Shown here: positions 1 through 64,000 of the stretch, piece after piece
Numbering within the stretch: the first letter of the stretch is position 1
How the letters are laid out: the number at the start of each line of letters is the position of its first letter
NCBI GenBank assembly: GCA_035483045.1
Contig: DATHQD010000035.1
Span: 35,921 to 99,920 of the forward strand
Reading direction: 5' to 3'
From: Terriglobales bacterium
GTDB taxonomy: Bacteria; Acidobacteriota; Terriglobia; Terriglobales; Acidobacteriaceae
DNA: 64,000 nucleotides
Position numbers and translations under genes: made by a program
Notes under the pieces: generated by a model
Told to the model about the DNA's origin: nothing
Database searches by the model: none
The model's input: the letters and a program-made list of their open reading frames with translations, nothing else

Positions 1-26
1 TAAGGTGTTGCCGATAATATCCTTAG

Positions 27-1097
27 ATGTCCGTTGCTTCACCCGATTTGAGGTGCTCAACCCAAGTAAAACGATGCAGGTTCCAATCCGCCCAATGGGT
101 TGGCGCGCTATTCATTGCCATTCACCTCTTAATGGCCGCAACCGCCCACGCCCAGGGCGGACCACCCTTCCGCACCGACGACCCCGAAACCCCCGGCAAC
201 AAGCATTGGGAAATCAACTTCGGCTGGATCGGCGACCGCAATCCCGCCGACGGCGCCTATCAGGTCCCCGACTTCGATTTCAACTACGGTCTTGGCGACC
301 GCATTCAGTTGAAGTACGAACTTCCCATCGCCATCGAAGAAACCCGCCCGCAGCCCGCGACCCCACCCGCCCCCGCAGTCCAAGGCCAGGTCATCGGCGG
401 CCTGGGCGAAAGCCTCCTCGGAATCAAGTGGCGTTTCTACGAACATCATCCAAAAGATCCCTGGCTCAAAGATCGCTTCGGCACTGGACTCCCCGCCGTC
501 TTCGGCCATCACGCAGATACAGATAAAGACCAAACCGAGCCCGCCGCGGCCTCCGGCGACTCCCCCGGAGAAGAAGACTCTCCCGAATCCGTAGTCAACT
601 TGAGCGTATCAACCTATCCGCAATTATTTCTCAACAACCCCACGCGTGCCGTCGAGCGCGGCTTAGTAGCCTCCGGCCCCACTTTCTTTCTTCCCCTCGA
701 AGTCAACGGTCGCATCGGCCCTATACGATTGCTAGGCGAGGTCGGCTACAACTTCGGTAACCACTCCGTCCCTCAGAGTTGGGGACGCGGCTTATTGGTT
801 GGCCATGAATTCAGCGATCGCACCGAGGCTTACCTCGAACTCTACGACGTCCAGGACGCGAACCGCATTCCTCCCGGCCTGGGTGTGGGAAATTTCGCCA
901 CCGGTTATCCCAAGCAGCGCGAAACCACAATTGGCCTGGGTGGAAGACAAGCTCTCAACAAAGCGAAAACTCTAAACCTGCTCCTAATGGGAGGCCGCAG
1001 CTTCCAAACCATCACCACCACCAACGGCCAGCCCAGTTGGATCGCCTACGTCGGATTTCAGGTTCTCCTAGGCCCGAAAGAACCAGCCACACCTTAG
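27..1097 (+). CDS. putative outer-membrane beta-barrel protein (MetA-phenol-degradation-like transporter family), signal peptide
   Basis: 356-aa ORF. Hydrophobic N-terminus ends in AHAQG and is followed by GPPFRTDDPETPG. The Gly/aromatic pattern looks beta-strand-like. Family assigned from memory only. Confidence 0.45.
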   Translation: MSVASPDLRCSTQVKRCRFQSAQWVGALFIAIHLLMAATAHAQGGPPFRTDDPETPGNKHWEINFGWIGDRNPADGAYQVPDFDFNYGLGDRIQLKYELPIAIEETRPQPATPPAPAVQGQVIGGLGESLLGIKWRFYEHHPKDPWLKDRFGTGLPAVFGHHADTDKDQTEPAAASGDSPGEEDSPESVVNLSVSTYPQLFLNNPTRAVERGLVASGPTFFLPLEVNGRIGPIRLLGEVGYNFGNHSVPQSWGRGLLVGHEFSDRTEAYLELYDVQDANRIPPGLGVGNFATGYPKQRETTIGLGGRQALNKAKTLNLLLMGGRSFQTITTTNGQPSWIAYVGFQVLLGPKEPATP

Positions 1098-1110
1098 CCT
1101 TTGGAAGGCC

Positions 1111-1157
1111 GGGTGCCCCATCCTTAACGTCGCGCTCTTTGCGACGTTAGGGTGGGG
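1111..1157 (+). repeat. REP-A copy (GGGTGCCCC-first orientation)
   Basis: GGGTGCCCCATCCTTAACGTCGCGCTCTTTGCGACGTTAGGGTGGGG forms an imperfect hairpin. Confidence 0.8.
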
Positions 1158-1243
1158 AATTTGATCTCACATCTAGAAGCGACGGGAATCCAACTGCGCC
1201 TTCGGGCGCTGAGGCCCATTCCGCCGCCGGCAAACTTCCCACC

Positions 1244-2305
1244 CTACTTCCGCCCCACAACAATCACTTCAAAACTATCCGGCAGCACAGTCGGCCGCGG
1301 ATGCGGCATCTGCGCCGTCGCCTCCGGAGCCGGCCCAAACTTCGCCGTCACCAGATAAACGCGATCCTTCGCGTCGTCGTAAGTCATCGTCCGCGCCCCG
1401 CGCGCCGTCGGCAGCTCTTCGATAGCCTTATATCCGTTCGCCGCGTCCACCACCGTCAACGAGCCCGCTCCATTCGAGCTGAACGCCAGCTGATGCTTCG
1501 CGCTGAAATTCGCCGCATCCGGCCCTTCGCCAATATCCGCCGTCGCAATCTGCTTCCCGCTATCCGCATCGACCACCGCCATTTTCTTCCCATCGCAAAC
1601 CGCAAACAGCTTCCGATGCTCGCGATCCATAGCCAGCCCAGACGGCGACTCGCAATTTTCCAGCTTCCACGTGGCGGTTATCTTCCGCGCCTTCGCATCA
1701 AAGCGCACAATCTCATTAGCCGTCTCGATATTGTCGTAAACCGAACCCTTACCATCCGCAACCGCAAACTCCGGCTTCCCCGGAACGTCAATCGTCGCGA
1801 CCACCTGATTCGTCGCCGCATCAATCACCGTGACGTTGCTGCTGCGCCCGTTGAAAGCCCACACGCTCTTGGTCGACGGATCAAACACAATCCCATCCGG
1901 ATTAGTTCCCGCCGCGATCGTAGTAACGGTCTGAAAGGTGTGCCGGTCAAATACCACAACGTTGTTGCTCCCGCCGTCGCTGATGTAACCGAATTTCCCC
2001 TGCTCATCCAGCGCAACCCCGTGCGTCCCCTTCATCCCCATGATCGCTCCGACCGCCTTGCCCGTATCCGTATCGATCACTTCCACCCGCGGCCCGTGCG
2101 TGACATAAACAAGATGATTAGCCGAGTCGGCCAGCAGATAATCCCAACCGCCCGTGCCACCAATTTTCCAGTGATCCAATATCTGATACGGCTGTTGCGC
2201 CGCCGCCGAGGCACCCAACATCCCAACGCACGCAGCGATTGCGCCGACTAACCCTACCCCGACAAGAACAAAGCGGTTGACCATATTCATAGTTTTCCTA
2301 TCCAC
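1244..2305 (-). CDS. YncE-like beta-propeller repeat protein (YVTN-type repeats), secreted
   Basis: 353-aa ORF with a signal peptide and repeated ~40-aa units (YVTHGPRVEVIDTDTGK, VVVFDRHTFQ, VTVIDAATNQVV). Confidence 0.7.
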   Translation of the reverse strand: MDRKTMNMVNRFVLVGVGLVGAIAACVGMLGASAAAQQPYQILDHWKIGGTGGWDYLLADSANHLVYVTHGPRVEVIDTDTGKAVGAIMGMKGTHGVALDEQGKFGYISDGGSNNVVVFDRHTFQTVTTIAAGTNPDGIVFDPSTKSVWAFNGRSSNVTVIDAATNQVVATIDVPGKPEFAVADGKGSVYDNIETANEIVRFDAKARKITATWKLENCESPSGLAMDREHRKLFAVCDGKKMAVVDADSGKQIATADIGEGPDAANFSAKHQLAFSSNGAGSLTVVDAANGYKAIEELPTARGARTMTYDDAKDRVYLVTAKFGPAPEATAQMPHPRPTVLPDSFEVIVVGRK

Positions 2306-2360
2306 CTCAGATGTGTGTACGCCCTACTTTCTACCACGACGACCTTAAAATTTGCTGAAA

Positions 2361-2728
2361 CCGAGGGTGCCCCATCCTTCCCGCGCACTTCGCGGGAGGG
2401 TGGGCCGCGAATTCTTTATTCACCCCACCGTCGACAGCCTCACAATAGTCAGCGTGCCTTAGCGCCCTTCGTGTACACAACCAAACCCGAGGGTGCCCCA
2501 TCCTTCCCGCGCACTTTGCGGGAGGGTGGGCCGCGAAATTCTCTATTCACCCCACCGTCGACAGCCTCACAATAGTCAGCGTGCCTTAGCGCCCTTCGTG
2601 TACACAACCAAACCCGAGGGTGCCCCATCCTTCCCGCGCACTTCGCGGGAGGGTGGGCCGCGAAATTCGCCGAATCACTCCGCTGTCGGCAGCCTCACAA
2701 TAATCAACGTCCCGCGCCCTGCTTCACT
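2361..2728. repeat. tandem repeat, 126-127 bp unit x ~2.9; each unit is a degenerate histidine-kinase 3-prime end plus REP-A
   Basis: Unit starts (CCGAGGGTGCCCC) are at 2361, 2487 and 2614. REP-A hairpins lie at 2365-2405, 2491-2531 and 2618-2658. On the minus strand the unit tails read GTLTIVRLSTVG*, against the real kinase end GTLIIVRLPTAE*. Confidence 0.9.
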
Positions 2729-4084
2729 CTCGACCGCAATGGTCCCGTGCGACCTCTCTACAATCGCCTTGCATATCGCCAATCCCAACCCGGTTCCTCC
2801 GCTTTGCCGGCCGCGCGACCCGTCTGTCCTATAGAAGCGCTCAAAAATATGCGCCTGCGCGCTCTCCGGAATTCCATCCCCCCGGTCCGCCACCCGCATC
2901 TCCGCCGTCCCATTCTGCGCCGTCAAAGAAACCGTAACCTCCGCCCCAGCCGGACTATGCTGCACCGCATTCATCAAAAGATTGGAACTTAAAATCTCGG
3001 CATCGCTAGCCTGGACACTCACAAGGCACGCCCCGTCTCCAATGACGCCGATCTTAACCTGATTAGCCTCCGCCAACGGCTTCAGCCGCTGAGCCAGCAA
3101 TCGCACCGTGATTCCCAGGTCAACCACCTCCGCCGGCTTTTCTCCTTCTTCCTCAATCCGCGCCAGCGCCAGCATCCGTTCCGTCAGTTCCTCCATGCGC
3201 TGTATGTCGATGGTCAGATCCCTCAGTCCCGCTTCATACTCCTCCGCATTCCGCCGCCCCATCGTCAACAATTGCAGACTCGACTTCAGCAGCGTGAGCG
3301 AAGTCTTCAACTCATGCGCCGCATCGCCCGTGAATCGCCGCTGCCGCTCGAACGCTTCCCGCAATCCCCCGAGCAACTGCCGCATCGACAAAATGATCGG
3401 ATTCAACTCGCGCGTCCGCAGCGCATTCTCCGTCGGCGCGAACTCCCACGATGTAACCGATACCCGCGACGCACTCAGCGCCAGCTCCCGCAACGGCGCC
3501 AGCCATCGCCCTAAAAGCCACGCCAGCACTGCTCCCGTAACCGCCAGCAGCAGCACGCTCGTCAGAACATAAAACCGAGCCGCCTCCACCACCTCACGAA
3601 AAAGACGCCGCGTCGGAGCTCCATAAATCAGCGTAACCGGCCGCCGCGTCCCCCCATTCTCCAGCCGGTCAATCACCCGCACGCCTTCCGTACGAAGCAC
3701 CCGATAATGAACTCGCCCCACCTTAATATCGAAATATCCTTCGCTTTGCGATAATCGCTGCGACGCCCCAGGCCCGCGCAGTGCCCGCGCGTCCGCATTC
3801 TCCGACTCCCCCAACAGCCGCCCCGTCGGACTCAACACCTCATAAATATCCTCGTCCGGCAGCACCAGTTCGCTGCGGTCCACTGTCACATTTGCCTCCG
3901 GATCGTCCGCATCCTGCACCGCTCCCAGCAACGAATCCGCGCGCCCCCGCAACATGACGTCGAACGCTCGCCGCCGCACATGCATCTCATGCACAATCGC
4001 TACCACCGCAAATCCAGCCGCGCACAACGACTCCGCCAGCAGCACTGCAACAATCAGCCGTCGCGTCAGCGATCGCATCCTCAT
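2675..4084 (-). CDS. two-component sensor histidine kinase (HAMP/HisKA/HATPase)
   Basis: H-box AAHELKTSLT, N-box NLLMNAVQHS, G1 DRGDGIP and G2 GGTGLGLAI, plus two TM segments. Confidence 0.9.
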   Translation of the reverse strand: MRMRSLTRRLIVAVLLAESLCAAGFAVVAIVHEMHVRRRAFDVMLRGRADSLLGAVQDADDPEANVTVDRSELVLPDEDIYEVLSPTGRLLGESENADARALRGPGASQRLSQSEGYFDIKVGRVHYRVLRTEGVRVIDRLENGGTRRPVTLIYGAPTRRLFREVVEAARFYVLTSVLLLAVTGAVLAWLLGRWLAPLRELALSASRVSVTSWEFAPTENALRTRELNPIILSMRQLLGGLREAFERQRRFTGDAAHELKTSLTLLKSSLQLLTMGRRNAEEYEAGLRDLTIDIQRMEELTERMLALARIEEEGEKPAEVVDLGITVRLLAQRLKPLAEANQVKIGVIGDGACLVSVQASDAEILSSNLLMNAVQHSPAGAEVTVSLTAQNGTAEMRVADRGDGIPESAQAHIFERFYRTDGSRGRQSGGTGLGLAICKAIVERSHGTIAVESEAGRGTLIIVRLPTAE

Positions 4085-4092
4085 AACTTCAG

Positions 4093-4779
4093 CTATAACT
4101 TCGGCTCCGGAGCTTCCAACCTGTAACCGCGCCCCCGCACCGTCTCCACCGTCGCCTCTTCACCCGCCGCCCGCAGCCGCTTTCGCAGGTTCGACACATG
4201 CGCTTCAATCACGTTCGAATGATGTTCCCACGTGTAATCGTAAAGATGCTCCAGCAGCTCCCGCTTCGACACAATCGCCCGCGGACGAAACATCAGATAC
4301 TCCAGAATTCGATACTCCGTCGGCGAAAGATCGATCAACTGCCCGCCGCATCGCACCGTCTGCTCCACCGCATTCATGCTGAGCCGCCCCACCGTCAGCA
4401 AAGAATCCGCCGCACCCTTTCCCCGCCGGATCAGCGCCTTCACCCGGGCAATCAATTCGCCCAGATCAAACGGCTTCGTCAGATAGTCGTCAGCCCCCGC
4501 ATTCAAAAGCGTCACCACATGTCTCCGCTCATCCCGAGCCGTCAGCACCAGAATAGGAGTTCGATCGCCGCGCGCGCGCACCCGCCGCACAATACTCAGC
4601 CCATCAAGCACCGGCAGCATCAAATCCAAAAGCAGCAAATCATAGTGCTCCGATTCCGCCAGCGCCAACCCCTCCCGCCCATCGTGCGCACAATCCACCG
4701 CAACCCCGGCCCCCTGCCGGAGCGCCGCAGCTATATTCGCCGCCAGCCGAACTTCATCCTCAACAATTAAGACCCGCAT
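4093..4779 (-). CDS. OmpR-family response regulator
   Basis: Receiver domain (MRVLIVEDE..DLLLLDLMLP..TKPF) plus a winged-helix C-terminus (GYRL). Lies 8 bp upstream of the kinase. Confidence 0.9.
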   Translation of the reverse strand: MRVLIVEDEVRLAANIAAALRQGAGVAVDCAHDGREGLALAESEHYDLLLLDLMLPVLDGLSIVRRVRARGDRTPILVLTARDERRHVVTLLNAGADDYLTKPFDLGELIARVKALIRRGKGAADSLLTVGRLSMNAVEQTVRCGGQLIDLSPTEYRILEYLMFRPRAIVSKRELLEHLYDYTWEHHSNVIEAHVSNLRKRLRAAGEEATVETVRGRGYRLEAPEPKL

Positions 4780-4818
4780 TCAGCGATCAGAACCCTTTGG
4801 GCCGTACCGGACTCCACT

Positions 4819-6396
4819 TTACTTCCCAATGCAAAACGTCCCGAAAATTAGATTAAGTATGTCGTCGCTAGTAGTCGCCCCAGTAATTTCGTCAAGTGGC
4901 CGCAACGCTCCATACAAATCAAGCAGCAACATTTCATGCGGAACGCGTAATCCCACCGCCCCAATCGCCGCCTCCAGCGCGCCCAGCGCATCACTAACAA
5001 GTTTCTGATGCCGAACGCTGGTAAGAAAACCAGCCTCCGCCTGCCCACCAGGATCCCCACCGAGATGCCCCAAAATGGCCGCCCGCAACTCAGCAATCCC
5101 CGCCCCACTAACCGCCGAAGTAGAAATCCGCACCACCGGCTCACCCGCCAAACCCACATCCAAACATTCACCGTCGCCCGCCACGTGCCCACCGTCGCCC
5201 GCCAAACTCACGTAGGGGCAGACGCCCTCGTCTGCCCGAGCCGGGCGAAGCCCGGCAGCGCTCTCCCCCAATCCGCCAATAAGATCGCTCTTGTTCTCGA
5301 CAACAATCGCCGCTCGACCCGTAACCCGCCTGAGTAACTCCCTATCTTCCTCACTTACCACCTGCGAAGCATCAATAACCACTAGCACTAAGTCCGCGTC
5401 CGCCAGCGCCTCCATCGACTTCTTGATCCCTATACTCTCCGCTTCATCCAGTGCCCGCCGAATCCCAGCCGTGTCCACCAGTTCCACAGGAATTCCACCG
5501 ATCGCCACCGTCTCGCTCACTAGATCTCGCGTAGTCCCCGGCTGCGCCGTCACAATCGCTCGCTCCCGCTCCACCAGCCGATTAAACAAACTCGACTTCC
5601 CCACATTCGGACGCCCCACAATCGCCAGCGTCAGCCCCTCACGCACAATCTGTCCATACGCAAAACTAGCCGCCAGCTCCACCAGCGGCGTCTTCACCTG
5701 CCCGATGCGCTCCACAATCGTAGCGTCCGGAGCCACCGATACATCGTCGTCCGCAAAATCAATCCCCGCCTCCAGCAGCGCAATCAAATCCACCAACTTC
5801 TGCTTAATCGGCTTCAGCCGATTCGAAAGCGCGCCCTCCAGTTGCTGCGCCGCCACCTTAGCCTGAAAAAGCGTCTGCGAATCAATCAAATCCCGGACCG
5901 CCTCCGCCTGCGTCAAATCAATCCGCCCGTTAAGAAACGCGCGCATAGTAAATTCGCCCGGCTCCGCCAGCCGCGCCCCGCCAGCCATCGCCATCTCAAC
6001 AACATGCCGCAAAACCACCGGCGACCCATGCGCCGAAATCTCCACAATATCGTCGGTAGTATAAGAATGAGGCGCAGCAAAAAAAGTAACCACCACCTCA
6101 TCAATCCGCGATTGCGGTTCGATCAATACTCGCGTAGGGGCAGGTGTCCCCACCTGCTCAGCCGAGCGAAGCTCGGCAAAAAGGCCGGCGTCCGTAGAAA
6201 TCCCCGCGTCCGCTAAGCTCGGCCCGCCAGCCTCCACCAGATCACACCGAACCGCCCGTCCCGCTTCCCACTCCCGCCCGAGCCGCAGCATCCGACCCGC
6301 AATACCCCGCGCCTCCGGCCCCGCCAGCCGCACCACGCCAATCCCTCCGCGCCCCGGAGGCGTAGCAATCGCCACAATCGTGTCATCAAGATTCAT
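4819..6396 (-). CDS. mnmE: tRNA modification GTPase MnmE (TrmE), 525 aa with two in-frame REP-B-containing insertions
   Basis: N-terminus [20 protein letters not shown]-domain [12 protein letters not shown] and DTAGIR, C-terminal FCIGK. About 70 aa longer than the E. coli protein as I recall it (454 aa). Confidence 0.95.
5212..5256 (+). repeat. REP-B copy inside mnmE (forward)
   Basis: GTAGGGGCAGACGCCCTCGTCTGCCCGAGCCGGGCGAAGCCCGGC. Translated in the mnmE frame it reads [13 protein letters not shown]. Confidence 0.85.
6134..6177 (+). repeat. REP-B copy inside mnmE (forward)
   Basis: GTAGGGGCAGGTGTCCCCACCTGCTCAGCCGAGCGAAGCTCGGC. Translated in frame it reads [16 protein letters not shown]. Confidence 0.85.
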
Positions 6397-6448
6397 AGCA
6401 ACGATTCACCGAGTATAGCCAGAACTCCCGGCATCCCCATTCTTGAAT

Positions 6449-6480
6449 TGTCATCCTGAGCGCAGCCGAAGGGACCCCCA
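6449..6480 (+). repeat. REP-C short form (forward)
   Basis: TGTCATCCTGAGCGCAGCCGAAGGGACCCC. Confidence 0.7.
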
Positions 6481-6666
6481 CTCAACCTGACTCTCCTCTC
6501 GCCAAACGCTGTTAGTAGACATTCCATACAGTTAGCTTTTCTCGGCGTCCCGGCGGTGAAAACAATCTACAATCACCTCACCCCCGTTTGCCGCATCCGC
6601 CGCCCCTCATTTATACTTACTGTTTGCCATAAGCCATCTGTATCACTCAGGAGCAAGAGACTTTCG

Positions 6667-6822
6667 ATGCCGAAACGTACATTTCAACCTAACAAGCGCA
6701 AGCGCTCCAAGAAGCACGGGTTCCGTACCCGCATGAAGACCAAGAACGGAGCCGCCGTACTCTCGCGCCGCCGCGCCAAAGGCCGCAAGCGTGTTTCCGT
6801 GGCCCCGGGTTTCCGCGACTAA
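6667..6822 (+). CDS. rpmH: 50S ribosomal protein L34
   Basis: [44 protein letters not shown]. Uses the internal ATG at 6667 of track ORF 6556..6822. Confidence 0.95.
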
Positions 6823-6891
6823 TTTTCTCCCGACGGACAGCAAAGGCCGTCATTATCATTAATATCTGTCGTCATAGTCGTAACCAACATT

Positions 6892-7347
6892 GTGCAGGAT
6901 TGTGAGCTGGTGACCGCCGACGCTCCCAACCGGAGTGTAGAGCAGCCCGCGACCATCGTCGCAGCTGGCTTCTCCCGTGTCGCGCGCCTGCTGAAACATT
7001 CCGACTTCGATCGCGTATACAAACAGGGGCGGCGCCATTTTTCATCCCATCTGACCGTCTTTTATTTGCGGCGGGCAGATGCCATTTTGGATGTCGCCTT
7101 AACCAACGACGTAACGCGCGTCGGCTTCACCGTCGGTCGCGCCCTGGGAGGCGCAGTCGATCGCAACCGTATCAAGCGGCGCCTCCGCGAAGCAGTTCGC
7201 CAGCGCCGCACACTGTTGGCGGGCACCAGCCCCGTCGACGTAGTCATCAATCCAAAGAAGTCGGTGCTAACACTCGACTTCTCGATAGTGTTGCAGGAAG
7301 TGAGCCAGGCCTTCGAGGCAGTAGCGAAAAAGCTGGCCAGAAAATAA
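6892..7347 (+). CDS. rnpA: ribonuclease P protein component
   Basis: RLLKHSDFDRVYKQGRR..IKRRLREAV motifs, positioned after rpmH. The GTG start is uncertain. Confidence 0.85.
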   Translation: MQDCELVTADAPNRSVEQPATIVAAGFSRVARLLKHSDFDRVYKQGRRHFSSHLTVFYLRRADAILDVALTNDVTRVGFTVGRALGGAVDRNRIKRRLREAVRQRRTLLAGTSPVDVVINPKKSVLTLDFSIVLQEVSQAFEAVAKKLARK

Positions 7348-7821
7348 ATGCAGAAGTCTGACATCGAAGTAAGAGAAAAGACACGCGTAGAGCCTGCCCT
7401 GAGCTTGTCGAAGGGTGCCCACGCTCGCCCATCTCGCGTAGGGGCAGGTGCCCTCACCTGCCCGGCCGAGCGCAAGCTCGGCCCCCGCCAAGTAGCCCTG
7501 GCCCTCCTCCAACTCTACAAGCGCTGGATTTCCCCAGCCCTGCCACCCTCCTGCCGCTACGTCCCGACCTGCTCCGAATACGCAATGGAAGCAGTCGAAC
7601 GCTATGGCGCACTTCGCGGCGGATTACTAGCACTCTGGCGCTTACTACGCTGCCACCCCTTCGCCAAAGGCGGACTGGATCCCGTAGTTACAAAAACTCT
7701 GTCATCCCGACCGAAGCGGATCATCGCGAAAGCGATGATCTGCGCAGCGGAGGGACCTTGCGTCTCCCCCCGCCTATATCTAGACGTCAACCATTCAACC
7801 AAAGAAATGACGAGCAACTGA
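7348..7821 (+). CDS. yidD: membrane protein insertion efficiency factor YidD with REP-derived N- and C-terminal extensions
   Basis: The core (LYKRWISPALPPSCRYVPTCSEYAMEAV..RCHPFAKGGLDPV) spans about 7486-7686. Upstream of the core the only in-frame starts are ATG 7348 and TTG 7405. Confidence 0.75.
   Translation: MQKSDIEVREKTRVEPALSLSKGAHARPSRVGAGALTCPAERKLGPRQVALALLQLYKRWISPALPPSCRYVPTCSEYAMEAVERYGALRGGLLALWRLLRCHPFAKGGLDPVVTKTLSSRPKRIIAKAMICAAEGPCVSPRLYLDVNHSTKEMTSN
7387..7482 (+). repeat. REP-B long+short composite (forward) inside the yidD 5-prime region
   Basis: GTAGAGCCTGCCCTGAGCTTGTCGAAGGGTGCCC...GTAGGGGCAGGTGCCCTCACCTGCCCGGCCGAGCGCAAGCTCGGC. Confidence 0.85.
7700..7762 (+). repeat. 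REP-C variant (forward) inside the yidD 3-prime region
   Basis: TGTCATCCCGACCGAAGCGGATCATCGCGAAAGCGATGATCTGCGCAGCGGAGGGACCTTGCG. Confidence 0.75.
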
Positions 7822-7822
7822 A

Positions 7823-9643
7823 TTGGCCGAATTTAACAATCCTCAACAAGAACCCGGCATGGAGCGCAGACTCCTCATCGTCTTCGCCCTGACCTTCCTC
7901 GTCATCATGCTCTTCCAGCCGCTAGTGAAAAAGTACGGCCCGCAACCGCCTGCAAAGCAGGAAATCACGCAACCCGCCGCCCAGAATCAAACGCAATCGC
8001 CAGTCACAACTCAGCCGACGCCACAGTCTCCCGCGCCCACCACGGCTGCATCAAAGAAATCCGAAACTCCCGTCCAAGCGACCGCTGAATTCGACACCGT
8101 CATCGAAAACGACGCCTACCGCATCGTCTTCACTAATCGCGGAGCTCGCGTTAAATCCTGGGTTCTGAAAAAATATACCGACGACAAAGGCGGCCAGCTC
8201 GAACTGGTGAACACTGCCGCCTCCGAGAAATACGGCTACCCGCTCACTCTCTGGACCTACGATGAATCTCTGCGCAACAAAATAAATTCAGCCCTCTATG
8301 CAACGGCGCAGACTCAGGCGATAGGGATAGGGGAGTTTTCCGCCACAATCAATGTTGCCGCCAAAGGCGTTGCGCCTGCCAGTAATACTCTTGCTGCTCC
8401 GGTGGAAATTAAATTTGTCTACGACGATGGCGACGTCTCGGTCCAGAAGACCTTCACCTTCGATCGCACCAGCTACGTAATCGGCACCCAGACCACCGTC
8501 TATCAAAAAGGTGCCCAAGTCACCGCCTTCCCCATGTGGCCCGCCGGCTTCGGCGCCGATCTGACCGCCCCGCAATACGCGACCGCCCAGATCATGTATC
8601 AGAACAACGACAAGGTCGAGCGCCTGGCGATCAAGAAGATCAGCGGCAACGGCACCATCCCCGGCCCCTTCCAGTGGGGCGGAGTCTCCGATCAATATTT
8701 CGCCGCCGTATTCCTTCCACAAGATCAGCAGAATGCCGCGCTGGTCACGCTCCGCAACGCCATCGAAATTCCCCACAGCGCATCCGACAAACAACTCGAT
8801 AAGATCGACGTGCTAGGCGCAGCCGTTGGCAGCCTCCGCGGCCCCACCATTGCCCGCCTCTACGTCGGCCCCAAAGCTCTCACCGACCTCGAGTCCGTCT
8901 CCGTCCCCGGCATCACTGGAGCCGAACCCGATCTCCGTGCCATCATCGATTTCGGTTGGCTAGGCATCATCGCCCGCCCACTCTTCCTCTGGCTCAAGTG
9001 GATGCACACCTACGTTCATAACTGGGGCTGGGCAATCCTGCTGCAGACGCTCATCATTAATGCCGCGCTCCTCCCGCTCCGTCTCACCCAGATGAAGTCG
9101 ATGCTCAAAATGCAGCGCGTCGCGCCCCAGATCAAATCCATCCAGGAAAAATACAAAAAATACAGTCTGCGCGATCCCAAGAAAGCCGAGATGAACGAAG
9201 AGATTTCGGCGCTCTATAAGAAGGAAGGCGTCAATCCCGCCGGCGGCTGTCTCCCGCTGCTCATCCAGATGCCCTTCCTCTTCGCCTACTACCGCATGCT
9301 CAACGTAGCCATGGATCTCCGCCACGCCCCCTGGCTCTGGATCCACGACTTGTCTGCCGCCGATCCCTGGCACATTCTGCCCATCGCCATCATCGTCACC
9401 ATGTTCTTCATGCAGCGCATGACGCCCCAGGCCGGCATGGATCCAGCACAACAAAAAATGATGAACCTGATGATGCCCGGCATGCTCGGCTACATGAGTT
9501 GGTATCTCCCCGCCGGTCTAGGCCTATATTGGGCGATGGGCCAAGTCATAGGCATAGTGCAGCAAGCCGCTCTAAACCGCACCTCGCTAGGACGAGAAAT
9601 GCGAGAAATGATGGCCAAACGCGCCAGAAAAAAAGAAAAATAG
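7823..9643 (+). CDS. yidC: membrane protein insertase YidC
   Basis: 606 aa with an N-terminal TM, a large periplasmic domain, and a C-terminal core (KMQRVAPQIKSIQEKYK..GCLPLLIQMPF). The start is either TTG 7823 or ATG 7859. Confidence 0.93.
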   Translation: MAEFNNPQQEPGMERRLLIVFALTFLVIMLFQPLVKKYGPQPPAKQEITQPAAQNQTQSPVTTQPTPQSPAPTTAASKKSETPVQATAEFDTVIENDAYRIVFTNRGARVKSWVLKKYTDDKGGQLELVNTAASEKYGYPLTLWTYDESLRNKINSALYATAQTQAIGIGEFSATINVAAKGVAPASNTLAAPVEIKFVYDDGDVSVQKTFTFDRTSYVIGTQTTVYQKGAQVTAFPMWPAGFGADLTAPQYATAQIMYQNNDKVERLAIKKISGNGTIPGPFQWGGVSDQYFAAVFLPQDQQNAALVTLRNAIEIPHSASDKQLDKIDVLGAAVGSLRGPTIARLYVGPKALTDLESVSVPGITGAEPDLRAIIDFGWLGIIARPLFLWLKWMHTYVHNWGWAILLQTLIINAALLPLRLTQMKSMLKMQRVAPQIKSIQEKYKKYSLRDPKKAEMNEEISALYKKEGVNPAGGCLPLLIQMPFLFAYYRMLNVAMDLRHAPWLWIHDLSAADPWHILPIAIIVTMFFMQRMTPQAGMDPAQQKMMNLMMPGMLGYMSWYLPAGLGLYWAMGQVIGIVQQAALNRTSLGREMREMMAKRARKKEK

Positions 9644-9747
9644 TTGTCAGCTTTCAGTTGTCAGTCGTCAGTTAAACCTTGTGCCGTCCGCCCTAAACGG
9701 AGCTTTGGAGGACTTTACTGACAACTGAGAACTGACAACTGAGAACT
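9642..9747. repeat. long imperfect palindrome of GTCAG/CTGAC words between yidC and jag
   Basis: Left arm AGTTGTCAGCTTTCAGTTGTCAGTCGTCAGT. The reverse complement of the right arm is AGTTCTCAGTTGTCAGTTCTCAGTTGTCAGT. That gives 26 of 31 paired positions and a 44-nt loop. Confidence 0.75.
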
Positions 9748-9752
9748 CATCT

Positions 9753-10292
9753 ATGCCCATCACCGACAAAATCGCCGCCGCCAAACAAATCGGAGAATTC
9801 CTGCAAGCCGTCATTTCCCATGGCGGCTTCAAACTCAAATACCGCATCACCGTCGATCCTCCCATCCCCGACAACCGCGAGTGGGAGCATCCCGAAATCC
9901 TTGTCGAATTCGCCGGCCCCGATTCTTCTCTCCTGCTCGAGCGTAGCGGCGAACTTCTCCGCGCCTTCGAACTCCTCGCCTCCGAAGTCCTGCACCTCCA
10001 GGGCAATGAGCACGAGAAAATCTGGTTCGATTGCAAAAATTTCCGCGCCATGCGCATCGACGAATTGCAACTCGCCGCCCGCGTGGCCGCCGAACAGGTC
10101 CGCCGCACCAGCGAACCTTACCGCTTCGGTCCCATGTCCTCGCGCGAGCGCCGCATCGTTCACCTCGCCTTGCGCGACGAAAAAGATCTCCGCACCGAAA
10201 GCGACGGGGAAGGCGGCCGGCGCTCCGTAGTCGTCTATCCCGCCAGTTACAAATCAACAGCCGCGCCGCGCCGTGAGCGGAGAACCGGATGA
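9753..10292 (+). CDS. jag: Jag/KhpB RNA-binding protein (KH + R3H domains)
   Basis: R3H-type C-terminus (RRIVHLALRDEKDLRTESDGEGGRRSVVVYP), positioned after yidC. Confidence 0.85.
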   Translation: MPITDKIAAAKQIGEFLQAVISHGGFKLKYRITVDPPIPDNREWEHPEILVEFAGPDSSLLLERSGELLRAFELLASEVLHLQGNEHEKIWFDCKNFRAMRIDELQLAARVAAEQVRRTSEPYRFGPMSSRERRIVHLALRDEKDLRTESDGEGGRRSVVVYPASYKSTAAPRRERRTG

Positions 10293-10297
10293 AGTTA

Positions 10298-10375
10298 AGG
10301 TCAGATTGCAGAGGTAAAAGGTCGGAGGTAAAACCGTAAACCGCTTTTGACTTTCACCTCTGCAATCCGACCTCT
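10298..10375. terminator. hairpin downstream of jag (putative terminator)
   Basis: AGGTCAGATTGCAGAGGTAAAAGGTC pairs with GACTTTCACCTCTGCAATCCGACCT. Confidence 0.5.
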
Positions 10376-10697
10376 ATCCTCTGACCTGTTTTCGCAATTG
10401 CACCCATCTCGCGGCAGTTAGTTTCTCGACACTTGACAGCGCTCCAAAATCGCGATTCTATATAGCGCTCACGCATGATTTTTTTTCTTGCAACGCACCG
10501 ACGCGGCGATTTTTTTGTGCTACTATCCCGTTCGTCTCCTATTAATTCTCAACCACAACCCGTACTGCAAAACAGAGACTGCTCTGCAGGAAAACTTAGA
10601 CTCATAATTCAAGACTTGTAAAATTTAAAGACTGTTCCCGGACGTTCTTTACTCCGGCGCTGTCCATAATTTTGTAAAAAGCGATTCCGGTAAATTC

Positions 10698-12122
10698 ATG
10701 TCATCCCTCACTACTTCCGCCGTCATTCCGAATCCGTGGGTGCGCATCCTCGACGCCCTGGAGAAAAAAATCAACCGCCATTCCTACGACACCTGGCTTA
10801 AGCCCACTCGCTACAGCCACGCCAGCAACGGAATTCTCTTCGTCCGTATCCCCACCGCCGAGTTCCGCCACGTCGGCGACAAATACGCCGACCTCATTCA
10901 GGAAGCCGTCGACAATCTCGGCCTCGGCTACCAGGACGTGAAATTCGTCACCGCCGAAGACGATCCTTCCAACACTCCCATCCGCCACAACGGCGGCCTC
11001 TCCGCCCAAGGCTACAGCAGCGGCGCTCCGAGCACCGCCCAAACCGGCCAGCAAGCCGCCACCGGCCTTCATCCCGCGCAGGCCCGCTTCGATTGGGATA
11101 GCGCCGCCCAACTCAATCCGCGCTACACCTTCGACGCCTTCGTCATCGGCAGCGGCAACCAGTTCGCTCACGCCGCCTGCCAGGCCGTAGCCGAGCGCCC
11201 GTCCAAAGCCTATAACCCTCTCTTCCTCTACGGCACCACTGGCATGGGCAAGACCCATCTCATGCAGGCCATCGGCCATGAGATCAAGCGCCGCATGCCG
11301 CAAACCGCCATCTGCTACCTCTCCAGCGAAAAGTTCACCAATGAAATGATCAACTCTCTCCGCTACGAGAAGATGATCAGTTTCCGCGATAAATTCCGCA
11401 ACGTCGACGTCCTCCTTATCGACGACATCCAGTTCCTCGCCCAAAAAGAACGCACCCAGGAAGAGTTCTTCCACACCTTCAACGCCCTTCACGAATCGCT
11501 GAAACAGATCGTGATCGCTAGCGACCGTCCTCCAAAGGAATTGGCCGAATTCGAAGACCGCCTCCGCAGCCGCTTCGAATGGGGCCTCATCGCCGATATT
11601 CAACCGCCCGACCTCGAAACCAAAGTCGCCATCCTGCAAAAGAAAGCCGAGCAGGAGCGCGTCACCCTGCCCACCGACGTCGCCCTCTTCATCGCCTCCA
11701 ACATCCGCTCCAACGTCCGCGAACTAGAAGGCGCTCTGATTCGCCTGGTCGCGCACTCGTCTCTCATCGGAGCCGACATAACGCTCCCCTATACCCAGCA
11801 AGTCCTGAAAAATTTCATCGACTCGCAGGCCCGTAAAGTCACCATCGAATCCATTCAAAAAGCTGTAGCCGAACAATTCGGACTCCGCCTCGTCGAAATC
11901 AAGGCAAAAAATAATTCGCGCTCCATCGTCTATCCCCGGCAGATCGCGATGTACCTGGCCAAGCATTTAACTGAGGCCTCGCTCCCCGAAATCGGCCGTC
12001 AGTTCGGCGGCAAGCATCACACTACCGTCCTCCATTCGGTCGATAAGATCGAAGAGGTTCGCAAGAACGACAAGGATTTAAACAGGCTGCTCAATAAATT
12101 GACCGAGCAGCTAGGCGCGTAG
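10698..12122 (+). CDS. dnaA: chromosomal replication initiator DnaA
   Basis: Walker A GTTGMGKTHLMQAIG, box VII, and C-terminal DNA-binding motifs PRQIAMYLAK and GGKHHTTVLH. Confidence 0.97.
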   Translation: MSSLTTSAVIPNPWVRILDALEKKINRHSYDTWLKPTRYSHASNGILFVRIPTAEFRHVGDKYADLIQEAVDNLGLGYQDVKFVTAEDDPSNTPIRHNGGLSAQGYSSGAPSTAQTGQQAATGLHPAQARFDWDSAAQLNPRYTFDAFVIGSGNQFAHAACQAVAERPSKAYNPLFLYGTTGMGKTHLMQAIGHEIKRRMPQTAICYLSSEKFTNEMINSLRYEKMISFRDKFRNVDVLLIDDIQFLAQKERTQEEFFHTFNALHESLKQIVIASDRPPKELAEFEDRLRSRFEWGLIADIQPPDLETKVAILQKKAEQERVTLPTDVALFIASNIRSNVRELEGALIRLVAHSSLIGADITLPYTQQVLKNFIDSQARKVTIESIQKAVAEQFGLRLVEIKAKNNSRSIVYPRQIAMYLAKHLTEASLPEIGRQFGGKHHTTVLHSVDKIEEVRKNDKDLNRLLNKLTEQLGA

Positions 12123-12129
12123 ACCGCGG

Positions 12130-12331
12130 TTTCCACCGCCTTTTCCACTCATGTGGCCGTTCTTCCAGCCTCCGGTCTGTGAGTCGTTTGTGGAAGTTGT
12201 GCGAGACCAGATCGAAACTTGACGAGGGTCCATTCCATCCATGGTCCTCCGCTAAAGCAAGGTCCGATTCTTCACACGAGGTCTCTACGCTAAAGCAACT
12301 GAACCGCAGGCACCTGGCCCGGTTTTCCACT
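12130..12331. promoter_or_regulatory. cluster of DnaA-box-like TTTCCAC motifs in the dnaA-dnaN spacer
   Basis: GTTTCCACC at 12129-12137, TTTTCCACT at 12141-12149, TGTGGAAGT (reverse complement ACTTCCACA) at 12189-12197, TTTTCCACT at 12323-12331. An AT-rich tract lies at 12361-12400. Confidence 0.5.
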
Positions 12332-12463
12332 TCTCCGACCCGCCTACGGTTACTACTGGTTGAATTGCTTTTGTATTTGATATAAGAAGAGAACAGAAGT
12401 AGAGTCGGGAGACCCAATATGCCGGTGGAAGTCGCCCCTGCCGTTGCCACGACATCAACGACC

Positions 12464-13588
12464 ATGGAAATCACGGTCAGCAAATTTGAGTTGCTTCGCG
12501 AACTGACGGCCACCCAAGGCGTGGTCGAGCGCAAAACGACAATTCCCATTCTCTCGAATTATTTATTCGAGGCCTCCGGCGACAAACTCTCACTTACCGC
12601 CACCGACCTCGATCTCAGCCTGCGCACCTCGTGCCATGCCAAAGTAAAAAAAGAAGGCTCCTGCACCATCCCCGCGCGCAAGCTTCACGACTACGTAAAA
12701 CTTCTCCCCGACGCCGACATCACCATCCGCCTGCTTGAGAATCACTGGGTCAGCATCCGCTGCGGCCGGTCGAATACCAAAATGGTAGGCATGGCGAAAT
12801 CCAATTTCCCCGGCCTTCCCGTCTTCCCCGCCGCCGGAGCCATCAAAATCCCCGCCTCCGTTCTGCGCTCCATGATCGCCAAGACCGGCTTCGCCATCGC
12901 CAGCGAAGAGTCCCGCTACACGCTCAACGGCGCGCTCATGGTCCTCAAGCCCGAATCCATCACCATGGTAGCTACCGACGGTCACCGTCTAGCCCACGTA
13001 GAACGGGCCGGAGAAAAATTCGAAGGCGTCAGCGGCGAAATGAAAACGCTCGTCCCCAAGAAAGCCATGGACGAGCTGAAATCCCTGCTCGACGCCCACA
13101 GCGAAAACGAAGTAGAAACCATCGACTTCGCGAAAGACGAGTCCACGCTCTTCTTCCGCGTAGGCCAGCGCCTCCTGACTTCCCGCCAACTCACCGGCCA
13201 GTTCCCCAACTACGAAGCCGTGCTCCCCAAAGACATCACCAAATCGATCGCCCTCCACGGCGAAGAACTAGGCGCCGCCATAGCCCGAGTAGCCCAATTC
13301 GCTGACGAGCGCTCCCGAGCCGTCCGCATCCGCCTGGAAAAAGGCGAACTAAAAATCTCCGCCTCCTCGACCGAAACCGGAGAATCCGAAGACTCCATCG
13401 AGGTAGCCTACGACGGCGACCCCTTGGCCATAGGCTTCAACGCCCAATACCTGATGGACTTCATCAAAGCCACCGGCAGCGCCGAAGTAAAACTGGAATT
13501 AAAAGACGCCCAATCCGCCGGCCAACTCCGCCCCGCCGAATCCGAAGACTACAAATACCGCTACATAGTAATGCCGATGCGCATCTGA
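12464..13588 (+). CDS. dnaN: DNA polymerase III beta sliding clamp
   Basis: MEITVSKFELLREL.. through a C-terminal MPMRI. I prefer the internal ATG 12464 to the track start 12419. Confidence 0.93.
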   Translation: MEITVSKFELLRELTATQGVVERKTTIPILSNYLFEASGDKLSLTATDLDLSLRTSCHAKVKKEGSCTIPARKLHDYVKLLPDADITIRLLENHWVSIRCGRSNTKMVGMAKSNFPGLPVFPAAGAIKIPASVLRSMIAKTGFAIASEESRYTLNGALMVLKPESITMVATDGHRLAHVERAGEKFEGVSGEMKTLVPKKAMDELKSLLDAHSENEVETIDFAKDESTLFFRVGQRLLTSRQLTGQFPNYEAVLPKDITKSIALHGEELGAAIARVAQFADERSRAVRIRLEKGELKISASSTETGESEDSIEVAYDGDPLAIGFNAQYLMDFIKATGSAEVKLELKDAQSAGQLRPAESEDYKYRYIVMPMRI

Positions 13589-13601
13589 GTTTGCTTTGAA
13601 A

Positions 13602-13626
13602 GGGTGCGGCTTCAGCCGCGCCGCAA
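13602..13626 (+). repeat. REP-E head (forward)
   Basis: CTTTGAAAGGGTGCGGCTTCAGCCGCGCCGCAA. Confidence 0.65.
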
Positions 13627-13686
13627 CCCTCCTTCTGTCTTTTTTTGGGTGCCGCCCGGCTTCAGCGCTGCGATAAGAAAAGGCTT

Positions 13687-13731
13687 ACGATTCGCGAAGC
13701 GAGTCGTTCTGCGGAGTCGAAGGACCCCTAC
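13687..13731 (+). repeat. REP-C partial (forward)
   Basis: ACGATTCGCGAAGCGAGTCGTTCTGCGGAGTCGAAGGACCCCTAC. Confidence 0.75.
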
Positions 13732-13819
13732 CTATCCCAAACTGTTCGAGGGATCGCCCAGCCGCCGCCCCAACCTAAAATATAACCATCCGCATCCAAG
13801 CACCAGGAGACCTGACTCA

Positions 13820-14785
13820 GTGAAACCCCTCGCGCTAGCGGTGCTGCTGGCGCTAACGACAACGAACCTGGCAGCCCAAGCCGTAATCCCGCCCAGTCTC
13901 CCCTGGCCAACAAACCTCCCGGTCTACGACCACATCGTCATCGTTATCGAAGAAAATAAAAATTACGAAGAAATCATCGGCAACAAAAATGCCCCCTACA
14001 TCAACGACGTCCTAAAAAAAGAAGGAGCCAACCTCACCCAGATGTACGCCGAAGAGCACCACAGCGAAGGCAACTACTTCTGGCTCTTCTCCGGCAACAA
14101 CCAGAAAGTCGGCTATCAGGACGACATCCCGCAATCCGCCATCAGGGCAGCCAATCTAGGCTCCGAACTAATCCGCACCGGGCACTCCTTCAAAAGCTAT
14201 TGCGAAGGCCTTCCCACCGTCGGTTCCAGCGTCACCCGACAAGGCCTCTACGCCCGCAAGCACTGCCCCTGGGTAAGTTTCTCGAACCTCCCAAACGGCG
14301 CAACCGCAGCCGATTCTTCCACCCTGCGCTTCCCACAAGATTTCCCCACCGACTTCAACGACCTACCCACCGTATCCTTCGTCATCCCCAATCTCATCGA
14401 CGATATGCACGATGGCAAGCCCGCCCACTCCATCCCCGCTGGAGACCGCTGGCTCCGCCACAACTTGGATGCCTACTACCAGTGGGCCAAGCAGCACAAC
14501 AGTCTGCTGATCCTGACCTTCGATGAGAGCGACGAATTCACCTTCACCGGAGGCACCACCAATCCCGCCGACCCAAATCCCACCAAAAGAAATCGCATCC
14601 CCACCATCCTTGCCGGAGCCCACATCAAGCCCGGCGACTACCCCGAAGACAAAGGCGTCAACCACATAAATCTCCTCCGCACCCTGGAAGCGATGTACAA
14701 GCTAAATAAATCCGGCGCCCAGGAGTGGACCGCCCTGAGAGCCAATATCTCCGACGACTACCTGCTAAAAGACATCTTCGAATAG
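13820..14785 (+). CDS. secreted phosphoesterase-family protein (acid phosphatase / PLC-like)
   Basis: GTG 13820 follows AGGAGA. Signal peptide VKPLALAVLLALTTTNLAAQA. Motifs HIVIVIEENKNYEEIIG and PNLIDDMHDG. The upstream part of the track ORF is REP-derived. Confidence 0.6.
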   Translation: MKPLALAVLLALTTTNLAAQAVIPPSLPWPTNLPVYDHIVIVIEENKNYEEIIGNKNAPYINDVLKKEGANLTQMYAEEHHSEGNYFWLFSGNNQKVGYQDDIPQSAIRAANLGSELIRTGHSFKSYCEGLPTVGSSVTRQGLYARKHCPWVSFSNLPNGATAADSSTLRFPQDFPTDFNDLPTVSFVIPNLIDDMHDGKPAHSIPAGDRWLRHNLDAYYQWAKQHNSLLILTFDESDEFTFTGGTTNPADPNPTKRNRIPTILAGAHIKPGDYPEDKGVNHINLLRTLEAMYKLNKSGAQEWTALRANISDDYLLKDIFE

Positions 14786-14818
14786 CGCCTGCAGAAATCA
14801 CGCCCCCGCGAAAATCAC

Positions 14819-14886
14819 GTAGGGGCAGAGCCTGCCCTGAGCTTGCCGAAGGGTGCCCTCACCTGCCCAGCCGAGCAAAGCTCGGC
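14819..14886 (+). repeat. REP-B long form (forward)
   Basis: GTAGGGGCAGAGCCTGCCCTGAGCTTGCCGAAGGGTGCCCTCACCTGCCCAGCCGAGCAAAGCTCGGC. Confidence 0.85.
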
Positions 14887-14954
14887 AAATCCTTCGAGCC
14901 GCCGAAGTCCCCGCCCCGCTCAACTTTGCGTGCAGCTGAAACATTCCGCACGCC

Positions 14955-14983
14955 TTGACCAAACCCACACCAGCATGTACATT
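14955..14983 (+). promoter_or_regulatory. sigma70-like promoter candidate for mscL
   Basis: TTGACC, 17 nt, TACATT, about 35 nt upstream of a GGAGG-preceded ATG. Confidence 0.3.
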
Positions 14984-15016
14984 TGCGCCGATTCATCTAC
15001 TTAGGAGGGACCCCCA

Positions 15017-15433
15017 ATGCTATCCGGCTTCAAACAATTCATCTTGCGCGGCAACGTAGTCGACATGGCCGTAGGCGTAGTCATCGGTGCCGCCTTCGGA
15101 GGAGTAGTCACCGCCCTCACCAAAGATCTCCTCACCCCGCTCATCGCCGCCCTCGTGGGCAAGCCCGATTTCTCCTACCTCGGCTTCACCATAGGCACCA
15201 CAAAGTTTCCCGTAGGAGATTTCCTCAACGCCTGCGTATCCTTCGTCCTCATCGCCGCCGCCATCTACTTCTTCGTGGTGACCCCGGTCAACGCCTTAGT
15301 AGCCCGCATGAACAGAAACGCCGTCCCTGCCGACCCCACCACCAAGAAATGCCCCGAATGCCTAAGCGAAATCCCCATAGACGCCCGCCGCTGCAGCCAT
15401 TGTGCCGAGCCCGTATTAGGCAAAGCCGCCTGA
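15017..15433 (+). CDS. mscL: large-conductance mechanosensitive channel MscL with a C-terminal CxxC..CxxC tail
   Basis: MLSGFKQFILRGNVVDMAVGVVIGAAFG. The tail reads KKCPECLSEIPIDARRCSHC. Confidence 0.9.
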   Translation: MLSGFKQFILRGNVVDMAVGVVIGAAFGGVVTALTKDLLTPLIAALVGKPDFSYLGFTIGTTKFPVGDFLNACVSFVLIAAAIYFFVVTPVNALVARMNRNAVPADPTTKKCPECLSEIPIDARRCSHCAEPVLGKAA

Positions 15434-15483
15434 GAGCCGGATCATGCGCTAACTCTGCCCGATGACCTTCGCACCACAAAATC

Positions 15484-15545
15484 TGTCATCCCGACCGGAG
15501 CAGATCATCGCGAAGCGATCACCTGCGGAGTGGAGGGACCTTGCG
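15484..15545 (+). repeat. REP-C variant (forward)
   Basis: TGTCATCCCGACCGGAGCAGATCATCGCGAAGCGATCACCTGCGGAGTGGAGGGACCTTGCG. Confidence 0.75.
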
Positions 15546-15635
15546 TTTCCTCCAGTCTGGCCAAATCCCGCAAATTCCTATAAAATGAAAGTTCAGCAGC
15601 ACCCTCGGCATCAGCCTGGAAGGAACCAAAGAGTT

Positions 15636-15824
15636 ATGGCACGAGTATGTGATATCTGCGGCAAGGGGCCGCAGTTCGGAAGCACCATCAGCCACGCCCA
15701 CAACGTCAGCAAGCGCCGCTGGAACGTCAATCTCCGCCCCGTTCACGCCAAAGTAGGAGCCGCGACCAAACACATCCGAGTCTGCACCTCCTGCCTAAGA
15801 AGCGGCAAAGTAGTCAAAGCCTAA
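15636..15824 (+). CDS. rpmB: 50S ribosomal protein L28
   Basis: MARVCDICGKGPQFGSTISHAHNVSKRRWNVNLRP. Uses the internal ATG of track ORF 15462..15824. Confidence 0.93.
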   Translation: MARVCDICGKGPQFGSTISHAHNVSKRRWNVNLRPVHAKVGAATKHIRVCTSCLRSGKVVKA

Positions 15825-15839
15825 GACCGCTAAACGCAC

Positions 15840-15883
15840 GTAGGGGCAGGTGCCTTCACCTGCCCAGCCGAGCGAAGCTCGGC
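15840..15883 (+). repeat. REP-B (forward)
   Basis: GTAGGGGCAGGTGCCTTCACCTGCCCAGCCGAGCGAAGCTCGGC. Confidence 0.85.
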
Positions 15884-15908
15884 AAAATCTCCAAACCGCG
15901 GAAAATCC

Positions 15909-16373
15909 CTACTTCGCATCCACCAACTGCACATCAAATATCAAAGTAGAATTCGGCGGAATCACCGAAGAATACCCCTTCTCCCCATAAGCCAGCCCCG
16001 GAGGAATCCGCAACTGCCGCTTCCCCCCAACCTTCATCCCCGCAATCCCCTCATCCCACCCCTTAATCACCTGTCCCCCGCCCAGCAGAAAATCAAACGG
16101 ACGCCCCGTCCCGACCGAACTGTCAAACTTCTTTCCATTCGTCAGCCACCCCGTGTAATCCACCTTAACCTTCATCCCCGCGTTAGCCACCGCGCCCGTC
16201 CCCACCTTAATGTCCCAATACTCCAACCCGCTAGCCGTCTTCGTAGGCTCGCCCGTAACCTTAGTAGGCCCGATAGGCACCGCCGGCGCTCTCTTAGCCG
16301 GAGCCGTCTGCGCCCCCGCCCACCAAGCAATCCCAATCAGCGCCACCAAAAAAATAGCCACAAAAGTCTTCAT
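15909..16373 (-). CDS. FKBP-type peptidyl-prolyl cis-trans isomerase, secreted
   Basis: YTGWLTNGKKFDSS..GGGQVIKGWDEG..LIFDVQLV. I place the start at MKTFVAIF, because the upstream part of the track ORF is REP-C-derived. Confidence 0.9.
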   Translation of the reverse strand: MKTFVAIFLVALIGIAWWAGAQTAPAKRAPAVPIGPTKVTGEPTKTASGLEYWDIKVGTGAVANAGMKVKVDYTGWLTNGKKFDSSVGTGRPFDFLLGGGQVIKGWDEGIAGMKVGGKRQLRIPPGLAYGEKGYSSVIPPNSTLIFDVQLVDAK

Positions 16374-16391
16374 AATTTCCCCTTTTCCAGA

Positions 16392-16456
16392 TGTCATCCT
16401 GAGCGCCGCAGAACGATTCGCGAAGCAATCGCTCTGCTGAGTCGAAGGACCCCTAC
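16392..16456 (+). repeat. REP-C full (forward)
   Basis: TGTCATCCTGAGCGCCGCAGAACGATTCGCGAAGCAATCGCTCTGCTGAGTCGAAGGACCCCTAC. Confidence 0.85.
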
Positions 16457-16468
16457 CGTCACCATCCC

Positions 16469-16849
16469 TCACGCCACCGCAATCGCATCAATCTCCACCA
16501 GCACATCCTTGGGAAGCCGCGCCACCTCCACCGTCGACCGCGATGGCGGAGCGTCCTTGAAATACTTTCCATAAACTTCATTCATAGCCGCAAAATCTCC
16601 CATGTTCTTCAGGAACACCGTGCACCGCACCACCTTCCCCAAAGAACTCCCCGCAGCCGCCAAAATCGCCGCGAGATTGCGCAGTACGCGATCCGTTTGC
16701 GCCGCAACATCCCCCGCCACCACCTGCTGTGTAGCCGGATCAATCGCCACCTGCCCCGAAGTAAATATCAACCCCGCCGCCCGAATCGCCTGCGAATAAG
16801 GCCCAATAGCCGCCGGAGCCTCCGAAGTAGCAATCACCTCACGCATCAT
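16469..16849 (-). CDS. ridA: RidA/YjgF family reactive-intermediate deaminase
   Basis: APAAIGPYSQAI..TVFLKNMGDFAAMNEVY..RSTVEVARLP. I place the start at MMREVI, because the upstream part is REP-B-derived. Confidence 0.88.
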   Translation of the reverse strand: MMREVIATSEAPAAIGPYSQAIRAAGLIFTSGQVAIDPATQQVVAGDVAAQTDRVLRNLAAILAAAGSSLGKVVRCTVFLKNMGDFAAMNEVYGKYFKDAPPSRSTVEVARLPKDVLVEIDAIAVA

Positions 16850-16870
16850 CCCCTCCAAAACCAAACTCAA

Positions 16871-16914
16871 GTAGGGGCAGGTGCCCTCACCTGCCCAGCC
16901 GAGCGAAGCTCGGC
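16871..16914 (+). repeat. REP-B (forward)
   Basis: GTAGGGGCAGGTGCCCTCACCTGCCCAGCCGAGCGAAGCTCGGC. Confidence 0.85.
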
Positions 16915-16954
16915 AACCGTCTCGCGCCACCACAATCTAAATCCAATAGAACGC

Positions 16955-17001
16955 GGGTGCCCCATCCTAGACGTCGCGCCCTGTGCGACGTCAGAGTGGG
17001 C
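16955..17001 (+). repeat. REP-A (forward)
   Basis: GGGTGCCCCATCCTAGACGTCGCGCCCTGTGCGACGTCAGAGTGGGCC. Confidence 0.8.
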
Positions 17002-17025
17002 CCGTAAATTTCGAAACACCGACTC

Positions 17026-18081
17026 TCAAAACAACGAACTCTGCCGCCGATTCGGCACGATCCCAAAATGTTCGTAAGCCAACTGCGTAGCCACTCTCCC
17101 CCGCGGAGTCCGATTCAAAAATCCAATCTGAATCAAGAACGGCTCATAAATTTCTTCAATCGCATCCGGCTCCTCCGCCAGCGCCGCCCCCAAAGTATTC
17201 AGTCCCACCGGACCACCCTGGTACTTCTCAATAATCGTCAGCAACAACTTCCGATCCACTTCATCAAACCCATACCGATCCACTTCCAGCATGCTAAGCG
17301 CCGACTGCGCCACCGCCAGATCAATCCTTCCCGCCGCCCGCACCTGCGCATAATCCCGAACCCGCCGCAACAGCCGATTAGCAATCCGCGGAGTCCCGCG
17401 CGACCGCGAAGCGATCTCCGTAGCCCCCTCCCGATCAATTCCCACTCCCAAAATCTCCGCCGATCGTTCCACAATCACGCGCAAATCCTCATGCGTATAA
17501 AACTCCAGCCGCAACAGCAATCCAAACCGCGATCGCAGCGGAGCCGACAACAACCCCGCCCGCGTAGTCGCCCCAATAAAAGTAAACGGCTTTACATCCA
17601 TCGTGTGTGTCCGCGCCGACGGCCCTTGCCCAATCATGATGTCCAGCTTGTAATCCTCGAGCGCCGAATAAAGTATCTCCTCCAGCGCCGGCTGCAGCCG
17701 ATGCACTTCATCAATAAACAAAACTTGCCGGTCGCGCAAATTCGTAAGGATCGCCGTCAGGTCCCCCTTGATCTGCAAAGTAGGCCCCGACGTCTGCTGA
17801 AACGCCGCGCCCAACTCATTAGCAATAATATTGGCGAGAGTAGTCTTGCCTAACCCCGGAGGCCCATAAAGCAGCACATGATCAAGCGCCTCGCCGCGAT
17901 TGCGCGCCGCCTCAATCGCCACCGAAAGATTCTCTTTAACCTTGTTCTGCCCAATAAACTCCGCCAGCCGCTGCGGCCGCAGCTTCAACTCAAAAGAAGA
18001 ATCGTCCTCCACCGGAGCAGCCGAAACCACCCGATCCTTCAAATTTAAATTCAAATGAGAATTGTCCTTAGCGGCCGCCAC
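17026..18081 (-). CDS. ruvB: Holliday junction branch migration helicase RuvB
   Basis: [12 protein letters not shown], Walker [38 protein letters not shown]. Confidence 0.97.
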
Positions 18082-18132
18082 AGGAAAAGATGTTAGCAGT
18101 TCTCAGTTCTACGTTCTAGCAACCTCAGTCGC

Positions 18133-18176
18133 GTAGGGGCAGGTGCCCCCACCTGCCCAGCCGAGCAAAGCTCGCC
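18133..18176 (+). repeat. REP-B (forward)
   Basis: GTAGGGGCAGGTGCCCCCACCTGCCCAGCCGAGCAAAGCTCGCC. Confidence 0.85.
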
Positions 18177-18210
18177 ACGCAACCACCAAGATTATGTAGG
18201 AAGAGACACC

Positions 18211-18257
18211 GGGTGCCCCATCCTTAACGTCGCGTTCTGTGCGACGTTAGGGTGGGG
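18211..18257 (+). repeat. REP-A (forward)
   Basis: GGGTGCCCCATCCTTAACGTCGCGTTCTGTGCGACGTTAGGGTGGGG. Confidence 0.8.
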
Positions 18258-18303
18258 ATTTTGATCTCGATGGTACCGCCAGTCTCCAGGGGCACAGCCT
18301 AAC

Positions 18304-19245
18304 TCACTGTCCAATCACTCCCACCCGCACCCCCTTCAACTTCCCTCCATCAAACCACCCCACCTTCTGTCCAAACCAAGTCTTACCCCCCGACAACCTA
18401 TACTTCTTAGCCGCCGCCGCAAATTCACTACTCCCCAACAAATACGCCACCGGAGTTTCCCCATACTTCCCCAGCCAATCGCCCAACCACCGCGCATTCG
18501 CCGGAGCCGCCAATATCACCGGCTCTCCCGGAAAATACGCCAGCTTCCCAAACTCTTTCTCCGTCTCAATCAGCGGCTCCGACCACCCATAAGCCTTCCG
18601 AAACAACGCCACCGAAGCATCCAGATTATTCACCGCAATCACCACATTCTCCACGCCCGTCACCGGCGCCCCATGCACACTCTCCGATATCTGCACCCGC
18701 CAGGCCCGCGGCGTCTGATCCTCGATAATAAAAGGCAGCACCGACCCGCGCGTCCCATTCCCCACTCCCGCCGTGGTCCACTCAATCGACATCCCATCCG
18801 GCCGCTTCCGACTCCCCGGCTCCGGAGCCGTCACCGCAATTCCCGCCTTCTTCAGCCGATCCACTTCCTGCAGCAACACATTTGTCCCCACCGCCCAGGC
18901 GCAACTAACCGCATCCTCCGACATGTACTTCGCCCACTCCGACCCTGTCGTCACCCCCGCCTTAATCGGAGCAATCAATTCAATGTAAGTCCCATCGTCA
19001 AATCCCACATACGCCATCTGTGTAACGCCATTCCCATGCGGCCCGCCCAAGTCCGGAGTCATCCCCACATCCGTAAACGCCTGCCGCAGCGTGTCCAGAT
19101 TCGATCCGCAAACCGACACGTGGTCCAACTCCAAAACCACGCTTTTCTTGTCCTCAGCCATAGCCGGATACGTCATCACCACCACCAAAAGAAAAACGCC
19201 AGCGAACGAAACTCCGCAGCCGAAAGGGGAAGTCGGCCTAGCCAT
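18304..19245 (-). CDS. secreted VOC / glyoxalase-like domain protein
   Basis: Signal peptide, then LELDHVSVCGSNLDTLRQAFTDVGMTPDLGGPHGNGVTQMAYVGFDDGTYIELIAP. Glyoxalase_3-like by memory. Confidence 0.5.
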   Translation of the reverse strand: MARPTSPFGCGVSFAGVFLLVVVMTYPAMAEDKKSVVLELDHVSVCGSNLDTLRQAFTDVGMTPDLGGPHGNGVTQMAYVGFDDGTYIELIAPIKAGVTTGSEWAKYMSEDAVSCAWAVGTNVLLQEVDRLKKAGIAVTAPEPGSRKRPDGMSIEWTTAGVGNGTRGSVLPFIIEDQTPRAWRVQISESVHGAPVTGVENVVIAVNNLDASVALFRKAYGWSEPLIETEKEFGKLAYFPGEPVILAAPANARWLGDWLGKYGETPVAYLLGSSEFAAAAKKYRLSGGKTWFGQKVGWFDGGKLKGVRVGVIGQ

Positions 19246-19343
19246 GGATCCCTCCTGGGCACCCTAGAACAAGAAAAAAGAATAGTACGCCAGAACCAGC
19301 CAGGAGCGAACCTGTTTTTAGGGATCTAGCACCACAAGAAAAC

Positions 19344-19382
19344 GGGTGCCCCACCCTTCCGCGCACTTTGCGGAGGGTGGGC
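19344..19382 (+). repeat. REP-A (forward)
   Basis: GGGTGCCCCACCCTTCCGCGCACTTTGCGGAGGGTGGGCC. Confidence 0.8.
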
Positions 19383-19487
19383 CGCCGGAGGTGTTCACAA
19401 CGACCAATTCCGAGTACTGAATCAGGTCGAGGGAGTTCGTCGTCGCGCTAACAACCTCATCAAGGAGGCCCCATTCGTTCGCGTGCG

Positions 19488-19515
19488 TTGCGGGTGGGCG
19501 GGCCTCGCCTATAAT
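19488..19515 (+). promoter_or_regulatory. promoter candidate ending 6 nt before the ATG (possible leaderless mRNA)
   Basis: TTGCGG, 16 nt, TATAAT (19510-19515), CTCCCC, then ATG at 19522. Confidence 0.35.
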
Positions 19516-19521
19516 CTCCCC

Positions 19522-21072
19522 ATGAAGCTCGAAGAAAAAATCGCCGAACTGAAAAAGCGCGACCACCTCGCCCAAGAAGGCGGAGGTGCGAAACGCCGCG
19601 AGCGCCAGCACAAAGAAGGCAAAATGTCCGCCCGCGAGCGCGTCGAATTTCTTCTCGACGAAGGCACCTTCGAAGAAACTGACAAGCTAGTCACCCACCG
19701 CTGCCACGACTTCGGCATGGAGCAGCAAAAATTCTTCGGCGACGGTTTCATCACCGGCTACGGCCGCATCGAAGGACGCCTCGTCTACGTCTTCGCGCAA
19801 GACTTCACCGTCTTCGGAGGCTCACTCTCCGAAGCCAACGCGCAAAAAATTGTCAAGATCATGGACCTCGCCGCCAAGATGGGCGCGCCCGTCATCGGCC
19901 TCAACGATTCCGGCGGCGCCCGCATTCAAGAAGGAGTCATGTCGCTGGCCGGCTACGCCGACATCTTTCTCCGCAACACTCTCTACAGCGGAGTCGTCCC
20001 GCAAATCTCCGCCATCATGGGCCCCTGCGCCGGCGGAGCCGTCTACTCTCCCGCCATCACCGATTTCATTCTCATGGTCGACCAAACGAGTTACATGTTC
20101 ATCACCGGCCCCGACGTGATCAAAACCGTCACCCACGAAGAGGTCACCAAAGATCAGCTCGGCGGAGCCCACACCCATAACGAAACCTCCGGCGTAGCCC
20201 ACTTCATGTGCCGCGACGATGCCGAATGTCTCTCCATGGTCCGCGAGCTGCTGAGTTTCATTCCGTCAAATAATCTCGAAGACCCGCCGCGCAAGCCGTG
20301 TAACGATCCGATTGATCGCTTAGACGAAAAACTAGACACGCTGATCCCCGATCAGTCGAACATGCCCTACGACATCAAAGATGTGATCCACACCGTAGTC
20401 GATGACAGCTATTTTTTCGAAGTCCACGAGCACTACGCCAAAAACATCGTAGTAGGATTCGCCCGCTTCAACGGCAAGCCCGTGGGCATCGTCGCCAATC
20501 AGCCCGCCATGCTGGCCGGTACGCTAGACATCAACGCCAGCGTAAAAGGAGCGCGCTTCGTCCGCTTCTGCGACTGCTTCAACATCCCCCTAGTCACCTT
20601 CGAAGACGTCCCCGGCTTCCTCCCCGGCACCCAGCAAGAGTACGGAGGCATAATCCGCCACGGCGCCAAGCTTCTCTACGCCTTCGCCGAAGCCACAGTC
20701 CCGAAAGTGACAGTCATCACCCGCAAAGCCTACGGAGGAGCATATTGCGTCATGGCCTCCAAACACATCCGCACCGACGTAAACTACGCCTGGCCGAGCG
20801 CCGAAATCGCCGTGATGGGCCCCGAAGGCGCAGTCGATATCGTCTACAAACGCGAACTAGATCAAGCCGAAAACCGCGAAGAAGTCCGCCAACAAAAAAT
20901 CGAAGAATTCCGCGACCGACTGGCCAACCCTTACGTTGCTGCTGACCGAGGCTTCGTAGACGCAGTAATCCAACCCAGAGAAACCCGCAAGAAACTGATT
21001 CAAGCGCTAGAGATGCTAGAGACGAAGCGAGATAAGAACCCGCCTAAGAAGCATGGGAATATTCCGCTGTAG
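19522..21072 (+). CDS. acyl-CoA carboxylase carboxyltransferase beta subunit (propionyl-CoA carboxylase beta / methylmalonyl-CoA carboxyltransferase 12S type)
   Basis: [48 protein letters not shown]. Confidence 0.9.
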
Positions 21073-21160
21073 AGTTTCAGTGGCTATGTGGTTGTGTGGC
21101 GCTGGGCGCCCCCGCCCGCGAAAAGTTGAGATAACGATTGGGCCGTCTTCTTCTAATCAA

Positions 21161-21472
21161 TCACAGCGGCAGCATCGACCCATGCCGAACGTGCAAGATA
21201 TAAACCGATTTCTCTTCCTCGAACACGACAAAAAGAAAGCGGTATGTACCGCGATTGCCGGAGCCGAAGAGCAGTTCGCGTATAGGTTGATCGAATGATC
21301 CACTCTCAGGAGCCATCGGGCAACGCTCGGGGTGGCGCGTAAGACTCTTCAAGGTCTGCCGTGCGCGTCGGATCCAATCACTCGCCGCGCGAGGTGCTTG
21401 GGTGCGGATAAAGCGATAAGCTGCCCTGAGTTCACTCTCCGCCGCTGGAGTCACAACGACGCGATAGTTCAT
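21161..21472 (-). CDS. ParE/RelE-family toxin
   Basis: 103 aa. AESELRAAYRFI..RHPERCP..YRFLFVVFEEEKSVYILHVRHG. Abuts the upstream antitoxin gene. Confidence 0.8.
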   Translation of the reverse strand: MNYRVVVTPAAESELRAAYRFIRTQAPRAASDWIRRARQTLKSLTRHPERCPMAPESGSFDQPIRELLFGSGNRGTYRFLFVVFEEEKSVYILHVRHGSMLPL

Positions 21473-21751
21473 CTATCGCTTCGCATCTTCGCGTTCCAAA
21501 TCGTCAAACACTTCGTCCGCCGGTCGCCCCATGCCTTTGCGGGCCTGCGCGAGTCCACGCCGAATGCTCGCCACGGCATCAAGCTGACTGGCCACTTCCC
21601 GATAAACCGCGGCATCAATAACCACCGCCTCAGCTTTGCCCTTCACCGTAAGCACCAGCGGACGCCCAGTCTTCTTCATGTGCTTCATTAAGTCAGAAGA
21701 CTTGCGCTTAAATGTGGTTAGGGAATGAATGTCTTGTGTCACATCGATCAT
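21473..21751 (-). CDS. Phd/YefM-family antitoxin
   Basis: MIDVTQDIHSLTTFKRKSSDLMKHMKKTGRPLVLTVKGKAEAVVIDAAVY. Its stop codon is directly adjacent to the toxin ATG. Confidence 0.8.
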   Translation of the reverse strand: MIDVTQDIHSLTTFKRKSSDLMKHMKKTGRPLVLTVKGKAEAVVIDAAVYREVASQLDAVASIRRGLAQARKGMGRPADEVFDDLEREDAKR

Positions 21752-21899
21752 GATGCGATTATAGCATCCGATCTGATGCTTTCTTCGCACCGCTAAAACT
21801 AGTCGGGATGCAAGCGTCTTTTCCTGTTTGACCCCGTTCCCCCACTCCCCCTACAATCCCAATGCTCCACCATCCACATTCTTTTTCGGAGTCCCGTTC

Positions 21900-23210
21900 A
21901 TGCGCCTTCTGCTGAAAAAAATCAGAGCGCTCGGCAGCGCCTACCTGACACTCCTCCTGCTAGCCGCATTCACCCCATCAGCCCTAGCCCAAGCTCAAAC
22001 CGCCGCGCACAACGTCCTAATCAAGAACGCCACCGTGATGACCGTTACCCACGGCAACATCCAAAACGGCTCCATCTACATCAAGGATGGCAAAATCGCC
22101 GCCATAGGCGCCACCGTCAACGCCCCCGCCGACGCCACCGTCATCGATGCCGGAGGCAAATACCTCACTCCGGGCATCGTCGACGCCCACTCGCACATCG
22201 CGCTCGACGATGACGTCAACGAGGCCACCAGCCCCATCACGCCGCACATGATGATGAAGGATGCCTTCGATTATCAGGACAAGGCTATCTACCGCGCCCT
22301 CGCCGGAGGCGTCACCACTTCGCTTCTTTTGCACGGTTCGGCCAACATGATCGGTGGCCAGGCCATCGTCATCAAGCACAAGTTCGGAGCCACGCGCGAC
22401 GAACTCCTCTTCCCCAACGCGCCCCGCTCCATCAAATTCGCCAGCGGAGAAAATCCCAAGCGCGTCTACGGCAGCCGCGATCAGCTCCCCTCAACTCGCA
22501 TGGGCAATTTCGAAGTCCAGCGCCAAGCTCTAGTCGACGCGCAGGAATACATCCGCGAGTGGGATACCTACAACGACAAAGTGAAGCGTGGCGACAAAGA
22601 CGCCACTCCTCCCAAACGCGACCTCAAACTCGACGCTCTCGCCGACGTCCTTCGCGGCAAACTGATGGTGCAGATCCATTGCTACCGCGCCGACGAAATG
22701 CTCACCGAGATCGCCATGGCGAAAGAGTTCGGCTACAACCTCCGCGCGTTTCATCACGCCGTCGAAGCCTACAAAGTTGCCGATCAATTAGCCGCCAACA
22801 ACGTCGGCATCGCCACATGGGCCGACTGGTGGGGCTTTAAGCAGGAGGCCTGGGATGCAATCCCATGGAACGCCGTCATCTCCATGCGCAAAGGTGTCCG
22901 CGTAGCCATCAAGAGCGACTCCGAAGATTACACGCGCCGCCTCAACCAGGAAGCCGGCAAGATTATGCGCTACGGCGGAGCCACCGAAGAAGAAGCCCTG
23001 AAGATGATCACTCTCAACGCCGCATGGATCGTAGGCGTCGACGATAAAGTTGGCTCCATCGATGTAGGCAAAGATGCCGACCTCGTCATCTGGGACGGCT
23101 ATCCTCTCTCCAGCACAGGCGTCCCCGAAAAAGTTCTAATCGACGGCGACATCTACTTCGACCGCACCCAACCAGGCCTGGGCGCCACGCATTACAAGGA
23201 GGGAGAGTAA
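21900..23210 (+). CDS. secreted amidohydrolase-family metallohydrolase
   Basis: Signal peptide MRLLLKKIRALG..ALAQA. HxH motif TPGIVDAHSHIALDDD. C-terminal GSIDVGKDADLVIWD. Confidence 0.85.
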   Translation: MRLLLKKIRALGSAYLTLLLLAAFTPSALAQAQTAAHNVLIKNATVMTVTHGNIQNGSIYIKDGKIAAIGATVNAPADATVIDAGGKYLTPGIVDAHSHIALDDDVNEATSPITPHMMMKDAFDYQDKAIYRALAGGVTTSLLLHGSANMIGGQAIVIKHKFGATRDELLFPNAPRSIKFASGENPKRVYGSRDQLPSTRMGNFEVQRQALVDAQEYIREWDTYNDKVKRGDKDATPPKRDLKLDALADVLRGKLMVQIHCYRADEMLTEIAMAKEFGYNLRAFHHAVEAYKVADQLAANNVGIATWADWWGFKQEAWDAIPWNAVISMRKGVRVAIKSDSEDYTRRLNQEAGKIMRYGGATEEEALKMITLNAAWIVGVDDKVGSIDVGKDADLVIWDGYPLSSTGVPEKVLIDGDIYFDRTQPGLGATHYKEGE

Positions 23211-23230
23211 ATGCCTCTCACTAAAAGTCA

Positions 23231-23294
23231 TGTCATCCTGAGCGGAGTGGCCGCTGCGCAAAGCGCAGCAGCCGCGCAGTCGAAGGACCCCTAC
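23231..23294 (+). repeat. REP-C full (forward)
   Basis: TGTCATCCTGAGCGGAGTGGCCGCTGCGCAAAGCGCAGCAGCCGCGCAGTCGAAGGACCCCTAC. Confidence 0.85.
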
Positions 23295-23309
23295 TCCCGC
23301 CAAAATCAC

Positions 23310-23353
23310 GTAGGGGCAGGTGCCCCCACCTGCCCAGCCGAGCAAAGCTCGGC
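23310..23353 (+). repeat. REP-B (forward)
   Basis: GTAGGGGCAGGTGCCCCCACCTGCCCAGCCGAGCAAAGCTCGGC. Together with the preceding REP-C end it forms an inverted GTAGGGG pair 15 nt apart. Confidence 0.85.
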
Positions 23354-23369
23354 CCCCGCCAACTCCGCC

Positions 23370-24752
23370 ATGAGTGTGTGGAGCGGACACTCCCGTCCGC
23401 TCCCGTTGCTCTTGCTTTTGCTCCTGCTCTTGACCGTCCCCAAGCCCGCCCAAACCCAAGACCATCCCATAGCCCTAAAAGGCGGCAAGCTCCTAACCAT
23501 CACCCACGGAACAATCGAAAACGGCACCGTCCTAATGCAGGGAGGAAAAATTACCGCCGTAGGCGCAGCTAGCTCAGTCAACATCCCAAGCGCGGCCCAA
23601 GTAATCGACGCCACCGGAATGACCATCTACCCCGGCCTAATCGACTCCGAAACTCACCTCGGCCTAACCGAAATCGAAGCCGAAGCCATGACCAACGATC
23701 TAGTCGAACCAAGCGACGAGATCATGCCCCACATGCACACCGCCGAGGCCTTCCACGCCGAATCTGCCCTCATCCCCGTGGCCCGCGTCAACGGAATCAC
23801 CAACGCCATCGTCGCTCCCGAAAACACCGACACGCTTCCCGGCCAGGATTCCTTCATTCAACTCGCCGGATCCAACGCCACCGAGATGCTCCTCATCCGC
23901 GATATCGCCATGCCCCTAAACTTCACCGGCGATCAGCGCCGCAATAAAGGAGGATTCGAAAAGCACAAATTCCCCTCCACGCGAATGGGTCTAGCCGCGC
24001 AGCTCCGCCAAGCCTTCATCGATGCCCAGGATTACCAGACCAAGTGGGCCGACTACGAACGCAAAAAAACCGAAGCCGCAAAGAGCTCTCCCGAAAAAGA
24101 AAAGAAGCCCGGCGACAAAACCGCGCAAGCCAGTAAAGACAAAAAATCCGAGCCCACCCCTCCCAAGCGCGACCTAAAACTCGAAGCGCTGATCCCTTAT
24201 CTCGAAGGCAAAAAGACCATCGTCTTGGCCGCCGAAAGTTCCAGCGACCTGCAAACCGCCGTCAGCCTCGCCAACGAATTCAAACTCAAATTCGTCCTCA
24301 ACCACATCGCCCACTCGCAGCGCGTTCTCGACTACGTCGCGAGCCTCAAAGTTCCCGTCATCGTCGGCCCCATCTATGAAACGCCCAAAGAAGACGAGCG
24401 TTACGACGCCGTCTACAGCCTTCCCGCACAACTCTACAAGCGCGGAGTCAAAATCATCTTCGCCTCCTACAACGCCCACAACGTCCGCAATCTCCCCGAC
24501 CAGGCCGGATTCGCCACCGCCTTCGGCCTCCCCTACGAGGAAGCCTTAAAAGCCATCACCCTAAACCCCGCCGAAATCTGGGGAGTAGACAATCAACTAG
24601 GCTCCCTAGACGTAGGCAAAACCGCCAACGTAGTAGTAGCCAACGGCGATCCATTAGATGTAAAGACCGACGTCAAGCAGGTCTACATCCAGGGCCGTCC
24701 AATTCCCATGACCAACCGTCAAACGCGCCTCAGGGACGAGTATTCGAAATAA
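23370..24752 (+). CDS. secreted amidohydrolase-family protein, paralog-like neighbour of 21900..23210
   Basis: The mature part (KGGKLLTITHGTIENGTVLMQGGKITAVGA..PGLIDSETHLGL) parallels the upstream gene. The chosen start ATG 23370 gives MSVWSGHSRPLPLLLLLLLLLTVPKPAQTQ. Earlier parts of the track ORF are REP-C/REP-B-derived. Confidence 0.75.
   Translation: MSVWSGHSRPLPLLLLLLLLLTVPKPAQTQDHPIALKGGKLLTITHGTIENGTVLMQGGKITAVGAASSVNIPSAAQVIDATGMTIYPGLIDSETHLGLTEIEAEAMTNDLVEPSDEIMPHMHTAEAFHAESALIPVARVNGITNAIVAPENTDTLPGQDSFIQLAGSNATEMLLIRDIAMPLNFTGDQRRNKGGFEKHKFPSTRMGLAAQLRQAFIDAQDYQTKWADYERKKTEAAKSSPEKEKKPGDKTAQASKDKKSEPTPPKRDLKLEALIPYLEGKKTIVLAAESSSDLQTAVSLANEFKLKFVLNHIAHSQRVLDYVASLKVPVIVGPIYETPKEDERYDAVYSLPAQLYKRGVKIIFASYNAHNVRNLPDQAGFATAFGLPYEEALKAITLNPAEIWGVDNQLGSLDVGKTANVVVANGDPLDVKTDVKQVYIQGRPIPMTNRQTRLRDEYSK
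23378..23401 (+). repeat. REP-D (forward)
   Basis: GTGGAGCGGACACTCCCGTCCGCT hairpin. Confidence 0.7.
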
Positions 24753-24783
24753 ATAATTCGTGCGCCGAACACCATCCATGATT

Positions 24784-24847
24784 TGTCATCCTGAGCGAAG
24801 TGGCCGCTACGCGAAGCGCAGCGGCCACGCAGTCGAAGGACCCCTAC
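24784..24847 (+). repeat. REP-C full (forward)
   Basis: TGTCATCCTGAGCGAAGTGGCCGCTACGCGAAGCGCAGCGGCCACGCAGTCGAAGGACCCCTAC. Confidence 0.85.
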
Positions 24848-25204
24848 CCCCGCCATATATTTTCGGGACGACTAGGGCTGTGTCGCTTAGTGCAGGATGA
24901 CAAACGGAGGGTCATGTTTGACCCCGCTCCCCGCCGCCAGTTAGGATTTCGCAGTGATCCCCATAGTCGTAGAAAAGGCTTTGCCCAGCATTTGGGGTTC
25001 TCCGTGCCTCCGTGTCTCCGTGGTAAAAAGCGAATTCTCCCAACTCGCCTTTGCATACTTTCCCAATCCCTTTTAGACTACTGGTTTCGACCTCATACAC
25101 AACCATGAGCAACAGGCAGTCGTAAATTCCGGCAGTCGCAATCAGCAAACGCCGGTCCGCACTTCGGACCCGCGATTCCACAGATTCAGAAACGAGGAGA
25201 AACA

Positions 25205-25450
25205 ATGGCAGCCGTTGATGAGAAAGTGAAACAGATTATCGTCGAGCAATTAGGTGTGGATGAGGGCGAAGTCACGCCCAGCGCTTCGTTCGTAGACGAC
25301 CTGGGCGCTGATTCGCTCGATACCGTCGAGCTCGTGATGGCCTTCGAAGAGGCCTTCGATATCGAAATCCCCGACGAGGACGCGGAGAAAATTCGTACCG
25401 TCTCCGACGCCGTCGACTACATCGGCAAGCACGCGAAAGCCGGCAAATAA
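25205..25450 (+). CDS. acpP: acyl carrier protein
   Basis: [32 protein letters not shown] lies upstream of the ATG. Confidence 0.96.
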
Positions 25451-25502
25451 ATTTGGCTGGCTCGCCCTTCAGACAATGGTTTTGAAAAGGCGCGCTTTGA
25501 AA

Positions 25503-25563
25503 GGGCACGGCTTCAGCCGTGCCGCAACAAGCCAACAACAACCAGGGCTTTAGCCCCTGAGGG
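25503..25563 (+). repeat. REP-E full (forward)
   Basis: GGGCACGGCTTCAGCCGTGCCGCAA...CAGGGCTTTAGCCCCTGAGG. Confidence 0.75.
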
Positions 25564-25615
25564 AGCCAGCGCCTCACTCTCTCGGCCCATCGACGAGAGC
25601 AATTCGGAGAACACT

Positions 25616-26863
25616 CTGCCCCTTAACCAACAAAGACGCGTCGTAATCACCGGCATCGGCCTGATCTGTTCCGTCGGCAACTCGACCGACGCGGTCTGGC
25701 AATCTCTGCTCGCCGGCAAGAGCGGCATTGATCGCATCACCGCGTTCGACGTCTCTGCCTATGCCTGCCAAATCGCCGGCGAGGTCCGCAACTTCGATCC
25801 CTTCCAGTTCATCGAGAAAAAAGAAGTGAAGAAGATGGGCCGCTTCATTCACTTCGCCATCGCCGCCGCCGACGAGGCGATGAAGATGTCGCAACTAAAG
25901 ATCACTCCAGAAAACGCCGAGATGGTCGGCGTTCACATCGGCTCCGGCATCGGAGGATTCGACGTCATCGAGCGCGAACACACTGCCCTCATGGAAGGCG
26001 GCCCGCGCAAAATCTCGCCCTTCTTTATTCCCGCCGCCATCGTCAACCTCGCCGCCGGACATGTCTCCATGCGCTTCGGCGCCAAGGGCCCCAACGAAGC
26101 GACCGCCACCGCCTGCACCACCAGCGCTCACTCCATCGGCGACTCCATGCGCATCATCCAGCACGGCGATGCCGACGTAATGATCGCCGGAGGCTCGGAA
26201 GCCGCCATCACTCCCATGGGAGTCGGAGGATTCGCCGCCATGCGCGCCCTCTCCACCCGCAACGACGATCCCGCCCGCGCCAGCCGTCCCTGGGATAAAG
26301 ATCGCGATGGCTTCGTCATGGGCGAAGGCGCTGGCATTCTAGTGCTGGAAGAACTGGAACACGCGAAACGCCGCGGCGCTCCCATCATCGCCGAGTTGAT
26401 CGGCTATGGCATGTCCGCCGACGCCTACCACATGACCCAACCCGCGCCCGAACACGAAGGCGGCTTCCGAGTAATGCGCAACGCCCTGCGCGACGCGAAG
26501 CTAGAGCCCAGCGTAGTAGGCTACGTAAACGCCCACGGCACCTCGACCCCTCTAGGCGACACGCTGGAAGCCCACGCGATAAGAAATCTATTCGGAAAAA
26601 AGATTCCAGTAAGCTCGACCAAATCAATGACCGGTCATCTCCTGGGCGGAGCCGGCGGCCTGGAAGCCGGAGTAACAGTGTTAGCGCTGCGCGATCAAAT
26701 CCTGCCGCCGACGATCAACCTGGAAAATCAGGATCCCGATACCGACGGCATGGATTTCGTCCCCAACCAAGCAAGAAAAGTAGAGTTCGATTACGCGATG
26801 TCGAACTCCTTCGGCTTCGGAGGCACCAACGGCGCCCTACTCTTCCGCCGCTGGAAAGAATAG
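25616..26863 (+). CDS. fabF: 3-oxoacyl-ACP synthase II (KAS II); proposed CTG start
   Basis: The frame is open from 25451 and encodes QRRVVITGIGLICSVGN upstream of the track start 25826. There is no in-frame ATG, GTG or TTG before that motif. GGAGA (25606-25610) lies 5 nt before CTG 25616. The rest is canonical KAS II (active-site Cys in ATACTTSAHSIG, HGTSTPLGD, GHLLGGAG). Confidence 0.85.
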   Translation: MPLNQQRRVVITGIGLICSVGNSTDAVWQSLLAGKSGIDRITAFDVSAYACQIAGEVRNFDPFQFIEKKEVKKMGRFIHFAIAAADEAMKMSQLKITPENAEMVGVHIGSGIGGFDVIEREHTALMEGGPRKISPFFIPAAIVNLAAGHVSMRFGAKGPNEATATACTTSAHSIGDSMRIIQHGDADVMIAGGSEAAITPMGVGGFAAMRALSTRNDDPARASRPWDKDRDGFVMGEGAGILVLEELEHAKRRGAPIIAELIGYGMSADAYHMTQPAPEHEGGFRVMRNALRDAKLEPSVVGYVNAHGTSTPLGDTLEAHAIRNLFGKKIPVSSTKSMTGHLLGGAGGLEAGVTVLALRDQILPPTINLENQDPDTDGMDFVPNQARKVEFDYAMSNSFGFGGTNGALLFRRWKE

Positions 26864-26916
26864 GCACTTAACATTGAAGAGGTCAGCGGTCAGATTGCAG
26901 AGGTTAAACCACACTC

Positions 26917-26982
26917 TGTCATCCTGAGCGGAGCAGCCGCTTCGCGGAACGCGAAGCAGCCGCAGAGTCGAAGGACCCCTAC
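26917..26982 (+). repeat. REP-C full (forward)
   Basis: TGTCATCCTGAGCGGAGCAGCCGCTTCGCGGAACGCGAAGCAGCCGCAGAGTCGAAGGACCCCTAC. Confidence 0.85.
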
Positions 26983-27008
26983 GACGCCCAAATATTCCAA
27001 CCCACCCG

Positions 27009-27629
27009 CTAATCCTTTTTCATTGCATCGATCGTAGCGTACAACTGCCCCGGGTCCGTAACCTCAACATAAGGTTTCCCCGTCCTCTTGCTACTAACAA
27101 TCCAAATCGTAGGCGTGTGATCGATATGCAAACTCAATCCCACATCCTTATCCGCCCTAATCAGCCCAGCCAGCTTCCCATCCGGATCAACCACAAACGG
27201 CAGCCCAATCTTATGTTCCGCCGCAAACTTCTCCGCAAACGCTCTTAAGTTCTGCGGATTAATCTCCAGCTGATGCGCAAACACATCCGCCCGAAACTCA
27301 TTGCCCAAATCTTTCGAATGCGTATCGAAGTACCGCGCAAACACTGCCGCATCAAACGACCAGTTATGCATCGGCAGCGGAAAATCATGCTGCACCAGCG
27401 GAATCTTATAAGTCTTCGAAGCCTGCGCCAGCAAAGGAGCAACCCGCCCACACTGCGGACACTGCAAATCCTCAAACACCACCAGCGCCAGCGTCGCCCC
27501 CTTAGGCGGACGCAAAGCCTCCGGCGCATCCTGAGCAAGAGCCGTCAGGCAAAGCAAAGACAGGCCAGCAAACACGAGTAGCGATGAAAAAAACACACAC
27601 ACGAAACGCGGCAGCCGTTCAATTGTCAT
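27009..27629 (-). CDS. DsbA-like thioredoxin-fold thiol:disulfide oxidoreductase, secreted
   Basis: Signal peptide plus the CPQC active site (FEDLQCPQCGRV). Confidence 0.75.
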   Translation of the reverse strand: MTIERLPRFVCVFFSSLLVFAGLSLLCLTALAQDAPEALRPPKGATLALVVFEDLQCPQCGRVAPLLAQASKTYKIPLVQHDFPLPMHNWSFDAAVFARYFDTHSKDLGNEFRADVFAHQLEINPQNLRAFAEKFAAEHKIGLPFVVDPDGKLAGLIRADKDVGLSLHIDHTPTIWIVSSKRTGKPYVEVTDPGQLYATIDAMKKD

Positions 27630-27701
27630 AATTTATTTTGGATGCAACCAGACCATTCTATCGCAGCGAATTCCCGATAATCATGATAGACCGATAATCG
27701 C

Positions 27702-27745
27702 GTAGGGACAGACGCCCTCGTCTGTCCAGCCGAGCAAAGCTCGGC
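27702..27745 (+). repeat. REP-B (forward)
   Basis: GTAGGGACAGACGCCCTCGTCTGTCCAGCCGAGCAAAGCTCGGC. Confidence 0.85.
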
Positions 27746-27804
27746 AATCTGCCGACACCCATAATAAACTCGATTGATACGAAGACGTTCAGCCACACCG
27801 CGAC

Positions 27805-28983
27805 TTACTTCAAATCGGGGCTAGGCTCCAGATTGTAAAAATAATAAAACCGCAGCCCCAGCAGCTTTCCCGGAAACTCCTTAGGCAGCGGCGGAAAGGG
27901 AGTCGAAGCCGTGATGCTAGCCATCGCCGCCCGGTCCAGCGCCACATCGCCCGACGTCGTGTCGCGAACCAGCCCCTGCACCGAGCCATCCTTCATAATC
28001 ACAAATTCCAGCGCCAGCTTGCCCTGCTTAAACGTCGGCGGATACACCGACGGCGGCATCAGCGTATACCAATTCTGTTTCACAATCTGCACGATCCGCG
28101 TCATGTAAGGACCAAAGTCCACGCCCATCGTGTCCGTAAGAATTTCCGCCGGGGCCATCGCCTTGTATCCGCCCCGCCCCTGGCTCAGCCCATAGTCGCC
28201 CGCCACTCCTCCGCCGCTCCGCCCGCGGTTCTCCGCCGCCGCGCGTTCCGCCTGCTGAATCGCCGACCCCGGCGTCAACGGCGTATTAAAATTCACCGTC
28301 GGCCGCGTCTGCGGAGGCGTCTGGAGGCGCGGTGTCTGATCGTTCGTCGGCGCTGTGAATCCCGAGTTCTGCTGCGGCTGCGGCGCCGGAGGTTGCGGAG
28401 TCGGCTGATTCTGCGCTACCTGTGGAGGCGCACTCTGCGCCGGCGGCATCGGCACATTCGCCCCCGGCTGCCCCGGATGCTGGCTCTCCAGCAACTTCTT
28501 CAACTCCTTGCGATCGATCTGCGGTGCTTTGCTCGTCGCGATCCGGTCCTTATCCGAAATCACCTTCGCATCCGGACGCTTCGTCAGCTTCTGCGCATCC
28601 GGAGGCAACTCCAGAAACGTCGCATCTTTCGATTTGTCGTTCGCGGTGATCGCGAGATCGACTTTCTGATGCGGCAACAAATCCATCAACTTCGGCAAAT
28701 TCCACAGCAGAATCACCACGAACAAATGGAGAATCACCGACAACCACAGCGCCTCGCGCTTGCGCGCCCGCGAAAGATCGTCCTGCAACTGTATCAGCAG
28801 ATGCGGAACATCGTCCGGATCGAAGCCGCGGTAAGCCGACTCCCAGTGCATCGCCTCAAACAGATCGCGCTGCTCCGGCGAACCCGCGGACGGCGGTGAT
28901 GGAGGAGGCACGGCACTGCCCGGCGTGCCAGGCAACGCTTCGCGAGACTGTGGATCGCGGGACGGAATTTGGGTAACCGGCAT
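27805..28983 (-). CDS. TonB-family energy transducer-like protein
   Basis: One TM (ALWLSVILHLFVVILLW), a Pro/Gln-rich linker, and a TonB C-terminal-like domain (GKLALEFVIMKDGSVQGLVRDTTSGDVALDRAAMASI). Confidence 0.7.
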   Translation of the reverse strand: MPVTQIPSRDPQSREALPGTPGSAVPPPSPPSAGSPEQRDLFEAMHWESAYRGFDPDDVPHLLIQLQDDLSRARKREALWLSVILHLFVVILLWNLPKLMDLLPHQKVDLAITANDKSKDATFLELPPDAQKLTKRPDAKVISDKDRIATSKAPQIDRKELKKLLESQHPGQPGANVPMPPAQSAPPQVAQNQPTPQPPAPQPQQNSGFTAPTNDQTPRLQTPPQTRPTVNFNTPLTPGSAIQQAERAAAENRGRSGGGVAGDYGLSQGRGGYKAMAPAEILTDTMGVDFGPYMTRIVQIVKQNWYTLMPPSVYPPTFKQGKLALEFVIMKDGSVQGLVRDTTSGDVALDRAAMASITASTPFPPLPKEFPGKLLGLRFYYFYNLEPSPDLK

Positions 28984-29287
28984 CAGGACAAAACTACAAG
29001 CTTAGAGACACGCGCAGACCCCGTGGTTGCGTAACTTACAAAGAAGTTATCGCCAAACTTCCTTGGGCGACCTTCTCGCAACGACTTTCCCGCGAGCCTA
29101 TCGCACAAATTCTCTTCGCCGCGAAGCCATTGCACAACTTAGTCGCGCCAACTTCCTTCGTAAAGTTACGTAAATTATAGAGTCGCAATCACGATTCCCT
29201 ATTGTCGCATTTTTTTCGCTCACCAAGTGAGTACCTGAGTAATAGCCGCCCACGAAAAGGCGCGCCCCGCCCACACAACCAAGCGCA

Positions 29288-29381
29288 CGCCACAATCGCG
29301 CACGCCACAATCATGCCCACGCGGCACCAAGCGCCCGCCACAATCATGCTCTCGTGACGATGACGCCGTCGCGCCACAATC
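29288..29381. repeat. four CGCCACAATC iterons abutting REP-B
   Basis: Copies at 29288, 29303, 29336 and 29372. The last runs into ...AATCACGTAGGGG. Confidence 0.7.
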
Positions 29382-29383
29382 AC

Positions 29384-29427
29384 GTAGGGGCAGACGCCCC
29401 CGTCTGCCCAGCCGAGCGAAGCTCGGC
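29384..29427 (+). repeat. REP-B (forward)
   Basis: GTAGGGGCAGACGCCCCCGTCTGCCCAGCCGAGCGAAGCTCGGC. Confidence 0.85.
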
Positions 29428-29485
29428 ACCTGCCCGCAGCGGAAAAAACTCCGCCTTCCCTTATAATGTCCGAAGACCCTCGGTT

Positions 29486-30928
29486 ATGTTCCGCCAAAAA
29501 AATCCTCTTCGTAAACACGCCGCCGCCGACTCTTGCCTGGCGCTTCAAGCGGCAATTCTGCCCGCGCCCCTGGCAGCACTGCTAATCGCCATAACCCTCC
29601 TACCCACTCCAACCCAAGCCCAGCGCGGCGGCGGAGCCCACGCCAACCAGTCCGTCATCTGCGTCCACGATTGCCCCAGTCTCGAAACGCTCAATACCGA
29701 AGATACGCTCAAAGATTTCCGCCGCTCCATGGCTCTGCAAGCGACCGCCGACCAGCGCGCCGCCTTTGCCAAAATTTCGCAATACGCCGAATCTGCCCAC
29801 GATCAGCTCCAGTCCTTTCGCAAATCGCTTCTACCCCTCGCAGACCGTGCCGCCGTTCTCGATCAATCCATAGAAAAAGCGCGCGTCAGCAACCAGAATT
29901 TCCTCACCGCTCTTTCCGCCGCGCAAAAAACCGGCCTGCAAGACCTCATCAAGAGACTGAACAAAGCCGATAACGATCTCGACCGCCAAATCAAAGCCCT
30001 CGATCAAGTCCTGCCCGCCGCGAAACCAGACAGCGAACCGCTAGCCAGCGCCGCCGCACTCGATAAGGCCCTCGCCAGCTTCGAAAGCGTGCAGCGAGCG
30101 CTCGCCCGCGAGATGAGCATCTTCTTCGACGCCGACGAAGCGGGCGTCGCCTTCACTCTTCCTTCCGTTTCCAATTCCATCACCATCAACGGAGAAGACA
30201 TCGCCATCCCCACCTCCGGCGCCGTTCTCCGAAAGTCGTCCGCAACATCTGCCTCAACGCCCACATCCAATTCCGCCGCAACTCCCGCCGAAAACGTCCC
30301 AAACATTTTCAGCCTCAAATTCGTCGCCGATCTCTCCGACGTGCAGCAAAATATCACTGCCATTCTGCGCGCCGCCCTCAACCGGGCTCCCCGCTGCGGC
30401 GAGCGCATCAATATTCAGCAAGCCTCGCTCACTCCGCTCGCGCCCGCCTCGAGCCTCGTCGTCGTCGACTTGCATTTCGAGCGCTGGGTCTGCCCGGCCG
30501 CTCAAACTCGCGCCAGCCTCGGCGCTCCCAGCCCGACCGAAATCGCCGACGGCAACGCCTCCTTCGAAGTCAAACTCACTCCATCCCTCGAAGCCGCGCA
30601 GCTGAACCTCGCCTCCGAAATTACGCGCGTCGATGCCACCGGCATGCTCCGCAACGAACTTCGCTCCGGCGATCTCGGAACCACCCTGCGCGACAAAATC
30701 GCCGCCGCACTATTCACCGCGCTGCAGAAATCGGCCGACGTCAAAAGCACGCTCCCGCCCGTAGCCCAAACCTCTGCCACCTTGCAGAAAGCCGAATTTC
30801 AAGATGCCGGAGCCGATCAACTCAATCTAGTCCTCGACGGCCAGCTCCAATTCTCCGAAGAACAATCCAAACAATTCGCCGCCCAGCTAAAACAGCGCCT
30901 CTCCGCCCAAGGAACGACCGCCCCCTAG
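29486..30928 (+). CDS. hypothetical secreted protein
   Basis: I place the start at MFRQKNPLRKH. It has a signal-like hydrophobic segment. The N-terminal half looks helical and the C-terminal half mixed. No family recognised. Confidence 0.5.
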   Translation: MFRQKNPLRKHAAADSCLALQAAILPAPLAALLIAITLLPTPTQAQRGGGAHANQSVICVHDCPSLETLNTEDTLKDFRRSMALQATADQRAAFAKISQYAESAHDQLQSFRKSLLPLADRAAVLDQSIEKARVSNQNFLTALSAAQKTGLQDLIKRLNKADNDLDRQIKALDQVLPAAKPDSEPLASAAALDKALASFESVQRALAREMSIFFDADEAGVAFTLPSVSNSITINGEDIAIPTSGAVLRKSSATSASTPTSNSAATPAENVPNIFSLKFVADLSDVQQNITAILRAALNRAPRCGERINIQQASLTPLAPASSLVVVDLHFERWVCPAAQTRASLGAPSPTEIADGNASFEVKLTPSLEAAQLNLASEITRVDATGMLRNELRSGDLGTTLRDKIAAALFTALQKSADVKSTLPPVAQTSATLQKAEFQDAGADQLNLVLDGQLQFSEEQSKQFAAQLKQRLSAQGTTAP

Positions 30929-30987
30929 CCACGCACCCCATAAAATCGCAGCATAAATTCCCGTTAAATCGGAGCATAAATTCCCGT

Positions 30988-31053
30988 TGTCATCCTGAGC
31001 GCAGCGACGCCATACGCGAAGCGGATGACGTAGCGAAGTCGAAGGACCCCTAC
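30988..31053 (+). repeat. REP-C full (forward)
   Basis: TGTCATCCTGAGCGCAGCGACGCCATACGCGAAGCGGATGACGTAGCGAAGTCGAAGGACCCCTAC. Confidence 0.85.
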
Positions 31054-31262
31054 CCTAACCGGAAAATCCGAGAATGCTATCGCTCTTGGTCGCTCCGTAT
31101 TTGGGGGATGCACATTTGCGGATGCAAGAAATTGCGGGCACGCAATAGAACTCGAAAACAATTCACCAAACCTTCATCCCCCCGGTTTGTCTTTTCAATA
31201 TCGAGAGCGTATAGTCGTAAATGTACTGTTGTGTCGTAGTGCGAGGAGTGTCGGAGCACACC

Positions 31263-31285
31263 AGTGGGCGCAAGCCCACTTTTTA
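31263..31285 (+). terminator. GNRA-loop hairpin plus T-run in the rimP-nusA-infB leader
   Basis: AGTGGGC GCAA GCCCACT TTTT, 48 nt upstream of the rimP ATG. Confidence 0.4.
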
Positions 31286-31332
31286 CTTGGTGCTAACTCC
31301 GCTCCACGCGCTGGACGCAAATTGCTGAAAAC

Positions 31333-31857
31333 ATGGCGTTTGATTTCGACAAGATCCGGCAGATTGCCGAGCGCGTAGCAAGCTCGAGTGGGCTGGAAGT
31401 AGTCGATGTCGAGGTCGCTGGAGCAGGCAAGCATCGCACGTTGCGCGTCTTCATCGATCGTCCCGGAGCGGCACCCACGCCCGGCCGACCCGATGGAGTC
31501 ACGCACGAAGATTGCTCGCAGTTCAGTCGCGAGTTCGGCACCATCGTCGACGTGGAAGACGTTTTGCCCGGCGGATCGTACCTGCTGGAAGTCTCATCTC
31601 CAGGCCTCGATCGCAAGTTGACGAAGGCGTCCGATTTCGAACGCTTTCGCGGGCAGCGCGTGAAGTTAACCACACGCGAGCCGGTGAACAATAACCGGCA
31701 TTTTGAAGGCAAGCTGGAGAATTTTGAAAACGCCAGGCTGCTGCTCGACCTAAGCGCGGCGCGCAAGAAGAAAATGCGCCCGAAAGAAGGCGAGTCGCAA
31801 AAAGTGGAAATCGAACTGAAGAATATAGAGAAGGCGAATTTAGTACCAGAAATTTAA
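31333..31857 (+). CDS. rimP: ribosome maturation factor RimP
   Basis: GLEVVDVEVAGAGKHRTLRVFIDRPG..LEVSSPGLDRKL..GQRVKL, positioned before nusA. Confidence 0.9.
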   Translation: MAFDFDKIRQIAERVASSSGLEVVDVEVAGAGKHRTLRVFIDRPGAAPTPGRPDGVTHEDCSQFSREFGTIVDVEDVLPGGSYLLEVSSPGLDRKLTKASDFERFRGQRVKLTTREPVNNNRHFEGKLENFENARLLLDLSAARKKKMRPKEGESQKVEIELKNIEKANLVPEI

Positions 31858-31870
31858 AAGGCAAGGTCAC

Positions 31871-31928
31871 AGGTCCTAGGTGACAGGTCCCAGGAAAACC
31901 AAAACCTGTGACCTGTCACCTAAGACTT
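31871..31928. repeat. palindromic GTGAC/GTCAC word hairpin between rimP and nusA
   Basis: AGGTCCTAGGTGACAGGTCCCAGG pairs with CCTGTGACCTGTCACCTAAGACTT. Confidence 0.65.
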
Positions 31929-31969
31929 GGACAAGACGGACGAGGCCATCAGGCGCTGGGTCTTCAGGG

Positions 31970-32030
31970 TTAGCTTTTCCTGGCTTTAGCTTTTCCAGGT
32001 TTTGCTTTTCCCGTTTCTAAGTTTTTCCTG
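31970..32030 (-). repeat. REP-F low-complexity array (CTTTTCC orientation on the + strand)
   Basis: TAGCTTTTCCTGGCTTTAGCTTTTCCAGGTTTTGCTTTTCCCG.. Confidence 0.6.
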
Positions 32031-32066
32031 CGACCTGTGACCTAAGTCCTGTCACCTGGATTTTCT

Positions 32067-33662
32067 ATGGCAAGTGAGCTTTACAACATCATCGAAGGGG
32101 TCAGCCGCGAAAAGGGAATCGACCCGCAAATTGTAGTTACCGCCGTTGAAGACGCCATCGTCGTCGCCACGCGCAAATACTACAAGACGCAGGAAAACCT
32201 GCGCGCCGTGCTCGATAAAGACAGCGGCAAGATCAACGCCTATGCGGTGAAGTCGATCGTCGAAAATCCCGAGCAGGTCGAAGATCCGAATCTCCAGGTC
32301 ACCGTCGACCAGGCCCGCAAACTCGATCCGAGCGCCGAAGCGGGCGGAGAACTGCTCATCCCTAAAGCTACCGAAGGCATACTCGGCCGCATCGCCGCGC
32401 AACTTGCCAAGCAAGTCATCTTTCAAAAAGTGCGCGAGGCCGAGCGCGACACTGTCTATAACGAATACATCGGACACGTAAACGAAATCGTAAACGCGTC
32501 CGTGAAGCGCCTCGAAGGCCCCGACGTCATTCTCGATATCGGCAAAGCCGAAGCCCGCATGGGACGCAAAGAACAATCGCGCCTCGAGTCCTTCGCCGTA
32601 GGCGAACGCATCCGTGTCGTAATCGTGCGCGTAGAAAAAGCAACCAAGGGTCCCGGCGTGATCGCCTCGCGCTCCGCGCCCGAGTTAGTTCAGCATCTCT
32701 TCCAAACCGAAGTACCGGAAATTTACGACGGCACCGTCGTGATCCGTGCCATCGCCCGCGAAGCCGGAGAGCGCACCAAGATCGCCGTCATGTCAAAAGA
32801 CAAAGACGTCGACGCCGTCGGCGCCTGCGTTGGTATGAAGGGCATGCGTGTGCAGTCGATCATCCGCGAACTCCGCGGAGAAAAAATCGACATCATCGAG
32901 TATCACGAGGATCCCGTCTCCTTCGCCGAAAAAGCGCTCCAGCCGGCGAAGGTCAGCCGCGTAACCGTAGTCGATGCCGCCGACAAGCATCTCGAAGTCG
33001 TCGTCGACGACACACAGCTTTCGCTAGCCATCGGCAAGAAGGGCCAGAACGTCCGTCTGGCGGCCAAACTCCTCGGCTGGAAGATCGACATCAAGAGCGA
33101 GGAAGAAAAGCGTCAGGAAGTCGAGCAGCAGATGTCCGCTCTCGTCACCCAAACTGTCACTCCGCTCGAAATCGTTACCGGACTCGGCGAAGGCCTAGTC
33201 GAGAAACTGAAAGCGGCCGGCGTCAACACCGTCGAGTCGTTAGCCGACATGACGCCCGAGCAGCTCGAGGCCATCGAAGGCATCGGCCCGAAGACGGTGG
33301 AAAAAATCAGCATCGCGGTCAATAATTACTTTGCCACTCTCGATGGCGGAGAAGCCGTAGCCACCGAGGAAGGCGCAGCCGAAGCCGGAATCGCCGAAGC
33401 TGGTATAGCTGAAGAGCCGTTGCCTGAGAACGAAGCGCTGCCGGAAAATACGGCTGAAGAAAGCACAGCCGAAGCAGCTCCGGTTGATGAGGCCCGGGTC
33501 GACGAGGCAACAATCGAAGAAGGCACCTTCGAAGCCGACGCGTTATCCGGCGAAACCGAAGCAGGCGGCGATGCCGCATCCGAAGATATCGCCGGGCATC
33601 AAACATCTGCGGCCGAAGAACAAGCCGCCACAGAAGAAGTTCCGGAAGACAAGCAGAACTAG
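32067..33662 (+). CDS. nusA: transcription termination/antitermination factor NusA with an acidic C-terminal tail
   Basis: S1 and two KH domains (GACVGMKGMRVQSIIRELRGEKIDII; AIGKKGQNVRLAAKLLGWKIDI) plus HhH repeats. Confidence 0.97.
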   Translation: MASELYNIIEGVSREKGIDPQIVVTAVEDAIVVATRKYYKTQENLRAVLDKDSGKINAYAVKSIVENPEQVEDPNLQVTVDQARKLDPSAEAGGELLIPKATEGILGRIAAQLAKQVIFQKVREAERDTVYNEYIGHVNEIVNASVKRLEGPDVILDIGKAEARMGRKEQSRLESFAVGERIRVVIVRVEKATKGPGVIASRSAPELVQHLFQTEVPEIYDGTVVIRAIAREAGERTKIAVMSKDKDVDAVGACVGMKGMRVQSIIRELRGEKIDIIEYHEDPVSFAEKALQPAKVSRVTVVDAADKHLEVVVDDTQLSLAIGKKGQNVRLAAKLLGWKIDIKSEEEKRQEVEQQMSALVTQTVTPLEIVTGLGEGLVEKLKAAGVNTVESLADMTPEQLEAIEGIGPKTVEKISIAVNNYFATLDGGEAVATEEGAAEAGIAEAGIAEEPLPENEALPENTAEESTAEAAPVDEARVDEATIEEGTFEADALSGETEAGGDAASEDIAGHQTSAAEEQAATEEVPEDKQN

Positions 33663-33753
33663 AGCCAGAGCATGGCGAGTTCGGAGGTCATTCCGAACCG
33701 AGCCCGCGAGGTTCGCCATCCGGAACCCTGATTGAGTAAGATTGTTTCGGGTA

Positions 33754-33811
33754 GGGCACGGCTTCAGCCGTGCCGCAAAGGCCAATAAAAACAGGGGCTT
33801 TACCCCTGAGG
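33754..33811 (+). repeat. REP-E full (forward)
   Basis: GGGCACGGCTTCAGCCGTGCCGCAAAG..ACAGGGGCTTTACCCCTGAGG. Confidence 0.75.
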
Positions 33812-33891
33812 CAGTGTCGGAAGCACCACGAGGGTTAGACATGCGAACCTAGGCACGCAACATAAGCAACAAGAAGAGGAAACGAGAGCGG

Positions 33892-36870
33892 ATGAGTAAG
33901 ATTCGAATTAACGATCTGGCCCGTGAGTTGGAAGTCAAGAGCAGGGAAATTCTTGACGTCCTCACCACGGTGGGCGTCACCGAGAAAAAAACCCACTCCA
34001 GTTCTCTGGAAGATTTCGAAGCCGACCTGGTGCGCAAGCATCTTCGTGGACGCTCCGATTCCTCCGCCAGCTCCTCGCGCTCTTCCTCGCGCGCCAGTCA
34101 GGGCGGAGACGACGAGATCAAAACCAAGATCGACCTCTCCCACATCTCTCAGCCCGGAGACGTCCTCCGCGCCATCCAGCAACGCAAGGCCGCCGCGGAA
34201 ACTCCCGCCGCCCGCCCCGTAGCCAAGCCGCCAGCATTCGAAACCAGAACTGAATCGCCCGCCGCCACGGCGCCCCCCGCCGCGCCTTCAGCGCCAAAAG
34301 CAGTTCCGCCAAAGCCGCCGGCAGAATCCGCCACACCCGCGACTCCGCAATCCCCATCAACGCCAAGACTAGTCACTCCGGCCTCCGTAGCCGCAACCTA
34401 TCGTCCGCCATCGGTAGTAGTAATTCCGCCGAAGACTCCACCGCCCGCCGCCACCGCCCCGACTAGCGCCGCGCCGCCGATCGCTGTTCCGCCGCGAGCC
34501 ACGCCGCCACCTGCAACCACCACTGCGCCCGCAGCGCCGCCCAGCGTCTCGATCCATGCCCCGAGTACCGCAAGCAGTCTCCCCAGCAACGTGACCCAGA
34601 TGCCCGCCGCGCCGCCCCGGCCATCCGCGCCCGTCGCTCCGCCGCCCCGCATGATCATGCCCCAGACCGGCCCGCGTCCCGTCTACAAAGCGCCCGCGCC
34701 ACCGCCCAGTGCCGCAGCCCCCGGAGCAACTTCGCGCCCCGCTCCCGGACGCCCCGTCCCCGGCCAGCCAATTTTTCAGCGTACCCCGCGTCCCCCAGTT
34801 TCCGGCGCCGGTCCAGGCACCCCGCGCCCGCCGCTTCGTCCCGGTGAACGTCGTCCCATGCATCCCACGCGCGTCGCGCCCGCAGGTTCGCGTCCCCTCG
34901 GCGTAGGCCCCGGAGCAGGCGCAATGCCCCCGCCCGGCCCATCGCGCCCCGGAGCTCGTCCCGGCGGCCCGTCGCGCCGCCCCGGCCAACGCTACGTTCC
35001 GCGAGGTGTGAAGGAAGGCCCGATGAAGGGCTACACTCCGCCGCCGCGCATGATCGTCAGCAACGAGCCCGCGCCCATCACGCGCAACATCACCATCACC
35101 GAAGGGATCTCGGTGAAAGATCTAGCCGAAAAACTCGGCCTTCGCGCCAAAGATTTAATCGCGCGCCTCGTAGTCCGTGGCGTCTTCGCCACCATCAATC
35201 AAACTCTCGACGCCGAACTCGCCAGCGAAATGGCCCGCTTCTTCGGAGCCGATACCGAAGTCATCACCTTCGAAGAGCAAGCCGCCAAAGACACGACCGA
35301 AGCCACCGAGAGCAGCGAAGAAGGAGCCGAAGCCATTCCGCGTCCGCCCGTAGTCACCATCATGGGCCACGTCGATCACGGCAAAACCACGCTCCTCGAT
35401 TCCATCCGCTCCACCAACGTCGCCGGCGGCGAAGCCGGCGGCATCACGCAACACATCGGCGCCTACAAAGTTCGCATCACCGACACCGCGTCTCCCGCCT
35501 ACGGCCGCGAGATCGTCTTCCTCGATACGCCCGGTCACGAAGCCTTCACCCGAATGCGTTCTCGCGGCGCGAAAGCCACCGACATCGTCGTCCTCGTCAC
35601 CGCCGCCGATGACGGCGTCATGCCGCAGACCGTAGAAGCCATCGACCACGCTCACGCCGCCGAAGTTCCCATCATCGTCGCCGTCAACAAAATCGATAAG
35701 CCCGGAGCGCTCCCCGAGCGCGTCAAAAAACAGCTCGCTGATCGCGGCCTAGTCCCTGAAGAATGGGGAGGCAAAACCGTATTCGTCGATGTCTCCGCCA
35801 AGCAGAAAACCAACCTCAATCTGCTGATGGAAATGATCCTGCTCACCGCCGACATCCAGGAATTGAAAGCCACTCCCGGCCGCGCCGCCAGCGGCCTCGT
35901 CCTCGAAGCCAAGCTCGATCGCGGTCGCGGTCCCGTCGGCACCATCCTCGTGCAGAACGGCACCCTCCGAGCCGGCGACAACTTTGTAGTCGGCAACGTT
36001 TACGGAAAAGTTCGCGCTATGTTCGACGATCGCGGCAAAGCCCTGAAAGAAGCGCCGCCCTCAACCCCCGTAGAAATCATCGGCCTCGAAGGCCTGCCGC
36101 AAGCCGGAGATCAATTCGTCGTAGTCACCGACCGCGAAAAAGCCCGCGACATCTCCGAATACCGCGAACAGAAAGCTCGAGAAGCCACGCTAGCCAAGAG
36201 CTCGCGTGTCTCGCTCGAAGGCCTGGCCGAACAATTAAAAACCGCAGGCATGAAAGAGCTGAACGTCATTCTGAAAGCCGATGTCCAAGGCTCCGTCGAA
36301 GTGCTGGGCGATCTACTAGGCCGCCTATCAAACGAAAAAGTTCGCCTCAAACTCCTCCGCTCCGGCATCGGAGCCATCACCGAGACCGACGTTCTCCTCG
36401 CTTCCGCCTCGAACGCCATCATCATCGGCTTCAACGTGCGTCCCGAGCGCAAAGCGCAAGAACTCGCCGACCAGGAAAAAGTCGACATCCGCCTGCACTC
36501 GATCATTTACGAGCTGCAAGACGAGATCAAGCGCGCCATGACCGGCCTGCTCGAACCGACCATCAAAGAGGTCTACCAGGGACGCGCCGAAGTTCTCGAA
36601 ACCTTCCGCATCCCCAAAGTCGGAACCATCGCCGGGTGCCGCGTAAGCGACGGCCTCATCAAGCGCGACTCCGAGGTCCGCCTGCTGCGCGACGACGTAG
36701 TAGTCTTCAAAGGCAAAGTAGCCTCTCTGCGCCGCTTCAAAGACGACGCCAGCCAGGTCACCAGCGGCATGGAGTGCGGTATCTCCATCCAAAACTACGG
36801 CGACATCAAAACCGGCGACGTAATCGAAGCCTTCGTAACCGAAAGAATAGCCGCCGAAGCCATCAAATAA
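33892..36870 (+). CDS. infB: translation initiation factor IF-2
   Basis: 992 aa. Pro/Ala-rich N-terminus, G-domain [26 protein letters not shown], and conserved C-terminal domains. Confidence 0.97.
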
Positions 36871-36905
36871 AAAGCGCAACGAAATAAAAGGATCGCAATG
36901 CTCGC

Positions 36906-36974
36906 GTAGGGGCAGAGCCTGCCCTGAGCTTGCCGAAGGGTGCCCTCACCTGCCCAGCCGAGCGCCAGCTCGGC
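36906..36974 (+). repeat. REP-B long form (forward)
   Basis: GTAGGGGCAGAGCCTGCCCTGAGCTTGCCGAAGGGTGCCCTCACCTGCCCAGCCGAGCGCCAGCTCGGC. Confidence 0.85.
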
Positions 36975-37034
36975 CGCACTCCGCGAGCTATCGCAAAAGC
37001 GCTAGATCGAATTTCGATTTACAAGCGAGCGCGC

Positions 37035-37068
37035 GCTTTGAAAAGTACACCGCTTCAGCCGCTATAAT
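37035..37068 (+). promoter_or_regulatory. degenerate REP-E head supplying TTGAAA ... TATAAT, 8 nt before the ATG (leaderless candidate)
   Basis: GCTTTGAAAAGTACACCGCTTCAGCCGCTATAAT, with TATAAT at 37063-37068 and ATG at 37077. The 19-nt spacer is long. Confidence 0.3.
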
Positions 37069-37076
37069 CCAACCCA

Positions 37077-37853
37077 ATGCGACAATTCTTCCGCATGCTC
37101 CTCCTCGCCCTGGTCCTCATGACGGTCGCCCTCGTAGCCGCCCTCACCGCTATGCAGCTAGCCATCCACGGCCGCGAAGTCGCCATCCCCAAACTCATCG
37201 GCCTCACTCCGCTCGAAGCCGAACGCACCGGAGCCGCCTCCGGTCTCCAGGTCATCGTCGAGCGCCAGTTCTACAGTCCCACCATCCCGGAAGGAAAAAT
37301 CATGACCCAGATGCCGCTCCCCGGCACCAAGGTCCGCCGCGGCTGGTCCGTCCGCGTCGCCCAAAGTCTCGGCCCGCTCCGCGTCGCCATCCCCGACATC
37401 ACCGGAGGCAGCGAGCGCATCGCCGATCTAAACATCCGCCGTCGCAGCCTGACCATCGGCTCCGTCGCTCACATCAATCTCCCCGACGCGCCCGTAGACC
37501 GGGTAATCTCGCAAAACCCTCCCGCAAATGCCGCCGGGGTATCCGCCCCAAAGATCAATCTCCTGATCAGCGACGGCCCCGACCCCTTAACCTACGTAAT
37601 GCCGAACCTCACCGGCCAACCTCTAGGCAGCGCCACCCTGGCCCTGCAAGACGCCGGAATGAAAGTAGGCAAAGTAACTTTCCAACCCCCGCCTCAACCA
37701 CAACCCGATCAGCAGTCCGCGCAACCATCCGCTCCGCCCGCCGCTACATCCCTGGCATCCGAACCAAGCGCCGCCAGCATGATAGTCACCCAATCCCCCG
37801 CCCCCGGCCAGAAAGTAGCCGCCGGCACCGCCGTAAACTTCGAAGTCCGCTAA
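37077..37853 (+). CDS. membrane-anchored stand-alone PASTA-repeat protein
   Basis: N-terminal TM, then three PASTA-like units (IPKLIGLTPLEAE.., IPDITGGSERIAD.., MPNLTGQPLGSAT..) and a Pro/Gln-rich tail. No kinase or PBP domain. Confidence 0.7.
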   Translation: MRQFFRMLLLALVLMTVALVAALTAMQLAIHGREVAIPKLIGLTPLEAERTGAASGLQVIVERQFYSPTIPEGKIMTQMPLPGTKVRRGWSVRVAQSLGPLRVAIPDITGGSERIADLNIRRRSLTIGSVAHINLPDAPVDRVISQNPPANAAGVSAPKINLLISDGPDPLTYVMPNLTGQPLGSATLALQDAGMKVGKVTFQPPPQPQPDQQSAQPSAPPAATSLASEPSAASMIVTQSPAPGQKVAAGTAVNFEVR

Positions 37854-37895
37854 CTTTGGGTGGCGCTGACTCTCAGCGTCGCACGCCGAAATCAC

Positions 37896-37939
37896 GTAGG
37901 GGCAGGTGCCCTCACCTGCCCAGCCGAGCAAAGCTCGGC
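37896..37939 (+). repeat. REP-B (forward)
   Basis: GTAGGGGCAGGTGCCCTCACCTGCCCAGCCGAGCAAAGCTCGGC. Confidence 0.85.
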
Positions 37940-37972
37940 ACCTGCTGGCGCTCACTCAAACTCTAGAGCGCC

Positions 37973-39319
37973 TCACCGCCGCCCAATCACCGCCGCAAAA
38001 AATCCATCGCACCCATGCACCCCAGGAATCGTCCGCAAATAACCTGAATCGACCAGCGACCCTACCTCCACCCCACCAGCAATCTCCCCCGCCGCGCCCA
38101 GCAACTCCAACTCCCCGCGACAATCCACCCCCTCAAAACCCGCGCCCAGTGCCGCCTCCACCACCGCCTCGTTCTCCTCCCGCTCCAGCGAACAAGTCGA
38201 ATAAACTAATCGCCCTCCCACCGCCAACTGCTCCAGTGCCGACTTTAAAATAGCAATCTGCCTTGCCTGCAAATCCTGCAAATCCTCTTCCCGCAACCGC
38301 CACCTAATCTCCGGATTCCGTCCCAAAGTCCCTGTCCCCGAACAAGGCACATCCGCCAACACCCGATCAAACCCCCCAGAATTAAACGGCAAAGCCCGGG
38401 CATCCGCCGCCACCACAAAAACATTCTCCGCGCGGCAAAGCGCCCGCAGCAACCGCGCTCGATGCGGATGCACTTCCGTAGCCACCACACGCGCCGCAGG
38501 ATTCCGCCGCGCCATCAACCCAGTCTTGCTCCCCGGAGCCGCGCAGCAATCCAGAATCGCCCCATCAACGTTCGCAGCCGCCAGCAGCGCCACCAACTGC
38601 GATCCCTCATCCTGAATCCCCACCCGCCCTTCGCGATAAGCCCGCGTCTCAGTCACATCACCCGAAACCACAAGCCGCGCCCGCGTCAGCAATCGCCCCG
38701 GAGCCAGCTCCACACCAGCTACATCTTCCTGACATCGACTATCAATGTGAATCGCCGTCTCCGGCACTCGCTGGTCATAACCACAAATTCCCCGCGCCGT
38801 CTCCAGCCCATGTCGCCCAACCCATCGTTCTACCAGCCACCGAGGATGTGCGGCGGCCAGCGCCAAACCATCTGCATCTGTTGCACTCTCAATCTCCCCG
38901 AAAAAATCGCCAGCTCCCGCAACACCAACCTTCCGCAGCACCGCATTCACCAGCGGAGCCGCCGACCGCTTCCGCGCCGCCTTCACCAACTCCACACTCT
39001 CAAAAATTGCCGCGCGCGCCGGCACTCGCGACAGAAACAACAACTGATAAGCGCCCAGCCGTAGCGCCGTCAAAACTTCGATATCCATCCGCTCGATCTT
39101 CAGCGACGACGAAGCCGCCACCCGCCGGTCAAGCAAAGCGCGCCAGCGCAGCACTCCCATCACCAGCTCAGTTGTCAGTCCATGATCTCTTGCAGAAAGA
39201 TTGCGCGCAGAAACTTTCCGGAGCGCCGCCGAATGCAGCAACTCCGCAGCGTAAGAGTCCTCACGCTCCACCCGTAGAAGAATTTCAAATGCAGTAGCGC
39301 GAGCAGCAGAAACGGCCAC
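37973..39319 (-). CDS. rsmB: 16S rRNA (cytosine967-C5)-methyltransferase RsmB/Sun
   Basis: NusB-like N-terminus and a SAM methyltransferase core (ILDCCAAPGSKT..DRVLADVPCSGTGT..LVYSTCSL). Lies downstream of fmt. Confidence 0.9.
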   Translation of the reverse strand: MAVSAARATAFEILLRVEREDSYAAELLHSAALRKVSARNLSARDHGLTTELVMGVLRWRALLDRRVAASSSLKIERMDIEVLTALRLGAYQLLFLSRVPARAAIFESVELVKAARKRSAAPLVNAVLRKVGVAGAGDFFGEIESATDADGLALAAAHPRWLVERWVGRHGLETARGICGYDQRVPETAIHIDSRCQEDVAGVELAPGRLLTRARLVVSGDVTETRAYREGRVGIQDEGSQLVALLAAANVDGAILDCCAAPGSKTGLMARRNPAARVVATEVHPHRARLLRALCRAENVFVVAADARALPFNSGGFDRVLADVPCSGTGTLGRNPEIRWRLREEDLQDLQARQIAILKSALEQLAVGGRLVYSTCSLEREENEAVVEAALGAGFEGVDCRGELELLGAAGEIAGGVEVGSLVDSGYLRTIPGVHGCDGFFAAVIGRR

Positions 39320-39374
39320 GCGCTATTGTCCCACGCCTCTGCTGCGCAGCTCCCTAAGGCATCAAAAATCTACG

Positions 39375-39439
39375 TGTCATCCTGAGCGCAGCAGAACGAT
39401 TCGCGAAGCGATCGTTCTGCGGAGTCGAAGGACCCCTAC
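39375..39439 (+). repeat. REP-C full (forward)
   Basis: TGTCATCCTGAGCGCAGCAGAACGATTCGCGAAGCGATCGTTCTGCGGAGTCGAAGGACCCCTAC. Confidence 0.85.
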
Positions 39440-39534
39440 CTAACCACAAACCCCGCGCTGCAACTTTTCAAAGGGACGGGTGTATCTCGTTTGCACATTG
39501 ACGCAATTCCAGCGGGTGATTACAGGCAGCGCCA

Positions 39535-40464
39535 CTACTCAACCCGCTCGCCCGATCGCGGCCGATATCCATTAATAAATTCCTGCGCCGTCATCCGCCG
39601 CTTTCCCTCCATCTGTACCTCAAGCAACTCCAGCGCCGCCGTGCCATCTCCGCAACCAACCATCAGCCGCGATCCCTCAACCAAAATTTCGCCCGAAGCA
39701 ACCCGCGCATCCACCACCCGCGCCCGATGCACGCTCAAAGTCTTCCCCTTAAAAGCCGTAAACGCCCCCGGCCAGGGCTGAAACCCGCGCAGCCGATCCA
39801 ATAAATTCCGCGCCGCCCGCGAAAAATCCATCCGCCCATCCTCCTTTCGCAAAATGGGCGCCAGCGTAGCCCGCGCATCATCCTGCGCCACCGCCCGCAC
39901 TGCGCCACTCTCCAGCCCGCGCAGCGTCTCGACCATCAACGCCGCGCCCATCGAAGCCAGCCGAGGCCCCAGCGTCTCCCCCGTATCCTCCGCATCAATC
40001 GCCATCTCGCGCTGCAGCAAAATGTCGCCCGTATCCAGCCCCGCATCAATCCGCATCGTAGTCGCGCCCGTCACCGTTTCCCCATTCGCAATCGCCCATT
40101 GAATCGGAGCCGCCCCGCGATACTTCGGCAACAACGACCCATGCAGATTCAAATTCCCCAGCCGAGGCAACTCAATCATCCACTGCGGAATAATCCGCCC
40201 ATACCCCACCACAACAATCGCGTCCGCCCGAATCCCCTCCAGCCGCGCCCGAAACTCCAAATTGTTTTTGATCGCCGCCGGCTGCGCCACCTCAATCCCC
40301 AACCGCAAAGCCGCATCCTTCACCGGAGAAAAGCTGACGTCCATTCCCCGCCCGCGGCCTCGATCCGGTTGCGTGACAACGAGAGGAAGCGAATGCCCAG
40401 CCAGAACCAGAGCATCCAACGTAGGAACCGCAAAAGAAGGAGTCCCGCAAAAAACCAGAATCAT
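39535..40464 (-). CDS. fmt: methionyl-tRNA formyltransferase
   Basis: MILVFCGTPSFAVPTL..NLHGSLLPKYRGAAPIQWAI. The first 17 codons of the track ORF lie in the REP-F palindrome and are excluded. Confidence 0.92.
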   Translation of the reverse strand: MILVFCGTPSFAVPTLDALVLAGHSLPLVVTQPDRGRGRGMDVSFSPVKDAALRLGIEVAQPAAIKNNLEFRARLEGIRADAIVVVGYGRIIPQWMIELPRLGNLNLHGSLLPKYRGAAPIQWAIANGETVTGATTMRIDAGLDTGDILLQREMAIDAEDTGETLGPRLASMGAALMVETLRGLESGAVRAVAQDDARATLAPILRKEDGRMDFSRAARNLLDRLRGFQPWPGAFTAFKGKTLSVHRARVVDARVASGEILVEGSRLMVGCGDGTAALELLEVQMEGKRRMTAQEFINGYRPRSGERVE

Positions 40465-40471
40465 AAGAAAA

Positions 40472-40633
40472 CAGGAAAAGCGAGGAACAGGAAAAGCAAG
40501 AACCAGGAAAAGCAAGAAACGGGAAAAGCTGGAAACAGGAAAAGCCTTTCCTGTCTTTTGCTTTTCCTGGGTTTTGCTTTTCCTGCTTTTTGCCTTTCCT
40601 GGTTCTTGCCTTTCCTGTTCCTCGCTTTTCCTG
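40472..40633. repeat. ~160-nt REP-F palindrome filling the def-fmt spacer
   Basis: The left arm is CAGGAAAAGCGAGGAACAGGAAAAGCAAGAACCAGGAAAAGC... The reverse complement of the right arm is CAGGAAAAGCGAGGAACAGGAAAGGCAAGAACCAGGAAAGGC... Confidence 0.85.
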
Positions 40634-40642
40634 CTTCCCGCC

Positions 40643-41152
40643 CTACCATTCCCCCGCCTTCACCATCTTCTTAATCTTCCTCTTAATCAAGTCCCGCTTC
40701 AGCGCGCTGATATGCGAAATATAAAGCTTCCCATTCAAATGATCCGTCTCATGCAAAAAAGCGCGCGCCAGCAAGTCTTCCCCCGTGTGCTCAAAAAACT
40801 TCCCATCCGCATCCTGCGCCCGCACCGTAACCGTCTTCGACCGCGTAACATCCTCGCGAAATTCCGGAATACTCAAACACCCCTCGCTGCTCCTCTGCCG
40901 CCCTTCCTTCTTAACAATCACCGGATTAATCAGCACCAGCTTCGCCTCCGGATCCTCCTTAAACGTCACATCCACCACCGCAATCCGCCGCGAAATCCCA
41001 ATCTGCGGAGCCGCCAGCCCCACTCCCCGAGCCGCATACATCGACTCAAACATATCCTCCAGCAGCTTCTTCAGCTCCTCATCAAACACACTAACCTCAG
41101 CCGCAGGCTTCTCCAGCACCGGATCGCCAAATTTCACAATGGGATAAATCAT
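40643..41152 (-). CDS. def: peptide deformylase
   Basis: GVGLAAPQIG, EGCLSIPE, HETDHLNG. Confidence 0.96.
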   Translation of the reverse strand: MIYPIVKFGDPVLEKPAAEVSVFDEELKKLLEDMFESMYAARGVGLAAPQIGISRRIAVVDVTFKEDPEAKLVLINPVIVKKEGRQRSSEGCLSIPEFREDVTRSKTVTVRAQDADGKFFEHTGEDLLARAFLHETDHLNGKLYISHISALKRDLIKRKIKKMVKAGEW

Positions 41153-41169
41153 CTTCTTAGTTAACGTCT

Positions 41170-41234
41170 TGTCATCCTGAGCGCAGCCTCGCCAAGAGCG
41201 AAGCGAATGGCGTAGCGGAGTCGAAGGACCCTAC
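41170..41234 (+). repeat. REP-C full (forward)
   Basis: TGTCATCCTGAGCGCAGCCTCGCCAAGAGCGAAGCGAATGGCGTAGCGGAGTCGAAGGACCCTAC. Confidence 0.8.
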
Positions 41235-41320
41235 CCTACCCACAAAGCCCACGCCGCTTCACCGCGTGCCCACACAACAAAACTTTCGCCATCAATCCGA
41301 ATTTGTAATCAATCTAAATT

Positions 41321-41347
41321 TGTCATCCTGAGCAAAGCGAAGGACCT
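41321..41347 (+). repeat. REP-C short form (forward)
   Basis: TGTCATCCTGAGCAAAGCGAAGGACCT. Confidence 0.65.
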
Positions 41348-41389
41348 GTGCATTTGCGCCCGCCGCAATGCGTGAGCTCGCGCCTCCGC

Positions 41390-42565
41390 TCAATACGCCC
41401 GCAGCTGCTCCAAATACCCCAAAAAATTCCGCCGAGTCTCCTTCATCGAATCCCCGCCAAACTTCTCCAGTGCACACTTCGCCAGCGTCAACGCCACCAT
41501 CGCCTCCGCCGCCACTCCCGCCGCCGGAACCACGCACACATCCGACCGCTCATAAGCCGCCTTCACCGGCTCCCGCGTCTCAAAATCCACCGACTTCAGC
41601 GGACGCCGCAACGTCGAAATCGGTTTCAAATACCCGCGCACCCGAATCTCCTGCCCATTCGAAACGCCGCCCTCCAACCCGCCCGCATTATTCCGCGTCC
41701 GCGTAAATCCAGCGAACCCCACCTCGCTCTCATACCCAATCTCATCATGCACCGCAGACCCCGGAGAACCCGCCGCCAAAATTCCGCTCCCAATCTCCAC
41801 CGCCTTCACCGCCTGCAACGACATCACCGCCGCCGCCAACAGCCCGTCCAGCCGCTCATCCCACTGCACATAACTCCCCAGCCCCGGAGGCACGCCATGC
41901 GCCACCACCTCAAAAACTCCGCCGACCGAATCACCCGTGCGCAAAACTTTATCAACCTCGCCCTTCATCTGCTGCTCCGCATCGGCGTCCGCGCAAGACA
42001 GCAGCACCTCATCTTTCTTCGCCAGCGGCTCAATCTGCTCCCACGGAATCTCCCGCTCCGCAATCGACACCGCCCCCACCGCAATCACATGACTCAAAAC
42101 TTCCACGCCCAGTTCGCGCAATAACAATTTCGCCAGCGCCCCAATCGCTACCCGAGCCGCCGATTCCCGCGCCGAAGCTCGCTCCAGCACATATCGCGCC
42201 TCGGTGAAATCGTACTTCAACGCTCCCGCCAGATCCGCGTGCCCCGGCCGCGGCGAAGCCACCCGCTTGTGTTTTGCCGGATCCCCCGTCCCGACCGGCA
42301 GCGCCTCTTGCCAATTCTGCCAGTCGCGATTCTCCAGCATCACCGCGATCGGAGACCCAATCGTTTTTCCATGATGTACACCAGAAAGAAAATGCGCGCG
42401 ATCGGTTTCAATCTTCATCCGCCCGCCGCGCCCAAATCCCTGCTGCCGCCGCCACAATTCGCGATCGACAAATTCCTGATCCACCGCCAGCCCCGCCGGC
42501 AGCCCGGAAAGAAACGCAACCAGCGCCTCCCCATGCGATTCCCCGGAAGTAAAGTAGCGCAGCAT
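41390..42565 (-). CDS. aroC: chorismate synthase
   Basis: MLRYFTSGESHGEALV..GGRMKIETD..RPGHADL..ERASARE. Confidence 0.95.
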   Translation of the reverse strand: MLRYFTSGESHGEALVAFLSGLPAGLAVDQEFVDRELWRRQQGFGRGGRMKIETDRAHFLSGVHHGKTIGSPIAVMLENRDWQNWQEALPVGTGDPAKHKRVASPRPGHADLAGALKYDFTEARYVLERASARESAARVAIGALAKLLLRELGVEVLSHVIAVGAVSIAEREIPWEQIEPLAKKDEVLLSCADADAEQQMKGEVDKVLRTGDSVGGVFEVVAHGVPPGLGSYVQWDERLDGLLAAAVMSLQAVKAVEIGSGILAAGSPGSAVHDEIGYESEVGFAGFTRTRNNAGGLEGGVSNGQEIRVRGYLKPISTLRRPLKSVDFETREPVKAAYERSDVCVVPAAGVAAEAMVALTLAKCALEKFGGDSMKETRRNFLGYLEQLRAY

Positions 42566-42651
42566 GTTTGAACACGCATTGTAAATGAAAAGAAAATTTC
42601 GCCAGCGCCCTAGATTGATTGTCGTGAAGAATATTGTTGTTAATAAAGATT

Positions 42652-42683
42652 TGTCATCCTGAGCGCAGTCGAAGGACCCCTAC
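42652..42683 (+). repeat. REP-C short form (forward; lacks the central hairpin)
   Basis: TGTCATCCTGAGCGCAGTCGAAGGACCCCTAC. Confidence 0.8.
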
Positions 42684-42878
42684 CCCAACCACAAAGCCCG
42701 CTTCCGCGCTTTGGGTTTTCCGAAAGAACCTCGGCGCCCTCCGCGTCTCGGCCGTGAAAGATTTTGCACCGACACCACGAAAATCTCGGTACAATACCTC
42801 AACGCAGTATTCCAGGCCGCCGAATTCGGGCTCCGTCTCATCGCGCCATTTCGTCAGAATAAGCAGGATAATGAGTCT

Positions 42879-43604
42879 ATGTTGACAACCACCCCAGGCC
42901 CGTTTCACGCCCCTGGCGAAAATACCGCGCGCATTCGCTGCGTGATCGCCGACGATCACGAAATGCTGCGCTACGGTGTCCGCCGCCTGCTCCAGGACGC
43001 TCCCGACTTCGAAGTAGTCGGCGAAGCCCGCGACGCCGCCGAGGCCCTCAAACTGGTCATCGAACATCATCCCGACCTCGTGCTTCTCGACATCAGCATG
43101 CCCGGCATGTCGTCTTTCGAAGTCGGGCGCTTGGTCGACGAACATTGTGCCTCCACGCGCATCGTCTACCTGACCATGCATGAAGATCAGGAATATATTC
43201 AGCAAGCCCTCCGCTCCGGAGCCAGCGGTTATCTGCTCAAAGACACTCCAGCCCCGCAGTTACTCGAAGCGCTCCGTGAAGTCCATCGCGGCCTCCGCTC
43301 CCTCAGTCCTCAAGTCCAAAAAAAGATTCAGATCAACGCAAACAGCACCAACGACGCAACCTCGCGCTTGACAACTCGCGTTCCCATGCGCAGAAATTCC
43401 CTAACCATCCGCGAGCGCGAAGTAATGAAGCTGCTGGCCGAAGGCAACACCGTAAAGCAAGCCGCCGCCGTCCTTGGCGTCAGCTTGAAAACAGTAGAAG
43501 CGCACAAATTCAACCTGATGCGCAAGCTGGATATCCACAACAAAGCCCAGCTAGTAACCGTAGCCATCCAGAAAAAAATCCTCCCCCTCCCCATCGCCAC
43601 CTAG
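42879..43604 (+). CDS. orphan NarL/FixJ (LuxR-type HTH) response regulator
   Basis: Receiver domain (IRCVIADDHEMLR..DLVLLDISMPG) and LuxR HTH (LTIREREVMKLLAEGNTVKQAAAVLGVSLKTVEAHKFNLMRKL). GATAAT lies 6 nt before the ATG. Confidence 0.85.
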   Translation: MLTTTPGPFHAPGENTARIRCVIADDHEMLRYGVRRLLQDAPDFEVVGEARDAAEALKLVIEHHPDLVLLDISMPGMSSFEVGRLVDEHCASTRIVYLTMHEDQEYIQQALRSGASGYLLKDTPAPQLLEALREVHRGLRSLSPQVQKKIQINANSTNDATSRLTTRVPMRRNSLTIREREVMKLLAEGNTVKQAAAVLGVSLKTVEAHKFNLMRKLDIHNKAQLVTVAIQKKILPLPIAT

Positions 43605-43664
43605 CCAGATACAACCCAACTCGCGCCGGGGACGGCCGCCCTCGGCCGTCAAAGCGAGGCTCAC

Positions 43665-43732
43665 GTAGGGGCAGAGCCTGCCCTGAGCTTGTCGAAGGGT
43701 GCCCTCGCCTGCCCAGCCGAGCAAAGCTCGAC
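43665..43732 (+). repeat. REP-B long form (forward)
   Basis: GTAGGGGCAGAGCCTGCCCTGAGCTTGTCGAAGGGTGCCCTCGCCTGCCCAGCCGAGCAAAGCTCGA. Confidence 0.85.
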
Positions 43733-43772
43733 TCCAGTTGTCACCGGCAAGATTTCAAACTCCTTTTTCCGC

Positions 43773-43837
43773 TGTCATCCTGAGCGCAGCAGAACGATTC
43801 GCGAAGCGATCGTTCAGCGGAGTCGAAGGACCCCTAC
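43773..43837 (+). repeat. REP-C full (forward)
   Basis: TGTCATCCTGAGCGCAGCAGAACGATTCGCGAAGCGATCGTTCAGCGGAGTCGAAGGACCCCTAC. Confidence 0.85.
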
Positions 43838-43869
43838 CTTCACCCTCCCGACCAACGCAACCTGCCTCT

Positions 43870-43900
43870 GCTTTGGGTGCGCGGCGCTTCAGCGCTACGC
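43870..43900 (+). repeat. REP-E-like degenerate head (forward)
   Basis: GCTTTGGGTGCGCGGCGCTTCAGCGCTACGC. Confidence 0.45.
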
Positions 43901-43925
43901 TAATCCATCCGCGAGAAATGCAGCT

Positions 43926-44621
43926 TCAGCCGCTGAAGGCAGCCGCCGCCAACCCAGCTAAATCCGCAACCTCGAAATCCGCTCGCCCCTCCGCCGCCCG
44001 CACCGCCCCAATCCCCGGACGCGCCGACCTCCGATTCACCCACACCGTAGAAATCCCCAGCGCTCGCGCCGGCACTACATCGTGATATACACTCTGCCCC
44101 GCATGCAGCCACTGTTCCGCGCCAATCCCCACCCTCTCCAACGCCATTCGAAAATTATTCAGCGAAGGCTTATAGCTCCCAGCCTGCTGCGCCGTAATCA
44201 CCTCCGCAAACTCCACTCCCAACCGCCGTCGCGTCGCCTTAAATAGATCATCATCAATATTTGAAATCACCACCAACTTATATCTCTCCTGCAACGCGCG
44301 CAGCGCCGCCACCGTATCCGCAAACGCCGGCCACTCCCCAACCGACTCACCCAGCGATCGAATCTCGTCCGTGCTGGCCGCAAAATCAAACCGCGCTGCA
44401 AATCCCCTTACCACCGATTCGAGCACCTTCCGATAACTCTGATAAGTCCCACTCTCCGCCGCCGCTTCCAGCTCTCCATACAACTCAAGAATCGCCGGGT
44501 CGCTCATCTTGATCCCATGATTCCGCAACACCGCCCGCAGCGCCGGCAAAATCCCGGCCTCCCAATCAATCAGAGTCCCATAGCAATCAAAGCTGAGCGC
44601 AGTAAACCGAGAGAAGTCCAT
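43926..44621 (-). CDS. HAD-superfamily hydrolase, haloacid dehalogenase type II-like
   Basis: FDCYGTLIDWE (DxYGT motif I), ISN motif II, KP..F and AGQSVYHD motifs. Confidence 0.8.
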   Translation of the reverse strand: MDFSRFTALSFDCYGTLIDWEAGILPALRAVLRNHGIKMSDPAILELYGELEAAAESGTYQSYRKVLESVVRGFAARFDFAASTDEIRSLGESVGEWPAFADTVAALRALQERYKLVVISNIDDDLFKATRRRLGVEFAEVITAQQAGSYKPSLNNFRMALERVGIGAEQWLHAGQSVYHDVVPARALGISTVWVNRRSARPGIGAVRAAEGRADFEVADLAGLAAAAFSG

Positions 44622-44674
44622 CGAAAGAGGAAATCAGGAAAGGAAGCGTTTGCCAAGAAGAAAACTGCTTTAAA

Positions 44675-44739
44675 TGTCATCCTGAGCGAAGCAGAACGAT
44701 TCGCGAAGCGAGCGTTCTGCGAAGTCGAAGGACCCCTAC
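44675..44739 (+). repeat. REP-C full (forward)
   Basis: TGTCATCCTGAGCGAAGCAGAACGATTCGCGAAGCGAGCGTTCTGCGAAGTCGAAGGACCCCTAC. Confidence 0.85.
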
Positions 44740-45033
44740 TTAACCCACCGTGCGATTCGTCCACAACACGGCTCAAGAGGCTGCGAAAAAATTCAAATTT
44801 CGTTGCAACGGCATCGCTTTAGCAACGCCGCCTGTCTTCGTGAGAAGACGCTCCCTCGCGGAGAGCACGCCACCGTCATCCGCCTTCTTCCGCAGCCTCT
44901 TCAACCGTGCTGCCAATCCCCGCTTGCGGCCAATAAAGATGCGCCCAACCCGCCAACGGTTTACTCGTCACTCTCATTCTTAAACTTATTTATTCCCCCT
45001 TAACTCATTTATTCCTCGCGAATATTTCTGACT

Positions 45034-45098
45034 TGTCATCCTGAGCGCAGCAGAACGATTCGCGAAGCGATCGTTCCGCAAAGTCGAAGGACCCCTAT
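45034..45098 (+). repeat. REP-C full (forward)
   Basis: TGTCATCCTGAGCGCAGCAGAACGATTCGCGAAGCGATCGTTCCGCAAAGTCGAAGGACCCCTAT. Confidence 0.85.
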
Positions 45099-45128
45099 CC
45101 TCCGATGCGAGCCGAACAACCAAAAACT

Positions 45129-45150
45129 TGTCATCCAGAGCGAAGCACCT
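45129..45150 (+). repeat. REP-C degenerate head (forward)
   Basis: TGTCATCCAGAGCGAAGCACCT. Confidence 0.5.
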
Positions 45151-45157
45151 GCTCGTA

Positions 45158-45220
45158 GCCTTTCCCGCTCCAGCTTTTCCCTCGCTTTTCCCGCCCTTGT
45201 CTTTCCCGCCCCTACTTCCC
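45158..45220 (-). repeat. REP-F low-complexity array (CTTTCCC orientation on the + strand)
   Basis: AGCCTTTCCCGCTCCAGCTTTTCCCTCGCTTTTCCCGCCCTTGTCTTTCCCGCC. Confidence 0.55.
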
Positions 45221-45994
45221 CGCCAAAGCCGCCCCCACCACCGCCCCACCATCTCCCGTCTGCACAAAAGCAATCACCCGCAAATCCCCCAACCCCTCCG
45301 TCCCCTTCAGCTTCACCGTTACATCGCCATCAAACTTCTTCCCTCGCTCCACCCGCCCCACCTTTGTAATACTCTCCGCCACCGCCACATGCTGTATGTC
45401 CTTACCCTTGTTCTCCCCCGCCAACACATGCGACGACGCCCGATTCAGCGCTACCGCCACCATGACATCCGCCTTCTTCGCCTTCAAATTCTCCGGCAGC
45501 CCATCCACCGCCAAATGCAACTTCAGCGTCCGCCCATCCAGCCCCACCCCCGAAATCTGCACCGGAACCTTCACATCCCCGCGCGCCTTCTCCACCGCCG
45601 CCAATACCGCCCGACCGTCGCTCCCATTCAACTCCGCCACTCCATCCACCACCATCTGCGGCGTATAAGCCTCCTTCGTGCCCAGCCGCTGCACATAACC
45701 CTTCTGCCGGTCGGTATAGAAACTCGACGAATAAGCATCCTTCCACCCATCGTGATTCCAATAATCCACGTGCTCGCTAAGCACAATCGCCTGCGCCCCT
45801 GCCACCGGCTGCAACCCATCCAGCTTTCCCAACAGCGAATCCGCCGGAGGACAACTAGAACACCCCTCCGAAGTAAACAACTCCACCAAAACTGGAGCCG
45901 CCGCAGAAGAAGCCGCATCCCCCGCCCAGGCAACAGCACCCGCAGAACAAATCAAAGAACCAACCAACCAAAGCCGTAAGCCAGCCAAAGTCAT
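45212..45994 (-). CDS. DUF1223-family thioredoxin-like secreted protein
   Basis: VLVELFTSEGCSSCPPAD..LSEHVDYWNHDGWKD. I place the start at MTLAGLRLWLV, which begins a signal peptide. Confidence 0.7.
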   Translation of the reverse strand: MTLAGLRLWLVGSLICSAGAVAWAGDAASSAAAPVLVELFTSEGCSSCPPADSLLGKLDGLQPVAGAQAIVLSEHVDYWNHDGWKDAYSSSFYTDRQKGYVQRLGTKEAYTPQMVVDGVAELNGSDGRAVLAAVEKARGDVKVPVQISGVGLDGRTLKLHLAVDGLPENLKAKKADVMVAVALNRASSHVLAGENKGKDIQHVAVAESITKVGRVERGKKFDGDVTVKLKGTEGLGDLRVIAFVQTGDGGAVVGAALAGK

Positions 45995-46053
45995 ATCTCC
46001 CTCCAATCCATATGTGATGCGGACAACCATCCACGCCACCAATTCTAGCTCGT

Positions 46054-46077
46054 GTGGAGCGGAAACTCCTGTCCGCT
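46054..46077 (+). repeat. REP-D (forward)
   Basis: GTGGAGCGGAAACTCCTGTCCGCT. Confidence 0.7.
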
Positions 46078-46100
46078 AACGCCGACACAACCTGCCTCGC

Positions 46101-46145
46101 GTAGGGGCAGGTGCCCTCACCTGCCCAGCCGAGCGCCAGCTCGGT
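46101..46145 (+). repeat. REP-B (forward); last REP-B before the polarity switch
   Basis: GTAGGGGCAGGTGCCCTCACCTGCCCAGCCGAGCGCCAGCTCGG. Confidence 0.85.
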
Positions 46146-46217
46146 CCCCCAAAATCTCGAATTCGCCTTAACCCCACGCTCCGCTAAAATCATGCGAACG
46201 ACAAACGACCGCCCTCC

Positions 46218-47090
46218 ATGCAAACCGCCCGCATCTCCGCCCTACTAGAACCCTTCCTAATCCATCCGCTCTCCGAACAGCAGCTAAATCAAATATCGAT
46301 ATACATCGATCTATTGCAACGCTGGAACGCCCGCATCAACCTGACCGCCATCCGCACCGAAGAAGAAATAGTAACCCGCCACTTCGGCGAATCCCTATTC
46401 CTGGCCCGCCACGTATTTCCAAATGTGGAGCGGACACTCCTGTCCGCTGAAGCCAACTCCGCCGACATTCCGGCCCGGCCAATCTCCCGAAATCAATGTC
46501 ATCCTGAGCGGAGCCAGGGCATGCGCGAAGCCGATGCCACGGCGGAGTCGAAGGACCCCTACTCGACCAATCAAGCAACGCGCGCTATAGAAAAAGCAAG
46601 CCCGCCCGAGAGCGTAAAGGACACCCGAGATCTAAGCGGTTCAACTGGGTACTGGGTACCGGCTACTAGGTACTGTAAGGTCCTGGATATAGGCTCCGGA
46701 GCCGGATTCCCCGCTCTACCCCTAAAAATCTGGGCCCCTGAGATCCACCTCACCCTGATCGAATCCAACCACAAAAAATCCGCCTTCCTTAAAGAGGCAT
46801 CCCGAGCCCTTACATTCACTAACGTCAATATAATGGCCGAACGAACCGAAGCCCTCCTGGCACGCCCCGACCACCCCCAAGCCGAAGTAGTAACCCTAAG
46901 AGCAGTCGAACATTTCGAAGCCGTCCTCCCCCAGTCCGTCAGTTTCCTGGCCGCAAAAGCCACTCTAGCCCTTCTCATAGGAACGTCTCAACTCCGCTCC
47001 CTAACCATTCAAACCTCCATGAATTGGCAATCACCGATCCCCATACCCAGCTCAAATACCAGAGTGCTAATTATCGGACGAGCGAATTAG
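46218..47090 (+). CDS. rsmG: 16S rRNA (guanine527-N7)-methyltransferase RsmG (GidB), 290 aa with a ~85-aa in-frame repeat-derived insertion
   Basis: The N-terminal region (LLQRWNARINLTAIRTEEEIVTRHFGESL) and the SAM motif (KVLDIGSGAGFPALPLKI..LIESNHKK..VTLRAV) are separated by REP-D/REP-C-encoded sequence. Confidence 0.85.
   Translation: MQTARISALLEPFLIHPLSEQQLNQISIYIDLLQRWNARINLTAIRTEEEIVTRHFGESLFLARHVFPNVERTLLSAEANSADIPARPISRNQCHPERSQGMREADATAESKDPYSTNQATRAIEKASPPESVKDTRDLSGSTGYWVPATRYCKVLDIGSGAGFPALPLKIWAPEIHLTLIESNHKKSAFLKEASRALTFTNVNIMAERTEALLARPDHPQAEVVTLRAVEHFEAVLPQSVSFLAAKATLALLIGTSQLRSLTIQTSMNWQSPIPIPSSNTRVLIIGRAN
46425..46448 (+). repeat. REP-D inside rsmG (forward)
   Basis: GTGGAGCGGACACTCCTGTCCGCT, read in frame as VERTLLSA. 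Confidence 0.75.
46497..46562 (+). repeat. REP-C full inside rsmG (forward); last forward REP in the window
   Basis: TGTCATCCTGAGCGGAGCCAGGGCATGCGCGAAGCCGATGCCACGGCGGAGTCGAAGGACCCCTAC, read in frame as CHPERSQGMREADATAESKDPY. Confidence 0.85.
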
Positions 47091-47238
47091 TGGATAAATT
47101 GCCATTGCACAAACATAGAAGTGGAAAACGAGGCCAATTGTAGCGCAATAATGACATTATAAGTGGCGGATAAACGGGTAATGCACCTTGAGGCGCAACG
47201 CAGGTCGCACCATGAACTAGGCGAACATGAAGCGAAAA

Positions 47239-47254
47239 TGTTCCACGTGGAACA
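47239..47254. promoter_or_regulatory. parS: parS site 1 (perfect palindrome)
   Basis: TGTTCCACGTGGAACA, against the canonical TGTTNCACGTGAAACA. Confidence 0.85.
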
Positions 47255-47290
47255 TTCTTCCCGTCCTGAAGCAAAGCTAGTGCTCTTGTA

Positions 47291-47306
47291 TGTTCCATAT
47301 GGAACG
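47291..47306. promoter_or_regulatory. parS: parS site 2 (variant)
   Basis: TGTTCCATATGGAACG. Confidence 0.7.
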
Positions 47307-47347
47307 TATTGGTGGCCACCTACCGGGGGTTACTGATCAAGAAGTAG

Positions 47348-47363
47348 TGTTCCACATGGAACA
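47348..47363. promoter_or_regulatory. parS: parS site 3 (variant)
   Basis: TGTTCCACATGGAACA. Confidence 0.8.
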
Positions 47364-47447
47364 TTCATCGACTTGCATCATAATCCGGCATTGCTTTCGC
47401 CGGATCTTTCTAATATTCTGGCGCGCAATAGACAGAAAGAAACAATC

Positions 47448-48233
47448 ATGGGACGTGTCATTGCTGTTGCCAACCAGAAGGGTGGCGTTGGGAAGACTAC
47501 GACTGCCATCAACCTTGCAGCATCTTTAGCCGCCGCCGAAGTCAATACGTTGCTGGTTGACTGCGATCCGCAGTCCAACTCTACCAGTGGTCTTGGGTTG
47601 GTGAAGGATCCGGAACGGATCAGCATCTACGATGTTTTGATGGGGGCGGCTTCGGCTGAGGAGGCGCTTCAGCTTACCGAGCTCGAGCAACTTTGGCTGA
47701 TCCCTTCCCATAAGAACCTTATCGGGGCGAACCTCGAGCTGGTCTCGGCGGAGCGGAGGGAGTACCGTCTGCGCGATGCGCTCGCTCCGTTGCTTGATCG
47801 ATTTCAGTTCCTCGTGCTGGATTGTCCTCCGGCATTGGACCTTCTGACTTTGAATTCGCTGGTGGCGGCGGATGGAGTTTTGATCCCTATGCAGGCGGAG
47901 TACTTTGCTTTGGAGGGAGTGTCGGAGCTGCTCGATACTATAGAGAGGATACGGGTCGAGTTGAATCCTGGACTGGCCATCGAAGGCGTGGTGCTGACTA
48001 TGTTTGATGAGCGGACTAATCTAGCTCAGCAGGTGGCGGAGGAGTTGAAAAAATATTTTGGGGATAAGTTGTGCACCACTACGATCCCGCGGAACATACG
48101 GCTGGCGGAGGCTCCCAGTCATGGGCTGCCGGCGCTGGTGTATGACGTTCGGTCGAGGGGGGCGGAGAGTTATATACGGCTGGCTAAAGAGATTTTGGAT
48201 CGACAGGCGGGGGCAGCTCAGGGAGCCGCTTAG
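47448..48233 (+). CDS. parA: chromosome partitioning ATPase ParA/Soj
   Basis: MGRVIAVANQKGGVGKTTTAINLAASLA (deviant Walker A). Uses the internal ATG of track ORF 47373..48233. Confidence 0.95.
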   Translation: MGRVIAVANQKGGVGKTTTAINLAASLAAAEVNTLLVDCDPQSNSTSGLGLVKDPERISIYDVLMGAASAEEALQLTELEQLWLIPSHKNLIGANLELVSAERREYRLRDALAPLLDRFQFLVLDCPPALDLLTLNSLVAADGVLIPMQAEYFALEGVSELLDTIERIRVELNPGLAIEGVVLTMFDERTNLAQQVAEELKKYFGDKLCTTTIPRNIRLAEAPSHGLPALVYDVRSRGAESYIRLAKEILDRQAGAAQGAA

Positions 48234-48310
48234 ATTGATGATGCTAAATATTTATGTACATCGATATAAACTATAGGCTTGGACGGGTGTTCCGGTCGTG
48301 GCCGACAGTT

Positions 48311-48349
48311 CCCGCCCTTCCGCAAAGTGCGCGGAAGGATGGGGCACCC
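48311..48349 (-). repeat. REP-A (reverse); first reversed REP
   Basis: CCCGCCCTTCCGCAAAGTGCGCGGAAGGATGGGGCACCC. Confidence 0.8.
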
Positions 48350-48396
48350 ACTTTTAATTCAGCGAGAATGCGGCCGCCGCAGAAATTATGGCGGAG

Positions 48397-48462
48397 GTAG
48401 GGGTCCTTCGACTGCGCCACGGCATCCGCTTTGCGGATGATGTGGCTTCGCTCAGGATGACA
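48397..48462 (-). repeat. REP-C full (reverse)
   Basis: GTAGGGGTCCTTCGACTGCGCCACGGCATCCGCTTTGCGGATGATGTGGCTTCGCTCAGGATGACA. Confidence 0.85.
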
Positions 48463-48476
48463 GTTTTACGAGGGGA

Positions 48477-49577
48477 GTGATGATCACTATGGCGAATGTG
48501 GCGGCTGATTCGAAGAATTCGGAGAAGGTGGCGGAGAAGCGGCGGGCTTTGGGGCGAGGGTTGGAATCGCTTTTGCCTGGGCCGCGGGTTGTGATTGCTC
48601 CGCCCACCCTTCCGCAAAGTGCGCGGAAGGATGGGGCACCCGCGGAGAACAGTTCTCAGCTGTCAGTCGTCAGTTCTGAGGCTGCGAGTGCTGGTTCTCA
48701 GGCAGTCGTCGAACCTCCCGCGGGTGCGGTTGCTGGAACGGTGGCGCAGATACAGGCGGCGGCTTCGGGGCAGAGTGCTGACATGGGCGTGCAGTTATTG
48801 GCGATTGATTTGATTGAGCGGAATCCTTATCAGACGCGGTACGAATTTAAGAAAGAGGCGTTGGAGGAACTGAGCAGATCGATCAAGGCGCAGGGAGTGT
48901 TGCAGCCGATTGTGGTGCGTCCGGGGGCGGAGGGAAAGTTCGTACTGATTCTGGGCGAGCGGCGGTTGCGGGCTTCGATCCTGGCGGAGATGGCGACGAT
49001 CCCGGCGTTTGTGAGGCGGGTGTCGGAGCAACAAGCGGCGGAGATGACGCTGGTTGAGAACCTGCAGCGGCAGGATCTGAACTGCATAGAGCAAGCGGAG
49101 GCGTTCGCGACCTTGAGCACGCAATTCAAGATGACGCAGGAGGAGATTTCCGCGCGGGCTGGGATCTCGCGAGAGACGGTGACGAATTACATGCGGCTGC
49201 TGAACCTGCCGCACAGCGTGATTGGAGCGCTGCAGACGGGGAAGCTTTCGTATAGCCACGCGCGCGTGCTGTTGCAACTGCGGGACGATGCGGAGATCTG
49301 GAAACTGGCGGAGAAGGTGATGGAAGAGAAGCTGTCGGTGGGGAAACTTGAGGAGTTGGTGGTGGGGAGCGGGTTGCCGAGGCCGGGGTCGGTGCACAAG
49401 TCGGGCGGGGCGCGGTGGGTGGATCCGAATGTGAAGGCGGCGCAGAGGTCGCTTGAGGAAGTTTTGGGGATGCGGGTGCGGATTGCTGACCGTAGAGGTA
49501 GAGGGAAGATTTCGATTGAGTATGCGACGCTAGAGGATTTTGATCGGGTGGTGGGGATGCTTAAGGGGAAGGGGTAG
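48477..49577 (+). CDS. parB: chromosome partitioning protein ParB/Spo0J with an expanded, partly REP-encoded N-terminal linker
   Basis: RRALGRGLESLL .. LIERNPYQTRYEFKKEALEELSRSIKAQGVLQPIVVR..GERRLRA .. HTH. The start is one of GTG 48477, ATG 48480 or ATG 48489. Confidence 0.93.
   Translation: MMITMANVAADSKNSEKVAEKRRALGRGLESLLPGPRVVIAPPTLPQSARKDGAPAENSSQLSVVSSEAASAGSQAVVEPPAGAVAGTVAQIQAAASGQSADMGVQLLAIDLIERNPYQTRYEFKKEALEELSRSIKAQGVLQPIVVRPGAEGKFVLILGERRLRASILAEMATIPAFVRRVSEQQAAEMTLVENLQRQDLNCIEQAEAFATLSTQFKMTQEEISARAGISRETVTNYMRLLNLPHSVIGALQTGKLSYSHARVLLQLRDDAEIWKLAEKVMEEKLSVGKLEELVVGSGLPRPGSVHKSGGARWVDPNVKAAQRSLEEVLGMRVRIADRRGRGKISIEYATLEDFDRVVGMLKGKG
48602..48641 (-). repeat. REP-A inside parB (reverse)
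   Basis: GCCCACCCTTCCGCAAAGTGCGCGGAAGGATGGGGCACCC, read in frame as PPTLPQSARKDGAP. Confidence 0.85.
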
Positions 49578-49598
49578 GTCGCGGGGGGAAATGCAGAG

Positions 49599-49670
49599 GA
49601 CAGGAAAGGCAAAGACCAGGAAAGGCAAAGACCAGGAAAGGCTAGAGTCGGCAAAGGCAGGAGCGGCAGG
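49599..49670 (+). repeat. REP-F low-complexity array (GGAAAGG orientation)
   Basis: GACAGGAAAGGCAAAGACCAGGAAAGGCAAAGACCAGGAAAGGC.. Confidence 0.6.
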
Positions 49671-49757
49671 GGGTTGGGTGTGAGGACGGACGTCCTAATT
49701 GGGAAAAATGGCCTTCGCGATTTGATTCTTGCGGATTCCTTGGAGTGGATGGATGGA

Positions 49758-49848
49758 GTAGGGGTCCCTTCGGCTTCGCTCAGGGCAGGCTCTTCGATTG
49801 CGCCGGGCCATTCGCTTCGCTCTTGGCTCGGGCTCCGCTCAGGATGAG
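49758..49848 (-). repeat. REP-C long variant (reverse)
   Basis: GTAGGGGTCCCTTCGGCTTCGCTCAGGGCAGGCTCTTCGATTGCGCC...GCTCCGCTCAGGATGAG. Confidence 0.7.
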
Positions 49849-49990
49849 ATCGGAAATCTTGAATCTCTCACCACTCGTCGATGCGAAACCTGCTGGTTGA
49901 ATAATTTCTTCCCAGTCTGACGAGTTAGTTGTTCCACTTGTTACTCTTTTGGTTCTGTCTGCAGAACCGCGTTGAGATTATGGCGCCTGC

Positions 49991-50031
49991 GCCCACCCTT
50001 CCGCAAAGTGCGCGGATAGGGTGGGGCACCC
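49991..50031 (-). repeat. REP-A (reverse)
   Basis: GCCCACCCTTCCGCAAAGTGCGCGGATAGGGTGGGGCACCC. Confidence 0.8.
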
Positions 50032-50218
50032 ACTTCTAATGTATGTATCGCGGTCAGGAACGCCACATCGAGGATTTGGTCTTTTATCGCAGCGGTGAAC
50101 CGCTGCGCTGACCAAAAACCTGGTGCTAGAGCCACATTTTTCTTGGCGGGCTAGGGGGCTGTCCCACTTTTTACTCTGTTGGTTCTTCCTTTGATTTCGC
50201 GGGCTGAGGCTTAGTGGG

Positions 50219-50286
50219 GCCGAGCTTACGCTCGGCTGGGCAGGTGGGGGCGCCCTTTGACAAGCTCAGGCAGGCTCTGCCTCTAC
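50219..50286 (-). repeat. REP-B long form (reverse)
   Basis: GCCGAGCTTACGCTCGGCTGGGCAGGTGGGGGCGCCCTTTGACAAGCTCAGGCAGGCTCTGCCTCTAC. Confidence 0.85.
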
Positions 50287-50318
50287 GCGAGTTTGGCGGA
50301 GAGCCCGGGAGATCAAAA

Positions 50319-50366
50319 CCCCCACCCTAACGTCGCATAGAACGCGACGTTAAGGGTGGGGCACCC
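50319..50366 (-). repeat. REP-A (reverse)
   Basis: CCCCCACCCTAACGTCGCATAGAACGCGACGTTAAGGGTGGGGCACCC. Confidence 0.8.
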
Positions 50367-50406
50367 GCTTCCTACTCTTTGCGCCTGGTATTTTCAGACG
50401 CGGGCG

Positions 50407-50970
50407 TTAGCTGGCTTTGGGCATGGGGCGGTCGGATTTGGAGAAGTCGGCTTTGGATTCTCCGGTGCTGGCTATGTCCTGGGCTCCGGTTTGCTCGAGA
50501 ATTATTTTGGCTCGCTTGGTCCAGTCGGAGCTATCGGAGTGAACGCTTAGGAGGATGCCGCCTTCTTTGATGCGGCCTTCGTAGCGCTTGGCTTCGTACT
50601 CGGGGATGCCCATGCCGATCAGGGCTCCGGCGATGCCGCCGATGGCGCCACCTACGCCCACTCCGGCTAGAGCGGCCATGATGGGACCGGCGGCGATGAA
50701 GGGACCGAGGCCGGGAATGGCCAGGGCGCCGATGCCGGCCAGCCAACCTAGGCCGCCGCCTACTACGGCTCCGGTGGTGACGCCGGTGGCGGTGCCTTCG
50801 GGGGCCTTGGTGCCTTTCTTGACGGCGAAATCTTTGGTGCCTACATTTTCAGGGAAAAGCACGGAGATGTCGGTGTTGCGAAAGCCGGCTGCCTGGAAGG
50901 CATCGACGGCTGCTTCGACGCTGGAGTAAGTGGAGTAGAGTCCGAACACTGCTGTATTTTTTCCCGCCAT
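50407..50970 (-). CDS. putative general-stress-type membrane protein (YflT/GSP17M-like N-domain plus glycine-zipper segment)
   Basis: AVFGLYSTYSSVEAAVDAFQAAGFRNTDISVL, then a Gly/Ala-rich hydrophobic core, then EYEAKRYEGRIKEGGILLSVH. Family recalled from memory. Confidence 0.4.
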   Translation of the reverse strand: MAGKNTAVFGLYSTYSSVEAAVDAFQAAGFRNTDISVLFPENVGTKDFAVKKGTKAPEGTATGVTTGAVVGGGLGWLAGIGALAIPGLGPFIAAGPIMAALAGVGVGGAIGGIAGALIGMGIPEYEAKRYEGRIKEGGILLSVHSDSSDWTKRAKIILEQTGAQDIASTGESKADFSKSDRPMPKAS

Positions 50971-51257
50971 GGTGAGTTCTCCTTTGATTAGTTATCTGGT
51001 TATTGTTGTGGTTTGATTTCCAACTTAATTTCTTACGATCAGCGGCCGTCCGGACGAAGTGGCGGTGGTGCTTATTTTGGTAGGCCGGCGGCGACAAAGA
51101 ATCGCCGCGTTTGATTGAGTTGGCTGAGGGCAATCTCCATAATTATTTTCACTGTCTCTATATAAGAGGAGCGGGCGGACTGGAGACATCGGGTGGAGTA
51201 TGTATTTTGGGCGCATTATCCCGCAGGGGGATAGACGTCACGCGGAAGTAAGAGCTT

Positions 51258-51323
51258 GCGGGCTTCGCTCGCTGGGCAGGTGAGGGCACCCTTCGACAAG
51301 CTCAGGGCAGGCTCTGCCCCTAC
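51258..51323 (-). repeat. REP-B long form (reverse)
   Basis: GCGGGCTTCGCTCGCTGGGCAGGTGAGGGCACCCTTCGACAAGCTCAGGGCAGGCTCTGCCCCTAC. Confidence 0.85.
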
Positions 51324-51463
51324 GCGAGTGTGGCGGGGGATCTCGCACTCAAAAATAAATGACAGATGAAATTTGGTGGGCGGCGACGAGGGCGATTCAC
51401 TAACTGATACTTTGAGGGGTTGAGTTTTGGTATTGTCGCTGGACTGAAGATTTGTGAGGCGAT

Positions 51464-53320
51464 ATGGGACTTGTGAATGCGTTGTTTGGGCGGCCGCTGG
51501 CTTCTTCGGAGGATGAGGGGGAGCGGATTAGTCCGTTGCAGGGGATTCCTACGTTTGGGCTCGATGCTTTGAGCTCGGCGGCGTACGGGCCGGAGGCGGC
51601 GCTGACGATTTTGCTGCCTTTGGGATTGCTGGGCGTGAAGTATATTGTGCCGCTTACTTTCGCGATTATTGGGTTGCTGATCATTGTTTATTTCAGTTAC
51701 CGGCAGACGATTGCAGCTTATCCGAATGGCGGGGGATCGTACACGGTTGCTAAGGAGAATCTGGGCGAAGGCGCGGGGCTGGTGGCGGGCGCGGCGTTGA
51801 TGATCGATTACCTGCTGAATGTGGCGGTGGGAATTTCGGCGGGGATTGGGGCGCTGGTTTCGGCGGTGCCATCGTTGTTGCCGCACACTTTGGGGCTTTG
51901 CTTATTGGTGCTGGTGATATTGACGGTGGTGAATCTTCGCGGGATCAAGGAGGCGGGGACGGCGTTTGTGGCACCTACATATTTTTTTGTGGGGACACTG
52001 GCGATCGTGATTCTGGTGGGATTTTATAAGGTGATTGTTTCGGGAGGGCATCCGGCGGCAGTGGCTTCTTTGGCGTCGCCGGTCGCGCCTTCCGGGACGG
52101 TCGAGATGGTGGGAGCGTGGATTCTGGTGAAGGCGTTTGCCTCGGGATGCACGGCGCTGACTGGCGTGGAGGCGGTGAGCAATGGAGTGCAGGCGTTTCG
52201 GAAGCCGGTGGTGGATGGGGCGCGAGTTACTTTGACGGCGATTATTGCGATCCTGATTGTGCTGCTGGGGGGAATTGCCGTACTGGTACGTTACTACGGA
52301 ATTGTAGCTACGGACCCGGGAGCTCCGGGGTATCAGAGCGTGTTGTCGTTGCTGACGGCGGCGGTCGCGGGGAAAGGGATTTTTTACGATGTAACGATGT
52401 TCTCGGTGCTGGTGGTGTTGTGTTTGTCGGCGAACACATCGTTTGCGGATTTTCCGCGGCTGTGCCGGATGATTGCGCGGGACGATTATTTGCCGCATTC
52501 GCTGACGACGCGAGGACGGCGGCTGGTGTTTTCGCAGGGGATATGGGGGCTGGCGATATTGGCGGCGCTGCTGCTGATTTTATTTGGCGGGGTGACGGAC
52601 CGGTTGATTCCGCTGTTTGCGGTGGGAGCGTTTATGGCGTTCACGCTGTCGCAGGCGGGGATGGTGGGACATTGGCGGAAGACGAAGGGATTTTGCGGGG
52701 CGATGGTGGTGAACGGATTTGGAGCGCTGGCCACGGGGCTGACGGTGATGGTGATTCTGGCAGCGAAATTTTTGGAGGGGGCGTGGGTGGTGGTGCTGTT
52801 GTTGCCGGCGTTGCTGATTTTCATGGGCAGGATTAAGCGTCATTATGAGGAGGCGAATGAAGAGGTGGCGCTGAAGGGTGGAGTGGAGTTGACGGCGGAG
52901 AATGCGGCGCCTCCGATTGTGCTAGTGCCGGTGGACCGGTGGAATGCGGCGACGGAGAAGGCGTTGCAGTTTGCGCTGACGCTGTCTCCGGATGTGGAGG
53001 CGGTGCATGTGACGTGCGATGCGGACGATGACAAGGCGCCGTGGTCGGAGAAGCCTCCGGCGGGGCAGCGGGTGCCGAAGCTGGTGACGTTGGAGTCGCC
53101 GTATCGGCTGGTGGTGCATCCGATAGTGGATTATGTGTTGAAGGTGGAGAAGGAGAATCCGGCGCGGACGGTGGCGGTGGTGATTGCTTCGATGGTGGAG
53201 CGGCATTGGTATCACTATTTTCTGCACAATCAGAGAGGGCAGCTGTTGACGGCGCAGCTGCTGCTGCGCGGGGATGAGCGGATTAATATTGTGAATGTGC
53301 CCTGGTATTTGAAGGCGTAG
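51464..53320 (+). CDS. APC-superfamily permease with a C-terminal cytosolic domain, KimA-like (K+/H+ symporter family)
   Basis: 618 aa. N-terminus FGRPLASSEDEGERISPLQGIPTFGLDALSSAAYGPEAAL resembles the KimA GKPL..LSSDALSSVAYGTE motif. About 12 TM segments plus a ~170-aa soluble tail. Confidence 0.7.
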   Translation: MGLVNALFGRPLASSEDEGERISPLQGIPTFGLDALSSAAYGPEAALTILLPLGLLGVKYIVPLTFAIIGLLIIVYFSYRQTIAAYPNGGGSYTVAKENLGEGAGLVAGAALMIDYLLNVAVGISAGIGALVSAVPSLLPHTLGLCLLVLVILTVVNLRGIKEAGTAFVAPTYFFVGTLAIVILVGFYKVIVSGGHPAAVASLASPVAPSGTVEMVGAWILVKAFASGCTALTGVEAVSNGVQAFRKPVVDGARVTLTAIIAILIVLLGGIAVLVRYYGIVATDPGAPGYQSVLSLLTAAVAGKGIFYDVTMFSVLVVLCLSANTSFADFPRLCRMIARDDYLPHSLTTRGRRLVFSQGIWGLAILAALLLILFGGVTDRLIPLFAVGAFMAFTLSQAGMVGHWRKTKGFCGAMVVNGFGALATGLTVMVILAAKFLEGAWVVVLLLPALLIFMGRIKRHYEEANEEVALKGGVELTAENAAPPIVLVPVDRWNAATEKALQFALTLSPDVEAVHVTCDADDDKAPWSEKPPAGQRVPKLVTLESPYRLVVHPIVDYVLKVEKENPARTVAVVIASMVERHWYHYFLHNQRGQLLTAQLLLRGDERINIVNVPWYLKA

Positions 53321-53380
53321 GAAAGGCATGGGCAGGAAAAGAAAGGGGCAGGAAAAGCAAAGGGCAGGAAAAGCAAGAGC
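53320..53380 (+). repeat. REP-F low-complexity array (GGAAAAG orientation)
   Basis: GGAAAGGCATGGGCAGGAAAAGAAAGGGGCAGGAAAAGCAAAGGGCAGGAAAAGC. Confidence 0.6.
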
Positions 53381-53521
53381 GGGTGACGAGTGAGAATGGA
53401 GATCCCGTCGAGTTTCTCCGGTTCGATGCGAAGTGATGCGTTCGTCCATTGGATTCATCGTCGCGCTTCCGCTAATTTCGCTTTGAACAGTGACTTGCTC
53501 TGACTTCGGAAGGAGTACCGA

Positions 53522-53917
53522 ATGGACGGCACAGATGGACTGAAAGAGACCACGCGCGCGACCGCGCCGGTCGCGTCGAACACGCCTGAGTCGAACAAAC
53601 TTAGTGTGAACGTTTTTACGGCCCCGGGAAAAACGATGTACGTCGGCGACACCACCCCTGAGAGCCGAAAAAATTGGATCGCGGCGCTGGACCGATTAGC
53701 GGCGCTCAATCCGAGGATGATTGTTGCCGGTCATAAGAAGCCGGGCGCGCCCGACTCTCCCTCGACCATTCAAGACACCAAGCGTTACCTGCAGGACTTC
53801 GATCGGCTGCAGAAAACCGCGGCGTCCGACCGGGAGCTGTTCGATCAGATGACGGAGCTATACCCGCATTGGGTAGCCAATCAGTCGTGGTTGATGTTTG
53901 GATTCCCGGGGGCATAA
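53522..53917 (+). pseudogene. C-terminal half of an MBL-fold metallo-hydrolase (N-terminal HxHxDH half absent); possible gene remnant
   Basis: VGDTTPESRKNWIAALDRLAALNPRMIVAGHKKPG..YLQDF resembles the distal His region of MBL-fold enzymes. There is no room for the N-terminal half upstream. AAGGAG precedes the ATG, so it may still be expressed. Confidence 0.4.
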
Positions 53918-53956
53918 GCTACATTTCAAACTTCGATTTCGAAAAGGAGAAGCAAA

Positions 53957-54769
53957 ATGACAACAAAAGGAAAAGTCCTGGTGCTAGTCTCGAGCGGTCG
54001 CGGGTTGCCCTTGAAAGATGGCAAGGTTTATAAGGGCGCTGGCTACTATCTCAACGAGCTGACGGTTCCGGTCCGCGCCCTCATGCAGGAGGGCTACGAA
54101 ATCACTTTCGCCAACCCCAAAGGCAACGCGCCCCAAGTGGATGTGCATTCAGAGGTCGCCGATTTCTTCGGCGGGGACGCGGCCAGGCTCCAGGACTATA
54201 TGCTATTCCGCGACGGCCTAGCTGGGCTCAGAGATCCAAAGCGCATCGCGGATGTCGTCGCATCGGGCCTGGATCAATATGACGCTGTTTTCGTCCCCGG
54301 CGGCCACGGGCCGATGATGGATCTTCTCGATGATCCCGACGCTGGTACTGTGATGAGACACTTTCATAAAACATCCAAGCCTACGGCAGTGCTCTGCCAT
54401 GGCCCGATTTCACTACTGTCGGCTCTTCCGAATTCGACGGAGGTGGTCGCCGCGCTGGCGGCGGGCGATGCCGCTGGAGCGCGGGCAAAGGCTAAGGGTT
54501 GGATCTACGCTGGATATAAGATGACTATCTTTTCGACGGCGGAAGAGCAGCAGCGGGAACCGCTTGAGATAGGTGGCAAGGTGCTGTTTTATCCGGACTT
54601 CGCCTTGCGTACGGCGGGCGGTGAAGTAAGTGTGCTCGCTCCATGGACGAGCTACGCCCTGCAAGATCGCGAGTTGATCTCGGGTCAGAACCCGTTCTCT
54701 GATCAAGCGCTTCTGAAACTTCTTCTACCGGCACTCAATCGGAGGAAGGAGTCGGTTTCAGCGGCATAA
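53957..54769 (+). CDS. DJ-1/PfpI (class I glutamine amidotransferase-like) family protein
   Basis: YDAVFVPGGHGPMMDL..PTAVLCHGPISLL (nucleophile-elbow Cys). AAGGAGAAG precedes the ATG. Confidence 0.8.
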   Translation: MTTKGKVLVLVSSGRGLPLKDGKVYKGAGYYLNELTVPVRALMQEGYEITFANPKGNAPQVDVHSEVADFFGGDAARLQDYMLFRDGLAGLRDPKRIADVVASGLDQYDAVFVPGGHGPMMDLLDDPDAGTVMRHFHKTSKPTAVLCHGPISLLSALPNSTEVVAALAAGDAAGARAKAKGWIYAGYKMTIFSTAEEQQREPLEIGGKVLFYPDFALRTAGGEVSVLAPWTSYALQDRELISGQNPFSDQALLKLLLPALNRRKESVSAA

Positions 54770-55307
54770 GAGGACCGCGAGGAGATTTGGGGTTATTCTC
54801 GTCCCCGGATATTCTGGTTGAAAAGGCGCCGGGTGGCCCACATCTCGTGTTCGCGAAGTATCCCCACTTCTCGCAAAGGACGCGAGAAATGGGGCACCCG
54901 GCCGTGTGGAGTAATAAACAAACAGGCCCGCAAACATAGCTTGAACCCTTCGCGAGAAGCGCAGGACGGACCACCTCAACCTCAGCATACGCCAGCGAAA
55001 AACCCCACTTCTCGCAAAGGACGCGAGAAATGGGGCACCCGGCGAGAAATGGGGCACCCGGCCGTGTCGACCGGTGATGCGAATGCTTCCTGGCGCAGGG
55101 TGGAGGGTTGTCCCTGGTTGAAAAGGTGCCAGGTGGCGCACATCTACCATTCGCGAAGTATCCCCACTTCTCGCAAAGAGCGCGAGAAATGGGGCACCCG
55201 GCCTATTTATTTAAGGGCTTTTGATTTGAACTCATGATGAGTCCGATCTCGTAGCAATGTTCATCCGTCACAGACATGACCTTGCATTGATGCGTAGGAT
55301 TTTATTC

Positions 55308-55946
55308 ATGCCTTGGGGCTTGAAGCGTTATTACGGCACCGGAAGCCTCCATTTCATCACCTGGAGCTGCTATCGACGCAGCCCACTGCTAGGCAGCCCC
55401 GCGCGACGCGACCTGGTACTTACTGCCCTCGAACTGATGCGCGTTCGCTATCGCTACGCCGTGATCGGATACGTGGTCATGCCCGAACACGTACATCTAT
55501 TGATTTCCGAACCTTTGATAGGCGATCCCTCGAAGATAATTCAGGCTGTGAAGCTGAGCGTCTCCCGGCGGCTGGCCATTGCGGGCGAATTCTCTGGCCG
55601 GTTCTGGCAGAGTCGCTTCTATGATTTCAATCTGTGGGGCCACCAGAAAGAGATTGAGAAACTGAAGTACATGCATCGCAATCCGGTGGTGCGCGGACTG
55701 GTGGCAAGCCCGGAGGATTGGCGGTGGAGCAGCTACCGATCCTATGCATACGGAGAAGCAGGATTAGTTCGGATCAACGACTGGACTTGGGGGAGGAGAA
55801 AATTCGATGGAGCGCTGGCTGAGGGTTGGTTGGTGTCGGCGAAAAGCCCCACTTCTCGCAAAGGACGCGAGAAATGGGGCACCCGGCTAGTCCGGAGGAT
55901 GGCTGTAGTAGCTACCGATTCTATGCTTACGGAGAGGCGGGATTAG
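55308..55946 (+). CDS. REP-associated tyrosine transposase (RAYT; IS200/IS605 TnpA-like Y1 HUH enzyme)
   Basis: HFITWSCYRR.., HUH motif PEHVHLLIS, catalytic-Tyr motif KYMHRNPVVRGLVASPEDWRWSSY. The ORF reads through a REP-A2 copy at its 3-prime end. Confidence 0.85.
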   Translation: MPWGLKRYYGTGSLHFITWSCYRRSPLLGSPARRDLVLTALELMRVRYRYAVIGYVVMPEHVHLLISEPLIGDPSKIIQAVKLSVSRRLAIAGEFSGRFWQSRFYDFNLWGHQKEIEKLKYMHRNPVVRGLVASPEDWRWSSYRSYAYGEAGLVRINDWTWGRRKFDGALAEGWLVSAKSPTSRKGREKWGTRLVRRMAVVATDSMLTERRD

Positions 55947-56073
55947 TTCGGATCAACGACTGGACTTGGTGGGAGGAGAAAATTCGATGGAGCGCTGGCT
56001 GAGGGGTGGATGGTGTCGGCGAAAAGCCCCACTTCTCGCAAAGGACGCGAGAAATGGGGCACCCGGCTAGTCC
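55711..56073. repeat. tandem duplication (~182 bp x 2) of the RAYT 3-prime end plus REP-A2
   Basis: Copy A is 55711-55893 and copy B is 55894-56073. Both contain GATTAGTTCGGATCAACGACTGGACTTGG..GAGAAAATTCGATGGAGCGCTGGCTGAGGG..REP-A2..GGCTAGTCC. Confidence 0.9.
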
Positions 56074-56190
56074 CCGATACCTTGGTCCAATTGTTTTCTC
56101 TTCTCTTGTCGGGGTTAATCGGTGGCAGGTATGAATACGAAAGAAATAGAATCAGCGGATGAGTGCTGGTTATCGGAATTGGAGGCGGCA

Positions 56191-56637
56191 ATGAGCAGCG
56201 TACAAATCGAACAGAAGAGTTATGAGATGCCCCCGAAAGAGGGGATCAGCGTCGCGTGTTTTCTCACCGTCGCCGACCTTGAGCGATCGGCTCGCTACTA
56301 CGAAAAGGTCTTCGGCGCTCGCATTCTGACCATGGGTGACGGCAACGCGCCTCCATACCTTCAGTTGGCGAATATCTGGATGATTCTGAACGTTGGAGGC
56401 GGGCCGACTCCGGATAAGCCGACGGTAACGCTCAGCGTTCCCGACCCGAATCACATCAACAGCTTTATGAATTTCCGGGTTGCGGATATTCAAGCGTGCT
56501 ATCAATTATGGAAAAGTCGAGGGGCGGAGTTCATCACGCCACCGATACCCAAGTACGGCGAGATACGTTGCTACATCCGCGATCCTGACGGCTATATCAT
56601 CGAAGTCGGACAGAGCACTGACCTTACGTACGGTTAA
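56191..56637 (+). CDS. VOC (glyoxalase/bleomycin-resistance/dioxygenase) family protein
   Basis: FLTVADLERSARYYEKVFGA..CYIRDPDGYIIEVGQ. GGAGG lies 5 nt before ATG 56191. Longer starts at 56122 or 56131 are possible. Confidence 0.7.
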   Translation: MSSVQIEQKSYEMPPKEGISVACFLTVADLERSARYYEKVFGARILTMGDGNAPPYLQLANIWMILNVGGGPTPDKPTVTLSVPDPNHINSFMNFRVADIQACYQLWKSRGAEFITPPIPKYGEIRCYIRDPDGYIIEVGQSTDLTYG

Positions 56638-56713
56638 CGCGTTCCTCCTTTTGCGTGACGTACAAGAAAAGCCGGCCGACGCTGGGCGGCTATTCTGAAG
56701 TAAGTCTTGGCGG

Positions 56714-58297
56714 TTACTGCTGCACCACCTGAATTACTACAGGCGAGGTGCTACCGCTGAGGATCTGGTCACCGCCGTACACTGCCTTGATATGTGGAGT
56801 GCCCACGCGCAAGGTCGAGGTGGTGAAGGGCGCAGAGCCGCCACTCAATATCCCGGTTCCGAGTACGGTCGTGCCATGCTGAAAGGTCACCGTTTCTCCA
56901 TCTGGGGGCTTGGGAGTGACTACGGCGGTAAAGGTCACCGCTTGTCCGACAGTGGATGGATTCGGTGAAGAACTGATAGCGATCGTTGTCGCTCGAGCCA
57001 ATGGATTCAGTTCTAAGGCCACGCCGCAACCACCGGCGCCGGGACAGTAGCTGGATGTTCCACCACCGTAGGTGGTTCCGTAAAGATTGCCGCGGTCGAA
57101 AATCAAGGTGTCAGTCGGGTTACCGCCGTTGGTGAAATTGAAAGGCCAGAGAAGCATCCAATCGTAGCCGGAACCGTTGACCGCCAGCTCGAAGACACTG
57201 CCGCATCCGTCGTAGCACGGCGAGTCTTCCCGCGTGGGAGGCTTCAAAACACCGAATGTTGTCGTGGCGTAGATATTCCCGGAGGAGTCGAGCACGATCG
57301 CTGCTTTAGGATTGGCGCCATCGTTCCAAATGGAGGAACGAAGAATCTCCTCGGTATAGGCTCCGGCTGAAGGAGTCAACTTCCAAACCGTTCCCAGACC
57401 TTTGTTAACGCCGCCAATAACGGTGGTGCCATAGATATTTCCGGCGCTGTCGAGCACTGGAGTTCCTTCAGGATCAGCCCCGTCGTTTGGGCCGCCTGCG
57501 AAGGAGTGAAGAATGGTTGCATTCCAGCCTCCGCTTCCGTTTGGTGACAACTTGAAAACATGGCCAGCTTTCAGGTCGTCGGCGCCGTAAAGGTTGCCGG
57601 AGCCATCCATAGTTAACCCAGGATAGCCGCCGCGATCGTAGATAACCTGCTCATTCCAGCCGCCCCTGCCGTTCGGGGACAACTCGTAAACCGTTCCGGC
57701 TCCGGTGCCTCCGCCAAAAGTTGTGCCGTAGAGGTTGCCGGTCGCGTCCAAAGTGAGACCAGCGAATGGGAAAGCACCGTCGGGGGTTGACATGAAGCTG
57801 TAAAGGACGGTTTCGCACCAGCCATGGCCGCTGTTGCTGCCGCCTGGGCAACCACCGCCGGGCGCGGGGCTGAGCTCAAACACGAGGCCATATCCGGAAT
57901 AAGCGCCAAATGCGAAAGATCCGCCGTAGTAAGTGGTGCCGTAGAGATTGCCGTGGCCGTCGAAGGTGACATTGGAGTCGGGAGACGACCCGTCTGTGCA
58001 GTACAGCAGGGAACAAAAGCTGTACAAGACACTTTCGTTGTAGCCGCCGGCGCCGTTGGGAGAAAGCTCATAGACAGTGCCATACATGTTCGCGCCGCCC
58101 AGTTGGGTGGTTCCGTAGAAATTGCCTGCGCCATCGGGCGTGAGGCTCGCCACGGGGTTCTCACCGTCTACACAGTTCGGCTGGGAGCAAAAGTTGTAGA
58201 GGACGGTCTCGGGTTGAGCGTGCGCTAGTGGCAGAGCGACCAGCAGCAGGGTGGAAAATACAACTGAAAATGTAACCAACGACGGAACGCCTCGCAT
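56714..58297 (-). CDS. secreted 7-repeat (GN[LFI]YGTT...GTV[FY]EL) beta-propeller-like protein with a C-terminal Ig-like domain; resembles the 'Gloeo_Verruco/GloVer' repeat family
   Basis: Signal peptide, seven GNxYGTT/GAD/ATT units, CxxxxC and GCP..WC motifs, and a C-terminal SSSPNPSTVGQAVTFTAVV Ig-like segment. Confidence 0.65.
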   Translation of the reverse strand: MRGVPSLVTFSVVFSTLLLVALPLAHAQPETVLYNFCSQPNCVDGENPVASLTPDGAGNFYGTTQLGGANMYGTVYELSPNGAGGYNESVLYSFCSLLYCTDGSSPDSNVTFDGHGNLYGTTYYGGSFAFGAYSGYGLVFELSPAPGGGCPGGSNSGHGWCETVLYSFMSTPDGAFPFAGLTLDATGNLYGTTFGGGTGAGTVYELSPNGRGGWNEQVIYDRGGYPGLTMDGSGNLYGADDLKAGHVFKLSPNGSGGWNATILHSFAGGPNDGADPEGTPVLDSAGNIYGTTVIGGVNKGLGTVWKLTPSAGAYTEEILRSSIWNDGANPKAAIVLDSSGNIYATTTFGVLKPPTREDSPCYDGCGSVFELAVNGSGYDWMLLWPFNFTNGGNPTDTLIFDRGNLYGTTYGGGTSSYCPGAGGCGVALELNPLARATTIAISSSPNPSTVGQAVTFTAVVTPKPPDGETVTFQHGTTVLGTGILSGGSAPFTTSTLRVGTPHIKAVYGGDQILSGSTSPVVIQVVQQ

Positions 58298-58354
58298 ATC
58301 CCTCTCCTCATCTCCTGGAAAAATGTGGCGGTTGTTCTTCGTAACCTTGCGAAG

Positions 58355-59833
58355 CTACGGAGTGAACTCGAAGGCAACTCCGCAGCCTTCCTGAGACTGG
58401 CAATATTCGCCGACGCCACCGTTGGAGGTGGTTCCGTAGAGATTGCCGCCGTTCATGATCAGGCTGCTGACGGGATGAGCGCCATCCGCCAAACTGAAAA
58501 TCCAAAGGAACTCATTCACCAGGTAGTCGGTTCTGTTGAGGCGCTTTGTGAGTTCGAAGAGCGCGCCACAACCTTCCAGATTGGCCTCCGCCCCTTTTTC
58601 TATGCAGTAGGTGGAACTGCCGCCGTAGGCTGTCATGCCATAGATGTCTCCGGATGAGTCGAGCACCAGCCCGGCCCAGGGGTTGTCGGGCAGTCGGAGC
58701 GAGAAGCAGCATCCCACGATGATGGGTCCGGAATGGAAGTTAATAAGAATCTTCTCCGTGTATGCTCCATGGGAAAGAGTCATCTTCCAAACCGTGCCGC
58801 AGCCGAGGTCAGCGTCGCAATTTCCTCCGCCGCCATAAACGGTGGTGCCATAGATGTTTCCGGCGCTATCGAGCACCGGAGTGCCAGAAGGGTAGTTGCC
58901 GTCCTTAGGGTGTCCGGCGAAGGTGTGAAGGATGGCCTCGCACCAACCATTACCGGTAAAGTTGCCCGTTGGGCACCCGCCAGCGGGTTGGGGAGTCAGT
59001 CCGACCACAGTGCCAGCGCCGTAAGCGCCGCCACTTTCGGTGGTCGCGTAGAGGGTTCCATTAGCGGCTTGCACCTGCCCGCCGGGGTAGGCGCCGTCAG
59101 CGCAGTTCGGCTGAGCGCAAAAGCTGTAGAGCATAGACTCACTCCAGCCGCCACCGGCGTTCGGGGACAACTGGTAAACCGTTCCCATCCCGGCGCCTCC
59201 GGCATAAGTTGTGCCATAGAGGTTGCCGGACTCGTCCCAGGTGAGCCCGGAGAATGGAGAGGAACCCTCGGGGGATGACATGAAGCTGTGCAGAACGGTT
59301 TCGCACCAGCCATTACCGCGGTTGCTGCCGCTTGGGCAACCAGAGCCCGGCTCGGGGCTTAGTTCGAAGACGACGCCGTATCCGTTAGCACCATCGCCGC
59401 AGGCTGAGGCGACGGCTTGTCCGTTAGCGCCGCCGGAGCAGGCTGTGCCGTAGAGATTCCCGGCGCCGTCAAAGATCAGGTTAGAAGTCGGCTCATTACC
59501 ATCGGAGCAGTTCACCAGCGAACAAAAGCTGTATAAGACAGTCTCGTTGTAGCCGCCGATCCCGTTGGGAGAAAGCTCAAAGACAGTGCCGCGCATGTTA
59601 GCGCCACCCAGTTGGGTGGTCCCGTAGAAGTTGCCTGCGCTGTCCTGCGCGAGGCTAGATGACGGGTTCTCACCGTCAGCACAGTTCGGCTGAGAACAGA
59701 AGCTGTGCATCACGATTTCGGTTTGAGCGTGCGCTGGACGAGCGGCAATCAACAGCAGCACGGAAAACACGGCTAGCGTCAGGGGAACACGGATAGCAGT
59801 CACACAGAACCTCCTTTGGGAGTTTCGCCTCAA
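58355..59833 (-). CDS. secreted 7-repeat beta-propeller-like protein, tandem paralog of 56714..58297
   Basis: The N-terminal ~100 aa is near-colinear with its neighbour (FCSQPNCADGENP..GNFYGTTQLGGANM.GTV.ELSPNG.GGYNE.VLYSFCSL). It has seven repeat units. Confidence 0.65.
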   Translation of the reverse strand: MRRNSQRRFCVTAIRVPLTLAVFSVLLLIAARPAHAQTEIVMHSFCSQPNCADGENPSSSLAQDSAGNFYGTTQLGGANMRGTVFELSPNGIGGYNETVLYSFCSLVNCSDGNEPTSNLIFDGAGNLYGTACSGGANGQAVASACGDGANGYGVVFELSPEPGSGCPSGSNRGNGWCETVLHSFMSSPEGSSPFSGLTWDESGNLYGTTYAGGAGMGTVYQLSPNAGGGWSESMLYSFCAQPNCADGAYPGGQVQAANGTLYATTESGGAYGAGTVVGLTPQPAGGCPTGNFTGNGWCEAILHTFAGHPKDGNYPSGTPVLDSAGNIYGTTVYGGGGNCDADLGCGTVWKMTLSHGAYTEKILINFHSGPIIVGCCFSLRLPDNPWAGLVLDSSGDIYGMTAYGGSSTYCIEKGAEANLEGCGALFELTKRLNRTDYLVNEFLWIFSLADGAHPVSSLIMNGGNLYGTTSNGGVGEYCQSQEGCGVAFEFTP

Positions 59834-60034
59834 GGGGGGAATTACGGCTCAACGAGCGGAACCTGCTCCTTGGCGAGGCGCGGGGAATGTTATAAGAAAG
59901 ACCAGTGCCCGGTCAATACCTAACCGCACATTTCGATGTGCGCGATCGCCAATAGACACAATGCAAAGCTTTGCACAGGCCCTACATGACGGGCCTGGAT
60001 TGGCGAGAAACATGATCGAAGTCTTCTTCTACAT

Positions 60035-60712
60035 TTACATTAGAACGAGGGTAAAGTTGTCGAAGTAGTCAGGCGCATAAATTGCGTTTATGCTGCCGAA
60101 AAAGAAGACGCTGCCCAGCGCGGTCTGCTTCGCTCCTGTTGGTGCGGGCGAGCGGATGGTGACCTCTCCGGGCTGAAGGCTGTCGTTGTAGGTGATCGTG
60201 ACTGTCGCTGAGAAGTCTGAGTTCAGGCGGCCTGTCACCATTGCCTTTGCAGTATAGTCACGCTGCCCATCGGCTAGACTGGCGCACTGAGTAACTGGCC
60301 CGCTCGACGTTTGAAACTCAACACATAGCTGCCGAGATCCTGAAGATTGGTAGAGTACGACTTCAGATGTGTCGTTGTCAGGGTCAAACCCCGCACCAGC
60401 AGCATTAAACCCGATCACCCAGCCTCCGTTAGAAGGAGAAGTGGTGCTGAAGTCGAAGGAGAATCGCAGGGGAAAGGAAACGTCGAGATTGCGTTGTATC
60501 CCGCCGCCGAAGTCGACTTTGCCAAAGGTTTTGAGTTGGTCTCCGCTAATTTGTGCTCCATTGCCAAAGGTTGACCATCCCAGACCGACAGGGCCATCGG
60601 GACGGTTGAAATTGTCGGTCACTTTGAACTGAGCGGCGCACGCCGGGGCCAGCAAGGCGAGAGCTAGCAGGGTATAGAACAGGTTAGGAGATGGTAAGTG
60701 GAAGCGAGACAC
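60035..60712 (-). CDS. hypothetical secreted beta-rich protein
   Basis: Signal peptide LLALALLAPACAAQ. No family recognised. Confidence 0.5.
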   Translation of the reverse strand: MSRFHLPSPNLFYTLLALALLAPACAAQFKVTDNFNRPDGPVGLGWSTFGNGAQISGDQLKTFGKVDFGGGIQRNLDVSFPLRFSFDFSTTSPSNGGWVIGFNAAGAGFDPDNDTSEVVLYQSSGSRQLCVEFQTSSGPVTQCASLADGQRDYTAKAMVTGRLNSDFSATVTITYNDSLQPGEVTIRSPAPTGAKQTALGSVFFFGSINAIYAPDYFDNFTLVLM

Positions 60713-60876
60713 GGGCAGTCCCTCTCTTTAGCTGAGATTAGGAATCGTGAAGGAGGGTAGGTTAGAGGCGTCATGGCGAAGCGGGCAACTGTCAAGACTT
60801 ACAGTGGCTACTGGTTGTAGCCGGAGAGGACAGGACTTAGCACTATCGATTTTGCAGCTGTTTTAATGCGGGCCAA

Positions 60877-62100
60877 CTAATTTGTCGCGCCGAGGCCGTG
60901 TTTTGTGCGGCACTGCTTGCAGTAGGTAGGAGGCTCGGTGTTATCGACGTGATGGCAGACCGGCTTCAGGGTGCGGAGGTAGGCAAAGATGGCTTTCAGA
61001 TCATCATCGGTGAGGTTGCGAAAGAACGCCCAGGGCATGATGTTGGAGAGTGGGCGGGCGTTGAAGCCTCCATTGCGGATGACGTCGATAAACATGGTTT
61101 CGCTGAAATAGGAGATGCCAGAGGGATCCGGTGTGAGGTTGAGGGCGTTGACGGTTTTGAGTTTCTTTCCGCCCTCCCAGTTCCCGACCAGGGGCGCGCC
61201 GCCGCCAAGATACATTCCGGGATAGGGGTTGCCTTTTTCGTCGGTGGGCGTGTGGCAAGCGTCGCAGTGTCCTGCGTTGACCAGGTATTCGCCGTACTTT
61301 ATTCGGTCGGAACGGTCGGGTTCGGCAACATGGGCGAGCGGCGGCAAGGACTGGAATGTTTTTTTGAGTTCCTCGGTCAGGCGTGTCTTCGGACGCTTGA
61401 TGTGGACGGGTGGAACCGACCTCACATAGACGATCACGGAGGCGAGGTCTTCATCGGAGAGGTTGCGAAAGTAGGAATAGGGCATCAAGGGAAAGAGGGT
61501 GCGGCCATCGTGCCCGATCCCTTGGCGTAGGACGCGCACAAAATCAGCGTCCTTCCAGGTACCGGCGCCGAATTCGAGATCGGGTGAAATGTTTGGGGCG
61601 ACGACTCGGTTGGGCTTGGGCAAGTCGAGTTCTACGTTGGGGAAGACGAAGCCTCCGAGCTTCTTGCCGGGAGAGATTTCGAATGGACGCTTGGAAAGAT
61701 CACTTTCGGAATGGCACGCTGGGCACTGCAGCAGACCTTCTACCAGATATTGGCCGCGCGCCAGACGCTGCGGGGTGCGGGGGATTGGTTCCATGTCGAG
61801 GACTGATGCGTAGGTTGTCGCCGGCTTTGTCTCGGGCTGCGATGTGGTCGAGGATTTCATCCCAAGTAATGTCAGGGCCACGGCGGCTACTGCTATTGTT
61901 GTGCAATTTCTAAATATCAGTTGTCGATTCACTCTGGCCTTTGTTGATCGAGATTTCACTTTTCGTGACGAGACACGACGGCGGACAATTGCCGGAAGTG
62001 TCGTTTTACTTTCTGACAGTAGAACTAGCGCTTTGAAGGGACAACGAACCCAAAACGCAAAGCAGTTCCGGTGCGGCTCGCACGCAATACTTAATGTCAA
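60877..62100 (-). CDS. membrane-anchored dihaem c-type cytochrome
   Basis: Two CxxCH motifs (CPACH, CDACH) in duplicated domains (FRNLSDEDLASVIVYVRS / FRNLTDDDLKAIFAYLRT). The start codon is uncertain. Confidence 0.75.
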   Translation of the reverse strand: MTLSIACEPHRNCFAFWVRCPFKALVLLSESKTTLPAIVRRRVSSRKVKSRSTKARVNRQLIFRNCTTIAVAAVALTLLGMKSSTTSQPETKPATTYASVLDMEPIPRTPQRLARGQYLVEGLLQCPACHSESDLSKRPFEISPGKKLGGFVFPNVELDLPKPNRVVAPNISPDLEFGAGTWKDADFVRVLRQGIGHDGRTLFPLMPYSYFRNLSDEDLASVIVYVRSVPPVHIKRPKTRLTEELKKTFQSLPPLAHVAEPDRSDRIKYGEYLVNAGHCDACHTPTDEKGNPYPGMYLGGGAPLVGNWEGGKKLKTVNALNLTPDPSGISYFSETMFIDVIRNGGFNARPLSNIMPWAFFRNLTDDDLKAIFAYLRTLKPVCHHVDNTEPPTYCKQCRTKHGLGATN

Positions 62101-62251
62101 GTAATTCGCGGCATCGCGTGCCGCGCGGGGGAAGGTGAGTCATCTTACGTTAAGTCTGGTGTCACGCCAAGCACGGAATGAAGCACTTCGGCTGGGAAGG
62201 CAGATTTTTAGTGAGAATCGACAGTTGTTGCGTGGGGAGATCTTGGGTAGG

Positions 62252-62317
62252 GTAGGGGTCCTTCGACTCCGCGGAACGATTCGCTTCGCGAATCGTTCTG
62301 CTGCGCTCAGGATGACA
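62252..62317 (-). repeat. REP-C full (reverse)
   Basis: GTAGGGGTCCTTCGACTCCGCGGAACGATTCGCTTCGCGAATCGTTCTGCTGCGCTCAGGATGACA. Confidence 0.85.
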
Positions 62318-62356
62318 GCGTCGGTGGTGTGCTGATGACAGCGTCGGTGCTGTGCT
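62311..62356. repeat. 23-bp tandem duplication at the REP-C terminus
   Basis: GATGACAGCGTCGGTGGTGTGCT then GATGACAGCGTCGGTGCTGTGCT, followed by GATGACC. Confidence 0.8.
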
Positions 62357-62488
62357 GATGACCATCGTGGATGGGTTGCTGACCGGTGGGCGATGGGTGT
62401 GGTAGCATCGGGAGTTTCGCAGGTGGGGTGGGGGTGGGCTTTGGCCTGTTCTCATTGATTTGCGTCCGGTTGAGGCGGGAGGAAAGCA

Positions 62489-62514
62489 GGTCCTTCGCTC
62501 CGCTCAGGATGACA
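62489..62514 (-). repeat. REP-C short form (reverse)
   Basis: GGTCCTTCGCTCCGCTCAGGATGACA. Confidence 0.7.
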
Positions 62515-62581
62515 AATTTTAATTAAGATATTCTGCGCTCTCGCCCTTCCTGTGTTTGCCTGCGGAAGGAGAAAACAATCC

Positions 62582-64000
62582 GTGAAAGCTTATGAAGGAA
62601 GTAATCTCCGCAACCTTGCCCTGATCGGACACGGGCATGCGGGGAAGACCACGCTGGTGTCCGCCATGCTCTATACGTCTGGGGGCGCGCCTCGACTGGG
62701 GCGGGTCGATGATGGGTCGGCTCCTACGGATTATGACGAGGAAGAGATTGCGCGGAAGATGTCGATCTCGACCGGGCTCGCGTTTGTGGAATGGGGGAAG
62801 CCGGAGGCGCGGGTGAAGATCAATCTGCTGGATACTCCGGGCTTCAATATGTTTGTGCACGAGGCGAAGATGGTGCTGCCGGTGGTGGATGCGGCGCTGG
62901 TGGTGGTCGATGGCGTGGCGGGTGTGGAGGTGGTGACGCAGCGGGTTTGGGGATACTGCGAGGAGATCAATCTTCCGCGGATGATTGTGGTTAGCAGGAT
63001 GGATCGCGAGCGGGCGGATGCTACGCGGGTGCTGGAATCGCTGACGAATGCTTTTGGGAGGGCGGTGACTCCGCTGCAACTGCCGATTGGGAGCGAGAAG
63101 AGCCTGAGCGGGATTGTCGATCTGGTGCGGATGAAGGCTTACACGTATGAGATGGGCGGGAATGGCAAGGGGAAGGAAGGGCCGATTCCGGCTAGCGTGG
63201 CGGATGCGGCTAAGGAGGCGCACGAGAAGCTAGTGGAGTTGGTGGCGGAGGGGAAAGATGAGTTGATGGAGGAATTTTTTGAGACGGGGACGATTCCGGA
63301 GGAGCATCTGGTTCCGGCGCTGCATGAGGCGATTCGAGAGGACAAACTTTTTCCGGTGCTGTTTACTTCGGGGCTGGGAAATATCGGCGTGGATGAGCTG
63401 ATGGATTTTATTGTCGACTACACGCCGGCGGCTACGGAGCATCATGCGATTACAGGATGGACGGCCGATGGAAAGGAGCACTCGGAGCGCAAGGGGACGG
63501 ACAACGAGCCGGCTTCGGTTTATGTGTTCAAGACGGTGTCGGATGCGTTTGCGGGACGGATTTCTTATTTCAAAGTTTTTTCTGGCGTGCTGAAGAACGA
63601 CGCTTCTTTGCAGAACTACAATCGGAACACGCTGGAGAAGTTTGCGCATATTTCTTTGGTGCAGGGCAAGCAGACGGTGCCGATTGCGGAGATTCATGCG
63701 GGGGATATTGGGGCGGTGGCGAAATTGCGGGAGACGCTTACGGGAGACACGCTGGGAGATAAGACTTCGCCGATACGGTATGAGGCGGTGAAGCTGCCGG
63801 AACCGGCGATCACGTTTGCGATTGAGCCTAAGAGCCGGGCGGATGAAGACAAGCTGGGAGTGGGGCTGCACAAGCTGATGGAAGAAGATGCGATGCTGCG
63901 ATTTTTTAGGGATCCGCAGACTAAGGAATTTTTGATTGCGGGGACGGGGCAGCAGCACATTGAAGTTGTCGTCTCGAAGATGCGGAAGCGGTATCACGCG
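62582..64000 (+). CDS. elongation factor G-like translational GTPase (EF-G2-type), 5-prime partial in window
   Basis: Not in the ORF track because there is no stop before the window end. GTG 62582 gives MKAYEGSNLRNLALIGHGHAGKTTLVSAML..DTPGF..SRMDRE.., and the frame stays open to 64000. The two long minus-strand track ORFs here are shadows. Confidence 0.88.
   Translation, partial: MKAYEGSNLRNLALIGHGHAGKTTLVSAMLYTSGGAPRLGRVDDGSAPTDYDEEEIARKMSISTGLAFVEWGKPEARVKINLLDTPGFNMFVHEAKMVLPVVDAALVVVDGVAGVEVVTQRVWGYCEEINLPRMIVVSRMDRERADATRVLESLTNAFGRAVTPLQLPIGSEKSLSGIVDLVRMKAYTYEMGGNGKGKEGPIPASVADAAKEAHEKLVELVAEGKDELMEEFFETGTIPEEHLVPALHEAIREDKLFPVLFTSGLGNIGVDELMDFIVDYTPAATEHHAITGWTADGKEHSERKGTDNEPASVYVFKTVSDAFAGRISYFKVFSGVLKNDASLQNYNRNTLEKFAHISLVQGKQTVPIAEIHAGDIGAVAKLRETLTGDTLGDKTSPIRYEAVKLPEPAITFAIEPKSRADEDKLGVGLHKLMEEDAMLRFFRDPQTKEFLIAGTGQQHIEVVVSKMRKRYHA

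Follow-up and report, generated by a model that had tools for sequence, protein, structure and literature searches.

Genes and features of the rsmG-parA locus

The window, that is, the whole 64-kb stretch of DNA analysed here, carries rsmG, parA and parB on its plus strand, and the spacer of about 360 bp between the first two contains three WAGTGG boxes, an AT-rich stretch and three parS sites. Their positions are as follows.

46218 to 47090, plus strand: rsmG (290 aa), transcribed toward the strand-composition switch described below
47063 to 47162, unstranded: AT-rich stretch, candidate unwinding region (62% A+T; window mean 42%)
47089 to 47097, minus strand: WAGTGG box 1, AGTGGATAA on the plus and TTATCCACT on the minus strand, one mismatch to the DnaA box
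47120 to 47128, minus strand: WAGTGG box 2, AGTGGAAAA on the plus and TTTTCCACT on the minus strand, 31 nt past box 1
47162 to 47173, minus strand: WAGTGG box 3, AGTGGCGGATAA on the plus strand, 42 nt past box 2
47239 to 47254, unstranded: parS 1, TGTTCCACGTGGAACA, a perfect palindrome
47291 to 47306, unstranded: parS 2, TGTTCCATATGGAACG, three mismatches to TGTTCCACGTGGAACA
47348 to 47363, unstranded: parS 3, TGTTCCACATGGAACA, one mismatch to TGTTCCACGTGGAACA
47382 to 47405, plus strand: hairpin AATCCGGCATTGC...GCCGGAT, conserved, some 45-65 nt before the parA ATG
47448 to 48233, plus strand: parA (261 aa), with the conserved start MGRVIA
48480 to 49577, plus strand: parB, identified beside parA

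The three parS sites are 16-bp palindromes matching TGTTNCACGTGAAACA and adjoining the identified parA and parB genes; they are the only matches in the 64-kb window, where 0.13 would be expected by chance, and all lie within the spacer, as the initial annotation of this DNA had claimed. Gene callers start parA at a TTG at 47373 instead of at the conserved MGRVIA start, and a ParA search of genome contigs gave a best match of 83% identity. The start codon of a 420-aa cytochrome c is likewise chosen differently by gene callers.

All three WAGTGG boxes are on the same strand, the first overlapping the TAG stop codon of rsmG, and their spacing of 31 and 42 nt corresponds to about three and four helical turns. 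This spacing is identical in the window and in two relatives (loci L211 and L213), even though the window and L213 share just 48% identity over the 87-nt stretch that bears the boxes; it took the addition of these two closer relatives to make the phased AGTGG pattern recognisable. Of the four matches to TTWTCCACW in the whole window, two fall at the left edge of the spacer. DnaA-box-like 9-mers, one of which the initial annotation had reported, are present in the spacer, one of TTATCCACA type with one mismatch and two with two, but their number does not exceed background: with up to two mismatches to TTATCCACA the spacer is not enriched over other 400-bp windows (relaxed matching gives four per 400 bp there, against four to five elsewhere in the window), and it contains no canonical DnaA-box cluster; the counts were accordingly given no weight as evidence. 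Nor are these boxes kept as 9-mers in relatives, where conservation is limited to the AGTGG core and where the L001 spacer has no DnaA box within one mismatch. Two positions needed correction, the TTATCCAC-type box lying at 47089-47097 rather than 47100-47108, and TTTTCCACT at 47120-47128 rather than 47130-47138.

The AT-rich stretch covers boxes 1 and 2 and stops at the start of box 3; over 100 bp it ranks within the top five of the window for A+T, four other places equalling or exceeding it, and its homologue in L211 is visibly richer in A+T. The hairpin upstream of parA is kept in L001, L211, L213 and L214 and is probably a parA promoter or operator element; the only 7- to 9-mers common to the spacers of the window and L001 belong to parS and to this AATCCGGCATTGC element. 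A promoter and terminator scan of the spacer gave no signal above shuffled controls. As a candidate dif site, an AT-rich near-palindrome at about 47144-47167 was rejected: it resembles GGTGCGCATAATGTATATTATGTTAAAT weakly and leaves the XerD arm unmatched.

A switch in strand composition

The features that bear on strand composition are the switch itself and, to its left, the dnaA locus.

47046 to 47287, unstranded: strand-composition switch, spanning the GC and keto changepoints with their support intervals
10698 to 12122, plus strand: dnaA, whose transcription runs head-on toward the switch 35 kb to its right
12123 to 12418, plus strand: dnaA-dnaN spacer, with a TTCCAC / DnaA-box-like cluster at 12131, 12141-12149, 12190, 12268 and 12323-12331

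By maximum likelihood, the GC-skew changepoint falls at 47060/47061 (2-lnL support interval 47046-47083), and the minimum of the cumulative G-C curve over the window is at 47060; the changepoint for keto (G+T) bases is at 47275 (47227-47287). We take the zone 47046-47287 as the start of both leading strands. On the plus strand C exceeds G before the switch and G exceeds C after it, which is the polarity of an origin, and the G+T-rich strand is the minus strand on the left and the plus strand on the right. The skew is largest at third codon positions and its sign is unaffected by gene strand: on the left arm it is -0.47 in 18 plus-strand genes and -0.66 in 14 minus-strand genes, and on the right arm +0.48 and +0.38 in plus- and minus-strand genes, respectively. 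Uniform skew continues for 8.7 kb past the left end of the window and 6.7 kb past the right end (-8.7 kb to +70.7 kb), so that the left arm is C-rich throughout at least 56 kb; the source contig reaches 375 kb further left. A 2.7-kb stretch at 53.9-56.6 kb, where the skew is near zero, is a local anomaly of composition.

These measurements bear out the initial annotation, which had described a C-rich to G-rich change of origin polarity on the plus strand and had expected the skew minimum in the rsmG-parA spacer region: its three hand counts of 60 nt (C25/G13, C33/G17 and G28/C6) are exact on recounting, and third-position skew passes from about -0.5 to about +0.45 across the changepoint. It was also right that there is no switch at dnaA, since the third-position skews of yidC (-0.35), dnaA (-0.52) and dnaN (-0.54) are all C-rich. 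No origin-type switch occurs at dnaA in the window or at the related dnaA loci L208-L210 and L212.

REP families change orientation at the same place

Four families of short repeats (REP-A, REP-B, REP-C and REP-D) are distributed over the two arms.

1111 to 46562, plus strand: left-arm copies of REP-A, REP-B, REP-C and REP-D, all forward
48311 to 62514, minus strand: right-arm copies of the same families, all reverse

REP-A consists of GGGTG and a hairpin; REP-B of CGTAG, a hairpin with a perfect 9-bp stem (z = -6.1) and a GCCGAGCGAAGCTCGGC hairpin; and REP-C of TGTCATCCTGAGCG...GAGTCGAAGGACCCCTAC, with GTAG and a 6-bp stem on the complementary strand. The 5' GT(A/G)G tag at the hairpin foot is thus present in REP-B and, loosely, in REP-A (GGGTG instead of GTAG), and overall these are the many short extragenic palindromic copies with a 5' tag that characterize REP / RAYT systems. 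One REP-C copy (46497-46562) lies in frame within rsmG. No Rfam family matches the window at gathering thresholds, and the REPs are therefore not among the catalogued RNA families.

Taken together, the four families number 41 forward and no reverse copies on the left and no forward and 16 reverse copies on the right (Fisher p = 1.7e-14), made up of REP-A cores (7 forward on the left, 10 reverse on the right), REP-B (13-14 forward; one reverse in the window and two more in the right extension), REP-C (17 forward, 4 reverse) and REP-D (4 forward, 1 reverse). The bias is essentially absolute, holding at 58 of 58 independent sites after tandem clusters are collapsed; it is equally strict 1 kb and 40 kb from the putative origin, and REP orientation follows neither the direction of neighbouring genes nor flanking transcription. 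A seemingly reverse REP-B in the left arm, at 7221, is a chance match with three mismatches and without a hairpin. The flip at the spacer that the initial annotation had seen in REP-A, REP-B and REP-C therefore extends to REP-D, and its bounds stand: forward copies end at 46562 and reverse elements begin at about 48311-48349. Its counts were right for forward REP-A and reverse REP-C copies, and 14 forward REP-B copies fall within our range; there are 10 rather than 9 reverse REP-A copies, one rather than two reverse REP-B copies in the window, and 17 rather than 18 forward REP-C copies. Its further claim that the REP-F arrays are polar does not hold cleanly, as the left-arm arrays of 16-nt period are 13 forward and 9 reverse, mixed because of an inverted pair at 40.45-40.64 kb.

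Across 120 contigs from soil metagenomes, REP-C orientation likewise follows local skew. Of those 2.5 kb or longer, 16/16 are concordant at |skew| >= 0.15, and 19 are concordant against 3 at 0.08-0.15; below 0.03 orientation is random. In the literature searched we found no description of strict replichore polarity of REPs, and replichore polarity of single REPs is not reported in PMC3733652, PMC3333891, PMC8266576, PMC2817692 or PMC3116915.

The switch in related genomes

The switch lies at the rsmG-parA junction in five genomes, namely that of the window and those of four Terriglobales relatives (L001, L211, L213 and L214). In L211 the changepoint is at 9587 (9569-9604), at the 3' end of rsmG, and in L213 at 9707 (9678-9749); relative to the rsmG 3' end the position is the same in these two and in the window. 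The changepoint of L214 is at 10146, with an IS-like gene inserted in the spacer, and that of L001 (skew -0.175 on the left and +0.191 on the right) lies about 285 bp inside parA, not at the end of rsmG. The REP flip recurs in L001 (for REP-C, 7 left-arm copies forward and 12 right-arm copies reverse), in L213 (all REP cores forward on the left and reverse on the right) and in L214; L211 has few copies, with one exception. Polarity, location in the rsmG-parA spacer and the absence of a switch at dnaA, all proposed in the initial annotation, are therefore reproduced in relatives. Three loci (L002, L003 and L013) had too little skew or flank and were left out of the comparison. In Granulicella and other Acidobacteriaceae (L004 and L005) there is no switch at parA, and the arrangement is thus specific to this lineage.

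Gene order around the locus differs between relatives. A paralogue of EF-G lies on opposite sides of the spacer in the window and in L001 with its orientation relative to the fork kept, which is the pattern that a symmetric inversion centred on the putative origin would leave. Likewise, dnaA is 35 kb from the switch and head-on in the window, and 22 kb from it and co-oriented in a relative (the dnaA locus L212 and L211 are on the same 2.28-Mb contig); as far as these genomes indicate, the position of dnaA relative to the origin is not fixed, and the switch stays at rsmG-parA.

A RAYT and possible causes of the polarity

The window encodes a REP-associated tyrosine transposase (RAYT) within a cluster of related repeats.

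55308 to 55946, plus strand: RAYT, with HUH motif PEHVHLL and Tyr motif FWQSRFYD
54814 to 56073, minus strand: REPtron-like cluster, with REP-A' cores upstream (54887, 55028, 55047 and 55187) and downstream (55872 and 56052) of the RAYT gene

The protein scores 94.8 bits against NF047646.1 (cut-off 80), matches Pfam Y1_Tnp and PDB 4ER8 (E = 4.7e-7), and has the HVH and RFYD motifs; the 3' end of its gene is duplicated in tandem together with a REP. As a rule, RAYT genes are flanked by inverted REPs (PMC2817692). No inverted flanks were found here, the REP-A' copies being 6/6 in the same orientation and therefore direct repeats. REP-A, at least, is tied to the window-encoded RAYT, a Y1/HUH transposase.

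How REPs disseminate has been described as poorly understood (PMC8266576). For IS200/IS605 elements, orientation recapitulates the direction of replication (PMC5371812, PMC5027513), and copies oriented in this way are what we find in the window, in L001, L213 and L214 and in the metagenome contigs. In IS608 the active strand is on the lagging-strand template, where excision is favoured (PMC5027513). The GTAG strand of REP-C is the G-rich strand and would fit a lagging-strand-template rule. In REP-A and REP-B it is the C-rich strand, the template of the leading strand, that carries the 5' tag and hairpin, the reverse of what holds for IS608; with tags on opposite strands, no single insertion rule fits all families. 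The suggestion in the initial annotation that the REPs depend on a Y1 transposase thus gains direct backing from the RAYT flanked by REP-A, and loses from the strand of REP-A and REP-B.

Read from the sequences, the near-absolute polarity shows that REP gain or loss is strand-specific relative to the replication fork. Differential mutational decay of wrongly oriented REPs would, in our judgement, be insufficient to give 58:0 among copies that are 60-100% identical. In the explanation that we prefer, and to which we would give about an even chance, RAYT would act on single-stranded DNA at the replication fork, so that only one REP orientation would be made, or only one would survive, and symmetric inversions around the origin would then keep the polarity.

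A rather doubtful alternative, which concerns the repeat polarity only, is that orientation is set by selection after insertion and not by a fork-coupled insertion bias. GGGCAGG-type motifs, which REP-B and REP-D carry on their G-rich strand, may work in the manner of FtsK-orienting (KOPS) or Chi sequences: the reverse complements of both families contain GGGCAGG, which we take to resemble the E. coli KOPS GGGNAGGG. We know of no KOPS or Chi motif for this lineage; KOPS selection is usually strongest toward the terminus, and the polarity seen here, no weaker near the switch than far from it, speaks against such selection, as does the presence of the cognate Y1 transposase in the window. Hairpins on the lagging-strand template, or strands that RAYT can cleave, may instead be deleted. 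Families with tags on opposite strands (REP-B and REP-C) are nevertheless all polar, which selection or differential loss could explain, and REP-A and REP-B tags on the leading-strand template are what would be expected if lagging-strand-template copies were excised (PMC5027513).

A candidate origin of replication

We conclude that the rsmG-parA spacer, together with the last ~40 bp of rsmG, is very probably where chromosome replication starts in this uncultured lineage of Terriglobales (Acidobacteriota), a prediction that is well supported by compositional and comparative evidence. The WAGTGG boxes would be degenerate DnaA boxes, CCACT being positions 5-9 of TTATCCACA, or, alternatively, sites at which another initiator-type protein would bind along one face of the helix; the DNA would unwind in the AT-rich stretch between the boxes, and ParB loaded at the adjoining parS sites would segregate newly replicated origins. 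Against the prediction count the lack of a canonical DnaA-box cluster in the spacer, boxes that relatives keep only in their AGTGG core, an AT-rich stretch that other places match, the larger number of conserved TTCCAC cores between dnaA and dnaN, the changepoint of L001 inside parA, and the unusual share of left-arm genes, about 59%, that would be head-on to replication from here, including rnpA, yidC, dnaA, dnaN, nusA and infB.

Origins between dnaA and dnaN are found in Bacillus, Mycobacterium and Streptomyces, and the functional oriC could be the dnaA-dnaN spacer at 12.1-12.4 kb, the rsmG-parA switch marking a former origin or only a centromere region. Nowhere in the window are TTCCAC / DnaA-box-like motifs clustered more densely than in that spacer, which has two exact copies of TTTTCCACT and an AT-rich stretch adjoining dnaN, and whose boxes are kept in L208-L210 although the flanking sequence diverges. 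We nevertheless consider such an origin very unlikely. The C-rich skew of dnaA and dnaN continues unbroken to 47 kb, more than 35 REP copies at 12-47 kb (some nearly identical to copies elsewhere and thus probably young) all obey the switch at 47 kb and not one at 12 kb, the four related dnaA loci have no C-to-G switch, and dnaA occurs at either distance and in either orientation while the switch is fixed at rsmG-parA. The cluster would then be a regulatory or titration site, or the relic of a former origin.

It is still less probable, in our view, that the switch is merely the breakpoint of a large inversion or rearrangement that joined segments of opposite skew. Inversions do create origin-like and terminus-like skew jumps, the gene order around the locus varies between relatives, and the near-zero skew at 53.9-56.6 kb shows that local anomalies of composition exist here. 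Such a breakpoint would, however, need to recreate the widely conserved, co-oriented rsmG-parA-parB string, and with rsmG->parA->parB and dnaA->dnaN intact and the same switch point in five genomes with differing flanks it is unlikely; nor does it account for at least 56 kb of C-rich left arm, for conserved phased boxes and parS sites exactly at the switch, or for genes on the C-rich strand, since genes and skew flip together in an inversion. A terminus in a lineage of inverted skew polarity, to which most left-arm genes pointing toward the site and the weak dif-like near-palindrome might point, has a negligible chance of being correct, because the strands defined here as leading are rich in G+T, as is nearly universal, the near-palindrome lacks a match to the XerD arm of dif, and the window holds classic origin-region genes (rpmH-rnpA-yidC-jag-dnaA-dnaN, mnmE and rsmG-parAB, with the parS cluster).

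With the origin placed in the rsmG-parA spacer, a fuller scenario can be drawn, which we regard as speculative and, taken as a whole, improbable: the origin would have moved into the rsmG-parA junction and merged physically with the parS centromere, a phased WAGTGG array standing in for a canonical DnaA-box cluster, and the REPs would have spread by a RAYT-dependent route that links them to the nascent lagging strand (as by strand transfer onto Okazaki-fragment 3'-OH ends), the mirror of the IS608 rule.

Implications

For a widespread but uncultured group of Acidobacteriota from soils, the analysis predicts the origin at base-pair level, with the same result in five genomes; to annotate it "at dnaA" in this group would be wrong. 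A candidate origin this compact and conserved, its phased box triplet, AT-rich stretch and three parS sites all fitting into ~360 bp, bears on the coupling of initiation and segregation. Several polar REP families with a cognate RAYT are direct genomic evidence tying the spread or survival of REPs to the strand asymmetry of the fork, and since the polarity of REP-A and REP-B is opposite to the IS608 rule, the competing mechanisms can be separated by experiment. The REP families indicate the direction of replication like arrows, and would do so even on short metagenomic contigs if the fuller scenario is true; combined with the very strong third-position skew, their orientation could help to set contigs in the right direction and to expose misassemblies or recent inversions among metagenome-assembled genomes of the group.

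Comparison with known systems

Origins remote from dnaA have precedent: the E. coli / Vibrio-type oriC lies beside the gid genes (mnmG-rsmG), ~42 kb from dnaA. Our candidate is likewise tens of kb from dnaA, in an mnmG/rsmG-par neighbourhood and at a C-to-G switch. It differs in lying between rsmG and parA, which usually form one co-oriented string, so that rsmG is transcribed into the origin; in having three parS sites within ~200 bp of the putative initiator boxes; in its phased WAGTGG triplet in place of a canonical 9-mer DnaA-box cluster; and in the head-on dnaA operon of the window. As in the dnaA-dnaN oriC of Bacillus subtilis, Mycobacterium and Streptomyces, a conserved DnaA-box cluster and an AT-rich stretch are kept between dnaA and dnaN, but neither the skew nor the REP orientation changes at this spacer, whether in the window or at four related dnaA loci, and the cluster is therefore probably not the origin. 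Three palindromes matching TGTTNCACGTGAAACA directly upstream of parA-parB are the usual origin-proximal parS of ParABS systems. In Caulobacter, parS is several kb from the origin, whereas here it shares a ~360-bp spacer with the skew switch.

Like IS200/IS605 elements (IS608, ISDra2), the repeats recapitulate the direction of replication in their orientation and have a Y1/HUH relative in the window; unlike them, they are non-autonomous REPs of ~40-90 nt with an essentially absolute bias, and, unlike IS608, REP-A and REP-B have their tag-and-hairpin strand on the leading-strand template. They share with the REP-BIME-REPIN systems of E. coli, Pseudomonas and Stenotrophomonas the short extragenic hairpins (with 5' GTAG at the foot of a 9-bp stem in REP-B), a RAYT with HUH and Tyr motifs flanked by its own REPs, and the occurrence of some REPs inside genes. 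They differ from REPINs and BIMEs in being mostly single copies of one orientation per replichore rather than inverted doublets, and the RAYT departs from the rule in having direct, not inverted, flanking repeats. Finally, skewed oligomers such as Chi and the FtsK-orienting KOPS also flip their orientation at origin and terminus, but those are 8-mers, and the polar units here are whole mobile hairpin elements.

Genomic setting

The window carries the gene set of a classic bacterial chromosomal origin region, and it comes from an uncultured bacterium of the Terriglobales (Acidobacteriota); the closest ParA in the species-representative genome collection (83% identity) belongs to an Acidobacteriaceae MAG. 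The principal features are as follows.

4819-6405, minus: mnmE
about 6.6-13.6 kb, plus: rpmH-rnpA-yidD-yidC-jag-dnaA-dnaN
17026-18102, minus: ruvB
31.3-36.9 kb, plus: rimP-nusA-infB
38-42.7 kb, minus: rsmB, fmt, def, aroC
46218-47090, plus: rsmG
between rsmG and parA: the rsmG-parA spacer, 357 bp
47448-48233, plus: parA
48480-49577, plus: parB

Contig k141_4002525 (430 kb) of ENA ERZ27253820 is 100% identical to the window over 698-52565 and continues 375 kb leftward; it stops at about 54.2 kb, directly before a repeat-rich transposase locus, and k141_2049468 overlaps the window's right end. Two tandem paralogues on the minus strand (56714-58297 and 58355-59833) encode secreted proteins with GNLYGTT-type repeats, one of them ending in a C-terminal bacterial Ig-like domain, and are connected by long internal DNA repeats (families D6-D8 and D16).

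Strand composition

Measured in 2-kb windows, plus-strand GC skew runs from about -0.01 to -0.39 (mostly -0.15 to -0.39) between 1 and 47 kb, with near-zero values confined to the surroundings of rimP-nusA (31-34 kb), and from +0.05 to +0.34 from 47 kb onward. Fetched flanking sequence continues both arms, at -0.21 to -0.37 from -8.7 kb to 0 and +0.14 to +0.27 from 64 to 70.7 kb. The initial annotation, whose three hand counts of base composition were exact on recount, had placed a change from a C-rich to a G-rich plus strand in the rsmG-parA spacer, and the computed skew agrees: the cumulative G-C minimum and the maximum-likelihood GC-skew changepoint both lie at 47060 (2-lnL support interval 47046-47083), the cumulative A-T maximum at 47238, and the G+T changepoint at 47275 (47227-47287). 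The switch is therefore bounded on one side by the final 40 bp of rsmG and on the other by the first parS site. G and T are enriched on the minus strand in the left arm and on the plus strand in the right arm; as G+T richness is the near-universal composition of the leading strand, this polarity is that of an origin.

Third-position GC skew is -0.47 in plus-strand genes (n=18) and -0.66 in minus-strand genes (n=14) of the left arm, and +0.48 (n=7) and +0.38 (n=4), respectively, in those of the right arm. The skew is unrelated to gene strand and greatest at synonymous positions; it is the signature of a mutational bias tied to replication and not to transcription or coding. Skew of such strength is unusual for a bacterium, and the bias across the window is exceptionally strong, reaching 0.39 over whole sequence (2-kb windows) and 0.78 at third positions of single genes. 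Three genes at 53900-56650 (DJ-1/PfpI-like, transposase and glyoxalase-like) have third-position skews of +0.08, +0.01 and -0.01, against +0.35 to +0.75 in the rest of the right arm; these near-zero values suggest that the block is a recent arrival.

Repeat families and their orientation

Core motifs of four families of short hairpin repeats were searched on both strands of the whole window.

Table. Orientation of repeat cores on the plus strand (forward/reverse).
Family; core; left arm; right arm
REP-A; GGGTGCCCCATCC; 7/0; 0/10
REP-B; CGTAGGGGCAGGTGCCC; 11/1; none within the window
REP-B second hairpin; CTGCCCAGCCGAGC; 13/0; 0/1
REP-C head; TGTCATCCTGAGCG; 17/0; 0/4
REP-C tail; AGTCGAAGGACCCC; 13/0; 0/2
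REP-D; GCCTGCCCTGAGCTTG; 4/0; 0/1

As first proposed from inspection, the families flip at the composition switch, left-arm copies being forward and right-arm copies reverse (Fisher's exact test within the window, p = 1.7e-14; about 1e-14 with tandem clusters collapsed). The sole reverse match on the left arm (REP-B, 7221) has three mismatches and lacks the hairpin, and was rejected. The left extension adds three REP-C copies, all forward, and the right extension one REP-A, two REP-B and two REP-C, all reverse. Forward left-arm copies lie between co-directional plus-strand (6), co-directional minus-strand (12), convergent (11) and divergent (8) genes, and reverse right-arm copies are mostly flanked by plus-strand genes; REP orientation is independent of transcription.

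REP-B is a textbook REP: CGTAG, a perfect 9-bp hairpin, then a GCCGAGC-GAA-GCTCGGC hairpin (folding z-score -6.1). REP-A consists of GGGTG and an imperfect hairpin of 14-15 bp. REP-C has its conserved head, then a hairpin that varies but usually has GCGAAGC at its tip, and finally a tail finishing in CCCCTAC, which places a GTAG tag on the complementary strand. Some copies lie within open reading frames without disrupting them: in rsmG (46497-46562), mnmE (5211-5261 and 6133-6183) and the yidD frame (7392-7487 and 7700). RsmG has 290 aa against the usual length of about 210, its REP-C copy encoding the peptide CHPERSQGMREADATAESKDPYS, and the helical-domain match of MnmE (525 aa) is spread across 360 residues.

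A 16-nt unit (CAGGAAAAGCnnnnAn or the complementary sequence), without an Rfam match, forms arrays at 31957-32020, 40445-40639, 49590-49658 and 53322-53390. The initial annotation had counted these arrays (its REP-F) as a further polarity marker, a claim that does not hold cleanly, since the array at 40.45-40.64 kb, between fmt and def, is a two-armed inverted repeat with 77-nt arms.

Public metagenomes were also scanned with the REP-C pattern, yielding 120 contigs, of which those of at least 2.5 kb were scored, with repeats masked for the skew. REP-C orientation follows local skew in these contigs, which indicates that polarity is a trait of the element family in many soil Acidobacteriota and not an accident of the window.

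Table. REP-C orientation against local skew in metagenome contigs.
Absolute local skew; concordant; discordant; mixed
at least 0.15; 16; 0; 0
0.08-0.15; 19; 3; 5
below 0.03; 7; 6; 13

A REP-associated transposase

The involvement of a Y1 transposase, suggested earlier by analogy, gains support from a REP-associated tyrosine transposase (RAYT) gene in the window itself (55308-55946, plus), which matches NCBIfam NF047646 (94.8 bits; cut-off 80), Pfam Y1_Tnp and E. coli TnpA_REP (PDB 4ER8; E = 4.7e-7), with the HUH motif PEHVHLL and the tyrosine motif RFYD. Six copies of the REP-A subfamily REP-A' flank the gene, and its 3' end is tandemly duplicated along with a REP (180-nt period; 55791-55893 and 55971-56073). 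The whole (54814-56073) is a REPtron-like locus, and the two short-read contigs from the source assembly both end there. The flanking REPs described for RAYT genes are inverted (PMC2817692), whereas the six copies here are all in direct orientation.

Anatomy of the spacer

Three parS sites (47239, 47291 and 47348) are the only ones in the 64 kb, where 0.13 would be expected. The DnaA-box-like sequences are:

47089-47097, minus: TTATCCACT, overlapping the rsmG stop codon
47120-47128: TTTTCCACT
47165-47173: TTATCCGCC, a third, poorer match

DnaA boxes are thus present in the spacer, as had been claimed, but about 10 nt from where they had been placed; as 9-mers they are statistically unremarkable, and they are not conserved in the relatives compared. 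Conservation is seen instead for a shorter core, AGTGG with A or T usually in front of it, present in three same-strand copies (47089, 47120 and 47162) whose spacing is exactly 31 and 42 nt both in the window and in the related loci L213 (9749, 9780, 9822) and L211 (9619, 9650, 9692), the opposite strand of the array having no copy in any of the three. The spacing is 74 in L214 and 62, 57 and 73 in L001. From box 1 through box 3, 42/87 positions are identical between the window and L213. As 31 and 42 nt correspond to roughly three and four turns of the helix, the three sites would lie on the same side of it; in the window, L213 and L211, the distance from box 1 to the skew changepoint is at most about 30-40 bp. 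An AT-rich stretch (47063-47162, 62%) covers the boxes, and we read array and stretch together as the predicted initiator-binding and unwinding part of the origin. CCACT matches DnaA-box positions 5-9, so that DnaA may bind the array. About 45-65 nt ahead of parA lies a conserved AATCCGGCATTGC hairpin, which probably has to do with the promoter.

Related genomes

Table. The switch at rsmG-parA in relatives.
Locus; ParA identity; skew or changepoint; repeats
L001; 83%; -0.175 left, +0.191 right, changepoint about 285 bp inside parA; REP-C, 7 forward left, 12 reverse right
L211 (2.28-Mb contig); 92%; 9587 (9569-9604), 3' end of rsmG (8926-9618); few, one left REP-C reversed
L213 (3.28-Mb contig); 96%; 9707 (9678-9749), 3' end of rsmG (8875-9750); REP cores all forward left, all reverse right
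L214 (5.41-Mb contig); 92%; about 150 bp into parA; 1 forward and 1 reverse left, all reverse right

No switch at parA was found in two more distant Acidobacteriaceae (L004, L005) or in the other Acidobacteriota compared, which indicates an origin placement specific to the lineage of the window. An IS-like gene of L214 (8701-9978; HTH_23/28/29/32 domains) is inserted between the parS cluster and parA, and in L002 a gene that appears ERCC4-type nuclease-like by eye from its translation (2460-3057) is inserted between rsmG and the parS sites.

L211 and the dnaA locus L212 lie on one contig (ENA ERZ25039587:contig_47238, 1,087,397-1,112,536), where 22 kb separate dnaA from the rsmG-parA spacer and the gene points away from the spacer; in the window the distance is 35 kb and dnaA points toward the spacer. 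The switch is fixed at rsmG-parA, while dnaA changes place and direction, so the dnaA block has been inverted within the replichore in one lineage. In the window (62513-64000) an EF-G paralogue is encoded on the plus strand to the right of the spacer; it is found to the left in four relatives (loci listed: L001, 1833-3255, minus strand; L208-L210 and L212, about 18-21 kb), co-oriented with the fork in the window and every listed relative; this side swap fits the pattern left by symmetric inversions or exchange across the origin.

Probable position of the origin

Composition, repeat polarity, the logic of synteny and recurrence in five genomes together make it highly probable that the replication origin lies in the rsmG-parA spacer. 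The argument from DnaA boxes is weak, and the conserved phased WAGTGG array should take its place.

The dnaA-dnaN spacer (12123-12418) resembles a classical dnaA-dnaN origin: it holds the densest TTCCAC cluster of the window, with five TTCCAC-type DnaA-box-like motifs, two of them exact TTTTCCACT, and two of the exactly four window matches to TTWTCCACW (the others lie at the left edge of the rsmG-parA spacer). Its boxes and the AT-rich stretch beside dnaN are conserved in L208-L210, the sequence flanking the boxes having diverged. That it is the active origin is nonetheless very unlikely, because neither skew nor REP orientation switches there. As the initial annotation had observed, yidC, dnaA and dnaN are all C-rich (third-position skew -0.35, -0.52 and -0.54), and a C-to-G switch at dnaA is found in 0/4 related dnaA loci: skew is +0.07 left and about -0.02 right in L208, negative throughout in L209 and L210, and weakly positive throughout in L212. 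Skew and young REP copies alike indicate that no initiation has occurred there for a long time, and we therefore read the cluster as a regulatory or titration site, or a relic.

More improbable still is an inversion breakpoint in place of an origin: a breakpoint in the spacer would need the broadly conserved, co-oriented rsmG-parA-parB string to be re-formed, a dnaN-to-rsmG inversion both the dnaA-dnaN and rsmG-parA adjacencies, and, since inversion moves genes and skew as one, it cannot leave most left-arm genes on the C-rich strand. The switch also falls at one junction in five genomes differing in their flanks.

An origin at 47.1 kb would, oddly, put about 59% of left-arm genes head-on to replication, including rnpA, yidC, dnaA, dnaN, nusA and infB. 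Since the dnaA block is co-oriented with replication on contig_47238, a secondary inversion, followed by re-equilibration of synonymous sites, seems to account for its head-on orientation in the window.

Repeat polarity and known systems

For IS200/IS605 elements, excision of the active strand from the lagging-strand template and its insertion there are established, and genomic copies therefore reflect replication direction (PMC5371812, PMC5027513). Replichore polarity of single REPs is not reported in the REP literature examined (PMC3733652, PMC3333891, PMC8266576, PMC2817692); Bertels and Rainey noted a change of orientation, from forward to reverse between the two sides of the genome, only for certain tandem arrays (PMC3116915), and Ton-Hoang and colleagues stated that the BIME process is possible on both strands (PMC3333891). 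In the window, REP-A and REP-B have their 5' tag and hairpin on the C-rich strand, which is the leading-strand template and matches the nascent lagging strand in sequence, an arrangement opposite to the IS608 rule. The GTAG of REP-C is on the G-rich strand, and hence no single simple insertion rule covers all families. Polarity could arise if RAYT-bound REP strands joined 3'-OH ends on the nascent lagging strand, if copies exposing their cleavable strand on the lagging-strand template were preferentially lost, or if selection acted on polar motifs or hairpins.

The literature searched yielded no description of an origin merged with parS sites inside the rsmG-parA string, of an origin lacking a canonical DnaA-box cluster, or of near-absolute polarity of several REP families together with a cognate RAYT, and it is on these three features that the moderate interest of the locus rests. 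In its broader layout, with the origin tens of kb from dnaA and beside gid/par genes, the arrangement is of a known kind.
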